From: Mobula hypostoma
Taxonomy: Eukaryota
Direction: 5' to 3'
Length of the DNA: 64,000 nucleotides
NCBI RefSeq assembly: GCF_963921235.1
Contig: NC_086097.1
Location: 120,468,001 to 120,532,000 of the forward strand
Under the pieces are notes generated by a model. That model was not told the origin of the DNA. It saw only the letters and a list, made by a program, of their open reading frames with translations, and did no database searches. Both the position numbers and the translations under genes were made by a program. Of the stretch, positions 1-64,000 are shown in pieces. Numbering within the stretch: the stretch's first letter is position 1; each line of letters begins with the position of its first letter.

Positions 1-1619
1 CAGAATCAGCAGATTTTCTCTTGTTTGTGATTTCACAACATATGTCAGTGATATAAAATCTTCTTCTGATTTAGATTCTGAATGCTAAATCGCCAACCTT
101 CTCCCCACTGCTCACAGTCATTTGGAGCGCTACTGGGAGGAGATCGTCTTTGCCCGTGTGTCAGTGGATGGTGTTCTTTTCAGTGATCTGTGCTCTTCAT
201 AGCCTGGCTGGGCCACTGAATGGTTGCATAATGAGGATCCAGGGAGGAGCAGGGTCTCTGGCTCTGAGTTGGACTTGGGGAGTGAGGATAAATTTGGAGT
301 GGAATAAGGGGTCTATTGGGGAGAATAGACTATGCTGAACTTTGCTCTCATTGAGGTCAGGATTTTTAATGTATTTCCTTGCTCGAAGGCCAGCAATGTG
401 GACATAGGACTAGAGGCATCAGGGAAGCCAGTGACATGGATGTGTGATGAAAGTCATCTATGGATGTCCGGCTGTCCTGACTCCCCGTGTGACAACACTT
501 GCAGACTGGCTCCAACAAATTCCGATGAGTGTTGGCTGTTAACACAAATATCTGTTTCGAAGTGCATGTGATAAATAAATCTGTCTGAATCTGAATTTTA
601 TAAAAGGCCAAAACTGTCTGCAAAATTAATTCTGTAACGTTCTTTTTTAAATTGCCCTGGCCCTGCATTGATTAACAAGGAAATCCTTAGTGAAATTTCT
701 CACCTGCGTCATAATATGTCGGGAGCTGTGTATGGGTATGAGGTGCCCACCCTGAGGAAAGGACATGATAACATCTCCAAGCATTTTGCTGACAGTCACC
801 TATGGGGAGAAAGTGTAAAGCTGATGATCTATGAGCTATGTGCACCTTGAGAGAAGGTGTTAAATTCAGTACAGAGAATCAGAAACAGAATTAGGTTTAT
901 TATCAGTGACATATGTTGTAAAATTTGTTGTTTTGTAACAACAGTATAGTGCAAGACAAAAATTACTAAAAGATACAACGGGTGTATCTATGAACCTCAA
1001 GCACAACAGCTGTCAACTATCTGCAAATGTCCAGTTAGACAAACTAGGCCACTGCTACCATTAGCCTGAAAGAAACTCAAATCCATTAAAATGACACAGT
1101 ATTTGTTTGTGATTATAGATAATCCCTATAGACACTAACATTAGATCATTGACTTTGAAGGATTGTGCATATATTTTGGACTAATGGCTGCTTCTCCATG
1201 GGCATTGCCAAATTTAAATAAAGGATACCATATCTGACTTTCATTTTCAGCAAGCTATTGATGTAAGTCTTCCTGGGATTTATTAAATCTAGCAAGTATT
1301 TTGAATTGTATGAGATCTTGGCATTATCACTTTTAATGCTTGCCCGTGCATATCCTGAGGAAAACTCTGCCCTTAATGCAGTCATAGTTATTGCATGCTT
1401 GAAGCCATTAGTTGAAGGAATACCTTTATTAAACTTTTAAATTTCATTCAAAGGTTCAGTTTTGTTTCATTTCATGACAGATGAGGATTGGAATATTGTC
1501 TAGCTAGGGAGTCGGACATTTCAGTTTCTGATCCAGTTCACACTGAGCAGACATGCTGTCAGGTAGAAATTATATTATCCCCCAGAGGAAAGGAATAAAT
1601 TTCAGACAGGGCATAACCG

Positions 1620-2382
1620 TCCTTGGCATTATCATATCAGAGAATCTGTCCTGGGACCAGCATGCAAGTGCCATTACAAAGAAGGCTCAACAGTGCCTCT
1701 ACTTTCTTAGAAACTTGCATAGATGCAGCATGTCATCAAAAATTTTGACAAATGTCTATAGATGCACCGTGGAGAGTATCCTGACTGGTTGCATCATAGA
1801 CTGGTATGGAAACACCAATGCCCAAAAAATAGAAAAACCAAGATAAAATTAGTAGATACATTCCAGTCCTTCTCAGGCAAAGCCCTCACCCCCCCCACCC
1901 CCATTGAGCACACCTACAAGGAGTGCTGTTACAAAAAGTAACATCCAACATCAAGGAGCCCCACCATACAGGCCATGCTCTCTTCTCGCTGCTGATATCA
2001 AGAAGGAAATATAGGAGCCTGAGCTCCCACACCACCAGGTTCAGCAGCAGTTATGAATTCTACAACCATCAAGCTCCTGAACCAGTGTGGATTCACCTCA
2101 ACTCCGAGCTGATTTCACATCCGATGGACTAACTTTCAAGAACTCTGCAGCTCATGTTCTCAGTATTATTTACTTATTTATTTTTATTGTTTTGTATTTG
2201 CCCAGATTGTGTTCTTTTGCTCCTCGGTTGCTTGTCAGTCTTTGTATGTAGTTTCTTTTTGACTGCACTGTATTTCTTTGTTCTGCTGTGAATGCCCGCA
2301 AGAAACTGAGCCACAGGGTGGTATATAGTGACGTATACGTACTTTGATAAAAAAAAACTTACTTTGAACTTTTGAACTTTGA
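1620..2382 (+). mobile_element. 5'-truncated Rex/Babar-type LINE (RT C-terminal region and 3' tail)
   Basis: Translates to KKAQQCLYFLR...ILTNVYRCTVESILTGCI..WYGN and HHTGHALFSLL..RRKYRSL..HTTRF; ends in (ACTTTGA)n-like tail at ~2361-2382. Confidence 0.8.
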
Positions 2383-2725
2383 GTTGTCAGATTCAGGGAT
2401 GCAGTGCTGCTGGAGCTCACCGGCGCACCGCTCCAGCACCTCTGTAAAGAAAAGTCAAAATAAACAAGCAGGGAATTTAACAGCAGCCGCATATTAAATA
2501 GAGGGAATTTTACGGAAGTGGGGGTCGGGAAGAAGAGGGTGGTAACCGGTTGGGGAAAATACCACCAATAACATGAGGATATTTGATCATTTTTGGTGAA
2601 ATAATGGAGCTGTGACTGTTTTCTGAAATTCCTCCTCGCTCGACCCGTTGTCCCAGCATACCCTGCCGTTGCCTCCCGCCATTTCACAGATCCTCAGTCT
2701 CTCTCCAGCACTCATTGTTTGAGCG

Positions 2726-3137
2726 TTGTTCGCCGAGAAAATAAAAATCTTAGATCTTTTGAAAAGTAGCATGTCGCTTGCCAAAGTGGGCCGTAAGGTC
2801 GGTAAGAACGAATCGAGCATTCACACAATAAAGCAGAAAGAAGCTGAAATTCGTGGAAGTGTTAGTGCTGCCCCTATAGCGGCAAAAATGGTCTCTCTGG
2901 TTCTTGATAAAGTGCTTGCAAAGACTGAGAAAACGTTAAGTGTGTGGCTAGAGGACATGTCACAAAGCATATCCCTGTTGATGGCAAAATTATGCATGAA
3001 AAAGCACTTAGCCTCTAAGAGCACGACTGTGAGGGGGTTGAGGAGAGCGAGAGGAAGGAGTTTAAGGCTAGTAGGGGATGGCTGGCTAGCTACAGCCTCA
3101 AGAACTTAAAGATCACGGAGAATCGGCACGGCAGATG
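2726..3137 (+). pseudogene. Tigger/pogo (TIGD-like) transposase N-terminal HTH/CENP-B DNA-binding fragment
   Basis: KIKILDLLKSSMSLAKVGRKVGKNESSIHTIKQKE...LSVWLED, then after a frameshift IPVDGKIMHEKALSL*...EFKASRGWL...LKNLKIT; no DDE domain follows. Confidence 0.8.
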
Positions 3138-4368
3138 TACCAAGTATCCGATTATGGAGCCGATCGAAGTACACGCTTGAAGTCTCTCAGAAAAAAATTG
3201 TTGATCACAAACTATCGAAAGCTCACACTGCTGCCCTGAGTGTTCAAAGTAAAGCTAGTGAAGATGCTCTTGGAGAATTATGTGACACCATGAATGCTTC
3301 GCATCTATAGGCAACTTGTTCAATTTTTCGTTCTGCATATTATTTAGCTCAGAATGACAGACCACACTCTGATCACTTTGGCTTATTGGAACTTCAAAAA
3401 AAAATGGTATTGACATTAGAATTGGGCTGCATTCCTGCACTAGTGCTACAGAGGTAATTAACCACATAGCCATTGATATGAAAAAGAAAATTTGCCAGCA
3501 TATCAAGCGGATAAATGGCAAGTTTTCTGTTCTCATTGATGAATCAACAAGCCTGAGCATTAAGACCGCCTTAATAGTTTATTTGAAATGTGAAAGTGAT
3601 GAGGAAGGTGATCCCCATTTTATGTTTTTAGATCTAATTGAACTGCCTGATCAGAAAGCTGCAACTATTGCTAAGCATCTATTAAACTGTCTCAATAACC
3701 ATGGGTTTAATGACTCTTACTTGAAACAGAACCTTGAGCAATTGCCAGTGATGGGGCGAGTGTAATGCTTGGTGTCAAATCTGGTGTTGCTACAATTCTC
3801 AAGGAACGTTACCCTGATGTGATAATTTGGCACGGTCTTAATCATAGATTAGAACTTGCAGTAGGTGATTCGGTGAGAGAAGTTCATGGAATAAATCATT
3901 TTCAATCATTTATGGACAAATTGCACTCTGTTTACAGTAGATCACCTCTAAACCAAAAGGAATTGTCTGAGTGTGCTTCTCAACTAGAACAACAAATTTG
4001 CAAAATAGGTCATGTTCTGGGCACGAGCTCGTTTTGAACAGTTTCAGCAGTGTGGCAAAATTATGAAGCACTGTGTTTTCATTTTGAAAAAGCAATGAAG
4101 GATGAAGCAAGATCGGGGAGTGACAGAAAAACCTATGAAGGTTTGTCAAAAAGACTTTCTTCAGAACAGTTTCTATTGGACTTAGATCTAATGTATGACA
4201 CGTTGCATGAACTTGGTTTGCTGTCAGAGTGTTTACAGGAACGCACTACTACGATTGTTTATGCAGACAAACTGATGCAATGGAGCATAAGATCACTGCA
4301 CGGACTGAAAGAGCAACCTGGTACAAAAACTCTAGAAGCTCAAGAGGCAGTTGAAAATGGGAAGTTTG

Positions 4369-5640
4369 ATCTCATCCATTGTAATGGAAGTATCTAATAA
4401 AGAAGACATATCCTGTGAAATCTGAGGGAAGTCTAACTTATCTAAAAAATCATTCATATATTTAGAATCTCGAGGAGACTCTGATTGATATAAAGAAGAA
4501 TAAAAATCACAAAAGGTTTGATTAATCCCCACATGATCCAATATCAATCGATCATTTTGGTTATAAATCTGATTGATTTGAGATTTAACATAATTAGATT
4601 TCAATTGATTAGCCAGCAGCTTGCCAATTTTATCACTGTGAACATAAAAATCACTTCTTGTTTTCTTTAATTGGTTTACAATCGAGGACGAGAGTAGTAA
4701 ACTGTGTTCCATTTGAAGTTCAGTTCTTTGTTTGTATAGCTCCTCAGAAGGAGCCATAACATATTTCTTATCAATTTCTTTAATCTTGTCCACAATTGCC
4801 ATCTCCTCCTGCTTCTGTTTCTTCCTCAAAGCAACGGAATACGAAATAATCTGACCCCGAATATAGGCTTTAAAAGTGTCCCAAAGAGTGTTAACCGAAA
4901 TATCTTCTGTATGGTTAATTATAAAAAAAAGCTCAATCTGTTCATTCATAAAATTAACAAAGTCCGAGTCCTGAAGCAACAGCGAATTAAAACGCCATTG
5001 TCTATTGTTTGGTATATTGGCCATAATTTTAATAGAAAGCTTAAGTGGAGCATGATCCGAAATGGTTATAGAATCATAATCACATTTAATCACTGAAGGA
5101 ATGAGACGAGAATCAATAAAAAAATAATCAATTCTTGAATAGGAATGATGAACATGTGAAAAAAAGGAAAAATCTTTTTCCTGAGGATGCAGAAAATGCC
5201 AAATATCCGTCGACCCAGAATCAGAAAGGAAAAAATTAATCAAATTTGCAGATTTATTAGGTAAAGTCCGTAAAGGAGCCGAACGGTCCAAAGCTGGAGA
5301 TAAACAGGTATTAAGATCTCCGCCCCAAATCAATGAAATTCGGAAACTGATCAAACAATGATTTATAAAATTCCGGACAATCCATATTAGGAGCATAAAC
5401 ATTAACCAAAACTACTTTTTTATTAAATAGTAAACCACTAACCAATAAAAATCTACCATTCGGATCAGAGATAATATCCTGTTGTATAAAAGTAACTGAG
5501 GAGTCTATAAAAATAGAGACGCCTCGAATCTTAGCATTGGAGTTCGAATGAAATTGTTGTCCCTTCCAGAATTTGAAAAAACGTAGTCTGTCCCCCCTCC
5601 GTACATGGGTCTCTTGTAAAAATAAAATTTGTGCTTTTTT
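4369..5640 (-). pseudogene. L1 ORF2 N-terminal APE endonuclease and linker (inverted segment)
   Basis: Minus strand: ILFLQETH, NVYAPN, (frameshift) IWGGDLN, YSRIDYFF, ISDHAP, WRFNSLLL, LWDTFKAYIRG, ending SITMDEIK. Confidence 0.92.
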
Positions 5641-5643
5641 GTG

Positions 5644-8044
5644 AATGTTATTTTTTCTATGAATCTGGGGAAAGCTCCTGGCCCTGATGGGTTTACCGTT
5701 GAATTTTATAAATGTTTTGCTTCTTTATTGATTCCTTGGCTCTATAAGGTTTTTGAGGCTTCTTTGAAACTTGGTAAACTTCCGGAATCTTTTAATAGAG
5801 CATCAATTTCTTTAATACTAAAGAAGGATAAAGACCCTGCTCAATGTGCATCTTATAGACGAATATCTTTATTAAATGTTGATTCTAAAGTTTTTTCTAA
5901 GTTATTAGCAAATAGACTAGAAAAAGTACTTCCTTCTATTATTTCGGAAGACCAAACGGGTTTTATTAAAGGTCGTTACTCTTTTTATAATATTCGTACA
6001 TTGTTAAATATCGTTTATACTCCCTCACAAAATGTTCCTGAGTGTGTTATTTCTTTAGATGCCGAGAAAGCTTTTGATAGAGTAGAATGGCCTTATTTAT
6101 TTAAGGTGCTTGAAATGTTTAATTTTAGCTTGAAATTTATATCCTGGATTAAACTGTTATATCACTCCCCTGTAGCCTCGGTTCGTACTAACTCCTTAAA
6201 CTCACCTTTTTTTCCTCTCTTTCGTGGTACTCGACAAGGCTGTCCTCTTAGTCCCCTATTATTTGATATTGCATTAGAACCTCTTGCAATTGCTATTCGA
6301 GAATCTTCAAATATTACTGGGATAACTCGGGGATTAAAGTCCCATAAATTATCACTCTATGCTGATGATTTACTTTTATATATTTCTAATCCTGAGAGAT
6401 CCATTCCTGCTGTTTTAGAGTTATTAGCACAATTTGGTCTTTTCTCAGGTTATAAATTAAATCTTAGTAAGAGTGAACTTTTTCCGATTAATAAACATCT
6501 TCCCTTATATTATAAATTTCCATTTAAATTGATTAATAATTACTTTTCATATCTTGGGATTAAAATTACTTGTAAACATAAAGATTTATTTAAGACTAAC
6601 TTTTTACCATTAATAGACCATATTACTCAACTTTCATCTAAATGGTTTCCCTTATATTTAACTTTGATTGGTCGTATTAATGCAGTTAAGATGTTTTTTT
6701 TGCCAAAATTTTTATATGTGTTTCAGGCATTACCAATTTTCGTTCCTAAATCTTTTTTTGATAAAGTTGACTCTAAAATTTCTTCATTTATTTGGCAGAA
6801 TAAGAATCCGAGACTGGGTAAAATACATTTACAGAAAGCTAAGAGAGATGGAGGTTTAGCATTACCTAACTTTAGATTTTATTATTGGGCTATTAATATT
6901 CGACATATGAAATTTTGGTTACTTGACCGGGACATACTATCTATTCCTAAATGGGTAGCATTGGAATTACAATCTGTTCAGGGTTATACACTTGGTTCTA
7001 TTTTAGGTTCCTCTCTTCCTTTTGATTCGAAACGTCTTAAGCAGGTCTCTAACCCGATAGTTAAATATGCTTTGCGCATTTGGTTTCAATTCAGAAAATT
7101 TTTTGATCTTAATCAATTCGGGTTAGCGATTCCTATTTTAGGTAACATATTTTTTCCTCCCTCTTTTACGGATCGCGCTTTTCAAACTTGGAAGACTAAG
7201 GGTATTTTACGGTTTTTGGATTTATTTTTAGATGGTTCCCTTATGTCTTTTGAACAATTATCTAATAAATATAACTTATCAAGAATACATTTTTTTAGAT
7301 ATTTACAAGTTAGAAATTTCCTAAGTACTATACTTTCTTCCTTTCCAATGCTTCCTCCTATATATATTTTAGATTCGATAATTAACCTTAATCCATGTCA
7401 GAAAGGTGCATCGGCTATGATTTATAATATTATTATGAAACTTAGGAAAGCTCCATTTGATAAGATTAGGGTAGATTGGGAACAGGAATTGGGGCTTACC
7501 ATTTCTGTGGATGATTGGGGGCAGATTTTACAATTAGTTAATACTTCCTCTATTTGTGCTAAACATTCCCTAATTCAATTTAAAGTGGTTCATAGAGCAC
7601 ATATGTCCAAAGATAAGTTAGCGCGTTTTTACTCGCATATTAATCCTTTCTGTGATAGATGTTCGGGGCAGATAGCCTCTTTAACTCATATGTTTTGGTC
7701 TTGCCCTACTTTGGAAACTTTTTGGAGAGATATTTTCAATATTATTTCTAAGGTATTAAATATAGATATCTCTCCTCACCCTATTACTGCTATCTTTGGA
7801 CTACCTAAAATTTCTAGTAATCTTTCCCCTTCAGCCCGTAGAATGATTTGCATTTCTTACTTTAATGGCGAAAAGATGTATTTTACAACATTGGAAAGAG
7901 CTTAATGCTCCAACTACCTTTTTTTGGTTTTCTCAGACGATTTTATGTTTGAATCTGGAGAAAATTAGAAGTAACCTTTATGATTCTTCATTTAAATTTG
8001 AACAGATTTGGGGACCTTTTATTCGATATTTTCATTTAATGTAA
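5644..8044 (+). pseudogene. L1 ORF2 reverse transcriptase and C-terminal CCHC region
   Basis: GKAPGPDGF, LDAEKAFDRVEW, GTRQGCPLSP, LYADD, CDRC..HMFWSC; a frameshift near 7848 restores MIAFLTLMAKRCILQHWK...IWGPF to TAA at 8042-8044. Confidence 0.95.
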
Positions 8045-8920
8045 TATTTACCCTTCTTGTTTTTTCTTCACTGTTTTAATGGAGGTCGGGATTGAGGACG
8101 TGATTTTAAGTTTAACTCTGTTTGGTTTCAAGTTAGCCCATTGCTTTGCTTTGCTTTTAGTTAGTTGCACGGTGGGTTTTTTTTTGGGGTTTTTTTTTCT
8201 TTTTTTTTTCCATTGATATATATAAAATCTAGTATACTATTATGTTATTTTGGTTTCCTATGCTTAAATTACATTGTTTGTAGTACTTTCTTTTTGGTAT
8301 TGTTATCTTTTGGAATTTTATTATACTTTAACATTGTATTAATGTTTATATGGCTTACCTTTTTTGTATACTTACTCAATAAAAAGATTTAAAAAGAAAG
8401 AAAATGGGAAGTTTGGAGAAATTACCTTAACAAGCAACATCAAAATTGTCTCCATTAATTATCTACAGTTTCCTATTAGACTTATAAACAATTTGCACCA
8501 CCGTATGTTCACGGCAGCATCCTTGAAAGGTTCTCAAACTTCTAAACATCGAAGTATGTATAAATCCCTGCTAAATGAAATGTGTGTCCTTGATAAAGAT
8601 AACTGGCCTGCTGAAATACCTTCTAATTATGGAGAAGCTGCAATATCATCTCTCTGTAAGAGGTTTAAGCTTTCTTCTTTCTCTGTAATAAATGCCTTCG
8701 GAGATTATGTGGAGGATCATGGATGCTGCATCCCCCAAGATTTACGCCCATTACTCAGCTGTTCACAAGTTATTCCTATTAGTACTGATGAGTGTGAGGG
8801 GGGATTCAGTCACATGAACTTGATAATAACAACAACACGCTCAAGAATTCTCATAAAGCATGTTTCACCACTTATGTTTGTTAAACTACACGGACCTCCT
8901 CTAGTTCAGTGGAATCCTGA

Positions 8921-9080
8921 GCTGACACCAGGACAAGAGTTGTTTCAGACCCCTGAATACATATTATGCCTGACCCTTTGTGGAAATTATTGTGAAACTT
9001 CTCATTGGTGGCATTGACTGTAACGAAAATCAATCAATTTCCCCGGAATCAATAAAGTATGACTCTGACTATGACTATGA
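8921..9080 (+). mobile_element. Short LINE-tail insertion at the end of the hAT transposase
   Basis: Ends AATAAAGTATGACTCTGACTATGACTATGA; transposase similarity stops at WNPE (8920). Confidence 0.55.
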
Positions 9081-9354
9081 ATATTTGGTAAGTAGGTAAT
9101 TACTCTTAAATTGGTAAAATACATGATTACCATCTTTTTCTTTACTTACTTGATAATCATATTTTATAATAATTAGTGAGTGCAACTGTGCAATGCTTTA
9201 TCATATTATTAAATTAGGTATTATATGTTTTATTGTACCAGTTATACACTGAAATGTAGTGATAGGCTATAATCTTGTTAATGTCTTAACTATCACTTTA
9301 TTTCTGTGTTCTGGAATTCATATATTCCTTTCATCTTGGTTTAGTGCTTGACAT

Positions 9355-10836
9355 TGTTACGAGACACGCAGACTCGTACTGTGAGTGTTACTCTAAGAAC
9401 ACCTGAGTGAGGTGGGACTATGACGTCAGTCACAGGCTGCTGCAGACTTAAACTCATATATATATAGAGAGAGAGAGAACAGTTACTCTCACAGTCTTCA
9501 CAAGACTTGGAACTATGAACTGCTGGGGCAAGTTTGCTCCAGAATGGGTGAAATCGAAAGCTTTCCCATTACCCAAAAGATTGGGTTAATCGGCAATACT
9601 GGGCACAACGAATATGTGACTGTCACTTCGTATCATCCATAAGAGTAGATTTTGGGGATACTCTGTGGGACCACTTGTGTTAACCCTTGCCTGGGTACGT
9701 TGTGTGGTAACCACTTGAAGACGATATTCTTGTGACAGGTCACTTTTGGTGATAATTTGTATGTGGACGGATTCAATGGACAAGACATTTGGCGAGTATT
9801 ACTTTGTTTACCTGAGGTGAAACCTGTGATTCTTTGAATCACATTCCCTCTATGTACTTCTAAGTGTATTACAACTCTCTCTCCCATCATCTATTCTACT
9901 TTGCCACCTGAATCTTAAGACTTCAAGAATTATTCTTAAGGTGATAGTTACACATATATACACATAACACTGTTAACTTTTGTTTATCTCGTTAAGTTAC
10001 TATATTATGAGTAGATGTAGCCCCCTGGTGAGCCTCTGGCTTGCTCAACTCACTTTTGTCTAGGGGGAACAGCCTTCGACCCCGCCAGATTGGGTAATCA
10101 AGTTTGTGTGGATGCTGTGTGATGTACCCCACCCCACCAAATAACAAACAGTGCACCATATACAATTAAATGATTACACTTTATAGATCTTACTGGAACT
10201 ATGTAATTAATAGAGATAAAATATAAAAGGAAAATAAAAGGCGCCAAATTTATCAAAGTTCAGCCACTTCGTGCACACAGTTGGAGCTCAATTAACAGAG
10301 TTTTCTTTCCACCATTCGATCCCCTCTGACCCCCTCGACCCCCCGCCTGGGACCAACCACGGTGGTCGATCAGAGTGTGTCCAGCACGTCCAGTCCGCAT
10401 TGGTCTCCTCCCCAAAACCCTGGGCCTTGGACTCCCACCCGGGGTCCGTCCTGTTGCCCAGCTTACAGCATCGCGTCTCCTCTCTCTGTCACCAACCACC
10501 TTCTGTTCCAAAGCCTGTGAAAAACAATAGCTTACAGACACACAAGAAAGAATAACATCTATTCCAATCGGATAGCAAATGAATACAATTCTCATTATCA
10601 GTAATATAACCCAAACAAGCTGCTAGAGAGAGAACTTTCTCAGCAGTTAACATAACAAAGAAGCCATTTTATTCTAACATAACAAAGAAGCCATTTTCAT
10701 TAGCCTCAGCAGTAACATAAAATAAGAAACCCCTTACATAGATACTAATAAAGATAGTGGTTTTTAACATTAAAACCCGCATCAGTGTGAAATCTCTTGC
10801 TGCTGGTTCGTTTCTAAAATGTTACATTTCGTAACA
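9355..10836 (+). mobile_element. Solo LTR (Gypsy-type, ~755 bp net) containing a nested LTR
   Basis: Termini TGTTACGA...TCGTAACA; 4-bp TSD ACAT (9351-9354, 10837-10840); AATAAA near 10747; ends resemble the LTRs at 52887 and 56964. Confidence 0.85.
10016..10738 (-). mobile_element. Solo LTR nested in the preceding solo LTR
   Basis: TGTA...TACA termini; 4-bp TSD TAGA (10012-10015, 10739-10742); orientation is tentative. Confidence 0.82.
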
Positions 10837-10868
10837 ACATTTTAAGAAGCCCTATTCATATATATATA

Positions 10869-10963
10869 TGTCACACCCAATTTGTGTACCTGCTCATTAC
10901 ATGAATGGGGCAAGGAAGTTGCCCAGTACATGAAATGAGCAGGTACACAAAGTGGGTGTGACA
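10869..10963. repeat. ~95-bp hairpin (MITE-like) within a (TA)n tract
   Basis: 45-bp arms TGTCACACCCAATTTGTGTACCTGCTCATT... and ...AATGAGCAGGTACACAAAGTGGGTGTGACA, 5-nt loop, TA runs on both sides. Confidence 0.85.
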
Positions 10964-11559
10964 TATATATAGAGAGGATATGGGAAATGACAAGCATTTT
11001 ATCAGCTCCGGCACCTAAAAAATTAGCACTGCACCCTTGCTCAGTTTGGTTTTCTTTTTAAAGTAGGAAACTGGTGGAGATTTAGATGTAAGGCAAGGCT
11101 CTTGTCCATAAGACATAAGACACAAGACATAAAACATAACATTGTCAATTGCATAAGAACGCGTTGGGAATCCTGGTAGAAAACCAAAATGTGTGTTCTT
11201 CATGAAAATAGAGGTCCTCTAATTAAGATAAAGACATAGTATCTCTAAGCATTCTGAATATGCAGCATCTTCAGATGGAGTTTAAAAACCTTTAAATTTA
11301 GGAACTGAAATTCAACATGAAATAAAGGAACTTCAGACTCCTGGAAACAATTTCTTCAAATATAAATACACTTTTGCTTTTCCAAGTCATAAGTCCTTTC
11401 AGTAACAACATTTTAAGGCATTAATATCACAAGGAATTGAAATCATGAAGTGAATTGTACTGAGAAATATCCAGTCTGTGGTTGGTCATCGTGGACAGTT
11501 AGATTTATGCAATTCTTCTGTTGTGCAAGAACTGCACAAAGAAACTTATGTGGGTAAGG

Positions 11560-11995
11560 GTTTTAAAGTGGTTGCACTAGGGCAGTTCTATTTTCATGAT
11601 CTCAGAAGTCTGGGTCCAGTATGAATAAACATCACAACAATGGTTTTGTGTCACTGCACTGGATGATCATGAATTCCTCAGTGACTTGTCTGGATCTTTG
11701 CTGTCCATGAAGTATTGCAGAACCACCCTCCTGGCTGTTGGATTTCACTGTTGACCTCATCTGACCAGTCTGCTAGGGCTGACTTTGCATGCTAGGACAG
11801 GTATGCCTTGATCTCAGATGGGTGTGAGGCTCACTGGCACCCTCAACTGGTTTAGCCTGCCTGTCAAAGTGGTATACCGGGTCATGGGGGCTATCATGTG
11901 TAAGCAGCTATTTAGAGATACAAGTGAGAGCCAAGTATCTGGTGGGGACCAAAGGTGAGAGAGCTGTTTCAGAGTGGACACAAGAAGCCCCATCA
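11560..11995 (-). repeat. Interspersed repeat, inverted homologue of 60410-60780 (possibly RTE-LINE 5' UTR derived)
   Basis: Shared blocks with 60410-60780, e.g. GTGGGGACCAAAGGTGAG vs CTCATCTTTAGTCCCCAC and CTCCTGGCTGTTGGATTTCACTGTT vs AACAGTGAGATCCAATGGCCAGGAG; family assignment tentative. Confidence 0.55.
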
Positions 11996-12199
11996 CAAAT
12001 CTTACCCCTTTATGGACACCCCATACACACCATGCTAGAGAAAAAAAATGAAGTGGAATTAATGCAATTCCTTTCACACCCTAAAGACATTTCAAAATTG
12101 TTTTGAAGTCATTAATATATTATGAAATATAACAACATTGTAGGAAATGTGGCAATCAATGTGCTCTTTAAGGCAGTGCAAAACACTGCTGATGGTGGA

Positions 12200-12880
12200 A
12201 TTGAATTGAGTTGCCTTTATTACTTACATCCATCATACAGATGAGGAGTAAAAATCTTTACATTACGTCTTCGTCCAAATGTGCAATGTGCAATTTTTAG
12301 TAATTTATAATAAATAGTATGTACAACAGGACAGTTAATATAACATAGAAATACAATTGTATCAGTGTGAATTAATCAGTCTGATGGCCTGGTGGAAGAA
12401 GCTGTCCTGGAGCCTGTTGGCCCTGGCTTTTATGCTGCGGTACCATTTCCCGGATGGTAGCAGCTGGAACAGTTGTGGTTGGGGTGACTCAGGACCCCAG
12501 TGACCCTTCGGGCCCTTTTTATACACCTGTCTTTGCAGATGTCTTGAATAGTGGGAATTTCACATCTACAGATGCGCTGAGCTGTCTGCACCACTCTCTG
12601 CAGAGACCTGCGATTGAGGGAAATACAGTTCCCATACCAGGCAGTGATACAGCCAGTCAGGATGCTCTCAATTATGCCCCTGTAGAAAGTTCTTAGGATT
12701 TGGGGGGCCCATACCAAACCTCTTCAGCTGTCTGAGGTGAAAGAGGCTCTGTTGTGCCTTTTTCACCACAGAGCCAGTATATACAGACCATGGGAGATGC
12801 TTGGGGATATGGACGCCAAGGAACTTAAAGCTGTTCACCCTCTCAACCCCAGATCCATTGATGTCAATAGGGGTTAGCCT
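12200..12880 (-). mobile_element. 5'-truncated Rex/Babar-type LINE
   Basis: VERVNSFKFLGVHI...KKAQQSLFHLRQLKRFG; ILRTFYRGIIESILTGCITAWYGNC; tail near 12200. Confidence 0.85.
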
Positions 12881-13167
12881 GTGGAGGAAAAAAAAACTGC
12901 TAAATGAACTCAGTGAGTCATGCAGCATCTGTGAAGGCAAAGCAATGGTATTCTCCTGTTCTATATGGTTCTACTAACTGACCAAATTACACTTTTCAGT
13001 GGAAGCAATAAGGAAATTAATAAAATAACAGAACTCAAAGGTGTTTCTTTGAAAGTGTGGTAGAATCTTTTATATTTTGGAGAAATTCCTGTGCAATACT
13101 TTATGAGGGGCTGAATGAGTGAGATGAGATAATTGGAAAGGATTGGGAATAAATAAGAGATTGCTTG

Positions 13168-14965
13168 ATCATAGAATCATAGAACAATACAGAACACATG
13201 CAGGCCTATCGACCCAGTGACTCCATGACAACCATGGTGTCCAACTAGCTAGTCCTAATTTCCTAAGTTCAGCCCATATCCCTCCATACTCTCTCCTCAA
13301 TGTACCTATCCAAGTGATCCTTATATGATACAATTGTACCTGCCTGAACCACTTCCTCTGGCAGCTCATTCCATAAACTCTCCACCCTCTGAGTGAAGAA
13401 GTTGCCCCTTAGGACCCTTCTAAGTCTTTCACCTCTTACCATAAACCTATGCCTCTTAGCTTTGGACTCCCCTCCCGTTGGGGAACAGATTGTTACCATC
13501 TACCTTATTTATGTCTCCTAAATTTTTAATCACTCCTATAAGATCACCCTTCATTTTCCTATGTTCCAAGGAATAACCTCTTCTTATAATTCAGGCCCTG
13601 TATACCTGGCAACAGTTGAGTTTAACCATGTCTTTCATATAACAGGGTGACCAAAACTGTACACAGTACTCCAAGTGTGGCCTCACCAACAACTTACACA
13701 ACTGGAATATAATGTCCTGACTCCTATGTGAAATGCTTTGATTGATGGACCGCTAGTGGGCAAAACACTTTATTCATCACCCTATATACCTGTGACAACA
13801 CTGTCAACAAACTATTCACTTGTGCTCCTTGGCCCCTCTATTCCATTTCACTTCCTATTGCCCCACCATTCATAGTATGTAAGTCCTACTTTGGTTTGAC
13901 TTTCCAAAATACATCACCTCACACTTATCCATATTGAAAGTCATTTACCATTGCTCAGCCCACTTCCTTGGCTGATCAAGATACCCCTGAAAGCTATTAC
14001 AAACTTCTTCTCTATCAACAACATCTTCTAATTTAGTGCCATCTGCAAACTTGCTCACATTGTGGATGCATATTCAAATCACTTATATAAGTAACAAGGG
14101 TCTCAAAACGGACCCCTGTGGCACACCACTAGTCACCAGCCTTCATTCTGAGAAACAATTTTCAACCACCTCTGCTTCCAAAAACCTAATTAATTATGAA
14201 TCCAGCTAACTCTCCCTGGACTCTATGGGAGCTAACTTATTAAACCAGTCTGTTATGTGAGGCCCTATTGAAGGCCTTGCTAAAGACCACATAGACAATA
14301 TTTACCTATTTAAAGAACTCTGATAGATTATCAAACAAGAACTTCACATGCACAAAGCCATGATGACTCCTGACAAGACTACCTATCCAAGTGCTGGTAG
14401 GTCCTGTTCCTCAAAATCCCCTCCAGTATCTTCCCCACCACTGACATCAGGCTGATTGGCCAGTAGCTCCCTGCCTAATCTTTGTTACCCTTCTTCTATA
14501 ACGGAATGATATTAGTCTACAAGAACTTCACGAGTGGCTAATGGCAAAGTAAATACCTTTGCAAAGGCCTCCGCAGTTTCTTCTCTAGTCTCCAATAAAT
14601 TCCAAGGAGATACTTGGACAGGCCCTGGGGATTTATCCATCTTAATGCTCTGAAAGGCAGCAAATACCTCCTACCTGGTAATATGAAAGCTCTTCAAAAC
14701 ATCTCCAGTTGTTTCCCTTAACTTTTGAGCAACAATGGTATTCCTCTCAGTAAACACCAAAGAGAGATATTTGTTAAAATTCCCACCCATCTATGTGGCT
14801 CAAGACACAGGCAGCTTTGCTGATCTCTGAGGGGACCTACTCTCTCCCTAGCCAACCTTTGGCTGTTAATATACAATATCAATAGAAACTCTTGTAATTT
14901 TCCTTAAACTGACATGCCAGGTCCATCTAATACCCTCTCTTTTCCTTCCTGAATTGCCTTTGAAC
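13168..14965 (-). mobile_element. Degenerate CR1 LINE
   Basis: RGNFFTQRVESLWNELP; minus-strand GVPQGSV region (~14110-14135); (TTCTATGA)n-like tail at ~13170. Confidence 0.8.
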
Positions 14966-15848
14966 CCTTTTCTTAATATCACTGGACAACAATTTTTTTT
15001 CAGAAGTTTTACTTCCTCAAATTTTTTTTTTGGTTATGATAGACTGCTTGAGACTGAACACAAATATAATTTCAGACTATCTGTATCACATATGAATTTA
15101 GAGAAAAAAGAAATTAACATTTATTGAATCCAATGCACTTAATTGCAAAACGGTGCTGACGTTTTGCAATAGTGCAACTAAGCTAAAATGTTTTGTTGAT
15201 GATTTTCATTTGTACTCAGTGTCTGAGGCTTCTTGCTTCAGTGTCCATCTCTGTACAAGATAGAGAATATTACAGTTTATGTTGTAGGGAACTTTTTACT
15301 TGACTTGAATTATGAATTAAATAACAAACATACAATATGTGTTTACAAAAGAAATGGTGCGTGATAGGGATGCTTTGTAGCGACCTTCATGATCAGCAAC
15401 CCAAAATCCATAAGATCCACCCATAAGTATCCAGGAAGCAAAACCTTTGATGTCCAGTTTATTTCATAGTCATGAAGGGATACACTCATCCCTTAATGAA
15501 TAAAAAGAGCAGGTGTTCCTGTAAAGGGAATTGTATAAAGTGTTGTGCTGGAGCTGATTTATATGGGCATACTGAGAGCTTGGAATACTTTGGGATGCAG
15601 GCACATGTTTTTCTATATTTACCAGTTAAATTCAGTGTGTGTGTGTGTGTGTGTGACTCTGGCTACCCCAATCACATCTTTTAGATCTAGTTAGCAGGTT
15701 CCTTCCTACCATCAGCAGGTAAAATAATTAGCCTTTGGTCTTAATTGCCCCAAGCACAACTTCACGCAATATTTCGCCAAAGTGCAGGGAACTTTGATAG
15801 ACATACATCTCATTTCCTCCTCATTTTTCTTCATTAAGCACTCAACTC

Positions 15849-16501
15849 GTGCACGCAACGCACGCAGCCGCTCCGAATTGATACTGTATTTGTTAAATAG
15901 AGGCCGTGCACAATCTTGATTTGATGGAGACGGACGTGAGAAGCATGGAGGAACATCTGGAGAAATTTCTGAAATGTCTGCTTCGCTGCCACTGCTACTG
16001 TGCAATCGAGAATCTCCGGAGGGGAAGGCCCCAAATCTTCGGCTTTGCCTACTGACTGTTGCCAGGGCCAGGGTCGAAGCACTTGGCAGAGATGGTGCTC
16101 GGTGCTTGGTGTCGGAGGCTCGAAGTTTTCAGACGGACTTAAAGTCGTACTGTGGTCGGGTGCTTCCAGGATGCTGCATCGGCAAGTTTGCGGCGCTGGA
16201 ATCTCATGGCAGGGAGAGTTTCTCCCTTCAATTGTCTGCGTGAGATGATGGGACTTTCGAGAGACTTTGAGACTTTTTTTTACCGTGCCCATGGTCTGTT
16301 CTTCAACAAATTACGGTATTGCTTTGCACTGTTGTAACTATGTGTTATAATTATGTGGTTTTTGTCAGTTTTTTTTAGTCTTGGCTTGTCTTGTGTTTCC
16401 GTGATATCATTCTGGAGGAACAAATTGTATCATTTCTTAATGCATTCATTACTAAATGACAATAAAAGAGGACTGTGTGTCCTCATAATCTAATCTAATC
16501 T
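15849..16501 (+). mobile_element. Non-autonomous retroposon, family A (non-coding, (TAATC)n tail)
   Basis: 5-bp TSD AACTC (15844-15848, 16502-16506); 3' stem-loop GAGGAC..GTCCTC before the tail; second copy inverted at 48762-49444. Confidence 0.8.
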
Positions 16502-18320
16502 AACTCTAGAATCCATCAAATGTCATGCTTTCAAAGTGCCTATCAATAATGGATTTAAAAAACTGCCTATTATCCTCATCCTCACTCAGCCTAATTGGTA
16601 CAGGAACATATGAATAGGGTTCTAAACTAAATAGTGGGGACAGTGGGTTCAACAGCTCAGAAAAGTATGGGCAAAGTAAAAGGGAAAGAGAGTGTAGGGA
16701 AGTTACTGAAGTCTACAGATTAAAGGATGTATTAAAAGGGATATGGATTTAACCAGACAACATGGAGAAAAAAAAATTGTAAAGATGGATGGAAAATGCA
16801 GAAGGCATAATGTTTGAATGCACACAGTATATGGAGTAAAGTAGATGATCTTGTTAGGAATCTTGTTAGATGTGCTGTTGTGCACATCACAGAGTTGTAG
16901 CTGAAAGGAGATCACAGCTGGGAGCTTATCATCCAACGATCGTATCGAAAGGACAGACAAGTGGGCATTGAGCGTGGGGTGGCATTGTTGTTAAAAATGA
17001 AATCAAAGCCTTAGAAATAAGTGACATAAAACCAGGAGATTAGAATCCTTGTTGGTAGAGTTAAAAACTGCAGAGTTAAAATGTACTGGTGGTTACAAAC
17101 AGTAGCCAGGATGTAAGATACAAACTAAAACAGGAGATAGAAAAGGCATGCAAAAATGGCAATGTGATGATGGTTCTTGGGGATTTCAATATGCAAATAG
17201 GTTGGGAAATCAGATTGGTGCTGGATCCCAACAGAAGAAAGTTATAGAATGTCAACAAGATGGCATTTTAGAGCAACTTGTGATCAAACCTAGGAGGAAA
17301 AGGCAGTTCTGGATTGGGTGTTGTATGACGAAACAGATTTGATGAGAAATCTTAAGACAAGTGAACCCTTAGGGGGCAGTGATCATAATATGATATACTT
17401 CACACTGTAGTCTGAGAGGGAGAAGCCAAAATCAGATGTATCAATATTACACTGGAATAAAGTTGATTGGAAAGAGACACTAACAGGGATGACAGTGGAG
17501 CAACAATGGCTGGAGGTTCTGTGAGCCCTTTGGATGATGCAGGATCAGTTCATTCAAAAGAAGAAGAAGCTTTCTACGGGGAGAATGAAGCAACCATTGA
17601 TTGACAAGAGAAGTCAGCATAAAAGTAAAAGAGATGATGTAGCAAATACTAGCAAGAATTTAGAAGATTGGGAAGCTTTTAAGAAATAACGAAAAACAAT
17701 AAGGGAGAGAAGATGAAATATGACAGTAAGCTAGCCAATAATAAAAAAGAGGATACCAAAAGTTTTTTCAGATATAAAAAGACTAAAAGAGAGGTGAGAG
17801 TAGATATTGGACTGCTGGCAAATGATGCTGGAGAGGTAGTAATGGGGGATAAAGAAAGGATGGATGAACCGAATCAATACTTTGTGTCAGTCTTCACTGT
17901 GGAAGACGCTACAGGCATGCCAGAAATTTGAGGATGCCGGGGGTAGAAGTGAGTGTAATCACTCTGACTGGAATAGTTCTGGATGACTGGGAAATAGCAA
18001 ACGTTACTTCACACTTTAAGAAGGAAGGTGGGCGGGGTAAAAGACTAGAAATTGTAGGTCAGTTAGCCCGACTAAATTTGTTTGCAAGATGTTAAATTGA
18101 TTATTAAGAATGACTTTTTGGGATAAATGAAAGCACATGTTAAAATAGGCTGAAGGCAGAACGAATTCATTAAAGGGAAATTTTGTCTGATAAATCAGTT
18201 AGAATTCTTTGTGGAAATAATAGGCAGGGGAGACAAAAGAAAGTCAGTGGATATTGCTTACTTATATTTTCAGAAGGCCTTAGAGAAGGTGGTTTTCATG
18301 GGGCTGCGAAACAAGAAAGA

Positions 18321-20547
18321 AATGAATGCATCAGGTACACGCAGCATGGATTCAGCAAAGGCAGGTCCTCTTTGACAAACTCATGGGAGTTCTTTGAGGA
18401 TATAATAAGCGCAGTGGATAGAGGGGAACAGATGGACATTATTTACTTGGATTTCCAGAAGACGTTCAATAAGGTGCCGCATAAAAGACTTATCCTTAGG
18501 ATAAAGATGCATAGAGTTGGAGCTAATCTTGGAGCATGGATAAAGAATTGGTTAACCAATAGAATATACATGGGTGTTTCGCTGGTTGGCAATCCGTGGT
18601 GAGTGGTGTGCTGCAGGAATCAATGCTGGGTATGCAACTGTTCACAATATACATAAATGATCTGGAAGAGGGGACCGAATGTAATGTATCTAAGTTTGCT
18701 GATGACACTAAATTGAGTGGAAAAGCAAATTGTGCAGGGGATATGGAAATTCTGCAGAGGGATATAGATAGGTTAAGTGAGTAGGCAGATGGAGTACAAT
18801 GTTGGTAAATATGAGGTCATCCACTTTGGAAGGAAAAATGGAAGATAAGATTATAGTTTATACTATATTGTTGCCAAACAATTGACACTGGAATGTACAA
18901 TCATCACAGTGATATTTGATTCTGTGCTTCCCACTCCCTGGATTACAAATCGATAGTAAATATTAAAAATTTAAATTATAAATCATAAATAGAAAATAGA
19001 AATATGGAAAGTAAGGTAGTGCAAAAAAACTGAGAGGCAGGTCCGGATATTTGGAGGGTACGGCCCAGATCCGGGTCAGGATCCATTCAGCAGTCTTATC
19101 ACAGTTAGAAAGAAGCTGTTTCCAAATCTGGCCATATGAGTCTCCAAGCTCCTGAGCCTTCTCCCGAAGGGAAGAGGGACGAAAAGTGTGTTGGCTGGGT
19201 GGGTCGTGTCCTTGATTATCCTGGCAGCACTGCACCGACAGCGTGCAGTGTAAAGTGAGTCCAAGGACGGAAGATTGGTTTGTGTGATATGCTGCACCAT
19301 GTTCACAATCTTCTGCAGCTTCTTCCGGTCTTGGACAGGACAACTTCCGTACCAGGTTGTGATGCACCCTAGAAGAATGCTTTCTACAGTGCACCTATAA
19401 AAATTAGTGAGGGTTTTAGGGGATAGGCCAAATTTCTTTAGTTTTCTCAGGAAGTAAAGGCGCTGGTGAGCCTTCTTGGCAGTGGACTCTACTTGGTTCC
19501 ACCAAGTCAGGTAATTTGTGATATTGACCCTGAGGAACTTGAAGCTTTTGACCTGTTCCACTTGACACCACCAATGTAAATTGGGTAGTGCAGTCCACTA
19601 CTCCTTCTGAAGTCAACAACCAATTCCTTGGTTTTGTTGACGTTGAGGGATAGGTTATTGTCTTCGCACCATGCCACCAGGTTCTTAATTTCCTCTCTGT
19701 ACTCAAACTCATCATTACCGGAGATACGGCCTACAATTGTTGTGTCATCAGCAAACTTATATATTGAGTCTTATGGAAACTTGGCTACACAATCACGGGT
19801 GTACAGTTATTATTTAAATGGTGAACGATTGCAACATGCTCCTGTGCAGAAGGACTTGGGAGTCCCTGTGCATGAATTACAAAAGGTTGGTTTGCAGGTG
19901 CAGTCGGCTATCAAGAAGGCAAATAGAATGTTGGCCTTCATCGCGAGAGGGATTGAATTTAAGAGTAGGGCAGTTAGCCTGCAAATGTACAGGGTGCCGG
20001 TGAGGCTACAGCTGGAGTACTGCGTGCAATTCTAGCCTCGTTACTTGAGGACGGATATACTGGCTTTGGAGGTGGTGCAAAGGAGGTTAACCATGTTGAT
20101 TCCAGAGATGAGGGGGTTAGACTATGAAGAGAGATTGAGTTGCCTGGGACCGTACTCGCTGGAAGGACCTTAAAGAAACATATAAAATTATGAAAGGGGA
20201 TAGGTAAGATAGGGGCAGGAAAGTTGTTTCCACTGGTATGTGAGACTAGAATTAGGGGACATTGTCTCAAGATTTGGGGGAGACAATTTAGGATGAAGAT
20301 GAGGACGAACAGTGTTTCCCAAATAGTGGTGAATCTGTGGAATTCTCTGCCAGATGAAACAGTGGAGGCTACCTGAGTAAATATATGTAAGACAAGGTTG
20401 GATAGATTTTTGCATAGTGGGGGAATTAAGGCAGGTAGGTGGAGGTGAATCCATGGTCCGGTCAGCCATAATCTTATTGAATAGAAGAGCAGGATCAATG
20501 GGTCAGATGGCTTACTCCTGCTCCTATTTCCTATGTTCTTACTATGT
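18321..20547 (+). mobile_element. CR1 LINE (CR1-B) nested in CR1-A and split by a Rex-type LINE
   Basis: QHGFSKGRSSLTN, YLDFQKTFNKVPH, SKFADDTKL, KKANRMLAFIARG; tail at ~20520-20547. Confidence 0.82.
18855..19806 (-). mobile_element. Rex/Babar-type LINE, 5'-truncated, nested in CR1-B
   Basis: 161-aa ORF KKAHQRLYFLRKLKKFGLSPKTLTNFYRCTVESIL; minus-strand KFADDTT near 19750; probable TSD TTAT (18851-18854, 19807-19810). Confidence 0.88.
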
Positions 20548-20656
20548 GAGAGCCCATGCTATTACAGGGAAGTACCTAGCATGAGTAGAAGATTGGCTGA
20601 TTGGCAGAAGGCAATAAACGGGACCTTTTCTGTTTAACTGAAGGTGTTCCACAGGA

Positions 20657-22311
20657 GAACATAGAAACATAGATTACCTACAGCACAATACAGTCCCTTC
20701 AGTCCACAAAGCTGTGCCGAACATGTCCTTACCTTAGAAATTACCTAGGTTTACCAATAGCCCTCAATTTTTCTTAGCTCCATGTATCTGTCCAGGAGTC
20801 TCTTAAAAGACCCTATCATATCCGCCTCAACCACCGTCGCTGGAAGCCCATTCCACACACTCACCACTCTCTGCGTAAAAAAAAACTTAAACCTGGCATC
20901 TCCTTTGTACCTAGTTCCAAGTACCTTAAAACTGTGCCCTCTCATACTAGCTATTCCAGCCCTGGGAGAAAGCCTCTGACTATCCATACAATCAATGCCT
21001 CTCATCATCTTATACACCTCTATCAGGTCACCTCTCATCCTCCATCGCTCCAAGGAAAAAAGGCCAAGTTCACTCAATCTATTCTCATAAGGCATGCTCC
21101 CCAATTCAAGCATCAGCCTTGTAAATCTCCTCTGCACCCTTTCTATGGTTTCCATATCCTTCCTGTAGTGAGGCAACCAGAACTGAACACAGTACTCCAA
21201 GTGGGGTCTGACTAGGGTCCTGTATAGCTGCAACATTACCTCTCAGCTCTTAAACTCAATCCTACGGTTGATGAAGGCCAATGTACCATATGCCTTCTTA
21301 ACCACAGAGTCAACCTGCGCAGCTTTGAGCATCCTATGGACTCGGATCACAAGATCCCTCTGACCCTCCACACTGTCAAGAGTCTTACCATTAATACTAT
21401 AATCTGTCATCATATTTGACCTACCAAAATGAACCACCTAACACTTACCTGGGTTGAAGTCCATCTGCCACTTCTCAGCCCAGTTTTACATCCTATCGAT
21501 GTCCACTGTAACCTCTGACAGCCCTCCGCACTAACTACAACACGCCTAACCTTTGTGTCATCAGCAAATTTACTAACCCATCTCTCCTCTTCCCCATCCA
21601 GGTCATTTATAAAAGTCACAAAGAGAAGGGGACCCAAAACAGATCCCTGAGGCACACCACTGGTGACCAACCTCCATGCAGAATATGACCCATCTACAAC
21701 CACTCTTTGCCTTCTTTGGGCAAGCCAGTTCTGGATCCACAAAGTAATGTCCTCTTGGATCCCATGCCTCCTTACTTTCTCAATAAGCCTTGCATTGGGT
21801 ACCTTATCAAATGCCTTGCTGAAATCCATATACACTACATCTACTGCTCTACCTTCATCAATGTGTTTAGTCACATCCTCAAAAAATTCAATCAGGCTTG
21901 TAAAGCACAACCTGCCCTTCACAAAGCCATGCTGACTATTCCTAATCATATTATGCCTCTCCAAATGTTCATAAATCCTGCCTCTCAGGATCTTCTCCAT
22001 CAACTTACCAACCACTGAAGTAAGTCTCACTGGTCTATAATTTCCTGGGCTATTTCTACTCCCTTTCTTGAATAATGGAACAACATCCACAACCCTCCAA
22101 TCCTCTGGAACCTCTCCTGTCCTCATTGATGATGCAAAGATCATCGCCAGAGGCTCAGCAATCTCCTCCCTCACCTCCCACAGTAGCCTGGGGTACATCT
22201 CATCCAGTCCCTGTGACTTATCCAACTTGATGCTTTCCAAAAGCTCCAGCACATCCTCTTCCTTAATATCTACATGCTCAAGCTTTTCAGTCCGCTTTTC
22301 AGTCAGCTTTT
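20657..22311 (-). mobile_element. CR1 LINE (CR1-C, copy 1) nested in CR1-A
   Basis: 280-aa RT ORF (NYRPVRLTS, QHGF, DFSKAFDKV, GVPQGSVLGP, FADD) and 161-aa C-terminal ORF; tail near 20660; TSD CAGGA (20652-20656, 22312-22316). Confidence 0.92.
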
Positions 22312-23654
22312 CAGGAATCGATGTTGGATCTGCTACTGTTCATATTGTATGTTAATAACCTGGATGAAAGAATTATGGCTTTGTTGCAAGCTTGTGGATG
22401 ATACAAAGGTAAGTAGAGGGACAGGAAATGTTGAAGAAACAGGGAGTCGGCAGAAGGACTTGCACAGATTAGGAGAATGAACGAAGAAGTAGCAGAGGAA
22501 CAGAGTGTTGAGTCGTGCACCACTTTGGTTGAAGGAATAAAGGCACATATACTATTTTCAAAATAGGGAGCAAATTCAGAAATCAGAGGTGCAGAGGGAC
22601 TCGGGGTTCCAATGCAGTATTTCCTAACGATTAACATGTAGGTTGAGTCAGATGTAAGGAAAGCAGATTTATTTCAAGAAGGCTAGTATATAAAAGCAAA
22701 AAAGTTCTTGTGAGGTTTTATAAGGCATTAGTCACACTGTATTTTCAGTATTGTGAGCAGTTTTGAGCCCCATATCTAAAAAAAGATGTGCTGGTATTGG
22801 AGATGGAGGACGTTCATCCCTGGGAATGAAAAGATTAACATATAAGGAACATATAATGGGTGTGGGCCTGTCTTTGCTGGAGTTTAGGAAAAATGAGGGG
22901 GAATCTCATTAAAACCCATTGAATATTGGAAGGTCTGAATAGAGTGGAGGTAGAGAGGATGTTTCTAATAGTGAGAGAATCTCAGATTAGAGGGCACAGC
23001 CTCAGAATATAGGGTCAGCCCTTTAGAGCTGAGATGAGGAGGAATTTCCTTCGTCAGACTCGGTGAATTTGTGGGATTCATTCCCTCAGCCCGTTGTGGA
23101 GGCCAAGTCACTGGGTATATTTAAAGCAGAGGGTAATAAGTTCTTGATTAGTAAAGGTATCAAAAGTGATGGAGAGAATGCAGGAGAACAGGATTGTGAG
23201 GGAAAATAAATCAGCTATGATTGAATAGCAGAGTTGATTCAATGGACTGAATGACCTGATTTGGCCGCTATGGCTTATAGTCTTATGCAAATTATATGTT
23301 ACTGTGGTAACTGGATGATTGAAATTCTGACATACAGTACACATTAAGGAATATTTGTGGTCTTGACCACTGACTGCTCCCAGCGCATTGGAAAGTTAAT
23401 GCTCCCTTAGCACCATCTTCAAGCTACCATGCCCCATTCAGTAACGACAGCTAAGTATAATACTATTAACTCACAAGTGAGCAATACTCACAGAGCCATA
23501 GAAGTAACAACTAAGCATGATAAAAAAAAATCTTGCTTCAAGTTTTTTTTCATCGCATTAGGTGAGCTGGAAATGAGAGCTCATTTTATATGTGACTAAC
23601 ATATGCAAATTAACCAGCCAAACATAGTTATTGAAAATGTACTGCTAGTTGACA

Positions 23655-23795
23655 CTGATGAAGGGGAAAGGTCTTAGTCTGAAACTGGAGCTGTTTATTT
23701 TTCTCCATAGATACAGCCCGACCTAATGAGTTCCTTCAGCATAATGTGTCTGTTCCTTAGTGTATCTGGTATCTGCAGAATTGTTTGTGTCTTCA
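23655..23795 (+). repeat. Penelope-like terminal repeat fragment
   Basis: CTGATGA...GAAAC followed by TGTTTATT..CCATAGAT..GACCT..TGAGTTCC.TCAGCAT, matching copies at 37740, 46205 and 59010. Confidence 0.6.
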
Positions 23796-23924
23796 TATGG
23801 AATATTGGGTGCAGTTTTGAATAATTGGAAAAATTGCTTTATTACCATCGCATGTAGCAAGGTACAGTGAAAGGCTTGTCTGCATAGGCTCGAGAGGTTA
23901 GTTTTGCTAAGAATGTGTGGGGAT

Positions 23925-24592
23925 CTTCAAGTTCCTGACTGTCAACATCTCTTAAGATCTATTCTGGGCCCAACATATTGAAGCAATTACGAAGAAGGCA
24001 TGCCAGAAGCTGTTTTTCATTTGGAGTTCAAGCAGATTTGGTATGTCACCAAAGGCTCTAGCAAATTTCTACAGATGTGTCATGAAGGATTTTCTAACTG
24101 GATGCATCCTTGCCTGGTATGGAGAGGCCACTGCACAAGATCAAAAAAAATTGCTGAGGGCTATAAGCTCGGCCAGCTCCATCATGCCCACTTGCCTCCC
24201 CAGCAGCGAGGACATCATCATAAAGTGATGCTTCAAAAATGCAGCATCCGTCATTAAAGACCCCCAGCTCCCTGGATATCTCCCCTTCTCATTGTTACCA
24301 TCGGGGGGAAGTACAGGAGCCTGAATATACACACTCAGTGCTTTAGGAACAGCTTCATTCCCTCCAACATTATATTTTCTCAACCATCCTTGAATGGTAC
24401 CTCACTATTTTTGCTCTCTCTTTACAGTACTTATTTATCTTTTTAAATATGTACAGTGTTTCTTGCTATATTTGCTACAAATATTTATATATTTGTACCT
24501 AATATTTTTTATGTTTTGCATTGTACTACTGATGTAAAACAACAAATTTTATATGTCAGTGGTAATAAGCCTGATTTTGATTCTAGTTCTGA
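23925..24592 (+). mobile_element. 5'-truncated Rex/Babar-type LINE
   Basis: MSPKALANFYRCVMKDFLTGCILAWYG; tail AATAAGCCTGATTTTGATTCT. Confidence 0.78.
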
Positions 24593-25534
24593 GACATTAA
24601 ATGAGCCTCATTGATTAGATAGCTACTGTAGACAACAAAGAGGAGATTCCCTTCAAATGCCACGTGTTTTCAAATTAAAAGGAGAACACATGGCAAAACA
24701 AAGCCAAACTGGTGAACAGCCCAGGTTAAACACAAATCAGAGGTGATCAAAAATATTTTATAGGATTAAGTAAAATAGTTCTCCAGAGTAGAAGGAAAAG
24801 AATGAATTTCAGCTAATGTCAATGAAAGCTACATTGAGAACAGCCTAAGCAAAATAGTGGGAGAAATAAGACGTCAGGTAACAATAGCAAAGTTTTTCAG
24901 CTGTAAAACAATCAGAAGAACACACACAGAGCAATGCAGTATTGCCCAGAGCCGATATGGATAGATTTATTTAGATACAGGATGTTTTGAATGACTACTA
25001 AGCACCAGGTTTCATAATAGAAGGAAAACACAGTATGAGTTGGTACTGATGAACTACAGTGTGAATGCTAAAGTTGTAATTTAAAACAGAAGCAGATATC
25101 ATCATCCTGATCAGAGTAAAAGGCTTGACGTAATGTCTCATTAGCTAATTTTTTACTAAGGAAATCAAGTCTTAGTCCTTCTGTTGTTTACTCGCTTTGA
25201 TAGTTGATTTAGTCATGAAGATATATTGGAAATGTGAATTCAGTCATTTCAATGTCTGAGAGGAAATTTCAGTCAATGCTGAAACAGTGGAGATGCCTGT
25301 TCTGTCTTCAGCATATTGATGTTTCTTATGTCACTCTGCTTAGCATAGTCCTGTAAGCTATCCACATGTTTGAGTCCTCCAGATGCAATGTATCATTCTG
25401 GTCATTGTCTGGTCTTGTTTAATCTTTGCTTTGTCCAAAGGTCCCATGTGGGACACTGCTTCAATAGGTTAGTGCCACTGGGATTCAGTGCAAGTTGATA
25501 AATTGTCTGTTATTGTCAAGGTAGTGAAAAAGTA

Positions 25535-26010
25535 AGCAAGCAAGTTTATTTGTGTAGCAATTTTCAAACACAAGGCAGTTCCAATTGTTTTACATAGAAC
25601 AAGACATAAAAATCAAACATCAAATTTCAGACAATATCTAAGAGAATAAAATCACACAAAAAATTGACATGTTAAATAGAAGTTATAGGGCAAGAAATTC
25701 TAATTAAAAGCTACAGCGAAAAGTAGCTTTAAGCCTTGAATTAAAAGAGCTTCAAGTTGGGCCAGACTTCAGATCCTCTGGAAGATTATTCTGGACATGT
25801 GGAGCATAGTAACAAAAAGCTGTTTCACCATATTTAGTTTTGACCCTGATGACGGTAAGCAGACCTGCCCCAGATGACTTCAGAGGTCCGGAAGGTTCAT
25901 AATGCAGGAGGAGATCGGAGATGTATTTTGGTCCGAGACCATACAGTGCTTTATAAACCAGTAGTAATATTTTAAGGTCAATCCTCTGATGGACAGGAGG
26001 CCAGAGTGCG
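25535..26010 (-). mobile_element. L2 LINE 3' fragment
   Basis: LWPPVHQRIDLKILLLVYKALYGLGPKYISDLL...LKSS..LLTV.RVKTKYGETAF, typical of the L2 ORF2 C-terminus. Confidence 0.8.
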
Positions 26011-26074
26011 GAATATAGTGTTGCAGTTACATGAAAGTGCAGTGAAGACAACAAAAATGAAAGGCCTATGACTA

Positions 26075-26425
26075 GGCAAATTGGGAGATCAAGAGTTCAT
26101 GAGTACATTTTTGGTGTCTGAGAAGTCCGATAATAGTGGAACAGGAACTGCTCTTGAGTCTGATAGTTTGTGCTCTCAGGCTGTTGTATTCTCTGCCCCA
26201 TGGGAGAGGGGAGAAGAGACAACGAACACAGTGGGAGGAGTTCTTTATTATGTTGGCTGCCGTCACGAGGCAGTGAGATGTGCTGACAGAGTAAACAGAG
26301 GGGATGTTAGCTTGGTCTGGGCTGCATTCACAACTCTGCAACTTCTCATGGTCTTGGGCAGAGAAGTTGCTATTACAAGCTGTGACATAATACAGGATTC
26401 TCTCTATGGCAAATCTATAAAATTC
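26075..26425 (-). mobile_element. Old Rex/Babar-type LINE fragment
   Basis: AANIIKNSSHCVRCLFSPLPWGREYNSLRAQTIRLKSS. Confidence 0.65.
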
Positions 26426-26835
26426 TGAAGAATAATTTTCTTAGCCTTCTGAAGAAGTGGAGTCATAGTCACCAGAGAAATTGCATTGTCTGTAGAGTTT
26501 CCCTTTTTGTCTGCTTTGGAACAGTTTTGTGTACAGTTGTGAATGATTGTGACATAACACTTCCATGGAACTGATAAGCTGACATTATACAGTAGACATT
26601 GATTCATCTGAAACAGTTCTCAATTTATACAGAATTTGACAGAAGAACTAGCATGAGTCTCACAATATTTTTCTTTGGAACAACTATGTCATTTTTTTCA
26701 AATCTGATGGAATTGGCAAGGCAAATTTTATCTAATCTCAGTGACTACTTTATTAGATACCTTATATAAAGTGACCACTGAGTGTATGTACATGGTCTTC
26801 TGCTGTTGTAGCTCATCTACTTCAAAGTTCAGTGT

Positions 26836-29062
26836 ATTTCTCTTCGTGATTTTTATAAATGACCTGGATGAGGAAGTGGAGGAGTGGGTTAGTAAATTTG
26901 CTGATGACACAAAGGTTGGGTGTGTTGTGAATAGTGTGGAGGGCTGTCAGAGCTTGTAGCGGGACACTGATAGGATACAAAACTGGGCTGAGTAGTGGCA
27001 GATAGAGTTCAACCCAGATACGTGTGAGGTGGATCATTTTGGTAGATCAAATATATGGCAGAATATAGTATTAATGTTAAGACTCTTGGCAGTGTGGAGG
27101 ATCAGAGGGACCTTGGGGTCCGAGTCCATAGAACAGTCAAAGCCACTGCGCAGGTTGACTTTGTGGTTAAGAAGGGATATGGTGCATTAGCCTTCATCGA
27201 CCATGGGCTTGAATTTAAGAGCTGAGAGGTAATGCTACAGCTATATAGGACCCCGGTCAAACCTCAATTACAGTACTGTGCTCAGTTCTGGTCACCTCTC
27301 TACAGGAAGGACATGGAAACTACAGAAAGGGTGCAGAGGAGACTTACAAGGATGTTGCCTGGATTGGGAAGCATGCTTTATGAGAATAGGTTGAGTGAAC
27401 TCGGTCTTTTTCCCATGGAGCAGCGGAGAATGAAGGGTGACCTGACAGAGGTGTATAAGATGATGAGAGGCATTTCTCTTTCAATATTTTTATTAATATA
27501 TAAATTGCATAAATACAAATACAAAATTTCTAAGGATACAAGTAATATGAATTATATTACATTTAAATCACAGTAATATCATCACAGTATCCCATATTCC
27601 AAATCAATCATCTAGAAAAAAAAATGAATTATGAAATGAAATAAAATAAAATAATTGTATTCTATTAAAAAAATCTACCCGACTACCAAAATGAGCTAGT
27701 TGGTAAAAAAGAGAAGAAAAAAAAACCTTACCATATAATATTATAATAATAATGGCTCAGATCCATACTTTAATAACAGTTCAAAGATTATGAAAGTAAC
27801 TCAGAAAGGGTCCCCATAATATTAGAAAATCATGTTTAAAATCAGAAATCGAACAATGAATCTTCTCTAGATCGAGGCACAACATAACATTAGATAGCCA
27901 TTGAACATGAATGGGCGGGATGGCCTCCTTCCACTTGAGCAAGATCACCCTCCTGGCCATAAAGGCCAATACCTGAAAATTAGCTGGCTTCAGTTTTGTA
28001 GCACGATCCTCAACAATACCAAACATGGCAGTCAAAGGATTGGGCTTAAAACTAACATTGAAAAGTACAGAAAAAGTTTGAAATACATTTTTCCAAAATT
28101 TTTCAAGGCTCGGACATGTCCAAAACATGTGAATTAGTGTGGCCACTCCATTAGTACATCTATCACAGTAAGCGGAAATATCTGCATAGAAATGAGAAAG
28201 CTTGTCTTTAGATATATGAACCCTATGTACCATTTTGGATTGTAATAAAGAATGACGAGCACATAATGAAGAATTAATCAATTGTAAAATAATCTTACTG
28301 CTCTCTTCAGATAGGAAAATCTGTAAATCCTTTTCCCAGTCTCCTTTAATTTTACCTAAAGAGGCCTTTTTCAGACCCAACAGCAGACCGTAAATGTAAG
28401 ATATTGAACCGTTGTCAAAGGGTTTCAGATTAAAAATTGTGTCTATTACATTCTTACCTGGACTTGTAGGAAATGTATGTAATTGAGATCTTAAAAAATC
28501 TCTAATTTGTAAGTGTCGAAAAAACTGGGTATTGGGAAATGAGAGGCATTGATTGTGTGGATAGTCAGAGGCTTTTTCACAGGGCTGAAATGGCTAGCAT
28601 GAGAGGGCACAGTTTTAAGGTGCTTGGAAGTAGGTAGAAAGGAGATGTCAGGGGCAAGTTTTATTTTTACGCAGAGAGGGGTGAATGCATGGAATAGGCT
28701 GCCAGCAACAGTGGTGGAGGCGGATACAGTAGGGTCTTTTAAGAGACTCCTGGACAGGTACATGCAGTTAAGAAAAATAGAGGGCTATAGGTAACCCTGG
28801 GTAATTTCTAAGGTAAGGACATGTTGAACACAGCTTTGTGGGCCGAAGGACCTGTATTGTGCTGTAGATTTTCTACGTGTCGATGTTTTCCTGTGGAACA
28901 CCTTGAGGTAAACAGAAAAGGTCTCCTTTATTGCCTTCTGCCAATCAGCCAATCTTCTACCTATGCTAGGTACTTCTATGTAATAGCATGGGCTCTTACA
29001 TAGTCAGAATATTAGAAATAGGAGCAGGAGTAGGCTTATGCTGTAGGTTTTCTATATATTAT
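26836..29062 (+). mobile_element. CR1 LINE (CR1-C, copy 2), split by an L1 fragment and carrying a copied flank
   Basis: FINDLDEEVEEWVSKFADDTK, MLQLYRTPVKPQLQYCAQFWSP; tails at ~28855-28888 and ~29037-29062. Confidence 0.85.
27475..28538 (-). mobile_element. L1-clade LINE 3' fragment
   Basis: 12-bp TSD ATGAGAGGCATT (27463-27474, 28539-28550); ORF with CDRC..HMFWTC...LEKIH..LWGPF, homologous to the 5644-8044 C-terminus; minus-strand AATAAA near 27495. Confidence 0.92.
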
Positions 29063-30281
29063 GCTTTGCACATCACTGTTGTAATATGTGGTTATTTGAG
29101 TTCCTGTCACCTTCCAGTCAGCTTCAACCAATCTGGCCATTCTCCTCTGACCTCTCTCTTTAGCAAGGCATTTTTGCCTACAAAACTATCACTCACTGGA
29201 TTTTTTTTTGTTCTTTGCACCATTCTCTGTAAACTTTAGAGACTGCAATGCATGAAAATCTCAGGAGATCATTAGTTTCTAAGATATTCAAACCCCCTTG
29301 TCTGGCACCAACAATCATTCCACAATCTGTCACTTAGATTACATTTCTTTCCCATTGGTTTAATCAACAAATTAACCTTTTGACTACATCCACATGCTTT
29401 TATGTATTGAGTTGCTACCACATGATTGGCTGGTTAGATATTTGCATCAATGTGCAGGTGTATCTAATAAAGTAGCCATTGAGTGTATCGGTACCTGTTT
29501 AGTTTTCTGGTAATTGGCTCTGCATTGTGTGCACAATTATTTGTAGAATCATTACCATCAAGTATCAGACCATTTCAGACATCTGCAGTGAAAGGATCTC
29601 ACTGCTGTGGAGTCTGGGTGCCCTTGAGAGCGAGCAGCTGAATGGAGTCAGCAATCACACCCATAAGTATGCACACTCCAGCCAATTAGGGGTTCATTTT
29701 TGTTTCTATTTAATTCCCTTCCTTTCATTTCAGTCTTCTGAATCTTGACCAAAGCATAGGAATAGAATACGCCCTGCTTATTGAAGTCCACGCTCCAGGA
29801 AAGAAGATGTTGCTAGGAAGTTATGTAGTATTTAGTTTCTGATTCAAAGTCACAATGATGGTGTTACATTTTACTTTGAAAGTTTTTGTTAGCTGCCCTG
29901 CTCGACCAGCTTTTATTACGTTCCCTTTGGTTCTGTTACAGTTTGCATTAAATCTCAGTGAACTTTTCATCCTCCACCAAAGGGAAAAAAGTTGCTTTTG
30001 AAATAGAACGTTTTTGACTGCAAAAATGAAGTTCATATCAACTACAAGATGCTGAGCAAAGATCAGGGAAATAGTAAATTTTTTCAGACTTTCATTTTGT
30101 GGGCTGCATAGTCACTTTGAGGATTGCTGTTTTAGTCACTGAAGAACATCCAATTGTCCTGAGTTTCCTGGATGTAAATAAATCACTTATACTTTCCCAT
30201 ATAGTGTCACCTGCTTATAAAAAGCTGCAGCAGTATGATATGGATGTACTATGCATGTCAGGTTGACTATAGTGATGAAAT

Positions 30282-30696
30282 TGTCAGGGCACTGGAGCAG
30301 CGATCCAATTGCAGACCCAGTACTGTGCACACAGTGATATCAATTGAGTAACAAATCCCAAGGTGCAAACAAAGTCAGCGCCAAAGTTCAGGCAGAGATC
30401 AAAACATCCAGAGAAATCCAAAAACCAGAATCGGGAAACAGGCAGAGTCGATATTCAGATGGACAGTACAGATACGGATGCTGGAAAGGCTCAGGAAAAT
30501 TCACTGGCACAATCTGACAACAAACAGGTGAAAACACAGGACTGAAATACACTGAGCAATAAACAGAGAGGCAGATGATAGGTGGAGCACAATGAGACAC
30601 AGGTGGCAGCAATACAGGTAATAATGAGAACTAGATGAGAGATGGAGTACTCAGTAATACAGGGGCTGGAGTGGAGTTCAGCTGGAGGTACAGACA
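30282..30696 (-). repeat. 3' LTR of the chromovirus
   Basis: Direct repeat of 34071-34563 with an ~80-bp deletion; preceded on the minus strand by purine-rich AGGGGAAGG. Confidence 0.88.
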
Positions 30697-32109
30697 ACAC
30701 ACCTTCCCCTATGGATGCCTCCTGGCATCACAGCAGGTACAGCTGGGTGCTGGCGATGAAAGGCCCTGATGAGAGAAGAGTCCAGGATGTTACTGGCTGG
30801 GATCTAGCACCTCTCCTCAGGACCATAGCCCTCCCACTCCACAAGGTACTGGAGGCCATAGCCCCGGCAACAAACGTCCAGCAGGTGACGCACTGTGAAG
30901 GCCTCTGCCCTATCGAAGAGCCGTGGGGAAGGTGGGGGTGTGGTTTGGGGACAGGACACAGGGGGTGGCTCATGATGGGCTTGATGTGGGACACATGGAA
31001 GGTGGGATGAATGCAGTGGAGAGTGGAGGGGAGCTTGAGTTGGATGGTAGCAAGGCTGATGACTTTAGCAACGGGAAAAGGCTGATGAAGCGAGGGGTGA
31101 GCTTACAGGAATCCACCTTGAGGGGCGGATCTCGGGTTGAAAGCCACATACACTGTCCCTGGCAGTAGCATGGGGCCTTGGAGCAGTGGCAGTCAGCTTG
31201 ACACTTGATCCTTGCAGAGACACGGAGAAGGGCAGAATGAGTTCGCCTCCATGTCCGCTGACAATGGTGGATGAATGCCTTGGCAGATGGAACGCCAACC
31301 TCCTCCTTCTGGGCAGGAAACAGTGGAGGTTTGTAGCCAGGGCAGCACTCGAATGGGGACAGACTGGGGGATGAGGACGATGAGAGTTTATGGCATACTC
31401 AGCCCAGGGTAGCTGCTGACTCCACGCATAGGGGTTCTGGGAGAACAGACACTACAATACTGTCTCTAGCTGTTGGTTGGCCCGCTCTGTCTGGCCATTG
31501 GTCTGTGGGTGGAATCCTGAAGACAGACTCACCGAGGCACCCAGAGGATTACAGAATGCCCTCCAGAAGCTGGATGCGAATTGAGAGCCCCTGTCTGACA
31601 CAACATCTACAGGTAAACTAAGTAATTTGAAAACATGCAGTACTAGTAATTTGGCTGTTTTTTGGCAGAGGGGAGTTTAGATACACACTTGGAGAAATGA
31701 TCAACTACAGTGAGAAAGGTGGTATTACCATCTGATGGGGGAAGACCGGTGATAAAATTCAAGGCAATGTGGGACCAGGGTCTCTTGGGGATAGACAGGA
31801 GTTGTAACAGACCAGCAGGTGACTGGTTAGAGTTCTTGCCTTGAGCACAGACCGAGCAGGCAGAGACAAAATTGTGGATGTTATCTCCCATGGAGGGCCA
31901 CCAGAACTGTCGGCTGATGAAGGCCTGAGTACGCTTGGTTCCAGGGTGACAGGATAACCGGGAAGAATGACCCCACTGCAATACCTGTGAGCGGACAGAG
32001 CTGGGAACATAAACAGGGTTAGTGGGGCATTGACTAGGGGCTGCCTCGATCTGTTGAGCAGTAGGCACAATGGCTTCAATGTCCCATTGTGTTGCACACA
32101 TGAGACAGT

Positions 32110-32177
32110 GAGCAGGGAGGATGACAGCAGGGAGGATGACAGCAGGGAGGATGACAGCATGGAGGATGACAGCAGGG
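32110..32177. repeat. 15-bp tandem repeat, ~4 copies (CAGCAGGGAGGATGA)
   Basis: Encodes (P/H)AVIL repeats in the RNase H-integrase linker. Confidence 0.9.
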
Positions 32178-34070
32178 ACCTCAGGGGTCTCAGAGGAAGG
32201 AAATCTTTGAGAGGGCATCAGGTTTTCCATTCGTGGAACTGGGGCAGAAGGACAGAGCAAAATTGAATCTTGAGAAAACAGGGACCAATGAGCTTGACGG
32301 GAGTTGAGATGCTTGACAGTACAGATATATTCCAGGTTTTTGTGATAGTCCAGACTAAAAATGGTACCTTGGCTCTCTCCAGCCAATACCTCCAATCCTC
32401 CAGAGCTAGCTTCACAGCCAGTAGCTCCTGGTTTCCGGCATCATAATTCTGCTCCATGGGAGTGAGGCAGTAAGAGAAGGCGGTGCAGGGGTGTACCTTC
32501 TCATCCTTGGCCGAGTGCTGAGAGAGAACAGCTTCTACGCCAATGTTAGACACGTCCACCTCCACAATGAACTGCCGGTTGGTGTCGGGTTGAAACAGGA
32601 TGGGAGTAGAGGTGAAATGTTCCCTCAGGTCAGAGAATGCTTTTTCAGCAGCAGGGGACCAGGAGAATCTGACAGCCAATGGGTAAGAGCAGTGAGTGGT
32701 GCAGCCAGTGTACTGTAATTTCTGATGAAGCAGCGTTAGAAATTAGCAAAGCCCAAGAAGCATTGCAACTCCCAACGAGTTGAAGGTTGGGGCCATTCGA
32801 CCACAGTCTTGACCTTCTGTTGGTCCATCTGAATGGAACCGCGTGAAATTATAAACCCCAGGAAGAAGATGTTATTGTGATGAAACTCACATTTCTCAGT
32901 CTTCACAAAGAGCTGGTTCTCCAGAAGGCATTGGAGAAGTCTGCAGACCCCTCCGCACCAGAATCGACCAAGACACTGCTCGCCGTTGGACGCCCCACTC
33001 CAGAGAAGCAGGTATGAGAGTGAGTGGTGTCAAGGAGGGCCGGACAGGGGTCACGCTCACCAATACTCCTCATCCTACTGGTGAACGCTTGGCTTTTACT
33101 GGGCAGGTGGAGATTCAGTGGTCTGGTTGGCCACAGTACGGACAGGATCGTGTGCTGATTCTCCTTTGTCTTTCAGTTGGCGTCTGGCAGGTACAGTCGA
33201 CCTTCATAGCTTTGGGCTCTGGAACAGGAATTGTAGATGGGGACAAATGGCAGGGCAATGTGGTCTGACGAGGAGCTTGGAACTCACTCAGTGGACCCAG
33301 GGACCCTCTGTAACCCCTCCCTCTGCAGCGCTGCTGAAGGCGAACATCAATACAGATGGCTAAATCCACCAGGGCTTCAAAGGTGGCAGGAATGTCCTGG
33401 GTGACCAGCTCATCTTTGATATCTGAGAGGCCATTCAGGAAGGTGTCATAATGTGCCTCTTAGTTCCAGCCACTGGAGGTGGCTAGGGTCCGGAACTCTA
33501 AGGCGTAATCTGACACAGATCTGCACCTCTGGTGCATGTGCAGCATTTCAAGGGCAGCCTCTCTCCCATCTTTGGAGCGATCAAAGACTTTTCTCATCTC
33601 CTCAGAAAATAACTGGAAACTACTGCAGGAAGTGGTGCCTGCCTCCCAGACGGCTGTTCCCCATTCTCTTGCCCAACCGGAAGTTGGGTGATGACTAGGC
33701 TCGATCAGACAGAGATGTTGTTGGCTGCAATTCAAAAATGAGGGTGCACTGGGAAAGAAAAGGGTGGCAGGTACTGGGCTCACTCGAGTACTTTTCTGGA
33801 GGAGACAGACAGGGCTCTTGGATGGGAGGAGCATGCGAGGACAGAGAGGGCAGGGTGGAAGATGCAGTTGCAAAATGTTGATGGACGCTCTGGGGTAGCT
33901 AGACTGACTGATCCTGGGCCCCAAGATCGGCTACAATGGCAGAAAGTGACTCTACTGTCCTGAACACAGATTCCAGCTGGTTCTGGAGTCTCACCAGCGT
34001 CACTCTCTGTTGTTCCAGGATAACTCTCAGATGACCGGGGTCTGCTGGATTCATTCTGGCCAGATTGTCT

Positions 34071-34563
34071 TATCAGGGCACTGGAGCAGGGATCCAATTG
34101 CAGACCCAGTACTGTGCACACAGTAATATTAATTGAGTAACAAACCCCAAGGTGCAAACAAAGTTGGCATCAAAGTTCAGGCAGAGATCAAAACATCAAG
34201 AGAAATCCTAAAACTAGAACTAGGAAACAGGCAGAGTCAATATTCAGATGGACAGACTACAGATACAAATGCTGGACAGGCTCAGGAAAATTCACTGGCA
34301 CAATCTGACAACAAACAGGTGAAAACACAGGACTGAAATACACTGAGCAATAAACAGAGAGGCAGATGATAGGTGGAGCGCAATGAGACACAGGTCGCAG
34401 CAATACAGGTAATAATGAGAAGCAGATGAGAGACGGAGTACTCAGTAATACAGGGGCTGGAGTAGAGCAGGAGCGGGGACAGGAGCACATGGCAATACAA
34501 AACCACAGACTGACAGCTGGGAGAAACACACAAAAAGACCGAGTTCAACTGGAGGTACTTATA
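34071..34563 (-). repeat. 5' LTR of the chromovirus
   Basis: Direct repeat of 30282-30696, adjacent to the primer-site region and gag ATG. Confidence 0.88.
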
Positions 34564-34790
34564 GAAACTTGTACAGAATTTTCTTTGCTCTCACTTATGG
34601 TTAGAAGCTGGAGTGTGTCGATGCAGCGGCCTTTTGGGGGTCAACAAAAGGTGTCTTTCTCTTTGTAAAATTTGTTTTTTTACAATCCTAAGACAATTCT
34701 AGTCCAAGAACATGGGGTTCTGCAGGAATACTCCAGCAGTGTGTGCTCGTTGATCAGAGTAGCTGGCCTATTGTTAGTGGTGTTAACAGA

Positions 34791-34881
34791 CAGGATGTTA
34801 GAGGAGCCTGCCGGGATGCTGGGGAAAGAGCCCACCAGGATGTTAGGGAAGGAACCCGCCGGTGTGTCAGAAGAGCCTGGT
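34791..34881. repeat. Imperfect 21-24-bp tandem repeat, 4 units
   Basis: CAGGATGTTAGAGGAGCCTGC / CGGGATGCTGGGGAAAGAGCCCAC / CAGGATGTTAGGGAAGGAACCCGC / CGGTGTGTCAGAAGAGCCTGG. Confidence 0.7.
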
Positions 34882-35444
34882 TGGGTTTGGAGGAGCTGCC
34901 CTAGTTGCAGACCGTGTTTCTGCCTGTTATTTGGAAGCATTGAAGTTGGTACAGTATAACCGGGGGGAAGATTGCCTCACGCATTTCACTTGCAATTGCT
35001 AGACTCTGCTGGACACTGATAATGTAATTTGCTGCAGGCTTGTTACCCTTGTCTGGTGGAGAGACAAACGACATGGGAGCTCTGTACCCTCGGTTGTCTG
35101 GAGGACCAGGCCTCAAGCCTCCGGCTTGCCTGTTACTGCAGACCAGGTGAGAGATATGGAAGCATTTACATGGAGGCATCCAAGCTCGGCTGGGGCCTGG
35201 CACCTCCTGTCAGTGCTGCCCTCCGTGTTCGAGCAGTGGAATGACAGGCTGGATTTTGTGCGTTTGAACACTGCCAGGAGAGTGTACCATTGATTGCTGG
35301 TACATTCTCACTCAGGATCTTGGACTATACATATGTTTTTTTTTCTCGAGTGAATGCACTTCTTTTCTCACTATTTTGAATTGTTACTCACTATTTTTGA
35401 ACGTTTGCTTGCTATTTTGAATGTTTTGCAGCACATTACTTGTC

Positions 35445-36245
35445 CTTCAGCCCACAATGTTGTGGCAACCTTTTAATCAAGTCTAAGATCCATTTTTCTG
35501 TAATCCATGTGCCTATCTAAAAGTTTCTTAAATGCCCCTAATATATTTCCCTCTACCAACACCCCTCGCAGGGTGCTCCACACACCCACTACTCCTTGTG
35601 TAATGAACTTACCTCTGACATCTCCCCTGTACCTTCCTCTAATCACCTTAAAACCTTATCCATAGTGTTAGCCATTTCTATCCTGGGAAAAAGTCTCTGG
35701 TGATCCACTCTATCTATGCCTCTTGAAAATAATTTCTGTCATCTTGTACACCTCTATCAAGTCATTGCACATGCTCCTTTTCTCCAAAGATAAAAGCCCC
35801 AGCTCATTCAACCTATCTTCATAAGACACGCCTTCTAGTTCAGGCAGCATCCTGGAAAATTTTCTCTACACCTTCCTCTAAAGCTTCCATATCTTTCTGA
35901 CAATAAAACAACCAGAACCGAACACAATATCCTTGGTTGTTCTAACCAAGGTTCTTTAGAACTGTAAAAATACTCTGCAGCTCTTGAACTCGATCCTCTG
36001 GCTATGGAAAGCCAACACATTATACGCCTTCTTAACAAACTTCTCAACTTGCACAGCAACTTTGAAGGATCTACAGACATGGACCCCAAGATCCCTCTGT
36101 TCCTCCAAACTGCCAAGAATCCAACCATTAACTCTGTACTCCGCCTTCAAATTTGAACTTCCAAATTGAATCACTTCATACTTTACTGGGTTGAACTGCC
36201 TTCCACTTCTCAGCCCAGCTCTCAGCATCCTGTCAATGTCCCATT
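35445..36245 (-). mobile_element. CR1 LINE 3' fragment
   Basis: FNPVKYEVIQFGSSN..EQRDLGVHV..VKKAYNVLAF. Confidence 0.8.
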
Positions 36246-36469
36246 ACTTACTCTGCAACTAGATCTAAATCCAATGCAAAATAAAGTGGCGATACCTGGA
36301 AATGGGAAGGTTTGTAATGTGTTGCCACTGTTACCTGATGGTCTTGGCAGGGACTTGCTTTCAACTGGATGGCAGGTAGTGGGGGATTTGGAACAGTGTC
36401 ATGCCACAGTGGTGCAGCCAAAAACGTTGCTGCTTCGTGGGTGCACTGAACCAAATCCAAATTAGGTGA

Positions 36470-36600
36470 TGCCTATATGGAGTTTGCATGTTCTCCCTGT
36501 GACCACCTGGGCTTTTATTAACAACACTAGTTGTCTCCCACATCTCTAAAATATCTGTGGTTGGTTATGCACTGTTGATTTTCCTTAGCATAACTGGATG
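36470..36600 (+). mobile_element. V-SINE fragment
   Basis: V-domain-like TGGAGTTTGCATGTTCTCCCTGTGACC. Confidence 0.5.
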
Positions 36601-37737
36601 ATCGAATGGGAATGAGAGGAGGGTGAAGGTTGATGACAATGTGGTAAGGAGAGGTTTTACAGAAGAATTTATGTAAGGATGGGATTGGTCAGTGATTTGG
36701 TATAGACTCAATAAGCTGCATAGCCTCACTCCAAGTTGAAAGGGAATACAGAATTATGAAAGCATGAAGACATGTATTTTCCAAATGTTTGGAATAGCTG
36801 AGATTTTTGGTCAAAGAATTTGGCACATCTGCCCAGTCGACCTAATTTCTTCAGGATCTGGGTATCACTGTTTTACTCAGGACAACCTTTAAGTTATGGA
36901 CTTCAGTTCAGCAGCTGATGTAGTGTCTTGATACATTGCCATTGCCATGAGTGAAAATATGCTTGGAGCCAATGGCAAAACAATGCAAAAATGACGAAAC
37001 ATTAAGATTAATTTGAGAAATGTGGCTTGTTCTCCCATCAGGACCACCAAGCTTTCTGCTCAATAAATGATTAATTCTTCAATTTACTTCTTGGACTGGA
37101 AAACAGGAAAAATAAATCAGAGTTTTCTTCATCTGCTGAGTAGTGTGTAAAGACACAATAGCTGGTAAATACTGTGCACTGTTGATTTAAAGTTAATACA
37201 ATACCTGGAAAGACTCCTGTGTACCAAGCAACATTATGAGGTGTCAGATTATGAAAAAAAGTTTACTCATAATATTTTTTTTTCATTCCTGCATTTGTGT
37301 CTGGCAGGATTGAGTGTGCCTATTCAACAGTACTACTTAGTTTCAAAGATCCTTGAAAACTTTTAAACTTCCCTCAGTGGCCATAAACTCCATTCCGCAG
37401 CAAAACAGTCAGAATTTTAGTGAAGAGAAAAACTACAAGGCTCCAGCATTAGAGTAACGTTTGCTAATCCTTAATCGGAAAATTGAAATGATAAAGGAGA
37501 GGTGAAATACTTGAGCTCCATTCATAAGTATTTTGATGCCCAAAAATGATGCCAATAATGTAGAGCAGCATTAATAATGTAGTCACACTGGAAGGGGATT
37601 ATTTTTAGTCTATGGCTACGATTCATGGGAATGCCATCTGTAGGTACACTGTTAATTAGGTACCAAATAGGATGATAGATGTGATTGTTTGCTGTTAACT
37701 AATGCAGTTCACATTAAAGTATACCACAAAAGTGCAG

Positions 37738-37860
37738 CAACACAAACAAAATGCTGGTGGAACTCGGCATGTCAGGCAGCATCTATGGAGAGGAGTAAGC
37801 AGGACCTGATGAAGGGTCTTGGACGAAAACGTCGTGTTTTTGTCATGCCATGATGCTAAC
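37738..37860. repeat. Penelope-like inverted terminal repeat with hammerhead-like core
   Basis: Reverse-orientation repeat end followed by forward CCTGATGAAGGGTCTTGGACGAAAACGTCG. Confidence 0.65.
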
Positions 37861-37879
37861 AGACAGGATGCTCTCCACG

Positions 37880-38695
37880 GAATACAGTGTTGGAAAATTT
37901 ATGATAATGCATTCTGATAAAAGGGACAATAGTGTGGATTTTATCTAAATGGGGAGAAGCTTCAAACATCCGGGATTTCAGAGGGATTTACGAGTCCTTA
38001 GGCAAGAATCCCAGAAGGTTAATTTAAACATTGAGTCTGTGGTAAAGAAGGCAAATGCAAAGTTGGCATTTATTTCAAGGGAAATAGAATATTAAAGCAA
38101 GGAGATAATGCTGAGCTTTTATAAGACACTAGTTAGGCTGCACTTGGAGTATTGTCAACAGTTTTAGGCACCATATCTCAGAAACAATGTGTTGCCATTC
38201 AAGAGAGTCCAGAGGAGGTTCACGAAGATGGTTCCAGGAATGAAGGGGTTAACATATGAGGAGTGTTTGGCAGTCTTGGGTCTGTACTCACTGTAATTTA
38301 GAAGAATATGGGTGGATCTCATTGAAACCTACCAAATGTTGAAAGGACTAGATGGGGTTGATGTGGAGAGTATGTTTCCTGTGGTGAGGGTATCCAGAAC
38401 TAGAGGCAGAACCTCACAATTGAAGGACGACCCTTTAGAACAGAGGTAAGGAGGAATTTTTTTAGCCAGAGAGTAGTGAATCTGTGCAATGCTCTGCCAC
38501 AGATTGCAGTGGACGCCAAGCCCGTGCGTATATTTAAGACGGAAGTTGGTCGTTTCCTGATCAGTCAGGGCGTCAAAGTATATGGCAAGAAAGCAGGTGT
38601 ATGGGGTTGAGTGGGATCCAGAATCAGCCACGATGGAATGGCGGAGCAGGTTCGATGGGCTGAATAGCATCATTTTGCTCCTATGTTTTATGATC
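37880..38695 (+). mobile_element. CR1 LINE 3' fragment
   Basis: Closely similar to 41720-42520; VKKANAKLAFISR, LYKTLVR; CR1 tail. Confidence 0.82.
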
Positions 38696-38709
38696 TAAAA
38701 AAGCATAAC

Positions 38710-39400
38710 CTAGATGGTGAGGATCTTTGATGATGAATGCTGATTTTCTACAGTAACGCTTCATGCAGATACTCTCAACGGTTAGGAGAGCTTTACCCAT
38801 GAGGTGCTGGGCCAAGTCCACTACCTTTTGTAGGATTTACCATTCAAAGGCATTGCTGTCTCATACCAGGCTGTGATGCAGCCAGTCTACACACTTTCCA
38901 TCACACACCTATAGAAGTTTGCCAAGGTTTTTGATGACATGCCAAACCTCCACAGACTTCTGAGGAAATAAAGGTGCTGTCATGCTTTCTTCACCATGAT
39001 ATTTATATGATGGGTCTAGGACATGTCCTCTGAGATAGTGACACTCAGGAATTTAAATGTACTGACCCTCTCCACCTCTGATCCTCCGAAGATTATTGGC
39101 TCATGGACCTCTGGTTTCCCTCTTCCTGAAGTCTACAATTGTTCCTTAGTCTAATTGACATTGAGTGAGAGATTGTTGTTATTGCACCACTCAGCCAAGT
39201 TTTCATTCTCACTCCTGTCTGCTGATTCATCATCCCCTTTGATATAGCCCACAACAGTGGTGTCATCAGCAAACTTGTATATGACGTTGGAGGTGTACTT
39301 AGCCACACAGTCATAGGTGTAAAGCAAGTAGAGCAGGGGGCTAAGCACTCATCCCTATGGTGCTTCTGTGCTGACTGGCTGGAGTGTTTATAGATAGCTT
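38710..39400 (-). mobile_element. Rex/Babar-type LINE RT fragment
   Basis: LSPLLYLLYTYDC...IYKFADDTTVVG...WCNNNNLSLNV. Confidence 0.82.
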
Positions 39401-39419
39401 CAGCCTTTTGGTTCATCAG

Positions 39420-40070
39420 TCTGAGGTACCCACATGATACAAACAGGGTTCAATCATACCAGTGTCCAAGAAGAATGTGGAAAACTGCTTCAATGACTGT
39501 CCTGTAGCATGACGTCCTTTAGCTCTTGCATCCAATGTGATGAAGTGCTTTGAGAGGTTGGTCATGGACCATATGAACTCCTGCCTGAGGAGTGAGCTGG
39601 ATCCACTCCATTTTGGCTACCATGATAGCAGGTTAACAGTATATACCATTGCACTGGCCCTTCACTCAACCCTAGAACATCTGGACAGTGAAGATGCATA
39701 CATCAGGATGCTCTTCATTGACTACAGCTCAGCATTCAACAATATCATCCCCACAAAACTAATCACTAAGCTCAAAGACCTACACCCCAATACCTCCCTG
39801 GATCCTCAGTTTCCTCAGTTGCAGACCCCAGTCATTACGGATTGGCAACAACATCTCCACCATGATCTCCATCAGCACAGATGCATCACTAGTCTGTATG
39901 TTTAGCCTCCTACTCTATTCGCTTGATACCAGTGACTGTGTGGCTGAGTACAGCTCCAATGCCATAATTAAGTTAGCTGACGACACCAGTGTTGTTAGCC
40001 AAAGCAAAGGTGGTGACGAATAAACAAATAGGAGGGAGATTGAAAGTCTGGTTGAATGATGCCACAAAGC
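39420..40070 (+). mobile_element. Rex/Babar-type LINE RT fragment
   Basis: MKCFERLV..LDPLHFGY..IRMLFIDYSSAFNNIIP; KLADDT. Confidence 0.82.
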
Positions 40071-40192
40071 TCTGCCTTCTGTCAACTGGATTTTAACTAT
40101 ATTTAAAATGCAAGTGGAATTCAGAGACATTTCATAATATTAAAATAGAAATAAATTATTGCACAAATAAAGATTATTTTATGAAAAATATA

Positions 40193-42898
40193 CACTTAGA
40201 GGCCACTTAATTAGGCACCTCCTTTACCTAACAAATAGACCACTGAGTGTATGTTTGTGATCTTGGGCTGCATTTTAAGATCCATTTTGTTGTGCTTTCA
40301 GAGGTGTTCTCTGCACATCACTGTTGTTATTTCAGTCACTGTTCATGAAGGAATAAAGGCTATTACAGAGACATAAGAAAGGAGCTTGCCCAGGTTGATC
40401 GGAGGAAGATACTGGTGGGGATGACAGCAGGTCAGAGATGGCCAAAGTTTCAGGGAATAGTACACAAGGCACAGGATAGGTATGTCCCACAGAAGAAGTT
40501 GTTCTCAACTGGTAGGGGTAGGCAACTGTGGCTGACAAAGGAAGTTAAGGGCTGCATAATAGCCAAGGAAAGGGCTATATAAGGTAGTAAAAGTAAGTGG
40601 GAAGTTGGATGATTGGGAAGCTTTTAAAATCCAACAAAAGGCAGCTCTCAAAGCTATAAGAAGGGAAAAGATGAGATATGAGGGCAGACTAGCCAATAAT
40701 ATAAAGCAGGATACTGAAAGTTTTCTCAGTTACATAAAGAATAAAAGGAAGGTGGAAGTTGATATCAGACCACTGGAAAATGATGTTGGTGAGGTAGCAA
40801 TGGGGGAGAAAGAATTGGCATATGAACTTAATGGGTACTTTGCATCTGTCTTCACTGTGGAAGACACCAGCAGTGTGCCAGAGGTCTGTGAGACTCAGGG
40901 AGCAGGAGTGACTGCCATTGCTATTACAAAGGAAAATTGCTAGGCAAAATCGAAGATCTTAAGATGTATGAGTCAGATGGACTACATCCCAGAGTCCCAA
41001 GAGAAGGTGCTGAAGAGATAATGAATGCATTGGTCATGATCTTTCAAGAATTACTTGATTCTGGCAGGGTCCCGGAGGACTAGAAGATTGCAAATGTCTC
41101 TCCATTCTTCAAGAAGGAAGGAAGGCAAAAGAAAGGAAATTATAGGCCGGTTGGCCTAACCTCAGTGGTTGTGAAAGTGTTGGAGTCTATTATTAAGGAT
41201 GAGGTTGCGAGGTACTTGGAGATTAATGACAAAATAAGTCAAAATCAGCATGGTTTTATAAAGGGAAATCTTGCCTGAAAAATCTGTTGGAGTTCTTCAA
41301 GGAAGTAACAAACAAGGTGGACAAAGGAGAGGTAGTAGATGTCATTTACTTGGATTTTCAGAAGGCATTTGATAAGGTGCCACATATACAGCTGCTTAAT
41401 AAGATAAAATCCTCTGGCATTACAGGAAAGATACTGGAATGGATGGTGGAATGGCTGACAGCTAGAAGGCAGCAAGTGGGAGTGAAAGAGGATTTTTCTG
41501 GTTGGCTACCGGTAGCTAGTGGTGTTCCTCAGGGGTCAGTATTGGGAACAATGTTTTTCACATTGTTTGTCAGTGATTTAGATAATGGAATTGATGGATT
41601 TGTAGCAAAGTTTGCGAATGATACGATGATAGGTGGAGGGGTTGGCAGTGCTGAGGAAGCAATGTAATTGCAGCAGGGCTTAGACAATTGGAGGAATGGG
41701 CAAAAAAGGTGGCAAATGGGATACAGTGTTGGGAAATGCATGATAATGCAATTTGGTGAAAGGAACAATAGTGCAGACTATTACCTAAATGGGGAGAAGT
41801 TTCAAACAACAAAGTTGCAGAGGGACTTAGGAGTTTTCATGCAAAACTCCCAGAAGGTTAATTTAAATGTGGAGTCTGTGGTAAAGAAGGCAAATGCAAT
41901 ATAGGCATTTATTTCAAGGGGGCTAGAATATTAAAGCAAGGAGATAATGCTGAGCCTTTATAAGACACTAATCAGGCTGCACTTAGAGTATCATCAATAG
42001 TTTTCGTCCCCATATCTCAGAAAGGATGTGCTGTCATTGGAGAGAGTCCAGAGGAGGTTCACAAGGATGATTCTGGGAATGAAGAGGTTAACATATGAGG
42101 AGCGTCTGGCAGCTTTGGGCCTGTACTCACTGGAATTTAGATGAATGCAGGGGATCTCATTGAAACTTACTAAATGTTGAAAGGACTAGATCAGATGGAT
42201 ATGGAGAGGATGGTTCCTGTGGTGGGGGTATCCAGATTTAGAGGGCACAGCCTCAAAATTAAGGGGACATCTTTTAGAACAGAGGTAAGGAGAATTTTTT
42301 TTTAGCCAAAGAGTAGTGAATCTGTGGAATGGTCTGCTACAGACTACAGTGGAGGCCAAGTCTCTGGGTATACTTAGCGCAGAAGTCGATAGTTTCCTGA
42401 TCAGTCAGGGCATCAAAAGATATCAAGTGTTTGGGGTTGAGTGGGATCAGGGATCAGCAATGATGGAATGGCAGAGGAGAGTCGATGGGCTGAATAGCCT
42501 AATTCTGCTCTTATGGTCTTATATTGCCTTCCCGTCAGCTTTAACCTGTCTTGCCATTCTCCTCTGACCTCTCTCATTAACAAGGCATTTTACCCACAGA
42601 ACTACCCCTCACTGGATGTTTTTTTGTCTTTTGCACCACTCTCTGTAAACTCCAAAGACTGTTGGTTGTGAATATCTCAGCACATCAGCGATTTTCGAGT
42701 TGCTCAAATCACTCCATGTGGCACCAACAATCATTCTATGGCCAAAGTCACTTGGATCACATTTCTTCCCCATTCTGATGTTTTAGCATGTCTGCATGCA
42801 TTTATGCATTGAGTTTCTGCCACATGATTGGCTAATGAGATACCTACGTTAATGACCGGCAGGTGTACAAGTGAACCTAATAAAGTGACCACTGAATG
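40193..42898 (-). mobile_element. Non-autonomous Tc1-like element, copy 2, interrupted by CR1
   Basis: TA|CACTTAGAGGCCACTTAATTAGG ... CCTAATAAAGTGACCACTGAATG|TA; inner TIR ends at 40249. Confidence 0.82.
40344..42522 (+). mobile_element. CR1 LINE, 5'-truncated
   Basis: YFASVFTVED, YLDFQKAFDKVPH, SGVPQGSVLG, KFANDT; tail CTCTTATGGTCTTAT. Confidence 0.9.
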
Positions 42899-43274
42899 TA
42901 TAACTAATCGAAACATGGACTATTCTTAAAAATAATAAACAGTATTTAACTAAGTCAAAGTAATTACAATTAAATTACTTTCACCTTTGTCACATAAGTT
43001 ATTAACTTAAAATCCCCATTGAGTTCAACATGCTTTCAGGTGCTACACTATCCGTGAGCTGGTGCAGGATTAATGTGGGGTCCAGTGACAGAAAGTGAGG
43101 TGAGAAATTTAATTAGAGATTTCTATTAATGCCTTCGGGTTCTGTAACAACAGAGTTGAATATCACGTTCTGGTTTAAGATGATGCTGGTGAAACCTCGC
43201 GACTATTTATCAGCAGCAAAGAAAGCAACCAAATGCTTTATTATTTATTAGCACTTTTTTTCTGGGAAACAAAC

Positions 43275-43768
43275 AACGGAGGGGCATGTGGAGGCGAGGC
43301 AGAGTTGAGCTGAGCAGGTGTGAGGTAGAGTTCGGGAGAACAGAGTCAAGTCGGATCCTGGGCCCATCCCTGAGAACAAGGAAAGACCCGATGTTTGGAT
43401 GATTTTAGCAGCGGGCCAAACTGCAAAGATTAGGGTGTCGGGACTGGAGCCAAGAGATGGGCCGGTTCAGCTTGCTGCCCTGCGACGCTTACTTGGCTCT
43501 GCTCTGCGCTGGACCGAGGCTGCAGCTGCTCCAGCTGCCGTGATGCCTGGCTTCGTGTCTGTGGACTCAATTTTGTTCTGAATGCTGTTTGCTTACTTTC
43601 ATTGTTTGCACGACTTGCTGTTTATTTCCTCTGCACGTTGCATGTTTGAAGGTCTTCTTTTTCGTATGGTTTCTTTGTTTTGTTCCTGTCTGCTGTCTGT
43701 AAGGAGATGAATCCCAAGGTTGTATAGTGTAGACATACCTAGATAATAAATGTACTTTGAACTTGAAT
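43275..43768 (+). mobile_element. Non-autonomous retroposon, family B (GC-rich head plus Rex-type tail)
   Basis: 3' end GATAATAAATGTACTTTGAACTTGA matches the Rex-type tails at ~2345-2382 and ~51900; no coding remnant. Confidence 0.6.
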
Positions 43769-44247
43769 ATTTTTGTATCAGTGAGTTGTGGAGTAACAGT
43801 GTATTTACGTAAGAAGTTATTTTCTATTTGAATGGCTGAATGGATTTGATTCCATTTCATTCAACTGATCACTGCCAGCATCATTTGCTCCTTTGTATTC
43901 ATAGAATGGGAACAACTAAATAAAACTAAAAGAAAAATGAACAGTTTTAAATATCGAAACACCATTTCCAAAAGATTTGTCAGCATTATTTCTTTTGGAT
44001 GTTTAAATATTATTATATCATTCATTACATTATTTAAAAAGCTCAAAATGTGATCTTCAACTCTGATGCGAATTTCTTCCATCCGCTAACAATTAGCCAA
44101 ACACAATGTCCTTATTAGCTTGGCCTTATAGATCACGATGTACAAAATCACCTTCTAGAGAGTATTGTGTCATTCACAAGTGATCGCTGAGGATAGAGGC
44201 AATATTCTCCATTTTATTGAGAAGGATCATGTTATCTGCAGGAAAGC

Positions 44248-44496
44248 TGTGTGTGTCTGTATATGGGTGTGTAGTATATGTGAGTGTTTGTACACAAGTG
44301 TGTGTGTGAGGTATGTGCTTACATGTGTGAGTGTGTGTGCAGGTGTGTGTACGTGTAAGCATGCCTGTGTGTGTATGTGTGTGAGAGCGAGTGAGAGAGA
44401 GATGGACAGAAAGTGATTCAGAACTGCACTGTGTGAGTTTGTGTGAAGAAGAAAGTGTGTGTGTGTGTGTGTGTTTATGTGTGAGGTGTGTGTGTG
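44248..44496. repeat. Degenerate (TG)n/(GA)n microsatellite
   Basis: Directly visible dinucleotide tracts. Confidence 0.9.
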
Positions 44497-46190
44497 GCCC
44501 CTTTAGCGCCTCAGCCTGCACCATCACCCCAGACAACACATTCCAGGTACCCACCATATGCCATGTTTAAAAGACAAATTTGCCCTGTACATCTCCTTTG
44601 AAATTACCTCCTCCTAGGTTAAATGCATGAACTCTGGTATTTGACGTTTTAACATTTGGAAAAGACCGTCTACTCTATCTGTGCCTCTCACAATCTTACA
44701 AACCCTCTGTCAGATCTTCCTTCAGCCTCCAACACGCCAGAGAAAACAACCCAGGTTTGTCCATCCTTTCCCTATATGTCATGCCTTCTAATCCAGGCAG
44801 CGTCCTAGTAAACATCTTCTGCATCCTCTCCAATGCCTCGATACCTTCCTATAACGGGGTGTCCACAACTGTATGCAATACTCCCAATGTGACCTAACTG
44901 CAGCTTTGTAATGCTGCAACACAACTTACTGTTGAACTCAGCGCCTCGACTAATAAAGACAATCATAACCACATACCCTCTTTATCACTCCATCAATCTG
45001 TGCAGCCACTTTCAGCAGGGGATGAACTTGGCCCCAGAATCGAAGTTCAAAGTAAAATTTATTATCAGGGTACGTGCATGTCACCACACACAACCCTGAG
45101 CTTCTTTCTCTGTGGACATACTTAGCAAATCTATAGAACGGTAACTGTAAACATCAGGAACTGTTAACTTTAAACAAATTGTGTAAATCCAGATATAAAT
45201 AAATAACAATAAATAATGAGCATGAAATAACAAGGTAACAGAGTCCTTAAAGGAATGTGGCTACCCTCTTTTGTTCAAGAGCCTGATGGTTGAGGAGAGT
45301 AATTATTCTTGAACCTGGTGGTGCGAGTCCTGAGGTACCTGTACCCTCTCCCTGATAGCAGAAGCAAGAAAAAAGCATGGCCTGGGTGGTGAGGATCACT
45401 GATGATGGATACTGCTTTTCTACAGCAACGTTTCATATTGATGTGCTCACTAGTTGGGTTTTACCTGTGAGGTACTGGGCTGAATCCACTACCTTGTGTA
45501 GGATTTTCCACGCAAAGGCATTGGTGTTCCCATCCCAGGCCAGTCAGCACACTTTCCATTGCATCTGTTGGAGTCTGCTAAGGTTATTGATGACAAGCTG
45601 AACCTCCGTAGACTCCTGAGGAAGTAGAGGCACTGTCTTGCTTGCTTTGCAATAATATTTATATGATGGGTCATGACAGGTCCTTTGAGACCCAGGAACT
45701 TAAAGAATTCCTCTACACATCAACTCTGTTAAGGGTGTTACCATTAACACTGATAATGTACGGCCCCTCTGTAGTTGACTTCCTAAAGTACAAAACCTCA
45801 CAGTTGGCATGGTTAAACACCATTTCTCATTTCACTGTCCATATCTGCAACTGATGTATAATCTGCTGCCTCCTTTGTCAGTCTTACAGAGTCAAAAACT
45901 CAGAGAAGTACAGCACAGAAACAGGCCTTTCAACCCATCTGGTCTGTGCCGAGCCATTTCAACTGCCTACTCCTATCGACCTGGAATGGGACCACAGCTC
46001 TCCATATCCCTACCATCCAAACTTCTACTTCTGATGTGCTACCAAACATCTTACATGTTGAAAATGATCTTGCATGCACCATTTGCACTAGCCACACACT
46101 CACCAACTGCTGAGTGAAGACATTTTCCCTTCCACCACCACTAATGTTCATTTTATTTGCAAATTTTGTAACCAATTCATCTATGTTTTC
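44497..46190 (-). mobile_element. Cluster of CR1 fragments with a nested Rex-type LINE (~45040-45705)
   Basis: CR1 C-terminal sequence on both sides; KQARQCLYFLRSLRRF inside the insert. Confidence 0.65.
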
Positions 46191-47309
46191 ATGCAGATCA
46201 GGATCGCCCTGATGAAGGATCTCTGCCTAAAACATTGACTGCTTATTCCTCTCCACAGATGCAGCCTGACCTCCAGTATTGTGTGTGGTGGCAGATTAAT
46301 TGTCATTGCTAAATTACTTGCAATGTAGCTTGATGGCAAAAAGAATCAAAGGAGAATTGAAGGGCATGAGTGAGAGAGAATAGATTTCCTGGGAACCAGC
46401 TTACATCTGATTCTTTCTGTGCTGCTATAATAATAAATAACATGAACATTCTGATAGATTATTACTTCAATGTAACTTGTATTTTTTCCTCTTCTTTTTC
46501 ACTCTCCTATTGTTTTATAAATTCACCTCAGTCCTTTGTGCTGAGCAGTGTGCCTTTATGGAGATAACTTCTATACTGAAGGATTTAATTCAATTCAATG
46601 TTTAATTGAACTTGTCAGTCTCCATTCTCCACTTCAGAGCTGTGAAATTTCAAGCTCGTCTCTGTTTGCTTTGTGCCTTCTCTTCAAGGACGTGTAACAG
46701 ATTGCATCAGGTTTTTCTGTGTGAAACGTATGCTCACCTGGGATGAAGTGAGCTGTGTATCGTCTCAGGACTGACAAGTGGTGGATGGGGTGGGAAATGA
46801 TTGAGACACGAGAACGGTCAGGGTCTGAGAAATGATGATTGGACGATGAGTGACAAAATCCTGGTCGATACAGAGACAAGGGCAGCTGCAAGAGAGTCAG
46901 GAGCAGACTCTTCAAGGTATCCTTCAGTATGCTGACTTAAAGCTGAATACCTGTCATTAGTTTTAATACTTGTCTAGACAGTGGACATCAAAAGAAATAA
47001 GCAATGGCTTCCTTGTGTGCCGAGTTCAGTGCTGATAGAAGATCCCTGGTTTTGGTGAAGGGCCTTAACAATAGGCAACACTTCTGTACCTCACAAGAAG
47101 AACCTTGGCATAAATGCCTGAGCAATGAGTGCACAAGAATAATTGGCTTAAACAAATAAGCAGGAAATGAAAGTTTCTTCTAGGTAAACGGAATAGTACA
47201 TCATCAAGTAGGATCTCAGTATACATTTTCCGTTTTCCTTGTCAGGGAGTTATTGAGCCTAGGAACAGGCCCTTCAACCCAAAACCTGCATACTGACCTT
47301 CAATCACAA

Positions 47310-48170
47310 TCAAAGTGGGTTATAGTCTCATCATGGGCACTAGCCTCCCCAGCACTGAGGGCATCTCGATAGGCGATGCCTCAAGAAGACGACATCAATC
47401 GTTGAGAACTCCCACCATCCAGGTCATGCCCTATTCTCATCATTACCATCAGGGAGGAGGTACTAGAGCTTAAAGATACACACTGAACATCTAGGAAGAA
47501 CTTATTCCCCTGCAGCATCAGATTTCTGAATGTTCCATGAACACCACATCACTATACATACAGCAGATGTGAGAAGAGTCAACCATTGCAAGATGGCCGG
47601 GCTGGGCCAGGCGGTATCCCAAGCCAAGTACTCAGCTACACAGGGAGAGTGTACAGCAGGTCACTGACATCTTTTCAGATATCTTCAATGCTTCACTCAT
47701 CCAGGATCCTGTCCCCTCAAGTTTCAAATCAGCAACCATCGTCCCTGTACCAAAGAGACCATCCTGACAAGCTGCATCACTGCATGGTAGAGAATCTGTG
47801 CTGTGATCGACAGGAAGGCTCTATATTGAATAGTCAAAACTACCACAACGAATCAAAGGCACCAGCTTACCCTCCATCAAGGATATATATATAAAGAAAG
47901 GTGCCAGAAAAGGGCTAATGACATCATGAAGGATCCCACCTGCCTTGCCTATGGACTGTTTGTCCCATTCCCATCAAAGAGAAGGCTACGTAGCAGGCAT
48001 GTCAGTACCACCAGACTCAAAAACAGTTACTTTCCCCAAGCAGTAAGACTAAATCAACACTTCTACCCACTAACCCGCCGCTACTTTATTACCTCCCATC
48101 GCTCACATTATGTACAGACAAGCATCACTTTATAGGCATACAATCAGTCTATGTGTATAAGCTCTCTTAT
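47310..48170 (+). mobile_element. Two or more Rex/Babar-type LINE fragments with deletions
   Basis: HHPGHALFSSLPSGRR; MKDPTCLAYGLFVPFPSKRRLRS..TTRLKNSYFPQAVRL. Confidence 0.7.
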
Positions 48171-48761
48171 GTATTAGAAGAGCATGGATGGAAAATTAAC
48201 TGGGTAACAGAACACAGAAACAAGTAAATTCTAGTTATTTGGTTTTGAGTGAGTTCCCTAGGTGCTGATAATACAACCTCTGCTTTTCTTAAAACAGGTT
48301 GAAGATTTAGACTTGAATATACTGAACAACAGCATAGTGGGCAACAAATAAGATAGGAATAGCCTTCAGGTAGATACTGATGGTTTTAAATGGATAAATA
48401 AGAGATAGATGGAATTTAGTCCCCAGAGATGCAAAGTGCTACATTTTGAAAGGAAGCATTAGAAAAGTTAGTATAAAGGACAAAATTCTAAAAGAGATAC
48501 AAAAACAGAGAAATCGGGGGATACATGTGCTTGATTTGTTGAAGATGGCAGATCATTGGGAAATGGGATCCTTGGATAAATGAAGGTGTATGGTATAAGA
48601 AGTAAGGAATGCTGGTTTTGCCGCAAAAGTACAATCCATCCATTTCTTGGTGTCTGACTTTACAAAAGGTATAAAGACTCTGAGGAGGTTGAGGAAGAAA
48701 TAAAGGTCCCAAGGCCGAAAATTTTAGTTGTGCAATAAGCTACCAAAATAGAGCTGTTTTT

Positions 48762-49444
48762 TAGATTAGATTATGAGGACACTCAGTCCTCATTTATTGT
48801 CATTTAGAAATGTATGCACTAAGAAATGATGCAATGTTCCTCCAGAGTGATATCACAGAAAAACAGGACAGACCAAAGACTAACACTGACAGAACCACAT
48901 AATTATAACATATAGTTACAGCAGTGCAAAGCAATATCATAATTTGATAAAGAGCAGACCATGGGCATGGTTAAAAAAAAAAGTCTCAAAGTCCCGATCA
49001 ACTCCCGATGGTCTCCGATAGCAGTCGGCAAAAGGGAGAAACTCCCTGCCATAAACCTTCAGGTACGGACAACTGCCAATGCATTGGAAGCACCCGACCA
49101 CAGCTGACTCTGAGTCCATCCATCCAAAAACTTCAAGCCTCCGACCAGCCCCTCCGATACAGCCTCCCAAACGCCATCCTCTGCCGAGCACCTTCGACCT
49201 CACCCCAGCTGCCAAAACAAGCAAAGCCGAGGATTCGGGGCCTTCAGCTCCGGAGATTCCGGACCACACAGTAGCAGCGGCAGTGAAGCGGGCATTTCAG
49301 AAGTTTCCCTAGATGTTCCTTTGTACTCTCACGTCTGCCTCCATCAAATCAGAATTGTGCATGGTACCCTACTTGACACGAAACATGTATCATTCACCGG
49401 AGAGGCCGCGTGCGCTGCGTCACGCCGCCATCTTCACCTCCTCC
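48762..49444 (-). mobile_element. Non-autonomous retroposon, family A, copy 2 (includes the 5' end)
   Basis: Reverse complement of 15849-16501; starts GGAGGAGGTGAAGATGGCGGCG; (TAATC)n tail; inserted in a very degenerate CR1. Confidence 0.8.
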
Positions 49445-49949
49445 TTGTTATGTGGAGCTGTTCATGTTGATATAGATGTGGTTTCAAGCTGATCTGATGA
49501 ATGATATAAATTCATGAATGAGAAGTACAGAACAAGTGTTCCAACTGGAAGAGAGGACAGGAACTGGAGAACGTAAGCACATAGGAACAGGATTAGGCCA
49601 TTTTACCCCCAAACCCTGCACCATGCTCATGATTTCATGCTGTTAAAATCATTTCTTCAATTTTGAACCTTATCTGCCTAGAGTAATCTTTCATCCATTT
49701 GCTTATCAAGAATTTACTTCTGCCTTGAGAAAATTCAAAGACTTTGCTTCCACCATCCTATAAGCTAGAGAGTTCTAAAGGCTTGTTGGATTTTAGTTCA
49801 TTTTCTGATCCTTGGGGTTCTTCCAGGAATCAAGTATGATGAGCAGTCTTAATTCCAAGAATTAAGTTTATTTTAGAGAACAAACAAACATACCAATATG
49901 AAGCAAACTAAATAAAGACCTGAGAAACAATGCTAAGATCTGTAAGAAA

Positions 49950-51935
49950 CGCAGTTTACATACCGCCAGTGGCCAATTATAAGCAAGCACTCGGGAAACT
50001 GCATAATGTTATCTGCAAGTAAGAAACAGCCCATCCTAACGCATTTTAAATTATAGTCGGTGATTTTAACCAGGCTTGTTTGAAAAAAAACTCTACCCAG
50101 TTATCACCAGCTTGTAACCTCTTAAACCAGAGGTCCCAACACGCTATACCAATGCTACACTAATGCCTATTGTTCCATCCCAAGTCCGCATCTTGTCAAG
50201 TCAGATCATTCGGCTGTACTCTTACCTGCATACAGACAGAACCTATAGAGCACGGCTCCAGTGATCAAAGCATATAACAGGTGGTCGTGGGAGGCAAAGG
50301 AACAGTTACTGAATTGCCTTCAGTCAGTGCCCTGGGTTGTGTTCGAGAATTCATCTGAGGACCTGCATAACTACACCAGGATCGTAACAGACTTTAGTAA
50401 AACAGCTGTGAATGAGTGTGTCCCCACAAAATTGTTCAGGGTTAACCCCAATCAGAAGCCCTAGATGAACAATGAAATTCCAAATTTGCTGAGAGCCAGA
50501 TCAGAGGCATTCAAGTTTGGAGATCAAGAATGCTACAAAAGATGCATCCAGAAAGTCATCTCATGGGTGAAGTGGATTTTACGGACTAGACTGGGGAATC
50601 CATCAGGAATGCTCGACAGCTGTAGCAGGGTTTGAATGCGACACGGGGCAGCAGAGATTCACTTCCAGTTGAGCTCAATGCCTCCTATGCTTGTCTTGGC
50701 CACCAGATCAGGTAGGAAACATTGCACAACCCCAATTTCTCCCAATGATCCTTTGGTCTCAGTATTTGAAGATGATGTGCAGGCTGCCTTCTAAAGAGTC
50801 AATCCAATAAAAGCATCCAGTCTGGACGAGTACTGAAGACCTGTGTCACCCAGCTGGCTGGTGTATTCAGGGATACCTTCAACCTTTTGCTTTGGCAGTG
50901 TGTGCTGCCCACCTGCTTCAATCAGGCTTCAATTATACTGGTGCCCAAGAAGAGCATGATAACCAGTCTCAATGATTTTCGCCCAGTGTCATTTACAGTG
51001 ATGAAGTGTATTGAGAAGCTGGAGTTGAAGCAAATCAGCTCCTTTCTGAGTGGCGACTTGGATCCACTCCAATTCATCAACAGAAGCAACAGGTCTACAA
51101 CAGATGCCATCTCACTGGCTCTTCACACAACCTGGAACATCCAGAGAGCAAAGATGCATACTTCAGGATGCACTTTATCAATTACAACTCAGCATTTAAT
51201 ACTATCATCTCCCCAAAACTAATCAATATACTCTAAGTCCTGGGCCCCAATACCCCCTTGTGCAATTGGATCCTAGATTTCCTCACTTGTAGACCCCAGT
51301 CAGTTTGGATTGGCAAAAACATCTCCTCAGAAGTCTGTGGGAATGTGCAATGTTATCAAAAACCTTGGCAAGCTTCCATAAATGTGTGGTGGGTAGTGTG
51401 CTGACAGGCTGCATTACAGCCTGCTATGGGAACACCAATGCCTTTCAGTGGAAAATCCTGCAGGAAATAGTGCATTCGGCCCAGTACATCACTGATAAAA
51501 ACCCTCCAACCATTGAGCACATCCACATGAAACGTTGTTGCAGAGAAGCAGTATCCAGCATCAAAGATCCTCACCACCAAGGCTGTGCTCGTTCCTCGCT
51601 GCTGCCATCAGGTAGAAGGTTCAAGAGCCTCAGGACTTGCACCACCAGGTTCAAGAACAGTTACTACCCCTCAACCATCAGGCTCTTGAACAAAGTGCAT
51701 AACTACAATCATTCTTCTTCTGCTGTTCCCACAACTGATGGTCTCACTTTAAGGGCTCTATCTTGCTAGTTCATAATCGTTATTTATTGATATTTATTTA
51801 TATTTCCATTTCCATGTTTACAGTTACTGTTCTATAGATTTGCCAAGTATGTTTGCAGAAGAAATATCTCAGGGTTGTGTGTGGTGACAAGAATATACTC
51901 TGATAATAAATTTTACTTTGAATTTTGGAATTTGA
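49950..51935 (+). mobile_element. Rex/Babar-type LINE with endonuclease and RT remnants, internal deletion near 51328
   Basis: [67 protein letters not shown]; tail ~51900-51935. Confidence 0.85.
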
Positions 51936-52589
51936 ATAAAAGAATAAAGATGGTGATTCTGAAAAATCTATCACTTTTATAGATAAGATACGAGAAATTC
52001 CTTAGACAGAGATAAATTGTTAATAGGTTAAGGAATTAAAACAATTACATCATGTGAGTAATGTGCTAATATTTAGCCAATGAAAAATGAGAGAAGTGTT
52101 AAACCGCTAGTTTTGCTGCTCTACCACTTTCTGCCAGTGAGTGTGAAAAATACATGTTTGTTAAAAAGTACAAATCTTATATAAAAAGTATTATTGAAAA
52201 ATTAGTGGTTTCCAACAGGCCTAATAAAATTGGAGTAGACAGAAAAAAAAAATCCTCTCAACTTCTGTCTTTAATGGCTGAATTTATAAGAGTTAATTTG
52301 AACGAAGTTTAAAATGTTTTAAATGTGTCATTCTATCTTAATGTGTTCCTTATATACCTTTGTATGTTAATGCTGTGGAAAGGTGTAAATATTGTGAATA
52401 CAACATATATCAACTTGGCATTAAAATAGTGTAAAGTTGAAAAGCAAGGCCTGATGGTTACTAAGGTCAGTAAAGATCACAATGTTGTCTGTTTATTCCC
52501 CTCCATTGATCCACCTGACCTGTTGAACTCCTCCTGCATTTTGCATATGTTGCTCTGGATTTTCAGCGTCTGTAGAATCTCTAGTGTTT

Positions 52590-52840
52590 AAGATTAAAAC
52601 TAGCTTTATTTGTCACATGTACATTCAAACATTGAAACATAATGTGAAATGCATCATTTGCATCATATCAGATCAGCAATGATTGTGCTAGACAGTGCAC
52701 AACTGTCACAATGCTTCTGGCACCAACATAGCATGCCCACAACTCGCTAACCCTAACCATAACCTGTATGTCTTTGGAATATGTCCAGGAACTGAAGCAA
52801 CCAGATAACCAATACAGTCACAGGGAGAACTGACGAACTC
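52590..52840 (-). mobile_element. V-SINE (HE1-like), 5'-truncated
   Basis: Reverse complement of the V-domain (GAGTTCGTCAGTTCTCCCTGTGAC) and a tail shared with 61165-61460. Confidence 0.7.
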
Positions 52841-52886
52841 AGAACCAGAATCAAAATCAGCTTTAATATATCCAGCATATTTTGTG

Positions 52887-53742
52887 TGTGACGAGAATAC
52901 ACATAAAATTAAAATGTTTGCTGGTCTAGGTTAGCATCAGTGACATCAGCAAGTGGTCTGCCACCTGCCCTCAGGGGAAGGAGAGATAAGGAACAATGGA
53001 GCAGCGTCTGGAGATGTGTAATGAAGGGACGGGAGAGAGAGCTGTCTGGAGCGGCTCTCCCCTTTGAACCTTGAACTGTTTGAAGTGATGGACAGGCGAT
53101 ACCCCAGCAGGGGGATAAAAAGGGACAGGTTCGCTAAGGCGGGACACGCCACCCGAGGTAACGAGACCCTGGAAGCGGTGCGCCTCTCACGAGTGGGTGA
53201 GAAGTATCAGACAACGGCCAGGGTGGAAAGGTACGATCAGCGGGAACCCGGTGTGTGTCCGCCCTTGCCTGGGTGCCGGGTTCACTGCAGAGGATCGACT
53301 GCATCTGGAGGAGGGGTCACAGTCGGTGACCTCAGGTGACATCACCAAGGACCCGCCCAACAGTTGCTTGTGAGCCATATCGCCGGTCTGTGAGTGAAGC
53401 CGTTCTGAATGATCAGTTGTTCCTGTTCCCTCTCTCTCTCCCCCCACGTTGTCCATCACCATGGCAACGATTACTGCGAACTGAACTACTAAACTGGACT
53501 GAACTTTGAGTCACTTTGAAATTTGGTCATTTACCCCTAGACAACAATAGAGCTTGATTGATGCTGTTATCTTAATTCTGTGCACATGTGTGTTTATCAT
53601 TGCTGAACTGTTGCATTTACTATCCTTTCGATTACTGTGTTGCTTGTTTCTTTAATAAAACTTTCTTAGTTCTAGTACTCCAGACTCCAACTGAGTGATC
53701 CATTTCTGCTGGTTTGGCAACCCAGTTACGGGGTACGTAACA
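52887..53742 (+). repeat. 5' LTR
   Basis: TGTGACG...CGTAACA; roughly 25 differences from the 3' LTR counted by eye. Confidence 0.95.
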
Positions 53743-53746
53743 TAAG

Positions 53747-53765
53747 TGGGGTTCTCGTCCGCGAT
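53747..53765 (+). promoter_or_regulatory. Primer binding site, tRNA-Pro-like
   Basis: TGGGGTTCTCGTCCGCGAT vs canonical Pro PBS TGGGGGCTCGTCCGGGAT, 4 nt after the LTR. Confidence 0.8.
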
Positions 53766-53841
53766 TTTGAACGCTAAATTTGGGACGGAGTAAATTGATT
53801 GGGTTAAAATTCCCGAAAGAAAGAAAAGACAAACAGCAGAA

Positions 53842-56148
53842 ATGGAGGCTGAGGAATTTATAAAGGCGCCGACCTTGGAGGCATTAGAGGATGCCAGGAA
53901 ATCGGAATTGATAGCTGTGGCAAAACGGTTGAATCTTGCTAAGGTGAAGTCGACAATGAGGAGAGAGGAGATACACAGAGCTATTGTAGAGCACTACGTA
54001 TCTAAAGGTGTGTTTCCCCAAGGTGAGCTGGGGGTGGTGTCTATTGAAAAACCTGCTGGAGACGCGGTACAGGTACAGCTTGAAAAACTGAGACTCGAGC
54101 ACGAGTTCCGGGTACTCCAGTTAGAACACGAAGAGAAGCAGTTAGAAAGGCAAGAGAGAGAGTTAGAAAGGCGGGAGAAAGAGAAAGAGGTAGAAAGGCA
54201 AGAGAGAGAAAGACAGTTGGAGAGAGAAGAGAGAGAGAGGGACAGACAGTTGGAGAGAGAGGAGAAACAGAGGGAAAGGGAATTTGAGCTGGAGAAGTTA
54301 AAGATAAGGGCCGAGCAGGGGCTCGTGCCGAACCAAGGTGGAGGGTTCCGGGCGACCCAGGAGGTTAGGCTGGTTCCCCCATTTGACGATACCGACGTGG
54401 ATCGGTACTTCCTCCACTTCGAAAAAGTGGCTATAAGTCAGGTCTGGCCGAGGGATAAGTGGGTTGTTTTACTTCAGAGTGTACTGAAAGGGAAGGCCCA
54501 AGAAGCTTACTCAGCTTTGTCCGCGGAAGATGCCCAGAGGTATGAGGTGGTGAAAGAGGCCATCCTCAGGATTTATGAGTTGGTCCCGGAGGCATACCGG
54601 CAGAGGTTCCAGAATGCAAGGAAGCAGTGGGACCGCACGTATTTGGAGTTTGCCCGTGAGATGCAGACATATTGTGAGCGTTGGTGCGCCTCAAAGGGGG
54701 TAGAGGGGGATTATGACAGACTGCTGCAACTGATCCTGATTGAGCAGTTTAAAGGTTGTGTCCCTGAGGGTATGAGACCCTACCTAGATGAGAAAGAGGC
54801 AGCCACGTTAGCCGCAACTGCTAAGTTAGCGGATGAGTATGCGTTGACGCATAAAATGAAGTTTGCCCCGAGTAAAGGCTACCAGAAGGGTAGTCAGGAC
54901 GGCGGGGAGAGTCCGCCGGAAAAGTCAGAAAGTAAGCCGGGGACTAGTGAAAAGGATAAGGTAGACCGAGAGCAGTCTGGTCGGAAGTCTCCTGGGGTCG
55001 TCTGTTATAATTGTGGGAAAGCCGGACATTTTGCGTCCAGGTGCTTTGCCCCAAGGAAGGAGACGGGGAAAGGAAAAGCGGAAATTTTGAATGGCTGTAT
55101 CGAGCTGTTAAGCGAACCGCTAGGGAAGGACAGGTCTGAAAAAGTCCAGGAAGGGCGCGAGAGGTTTATCTCGGCCGGACTGGTGTCAGTGAAGGAGAGG
55201 TTAAAACCAGTTCCAGTGCGGATCTGGAGAGACACGGGAGCGTGTCAGTCACTAATACTGAAGAGTGTATTAGAGTTTAGCTCAGAGACTGAGACTGGGG
55301 AGGTAGAGGTCAAAGGTGTTGCGGAAGGGACAGAGTCAGTCCCTTTGCACCAGATACACTTACAGAGCAACCTGGTCTCTAGACTAGTCACAATCGGGGT
55401 GAGGTCCGAATTACCGATGAAAGGCGTGGAAGTCTTGCTCGGTAATGACATCGCCGGGGGAATCGTGTTCCCAGTCGTGAGATTGACAGGTCAGCCTGCC
55501 AACAGTGAGGCCCCGCCCATGGACTTACAGGTTCATCATGGGGCTGCGGTAGTGAATTTAGCTGTGGTGGTAAATTTGGCTGAAACGTTTCTGCCAACCT
55601 TGTACGAGAAGGGGGTAGAAAATGGAAAGAAAGAGGGTAGTGAGATAAGAGGTAGTGAGGGAGCTGGGACGGACGTAGCAGTAGCCAGGAAAGAATTTGT
55701 GCAGACGCAGGAGCGAGACGAGGGGCTGATGGTTTTGGCAGAGACCGCTCTCTCTGACACAGCCTTGACAAGGGAACTAGTAGACTATTGTGCGGAGGAG
55801 GAAGTGCTAAAAGGGAAATCAAGTACAGTATCCGCAGATGAGGAATTGGGGGTGGTGCAAAAGAGTTATGGGGATGAGGTTTTTAACATGGCCCACGAGG
55901 TACCCCCCGGTGGACATTTTGCGGTGCTGGAGGAAACAGTTGGTGGAATCATGAAAGAGATTTACCGGCTGCCCAGGGGGAAGAATGTTATTGATCATGA
56001 CCGACGCGAACTGAGACGGTCACCGGCTTTTGATATGCTAACAAACCTAGTCGGTGTTAGCGTGGAAATCAATGAAGCTAGGGGCCCCCTGATAAGAGGA
56101 AAAAACCATTTTGAAAAGATTAGGATGGGATCGATCAGATGGGAGTAG
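53842..56148 (+). CDS. Gag (E/R coiled coil, SCAN-like capsid, CCHC knuckle)-aspartic protease polyprotein with integrase remnant, 768 aa
   Basis: LVPPFDDTDVDRYFLHFEK, YELVPEAYRQRF, LILIEQFK, CYNCGKAGHFASRC, RDTGACQS, VLLGND, VFNMAHEVPPGGHF. Confidence 0.88.
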   Translation: MEAEEFIKAPTLEALEDARKSELIAVAKRLNLAKVKSTMRREEIHRAIVEHYVSKGVFPQGELGVVSIEKPAGDAVQVQLEKLRLEHEFRVLQLEHEEKQLERQERELERREKEKEVERQERERQLEREERERDRQLEREEKQREREFELEKLKIRAEQGLVPNQGGGFRATQEVRLVPPFDDTDVDRYFLHFEKVAISQVWPRDKWVVLLQSVLKGKAQEAYSALSAEDAQRYEVVKEAILRIYELVPEAYRQRFQNARKQWDRTYLEFAREMQTYCERWCASKGVEGDYDRLLQLILIEQFKGCVPEGMRPYLDEKEAATLAATAKLADEYALTHKMKFAPSKGYQKGSQDGGESPPEKSESKPGTSEKDKVDREQSGRKSPGVVCYNCGKAGHFASRCFAPRKETGKGKAEILNGCIELLSEPLGKDRSEKVQEGRERFISAGLVSVKERLKPVPVRIWRDTGACQSLILKSVLEFSSETETGEVEVKGVAEGTESVPLHQIHLQSNLVSRLVTIGVRSELPMKGVEVLLGNDIAGGIVFPVVRLTGQPANSEAPPMDLQVHHGAAVVNLAVVVNLAETFLPTLYEKGVENGKKEGSEIRGSEGAGTDVAVARKEFVQTQERDEGLMVLAETALSDTALTRELVDYCAEEEVLKGKSSTVSADEELGVVQKSYGDEVFNMAHEVPPGGHFAVLEETVGGIMKEIYRLPRGKNVIDHDRRELRRSPAFDMLTNLVGVSVEINEARGPLIRGKNHFEKIRMGSIRWE

Positions 56149-56751
56149 GCTATTGTTTTGGCCAGGACTACTGATAAGGTCTCTCCCTTAATCCCCGAAC
56201 AAAGCGAATCTTTAGAAGTAATTAAACGACTCACACCCGTGTGTTTGATTGTCCCGAGGAAATGCAAAGAACTGGGACGTTGGGTGATGTCTGTTACAAT
56301 AGGGCAGCCTAGTAAAGAACACTCATATATATTGAGTAATTCAGTGACTAAAGGGCTGATGAACACAGAGGTGTGTATTGGCAATTTAATACGGCTGTCT
56401 GAAGCCAGCTTGATAGTGAACCTTGAAAAAAATGAATTCGGCCACACGAGGGTCACTTACCTGGGAATTGTGGTGACACAGGGGCAGCTGGCAGCGATGC
56501 AAGCTACAGTGCAGGCTATCGCTGACCTCCCAACCCCGACAGACAAGAGGGCCCTCAGAAGGCTCTTGGAGATGGTGAGGTACTGCAGGAAGTTTTGCAA
56601 TAACTCTGCGGTCAATACCCGTCCCCCTCCTACTAAGCCCTTGCGAGAGAAAACTGAGTCGGAATGGGACGACCCTTGTTATTGTGGTCCGGGACAAAGC
56701 CAAATGAGAGGTTACATTGGTCGCAATTCATCAGTGTTTTGGCCACTATGA
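56149..56751 (+). pseudogene. RT C-terminal remnant, same frame as the gag ORF after one TAG
   Basis: LSEASLIVNLEKNEFGHTRVTYLGIVV..QAIADLPTPTDKRALRRLLEMVRYCRKFC; no YxDD. Confidence 0.8.
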
Positions 56752-56950
56752 AGTTTGCTGAGTTGGAGCCTGGTCTAAGGGATTATTAATAACACGTGTA
56801 AAAGGAACAGAAAATGTGATGACTGTCTGTCAAGGTGTTGACAGCTTCAAACTCGCTGTATTAGCCAAATAACTGATAAAGATGTATATTTGTGCGTGTA
56901 TCAAATAATGTAGTCATGTTTGTCATTTTTACCTCCCGGTAAAAATCCTT

Positions 56951-56963
56951 AAAAGGGGGGAAG
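56951..56963 (+). promoter_or_regulatory. Polypurine tract
   Basis: AAAAGGGGGGAAG directly before the 3' LTR. Confidence 0.9.
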
Positions 56964-57819
56964 TGTGACGAGAATACACATAAAATTAAGATGTTTGCTG
57001 GCCTGGGTTAGCATCAGTAACATCAGCAAGTGGTCTGCCACCTGCCCTCAGGGGAAGGAGAGATAAGGAACAATGGAGCAGCGTCTGGAGATGTGTAATG
57101 AAGGGACGGGGGAGAGAGAGCTGTCTGGAGCGGCTCCCCCCTTTGAACCTTGAACTGTTTGAAGTGATGGACAGGCGATACTCCAGCAGGGGGATAAAAA
57201 GGGACAGGTTCACTAAGGTGGGACACGCCACCCGAGGTAACGAGACCCTGGAAGCGGTACGCTTCTCACGAGTCGGTGAGAAGTATCAGACAACGGCCAG
57301 GGTGGAAAGGTACGATCAGCGGGAACCCGGTGTGTGTCCGCCCTTGCCTGGGTGCCGGGTTCACTGCAGAGGATCGACTGCATCTGGAGGAGGGGTCACA
57401 GTCGGTGACCTCAGGTGACATCACCAAGGACCCGCCCAAAAGTTGCTTGTGAGCCATATCGCCGGTCTGTGAGTGAAACCGTTCTGAATAATCAGTTGTT
57501 CCTGTTCTATCTCTCTCTTCCCCCACGTTGTCCATCGCCATGGCAACGATTACTGCGAACTGAACTACTAACTGGACTGAACTTTGAGTCACTTTGAAAT
57601 TTGGTCATTTACCCAAGACAACGATAGAGCTTGATTGATGCTGTTATCTTAATTCTGTGCACATGTGTGTTTATCATCGCTGAACTGTTGCATTTATTAT
57701 CCTTTCGATTACTGTGTTGCTTGTTTCTTTAATAAAACTTTCTTAGTTCTAGTACTCCAGACTCCAACTGAGTGATCCATTTCTGCTGGTTTGGCAACCC
57801 AGTTACTGGGTACGTAACA
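56964..57819 (+). repeat. 3' LTR
   Basis: Direct repeat of 52887-53742, followed by TSD TGTG. Confidence 0.95.
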
Positions 57820-58829
57820 TGTGAAATTTATGTGTGTTACAGCAGCAGTGCATTGCAAAATATAATAATATAAACATTATAAATTTCATATAAAAAGAAA
57901 TATATGTGTATGTATGTAAGTAGTGCAAAGAAAGAGCAAAAATAGAATAAAATAGTGAGGTAGTGTTTATGGGCTCATTAACCATTCAGAAATCTGATGG
58001 CGAAGGGGAAGAAACTGTTCCTGAAATTATGAGTGTGTGTCTTCAGAATCTTGTACCTCCTCCGTGATGGTAGCAATGAGAAGAGGGCATGTCCTGGGTG
58101 ATGGGACCCTTGATGATGGATTCCACCTTTTTGAGGCATCACCTTTTTGAAGGTTCCCTCGATGCTGGGGAGGCTAGTGCTCACGATGGAGCTGCCTGAG
58201 TTTGCAACCCTGACTGCAAATCTGATTTTGTAGCTGGTGTTGTAAAATGTTGCGCTAACCACTACATTACTGTGCCATATCATGCAGTAATGGTAATGGC
58301 AAAGAATATCCTGACAAAGGACACCTAAAATTATATACCTGAATTATACTTTGCAGAAAAGGGCCAAGGCACTGACTTAGGCTTTGGGAACATAGTTTTA
58401 TCTTGTAAATAGACAGATTCCCTAGGGCAGCACTAGTACATTAAATCTGGCAGCAACATTAAATGAAGTGTGGTACTTATGTAAAGTAGGGCAAAGGCAC
58501 TGATTAAAAGAGGGAAAACAAAGATGAAGTTGAAACATTCAGAGCCATGTTGCTGAAGCAAGTGGCATTTGTGAGAGAAACCTGTGCAATTAGCGTAAGT
58601 GTACCATCTGGGGTGTAGCACCATCAGGAAGGAAGTGAGTGAGGATGATAAAGAATGACTTGGTCTGCAAAAGAGATGGAGCAAGTATTAAAGAAGCAGA
58701 AAATACTTTTGAAAGGAGCAAGGATATGATAGCTCTAGAAGTTAGTAGGTAGGTAATATCAAAGGGGAAACTCATAAAAATATTGTGGTGAAGTGAGAAA
58801 GAGAGACAATGTACAATCTGAAGCAAGAG

Positions 58830-59148
58830 AACCCATAGTTAATAGGATACAATGGAAGGAAAGAGACGGTCCTCTCTCCTCCCCTATCAGATTCCTTCTC
58901 CTCCAGCCTTTTATCCTTCCCACCTGCCTGGATTTACCTATCACCTTCCAGTCAGCCTCCTTCCCCTCACCTCACCGTTTTATTCTGGCATCTTCCCTTT
59001 TCCTTTTCAGACCTGAAGTAGGGTCTCAGCCCAAAACATCAACTGTTTATTCATTTCCATAGATGCTGCCTGACCTGCTAAGTTCCTCTAGCGTTTTGTA
59101 TGTGTTGCTTTGGATTTCCAGCATTAGCAGACCTTTTTGTATTTATGA
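58830..59148 (+). mobile_element. Penelope-like element 3' region and terminal repeat
   Basis: Pyrimidine-rich tract then CCTGAAGTAGGGTCTCAGCCCAAAACATC...CATAGATGCTGCCTGACCTGC. Confidence 0.65.
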
Positions 59149-59477
59149 ATTGCTTAGAGGGCCTGATTTGAAGGTTTCAACTAACTAGTTGGCTGCTGCT
59201 TCTTTGTACTAGATAAAACTGACTTATACTTAGAACAAGCATGCTTGAATCCACAGTAGTTTGTTGTATTCTGGAACAAACTTCTATCGTTCACTTAAAT
59301 TGACCAATCCCTATTTACGCTCTGAGGTTGTTTAAGAGGATGAAGCTGATCTTGCTGAATATAGATGCTTTGGTTTCAGAAGAAGGATTGAAAGCATAGA
59401 GTATGGAGAGTGAAGGGAAGGAAAAGTGCTGGCAAAGAAAATTGTATATGAATGAAGATCTGGTGTAGCATGAGATG

Positions 59478-60140
59478 CAGAATCAGGTTTAATATCACTG
59501 GTATGCGTCTTAAAATCTGTTGCTTCATGGCAGCAGGACATGGTAATATGGTAATATGTTCATAGGTTTATTGTCTATTCAGAAATTGGACGGCAGAGGG
59601 GATGAAGCTGTTCCTAAAAGATTGAGTGTATGTCTTCAGGCTCCTGTACTTCCTCTTTGATAATAGCCGTGAGAAGACAGCATGACCTGGGACCTGGGTG
59701 AGGGGGTGGTCCTTAATGAAGGATACTACCTTCTTGAGGTATCGCCCTTTGAAGATGTCCTCAATGTTGGGAAGGCTAGAGCCTATGATGGAGCTGGCTT
59801 TTCCAATCCTCTGCAGTGACCCCTCTACACCAGCAGTGATGCAGCAGTTACAATGCTCTCCACGGTACATCTGTAGAAATTTGCAAGAGTCTCCTCAAGC
59901 ACCTAATGAAATGTACCCACCGTTGTATCTTCTTTGTAATTGTATCAGTATGCTTGGCCGAGGATTGATCTCCAGAGATGTCAACATCCAGGAACTTTAA
60001 ACTGCTCACCATTTCCACTGCAGATCCCACGATGAGGACTTATGTATATTCCCTCATCTTCCCCTTCCTGAAGTCCACAGTTAATTCCTTTGTCTTACTG
60101 ACAATGAGTGCATAGTTATTGTTGTCACATCATTGACATC
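59478..60140 (-). mobile_element. Rex/Babar-type LINE fragment
   Basis: VEMVSSLKFLDVDIS; PGHAVFSRLLSKRKYRSLKTYTQSFRNSF. Confidence 0.78.
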
Positions 60141-60164
60141 AACTTGTTCAATGTTTCCTAACAG

Positions 60165-60365
60165 CTTAGATACCCTGGAGCAAAAGGTTTCCTCTTGAGA
60201 ACAGATCTGCTGGAGATGGAGAAATTGAAAGAAGGACATGAAATTCTTACTGGAATTGAGGTAACTATAGCCGTCAATATTTTTATAGAAGTTGTCAATG
60301 GTAAGTCTATTTCCTGAGATGGAGACATGAATATCCATAAAAGGAAGAGAAGTGGTCAAAGTTAA
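60165..60365 (-). pseudogene. Penelope-like RT C-terminal fragment
   Basis: LPFMDIHVSISGNRLTIDNFYK...QFLHLQQICS resembles the PLE LPFLD..VYRKPT..QFLRLRRICS pattern. Confidence 0.75.
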
Positions 60366-60409
60366 CAATAATTTTATATGGGTTTGTTCTTTGTTGTAGC
60401 AACTCTGGT

Positions 60410-60780
60410 GAAGGGTTTCTCATGTCCATTCTGTGGCAGCTCACTCATCTTTAGTCCCCACTGGACACTCAACTCTCACCTGTGGCTCCAAGTAGCTGTT
60501 TGCATCTGACAGTGGCCACACCTTGATACAGAGCTTCGACAGGTGGGTTAAACCAGGTAAGGGTAGCTGGCAGGCCTCATAACCCAGTAAGGTAGAGATA
60601 AGCCTGTCCTAACTCCACCAGACTGGGCAAATGAGATAACAGTGAGATCCAATGGCCAGGAGGAGAGTTCTGCAAAACCTTGTGGAGAGCAAAGTTCATG
60701 ACAAGGCACAAAATAAGTCATGGTTATCATTACAAATACCACTAGACCTGGACTTCTGATATGAAGAGCAATGGCTTTTC
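60410..60780 (+). repeat. Interspersed repeat, homologue of 11560-11995
   Basis: Colinear blocks shared in inverted orientation with 11560-11995. Confidence 0.55.
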
Positions 60781-61164
60781 CATCTGAAAAACTCATCCTC
60801 ACAGGTTTCACAGTCATTGTCAGATACAACAGACAACCAATCAATAATTTACAGAATTCAGGTACTGTATTAAATCCTGGCTATAACATGTTTTCATAAT
60901 CACTTCTGATGCCATCCTTGCAAAATTTATTTGTGCTTTCAACAAGGCCACAAAACATTTATTTTTTGCCATAAAAGGCCATAAAATAATACTCCTCACA
61001 GTTATCTAAATGTCTTTTAACTAAGTTCAACATACAGTAATTTCCATGATTTTTTATTCTGTTCCTCTGGGACAAAACACAATATAGATTGTATTGCTAT
61101 GGTCTTGTTGGCTTTATCTTGGTATATGCAACAATTAGTGAACCCTTACAAATGCGTTTCATAA

Positions 61165-61462
61165 TAGCATAGCAGTGCCTTGTAGTGCCAGCGGTAACGT
61201 CGACCAGGGTTCAATTCCTGCCACTTTCTTTAAGGAGTTTGTACGTTCTCCCTGTGACTATGTGGGTTTCTTCTGGGTGCTCCATTTTCCTCCCACATTC
61301 CAAAGGTTGGGGTTAGTACATTATGGGGATGTCATGTTGGTGGCAGAAGAATGGTGACATTTGTGTCAAGTCAAAACCTCGCTGATTTGATTTGGTGTAA
61401 ACGATGCATTTCACTGCATGTTTTGATGTGCATATAACAAATAAAGCTAATCTTTGAATCTA
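61165..61462 (+). mobile_element. tRNA-derived V-SINE (HE1-like)
   Basis: B-box GGTTCAATTCC, V-domain GGAGTTTGTACGTTCTCCCTGTG..TGGGTTTC..GGGTGCTCC..TTCCTCCCACA, tail AATAAAGCTAATCT. Confidence 0.78.
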
Positions 61463-61927
61463 ATGTTTATCCTACTCTAAACTACACCAGTTTGGTCATA
61501 TCTACAATGAAAGTACGTTGTCATCTGCATCTGTTCTGACATATTTAAGCATTTACTTTTGCATTATCCTTCAGCATTAAATTTAATCTTCCCACTCTGA
61601 AGACATCTATAAGTTTTGAAACTGTTCTTGAAAGTGCCAAGCCCAATTTTGTACGTGAATATTGGGTAACAGGGCTCTATGTAATGATCCCAGTAAAAAC
61701 TAGTCCTATTTGCAGCAAGTCTAAAGAGCTGTATTTATCCACCTGGGGTGGTAGGACAGTGTGTGCACATGGGAGAGAGGATTGAGTCTTATTTTGTCAC
61801 TTGTTGTGCTCTGTGCTGTATTGCAGACCATTGTAGGCTTGCTATTATGGCACTGGAGTGCATGGACACTTGTGGACTGCCCCCAGCACATCCTGAGGCA
61901 TGTTGGCTGTTAACTCATATTACCGTA

Positions 61928-62486
61928 CACTCTGTGGCTGCTTCATTAAGTATACCGTACTCTTGCTCATTAATGTAAATATTTTATCAGCCAATCATGT
62001 GGCAGAAACTCAATACATAAAATACTACAGATATGGACAAGAAGTTCAGACCGAACATCAGAATGGGGAAGAAATGTGATCTAAGTCACTTTGACTGTGG
62101 AATGATTGTTGGTGCCAGACAGGATGATTTGTACATCTCATAAACTGCTGATCTCCTGGGATTTTTCACGCACGACGGTCTCTAGAGTTGACAGAGAATG
62201 GTGTGAAAAAACCAAAAACATCCAGTGAGCAGCAATTCTGTGGGCAATAACGTCCTGTTAATGAGAGAAGTCAGGGGAGGATGGCCGGACTGGTTCCAGC
62301 CGACAGGAAGGCTACAGTAACTCAAATAACTGCATGTCACAATAGTGGTGTACAGAAGAGTATCTCTGGACACCCAACACATCAGGTCCTGAAGTGGATG
62401 GGCTACAGCAGCAGAAAACCATAGACATACACTCAGGGGCCACTTCATTAGGTACAGGAGCTACCAGGTAAATTTGTCACTGAGTT
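61928..62486 (+). mobile_element. Non-autonomous Tc1-like element, copy 3 (uninterrupted)
   Basis: TA flanks and TIRs; from 62063 a decayed Tc1 N-terminus MGKKCDLSHFDCGMIVGAR..TADLLG..TTVSRV..RMAGLVPADRKATVTQI..LKWMGYSSRKP; inner TIR starts at 62430. Confidence 0.88.
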
Positions 62487-62666
62487 TACCTATGTTTCAG
62501 TATAAATGTGGAAAATAAACCTGAATCTAAATACGACTCTTCTTTTATTGTTTGGAGATCAGCTTGCTATTTATTCTACTGTTTTCTCCTGACTCCATGT
62601 ATCCTAAACTTGTTATGACACATTCAGCAAGGGTCTGTCTTGATGACTTTAAATCATGTTCTTGAA

Positions 62667-62970
62667 AGGCTGATTGATGATCACCAATATTTCCCGAGGT
62701 TATGGTCATCGACTGTAAAATAGCATTCACAGACTGGGTCTGTGAACAAATAGCATGAGGCAAGGAGGCGACAATAGATTTGACAGAGCAGGCTATTAGC
62801 ATTTTGAAGTTTCTTTTTAGGAGCCTGAGAAAATGAGCTGGAGTCTTGTCGTGCAGCTCAGCAAGAGTTACTGGAATTAATGTGCTTTCCTGTGCACTGC
62901 GTAATATTGCTGTCTGAGGAAGAACACTATTTCAAAAAGCCAATGAGGATGATGAGGAAGAAGAAAATAG
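62667..62970 (+). pseudogene. Ancient PIF/Harbinger (HARBI1-like) DDE nuclease C-terminal fossil
   Basis: RLIDDHQYFPRLW..T....HEA / TIDLTEQAISILKFLFRSL..*AGVLSCSSARVTGINVLSCALRNIAV*G..EDDEEEE fits, by eye, LLGD.GY...W..TP..YN.AH..TR..IEQ.IG.LK.RFRCL..G.L..SP.RV....CC.LHN.A plus acidic tail. Confidence 0.65.
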
Positions 62971-63219
62971 TGTCAGGAGGAGCTGGCACAGATCGGTGAA
63001 GTGATTCATCAGCTCAGTTAGAGGAGAAAAGCACCATCTTATTATCAAATGGATTTTTTAAATAACATTGTACAATAAAGGTAAAATGCATTCTCCGTTA
63101 GCTGGAAAATACATACATCCTTCTGTCCCACTGAGAACTGCATTTGCAAAAGCACCAGCTCTTAGCTTTCTGACTCATTAATTCAGATGGATGTTCATAA
63201 GGTTGTTTTCTGTCTAAAG

Positions 63220-63760
63220 TCAAAGGTAAGTTTGTGGTCATACGCACAATTACAATTCATACAGGTGCAATGATAAATTTACCTGCAGCAGCAAGATGGG
63301 AACTCTGCATCAGATAAGTAACATTCACAATGGAAGTACGTAAGCATAAGTGATACATAATCATTATAAGAAAGAACATACTTAGCGCAAACTATCCAGA
63401 AAAGTCCATTTTAGTGCAAATTGATCAAAGTTGTCAGTTTTGTAGTGTTAAGGCTTGTACCATTTGGTTCAAGAATCGAACGGTGGAAGGGAAGTAACTG
63501 TTTTCGAACCTTAAGGTATAGAAGTCCAATGGAAGAGAAGTCGACATGGCCCAGATGGTGAGGATATTCAATGATAAGTGTTGTCTTCTTGAGGCGGGAC
63601 CTCCTGTAGATACTACGGATAGGATGTAGGGATGTAGCCGTGATGTATTTGGCAAAGTACACTACTCTCTGTAGGTTCCACACACTTGAATCACCATATG
63701 AAACCATGCCAAAACGAGTCAAGAAACTTTCAATAGCACATTTGTATGATTTTTCCAATG
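63220..63760 (-). mobile_element. Old Rex/Babar-type LINE fragment
   Basis: YKCAIESFLT..VSYG..LQRVV..A..IT; FENSYFPSTVRFLN. Confidence 0.7.
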
Positions 63761-64000
63761 ATAAAAATCAATATAGATACTAATTATCAGTAGTTCTCGT
63801 CAGCTTATGCTTTAACTCTGACTCCTCGTCTATTCACTTAATACCACACAGTACTAAGTTTGTGCATGTGACCATTCTGCTGACTGTTGATTGCTCATGA
63901 CTATTAGTACTATTGCCTTGTAATTGGTTGGTTTGCTATTGTGTTGTCTGTTATTGTATTGTCCTATGTTTTATGCTTGGCACCGACCCACAATCAGTTC

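Follow-up and report, generated by a model that had tools for sequence, protein, structure and literature searches.

One-sided invasion was reportedly described by Belmaaza and Chartrand in 1994, and conversion between LINE copies at breaks is said to have been reported by Tremblay et al. in 2000. In L1-type 3' transduction, an element carries the 3' flank of its own source copy, with a new poly(A) at the end. In a fly germline gap-repair assay, according to passages of PMC2895639, the commonest outcome was incomplete synthesis followed by end joining, and parts of PMC11293582 state that inverted Alus can serve as the junction-1 repeats of DUP-TRP/INV-DUP rearrangements. The 3' stringency of LINEs is reviewed in a portion of PMC3747384.

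In the window, by which we mean the whole 64,000-nucleotide stretch of Mobula hypostoma DNA that was analysed, a 147-base sequence that includes nested element junctions is present twice in opposite orientations, and its second occurrence lies between two tails of one CR1 family, CR1-C. The element names CR1 and L1 are labels that the initial annotation assigned from the sequence, and they are used here in that sense. Reverse transcriptase domains were found by Pfam in the CR1 elements (RVT_1 in the donor copy), and their tails hold TTCTATGT repeats, resembling the avian CR1 octamer in the relevant part of PMC8665684. This arrangement was probably produced by DNA repair that was started by homology and finished by end joining between two young inverted CR1-C copies, that is, by one-sided invasion with synthesis-dependent strand annealing and end joining (SDSA+EJ). 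As in the fly P{wa} SDSA+EJ products described in sections of PMC2895639, one junction lies in homology, the donor is intact, synthesis was limited, the second junction is end-joined and the other end of the recipient was kept; unlike those products, the present one arose naturally in the germline, between CR1 copies, and is fixed; divergence alone dates it, and its run past homology duplicated a unique flank and left a double LINE tail. The mechanism is already known, and the double-tailed CR1 instance is new to the literature that we searched, a non-exhaustive selection covering few subscription papers, in which no description of double-tailed CR1 copies carrying a neighbour's flank was found.

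The donor, locus A, is a nest of three CR1 elements with the following features.

17957-18335 (right boundary approximate), plus strand: upstream part of CR1-A, the oldest element at the locus; it matches the CR1 copy at 41049-41379 and stops where 20548 resumes.
About 18336 to 20547, plus strand: CR1-B, 5'-truncated and lying inside CR1-A, as delimited by alignment; RVT_1 at 18339-18602 is below the curated cut-off.
20510-20656, plus strand: the donor tract, made of the last 38 bases of CR1-B (20510-20547) and a 109-base CR1-A fragment (20548-20656).
20657-22311, minus strand: CR1-C copy A, the donor element, 5'-truncated and inserted in CR1-A; RVT_1 is found in 21410-22339 (E 4e-25) and the tail is 20657-20688.
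22312-23279, plus strand: downstream part of CR1-A; it matches 41557-42523 at 67% and continues the 20548-20656 fragment in the alignment.

CR1-B ends in a 3' stem-loop and a microsatellite tail, and is itself cut by a minus-strand LINE-like element at about 18860-19810. Copy A is framed by a 5-base target duplication, CAGGA (20652-20656 and 22312-22316). Locus A is therefore undisturbed, with its nested order and target duplication kept, and the donor was copied, not moved. Since CR1-A continues on both sides of the insertions and the CAGGA duplication is in place, both tract junctions were made at A, which makes A the source of the copy and B its recipient. A 9-base direct repeat, possibly a small templated addition at integration, was also noticed where the 5' end of copy A meets CR1-A (22294-22314).

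The recipient, locus B, is a CR1-C copy in a host repeat, with these features.

26733-26837, plus strand: left part of the host repeat, a putative Tc1; 26733-26824 matches 62488-62390 at 78%.
26838-27474, plus strand: 5' part of CR1-C copy B, 5'-truncated at the equivalent of 21627; 86% identical to 21627-20994, with family letters at the sites private to A.
27475-28538, minus strand: L1-like fragment, a later insertion in copy B, with a weak zf-RVT match and a likeness to the LINE reading frame at 5626-7905.
28551-28856, plus strand: 3' body and 3' UTR of copy B up to the presumed break, 87% identical to copy A.
28857-28888, plus strand: first CR1-C tail, probably copied at least partly from A; its length equals that of A's tail and it passes without a gap into the copied flank.
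28889-29035, plus strand: inverted copy of 20510-20656 (133/147, E 5.4e-55).
29036-29065 (right boundary approximate), plus strand: second CR1-C tail, presumably B's original tail, in register with 28857.
29066-29493, plus strand: right part of the host repeat; 29067-29493 matches 62354-61921 at 75%.

The L1-like fragment has a 12-base target duplication (27463-27474 and 28539-28550). The initial annotation had stated that the host sequence resumes after the second tail, and indeed the two flanks of the insert match successive parts of a single copy at 62488-61921. About 15-20 host bases are not accounted for at the insertion site of B, in a comparison that rests on one copy that is 75-78% alike, and the site is decayed, with no confidently readable target duplication around the B insert. 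The 5' truncation of B (26838/21627) falls about 17 bases from the position in the reverse transcriptase domain that is paralogous to the site at which CR1-A is split (20656/22312), a nearness that is probably due to chance.

In a global alignment, 28889-29035 is the ungapped reverse complement of 20510-20656, with 133 of 147 bases identical. A BLAST comparison of 28889-29036 with the window placed query bases 1-147 on 20656-20510 (90.5%, E 5.4e-55) and returned no second real match within the window, the next best non-self match having an E value of 0.30. The inverted copy recognised earlier, 28889-29036 against 20509-20656, is hence real and was drawn one base too long at its end: the last homologous pair is 29035/20510, and with the T of position 29036 the second CR1-C tail begins, outside the tract. 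The other components attributed to the tract were also present, namely the junction of the CR1-C tail with CR1-A (20656/20657), that of CR1-A with the CR1-B tail (20547/20548), and short deletions, two of 10 bases each, which loci A and B have in common relative to the CR1 copy at 41250-41700 and which sit in the CR1-A fragment 20548-20656. A divergence of about 10% from the donor argues against an assembly artefact or echo as the source of the tract, which we therefore consider ruled out. The inverted likeness exceeds the tract, since the CR1-C sequence at B (26838-27474 and 28551-28888) aligns with 21627-20657 at 86-87%, and locus B runs seamlessly from this CR1-C homology into the flank of copy A. 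Junction 1 thus lies somewhere in the homology of 28551-28856 or in the tail that follows, its exact point not being placeable.

The second tail was established from its own sequence. In the window, the 17-mer 29039-29055 matches only two CR1-C tails, with two mismatches each, against an expectation of 0.35 matches at three or fewer mismatches, and none of 100 shuffles reached three mismatches. Its start at 29036 corresponds exactly in register to that of the first tail (28857), and its first 22 bases agree at 20 positions with the tail of copy A or the first tail of B. That it is mere host-repeat sequence was ruled out, with at most 13/22 agreement to the other copy of the host element vs 20/22 to the CR1-C tails. 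At the junction 29035/29036 there are no shared bases, that is, no microhomology; a 3-base microhomology is possible only with an additional 5-base loss and was set aside.

The composite might have belonged to a repeat family, loci A and B being two independent insertions of it, and its presence in a family consensus was the circumstance under which the earlier reading would have failed. We examined this by depth and loose ends, using contigs from four public runs that were mapped to 20440-21700 with a likeness threshold of 80%; depth here is summed contig depth, not copy number, used as a coarse ratio only, and runs X13-X19, with their small word shares, were not taken as evidence of range. 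The core bin (20612-20654) was 190- to 5900-fold thinner than the CR1-C body bins in all four runs (2069 vs 467,604-4,802,862 in run X1; 18.8 vs 8,447-110,245 in run X14). Among the matches listed, loose ends piled up at the end of the tail (20658) with mixed flanks (agreement 0.37-0.41), and none piled up at 20510 in the contig placements of the four runs. The family consensus does not contain the composite. The core-bin depth is above zero (2069 in X1), and a small family of tens of copies is compatible with depth alone, but the thin core, the distribution of loose ends among the matches listed and the making of the tract junctions in place at locus A together render two independent insertions extremely improbable. 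Among the matches listed for the four runs, none spanned a junction and none represented an orthologue of either locus, nor was a pre-event allele or empty site seen, and the metagenome contigs gave no match to a 21-base CR1-C motif. At 21637, the family majority letter accounted for about 98% of the depth in three runs and for 62% in run X9, a split that hints at a lineage-specific CR1-C subfamily in organism C.

Whether the whole body of B descends from A, or a short tract only, was addressed with the variants private to A, a check proposed in the initial annotation. Sites at which copy A departs from the family majority were taken from the best supported 40 of 86 rows, and sub-family markers of lower frequency fall outside these 40. 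Thirty-six of the 40 lie in the body covered by B, two in the CR1-B tail and two beyond the 5' end of B being dropped. At these 36 sites, B has the family letter 34 times, a third letter once and A's letter once, about 1.6 shared sites being expected by chance if each site is assumed to have a 4.5% probability of changing in parallel. For a whole-body copy made after 10% of A's changes had accumulated, the probability of one shared site or fewer would be P = 0.037. In run X1, with all 81 listed sites, the totals by kind of change were each matched or exceeded by the A/B differences, as expected if few variants are shared. The body of B is not a copy of an aged A, and the unshared private variants favour a short tract; the same result fits either a B that existed apart from the donor or a copy of a fresh A. 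Close to the junction, B retains the family letter at the A-private sites 20694 and 20703, which are 37 and 46 bases from the end of the tail. A two-base change in A's tail (20673-20674) is likewise absent from B, so no private marker links the first tail itself to A.

Divergence was similar in the two compartments: the flank differs at 14 of 147 sites and, with inferred CpG sites set aside, the body at 105 of 897 (Fisher P = 0.49), with transversions at 4.1% and 3.7%, respectively. Flank and body being about equally diverged, the event was an early one. A whole-body copy of a brand-new A predicts both equal divergence and no shared variants; what the private variants exclude is therefore confined to whole-body copying at a late stage. 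We therefore weighed a whole-segment DNA copy, in which a 30-base cDNA at B (the second tail) captured 1.12 kb (20510-21627) of a very young A and then joined the left end of the target. The equal divergence accords with it, and templated genomic insertions at L1 integration are known from 22 tumour cases described in part of bioRxiv 10.1101/2024.08.27.596794. Those templates, in the same passages of bioRxiv 10.1101/2024.08.27.596794, are typically shorter than 250 bases and lie no more than 15 bases from the site, whereas here 1.12 kb would have come from 7 kb away. The jump point lacks homology, so that landing just downstream of a CR1-C of the same family and sense would be a coincidence, one for which the repair reading has no need, and A would have to have been younger than about one tenth of its age. 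We consider this route improbable.

The initial annotation had offered, beside conversion or templated repair, a template switch of the reverse transcriptase onto a local read-through RNA. In full, CR1 reverse transcriptase primed on a CR1-C tail would have copied about 30 bases, moved to a read-through RNA of A ending in the flank, and copied 1.12 kb of it. Chimeras of this kind are formed by stringent LINEs with a short LINE 3' end, such as U6-L2 in platypus (PMC4476161, in the part concerned); the switch point would lie at the base of the predicted 3' stem; and the read-through RNA would carry the hairpin thought, in passages of PMC8665684, to be bound by the enzyme, which would explain a partner of the same family. 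Against this, nothing known would direct a retrocopy to a site 7 kb from its source, and by our reckoning random insertion into a genome of a few Gb would give such proximity in about 1 of 100,000 cases; copy A is 5'-truncated and would need an outside minus-strand promoter, and no such transcript is evident in the window; and the unshared private variants require A to have been fresh, with no more than about 10% of its life behind it when it was copied (P = 0.037). With a fresh A, a minus-strand transcript and reinsertion beside the source all needed, the switch, which would yield a transduction-like chimera in a stringent LINE, is disfavoured and we rate it as highly improbable. Like the U6-L2 and U6-RTE chimeras described in parts of PMC4476161, locus B has a short 3' end of a stringent LINE (29036-29065) on the 3' side of foreign sequence; unlike them, the foreign part is neighbouring genomic DNA continuous with a copy of the same family, not an abundant small RNA, and no target duplication is clearly readable around the whole insert. 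The likeness to L1-type 3' transduction is that the 3' flank of the source copy follows the element; the differences are that the sequence ends in a second CR1 tail and not in a new poly(A), lies beside its source and has a body with no sign of descent from an aged source. The second CR1-C tail and the adjacent source set it apart from such a transduction.

RNA may also be considered as a template on a smaller scale, with the geometry of the repair reading but with RNA or cDNA from locus A templating the 147 bases with which B's broken tail was mended. Class 2 templated sequence insertions have been proposed, in passages of PMC5110952, to be RNA-derived patches at breaks, and the present tract resembles them as given in parts of PMC5110952 in being a patch of about 150 bases, with an intact donor and no poly(A). 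Their donors are distant and their junctions carry end-joining features, whereas here the donor is local (7-8 kb) and one junction is seamless homology, which rules out membership of the class; moreover, the tract bears no splice or poly(A) mark. An RNA-templated patch appears very improbable.

The repair reading, in which ectopic conversion or templated repair ran beyond the homology of the two inverted CR1-C copies, agrees with all of these tests; of the pair of options first proposed, it is the supported one and the template switch is disfavoured. In its favour are the single shared site among the 36 private to A, a donor that is the nearest copy of the same family in the window (7155 bases from tail to tail before the L1 insertion) and a second tail that would be the retained end of the break. 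The features found are those of one-sided invasion or SDSA+EJ, namely a homologous junction 1, a copied donor and a non-homologous junction 2. One invasion and one joining account for the neighbouring donor of the same family, the inverted copy and the two tails in register.

In outline, CR1-C copy A inserted into the CR1-A/CR1-B nest, as its target duplication and the nested order attest, and copy B appears to have inserted separately, in the opposite orientation, in a host repeat about 7 kb away. While the copies were near-identical, B would have been broken, or synthesis would have stalled, about 30 bases from its 3' end. The left end of B, consisting entirely of CR1-C, may then have invaded its nearest sister A and been extended through A's tail and 147 bases of unique flank. 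After release of the strand, about 30 bases of tail homology would have been available at the other end; annealing would have failed, and blunt joining would have retained both the copied flank and B's own tail. The L1-like fragment later entered B, and neutral decay then affected A and B alike. Among yeast Ty repeats, which copy serves as the ectopic donor depends mainly on proximity (PMC2996329, in the section concerned), and second-end capture is inefficient with short homology according to passages of PMC7407515. The second tail may be short because a longer homology of the second end would have annealed, trimming the flank away. The same product would be left if invasion had been by a stalled replication strand, or by the second DNA strand of B while that copy was still integrating. 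More broadly, the capture may have been tied to CR1 retrotransposition, by a jump of the reverse transcriptase from the 3' stem onto either a read-through RNA tethered nearby or a fresh neighbour's DNA, or by invasion of the inverted sister by the second strand, which we regard as unlikely; if true, a 3'-stringent LINE would have its own local route to a transduction-like duplication of flanks, marked by double tails.

Compared with DUP-TRP/INV-DUP rearrangements as characterised in portions of PMC11293582, locus B is similar in that junction 1 is formed via an inverted repeat pair and junction 2 is blunt or has a few bases of microhomology, but here synthesis was back at its departure point after about 180 bases and the 8 kb between the repeats were neither duplicated nor triplicated. 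In a self-comparison of the window, the 22.3-26.7 kb interval occurred once, and doubling was confined to the tail and the 147 bases. There is no inverted triplication within a duplication, which rules out membership of that class.

A transduction caller would score the structure as a CR1 3' transduction, and repair on the nearest inverted sister explains it better; claims of transduction for stringent LINEs therefore need donor distance and a shared-variant test. The double tail is a searchable mark with which one-sided invasions in the germline, their tract lengths and donor distances could be counted in CR1-rich genomes, and such counts could test whether these invasions are concentrated around integration. 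No function is apparent for the product; as a single neutral scar it is of little significance, and its value is that of a worked example.

Several further observations concern the tails and the remainder of the window. The CR1-B tail (20480-20545) has an RNA fold with a z score of -2.4, 5 of 200 shuffles being equally stable, and the decayed CR1-C tails are no more stable than their shuffles (z 0.88 and -0.31). The start of the second tail coincides with the 3' arm of the stem predicted for CR1-C, a place at which pausing of a reverse transcriptase is also conceivable. The two ends of the blunt junction both lie within 3' stem-loops, of different CR1 families (20480-20530, the CR1-B inner stem; 28826-28866, the CR1-C 3' arm), a placement that, with only the CR1-B fold beating most shuffles, gives a hint of hairpins as a possible cause of both the break and the stop of synthesis.

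On the sense strand of B (26838-28888), about 27 G-to-A changes vs about 5-7 C-to-T changes were estimated by subtraction, and in A (20657-21627) the two kinds of change, also by subtraction, number about 21 apiece although its sense strand is rich in G, so that both copies have an excess of G-to-A over C-to-T on the plus strand of the window. In mammals, such an excess would fit plus-strand host transcription, and by analogy it may weakly suggest the same here. The skews of the unmasked DNA are small and mixed (GC +0.049, TA -0.008), and no host exon was recognised among 204 frames outside repeats, with three weak matches and 0/204 at the curated Pfam cut-off.

Elsewhere in the window, an LTR retrotransposon occupies 52886-57820, with 860-base LTRs that are 96.9% identical and a 784-amino-acid gag-like frame containing SCAN and zinc-knuckle domains; SCAN-bearing Gypsy elements are known. 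A second LTR element, on the minus strand at 30281-34467, has 398-base LTRs that are 93% identical and decayed gag/pol-like frames. At 10861-10971 there is a 111-base imperfect palindrome that is 86% self-complementary (E 3e-30). The LINE at 4332-7905 has a 759-amino-acid reverse transcriptase frame on the plus strand (5626-7905) and endonuclease-like frames on the minus strand (4332-5724), and looks like a 5'-inverted (twin-primed) L1-like insertion in a transposase-like element at about 2700-9000.
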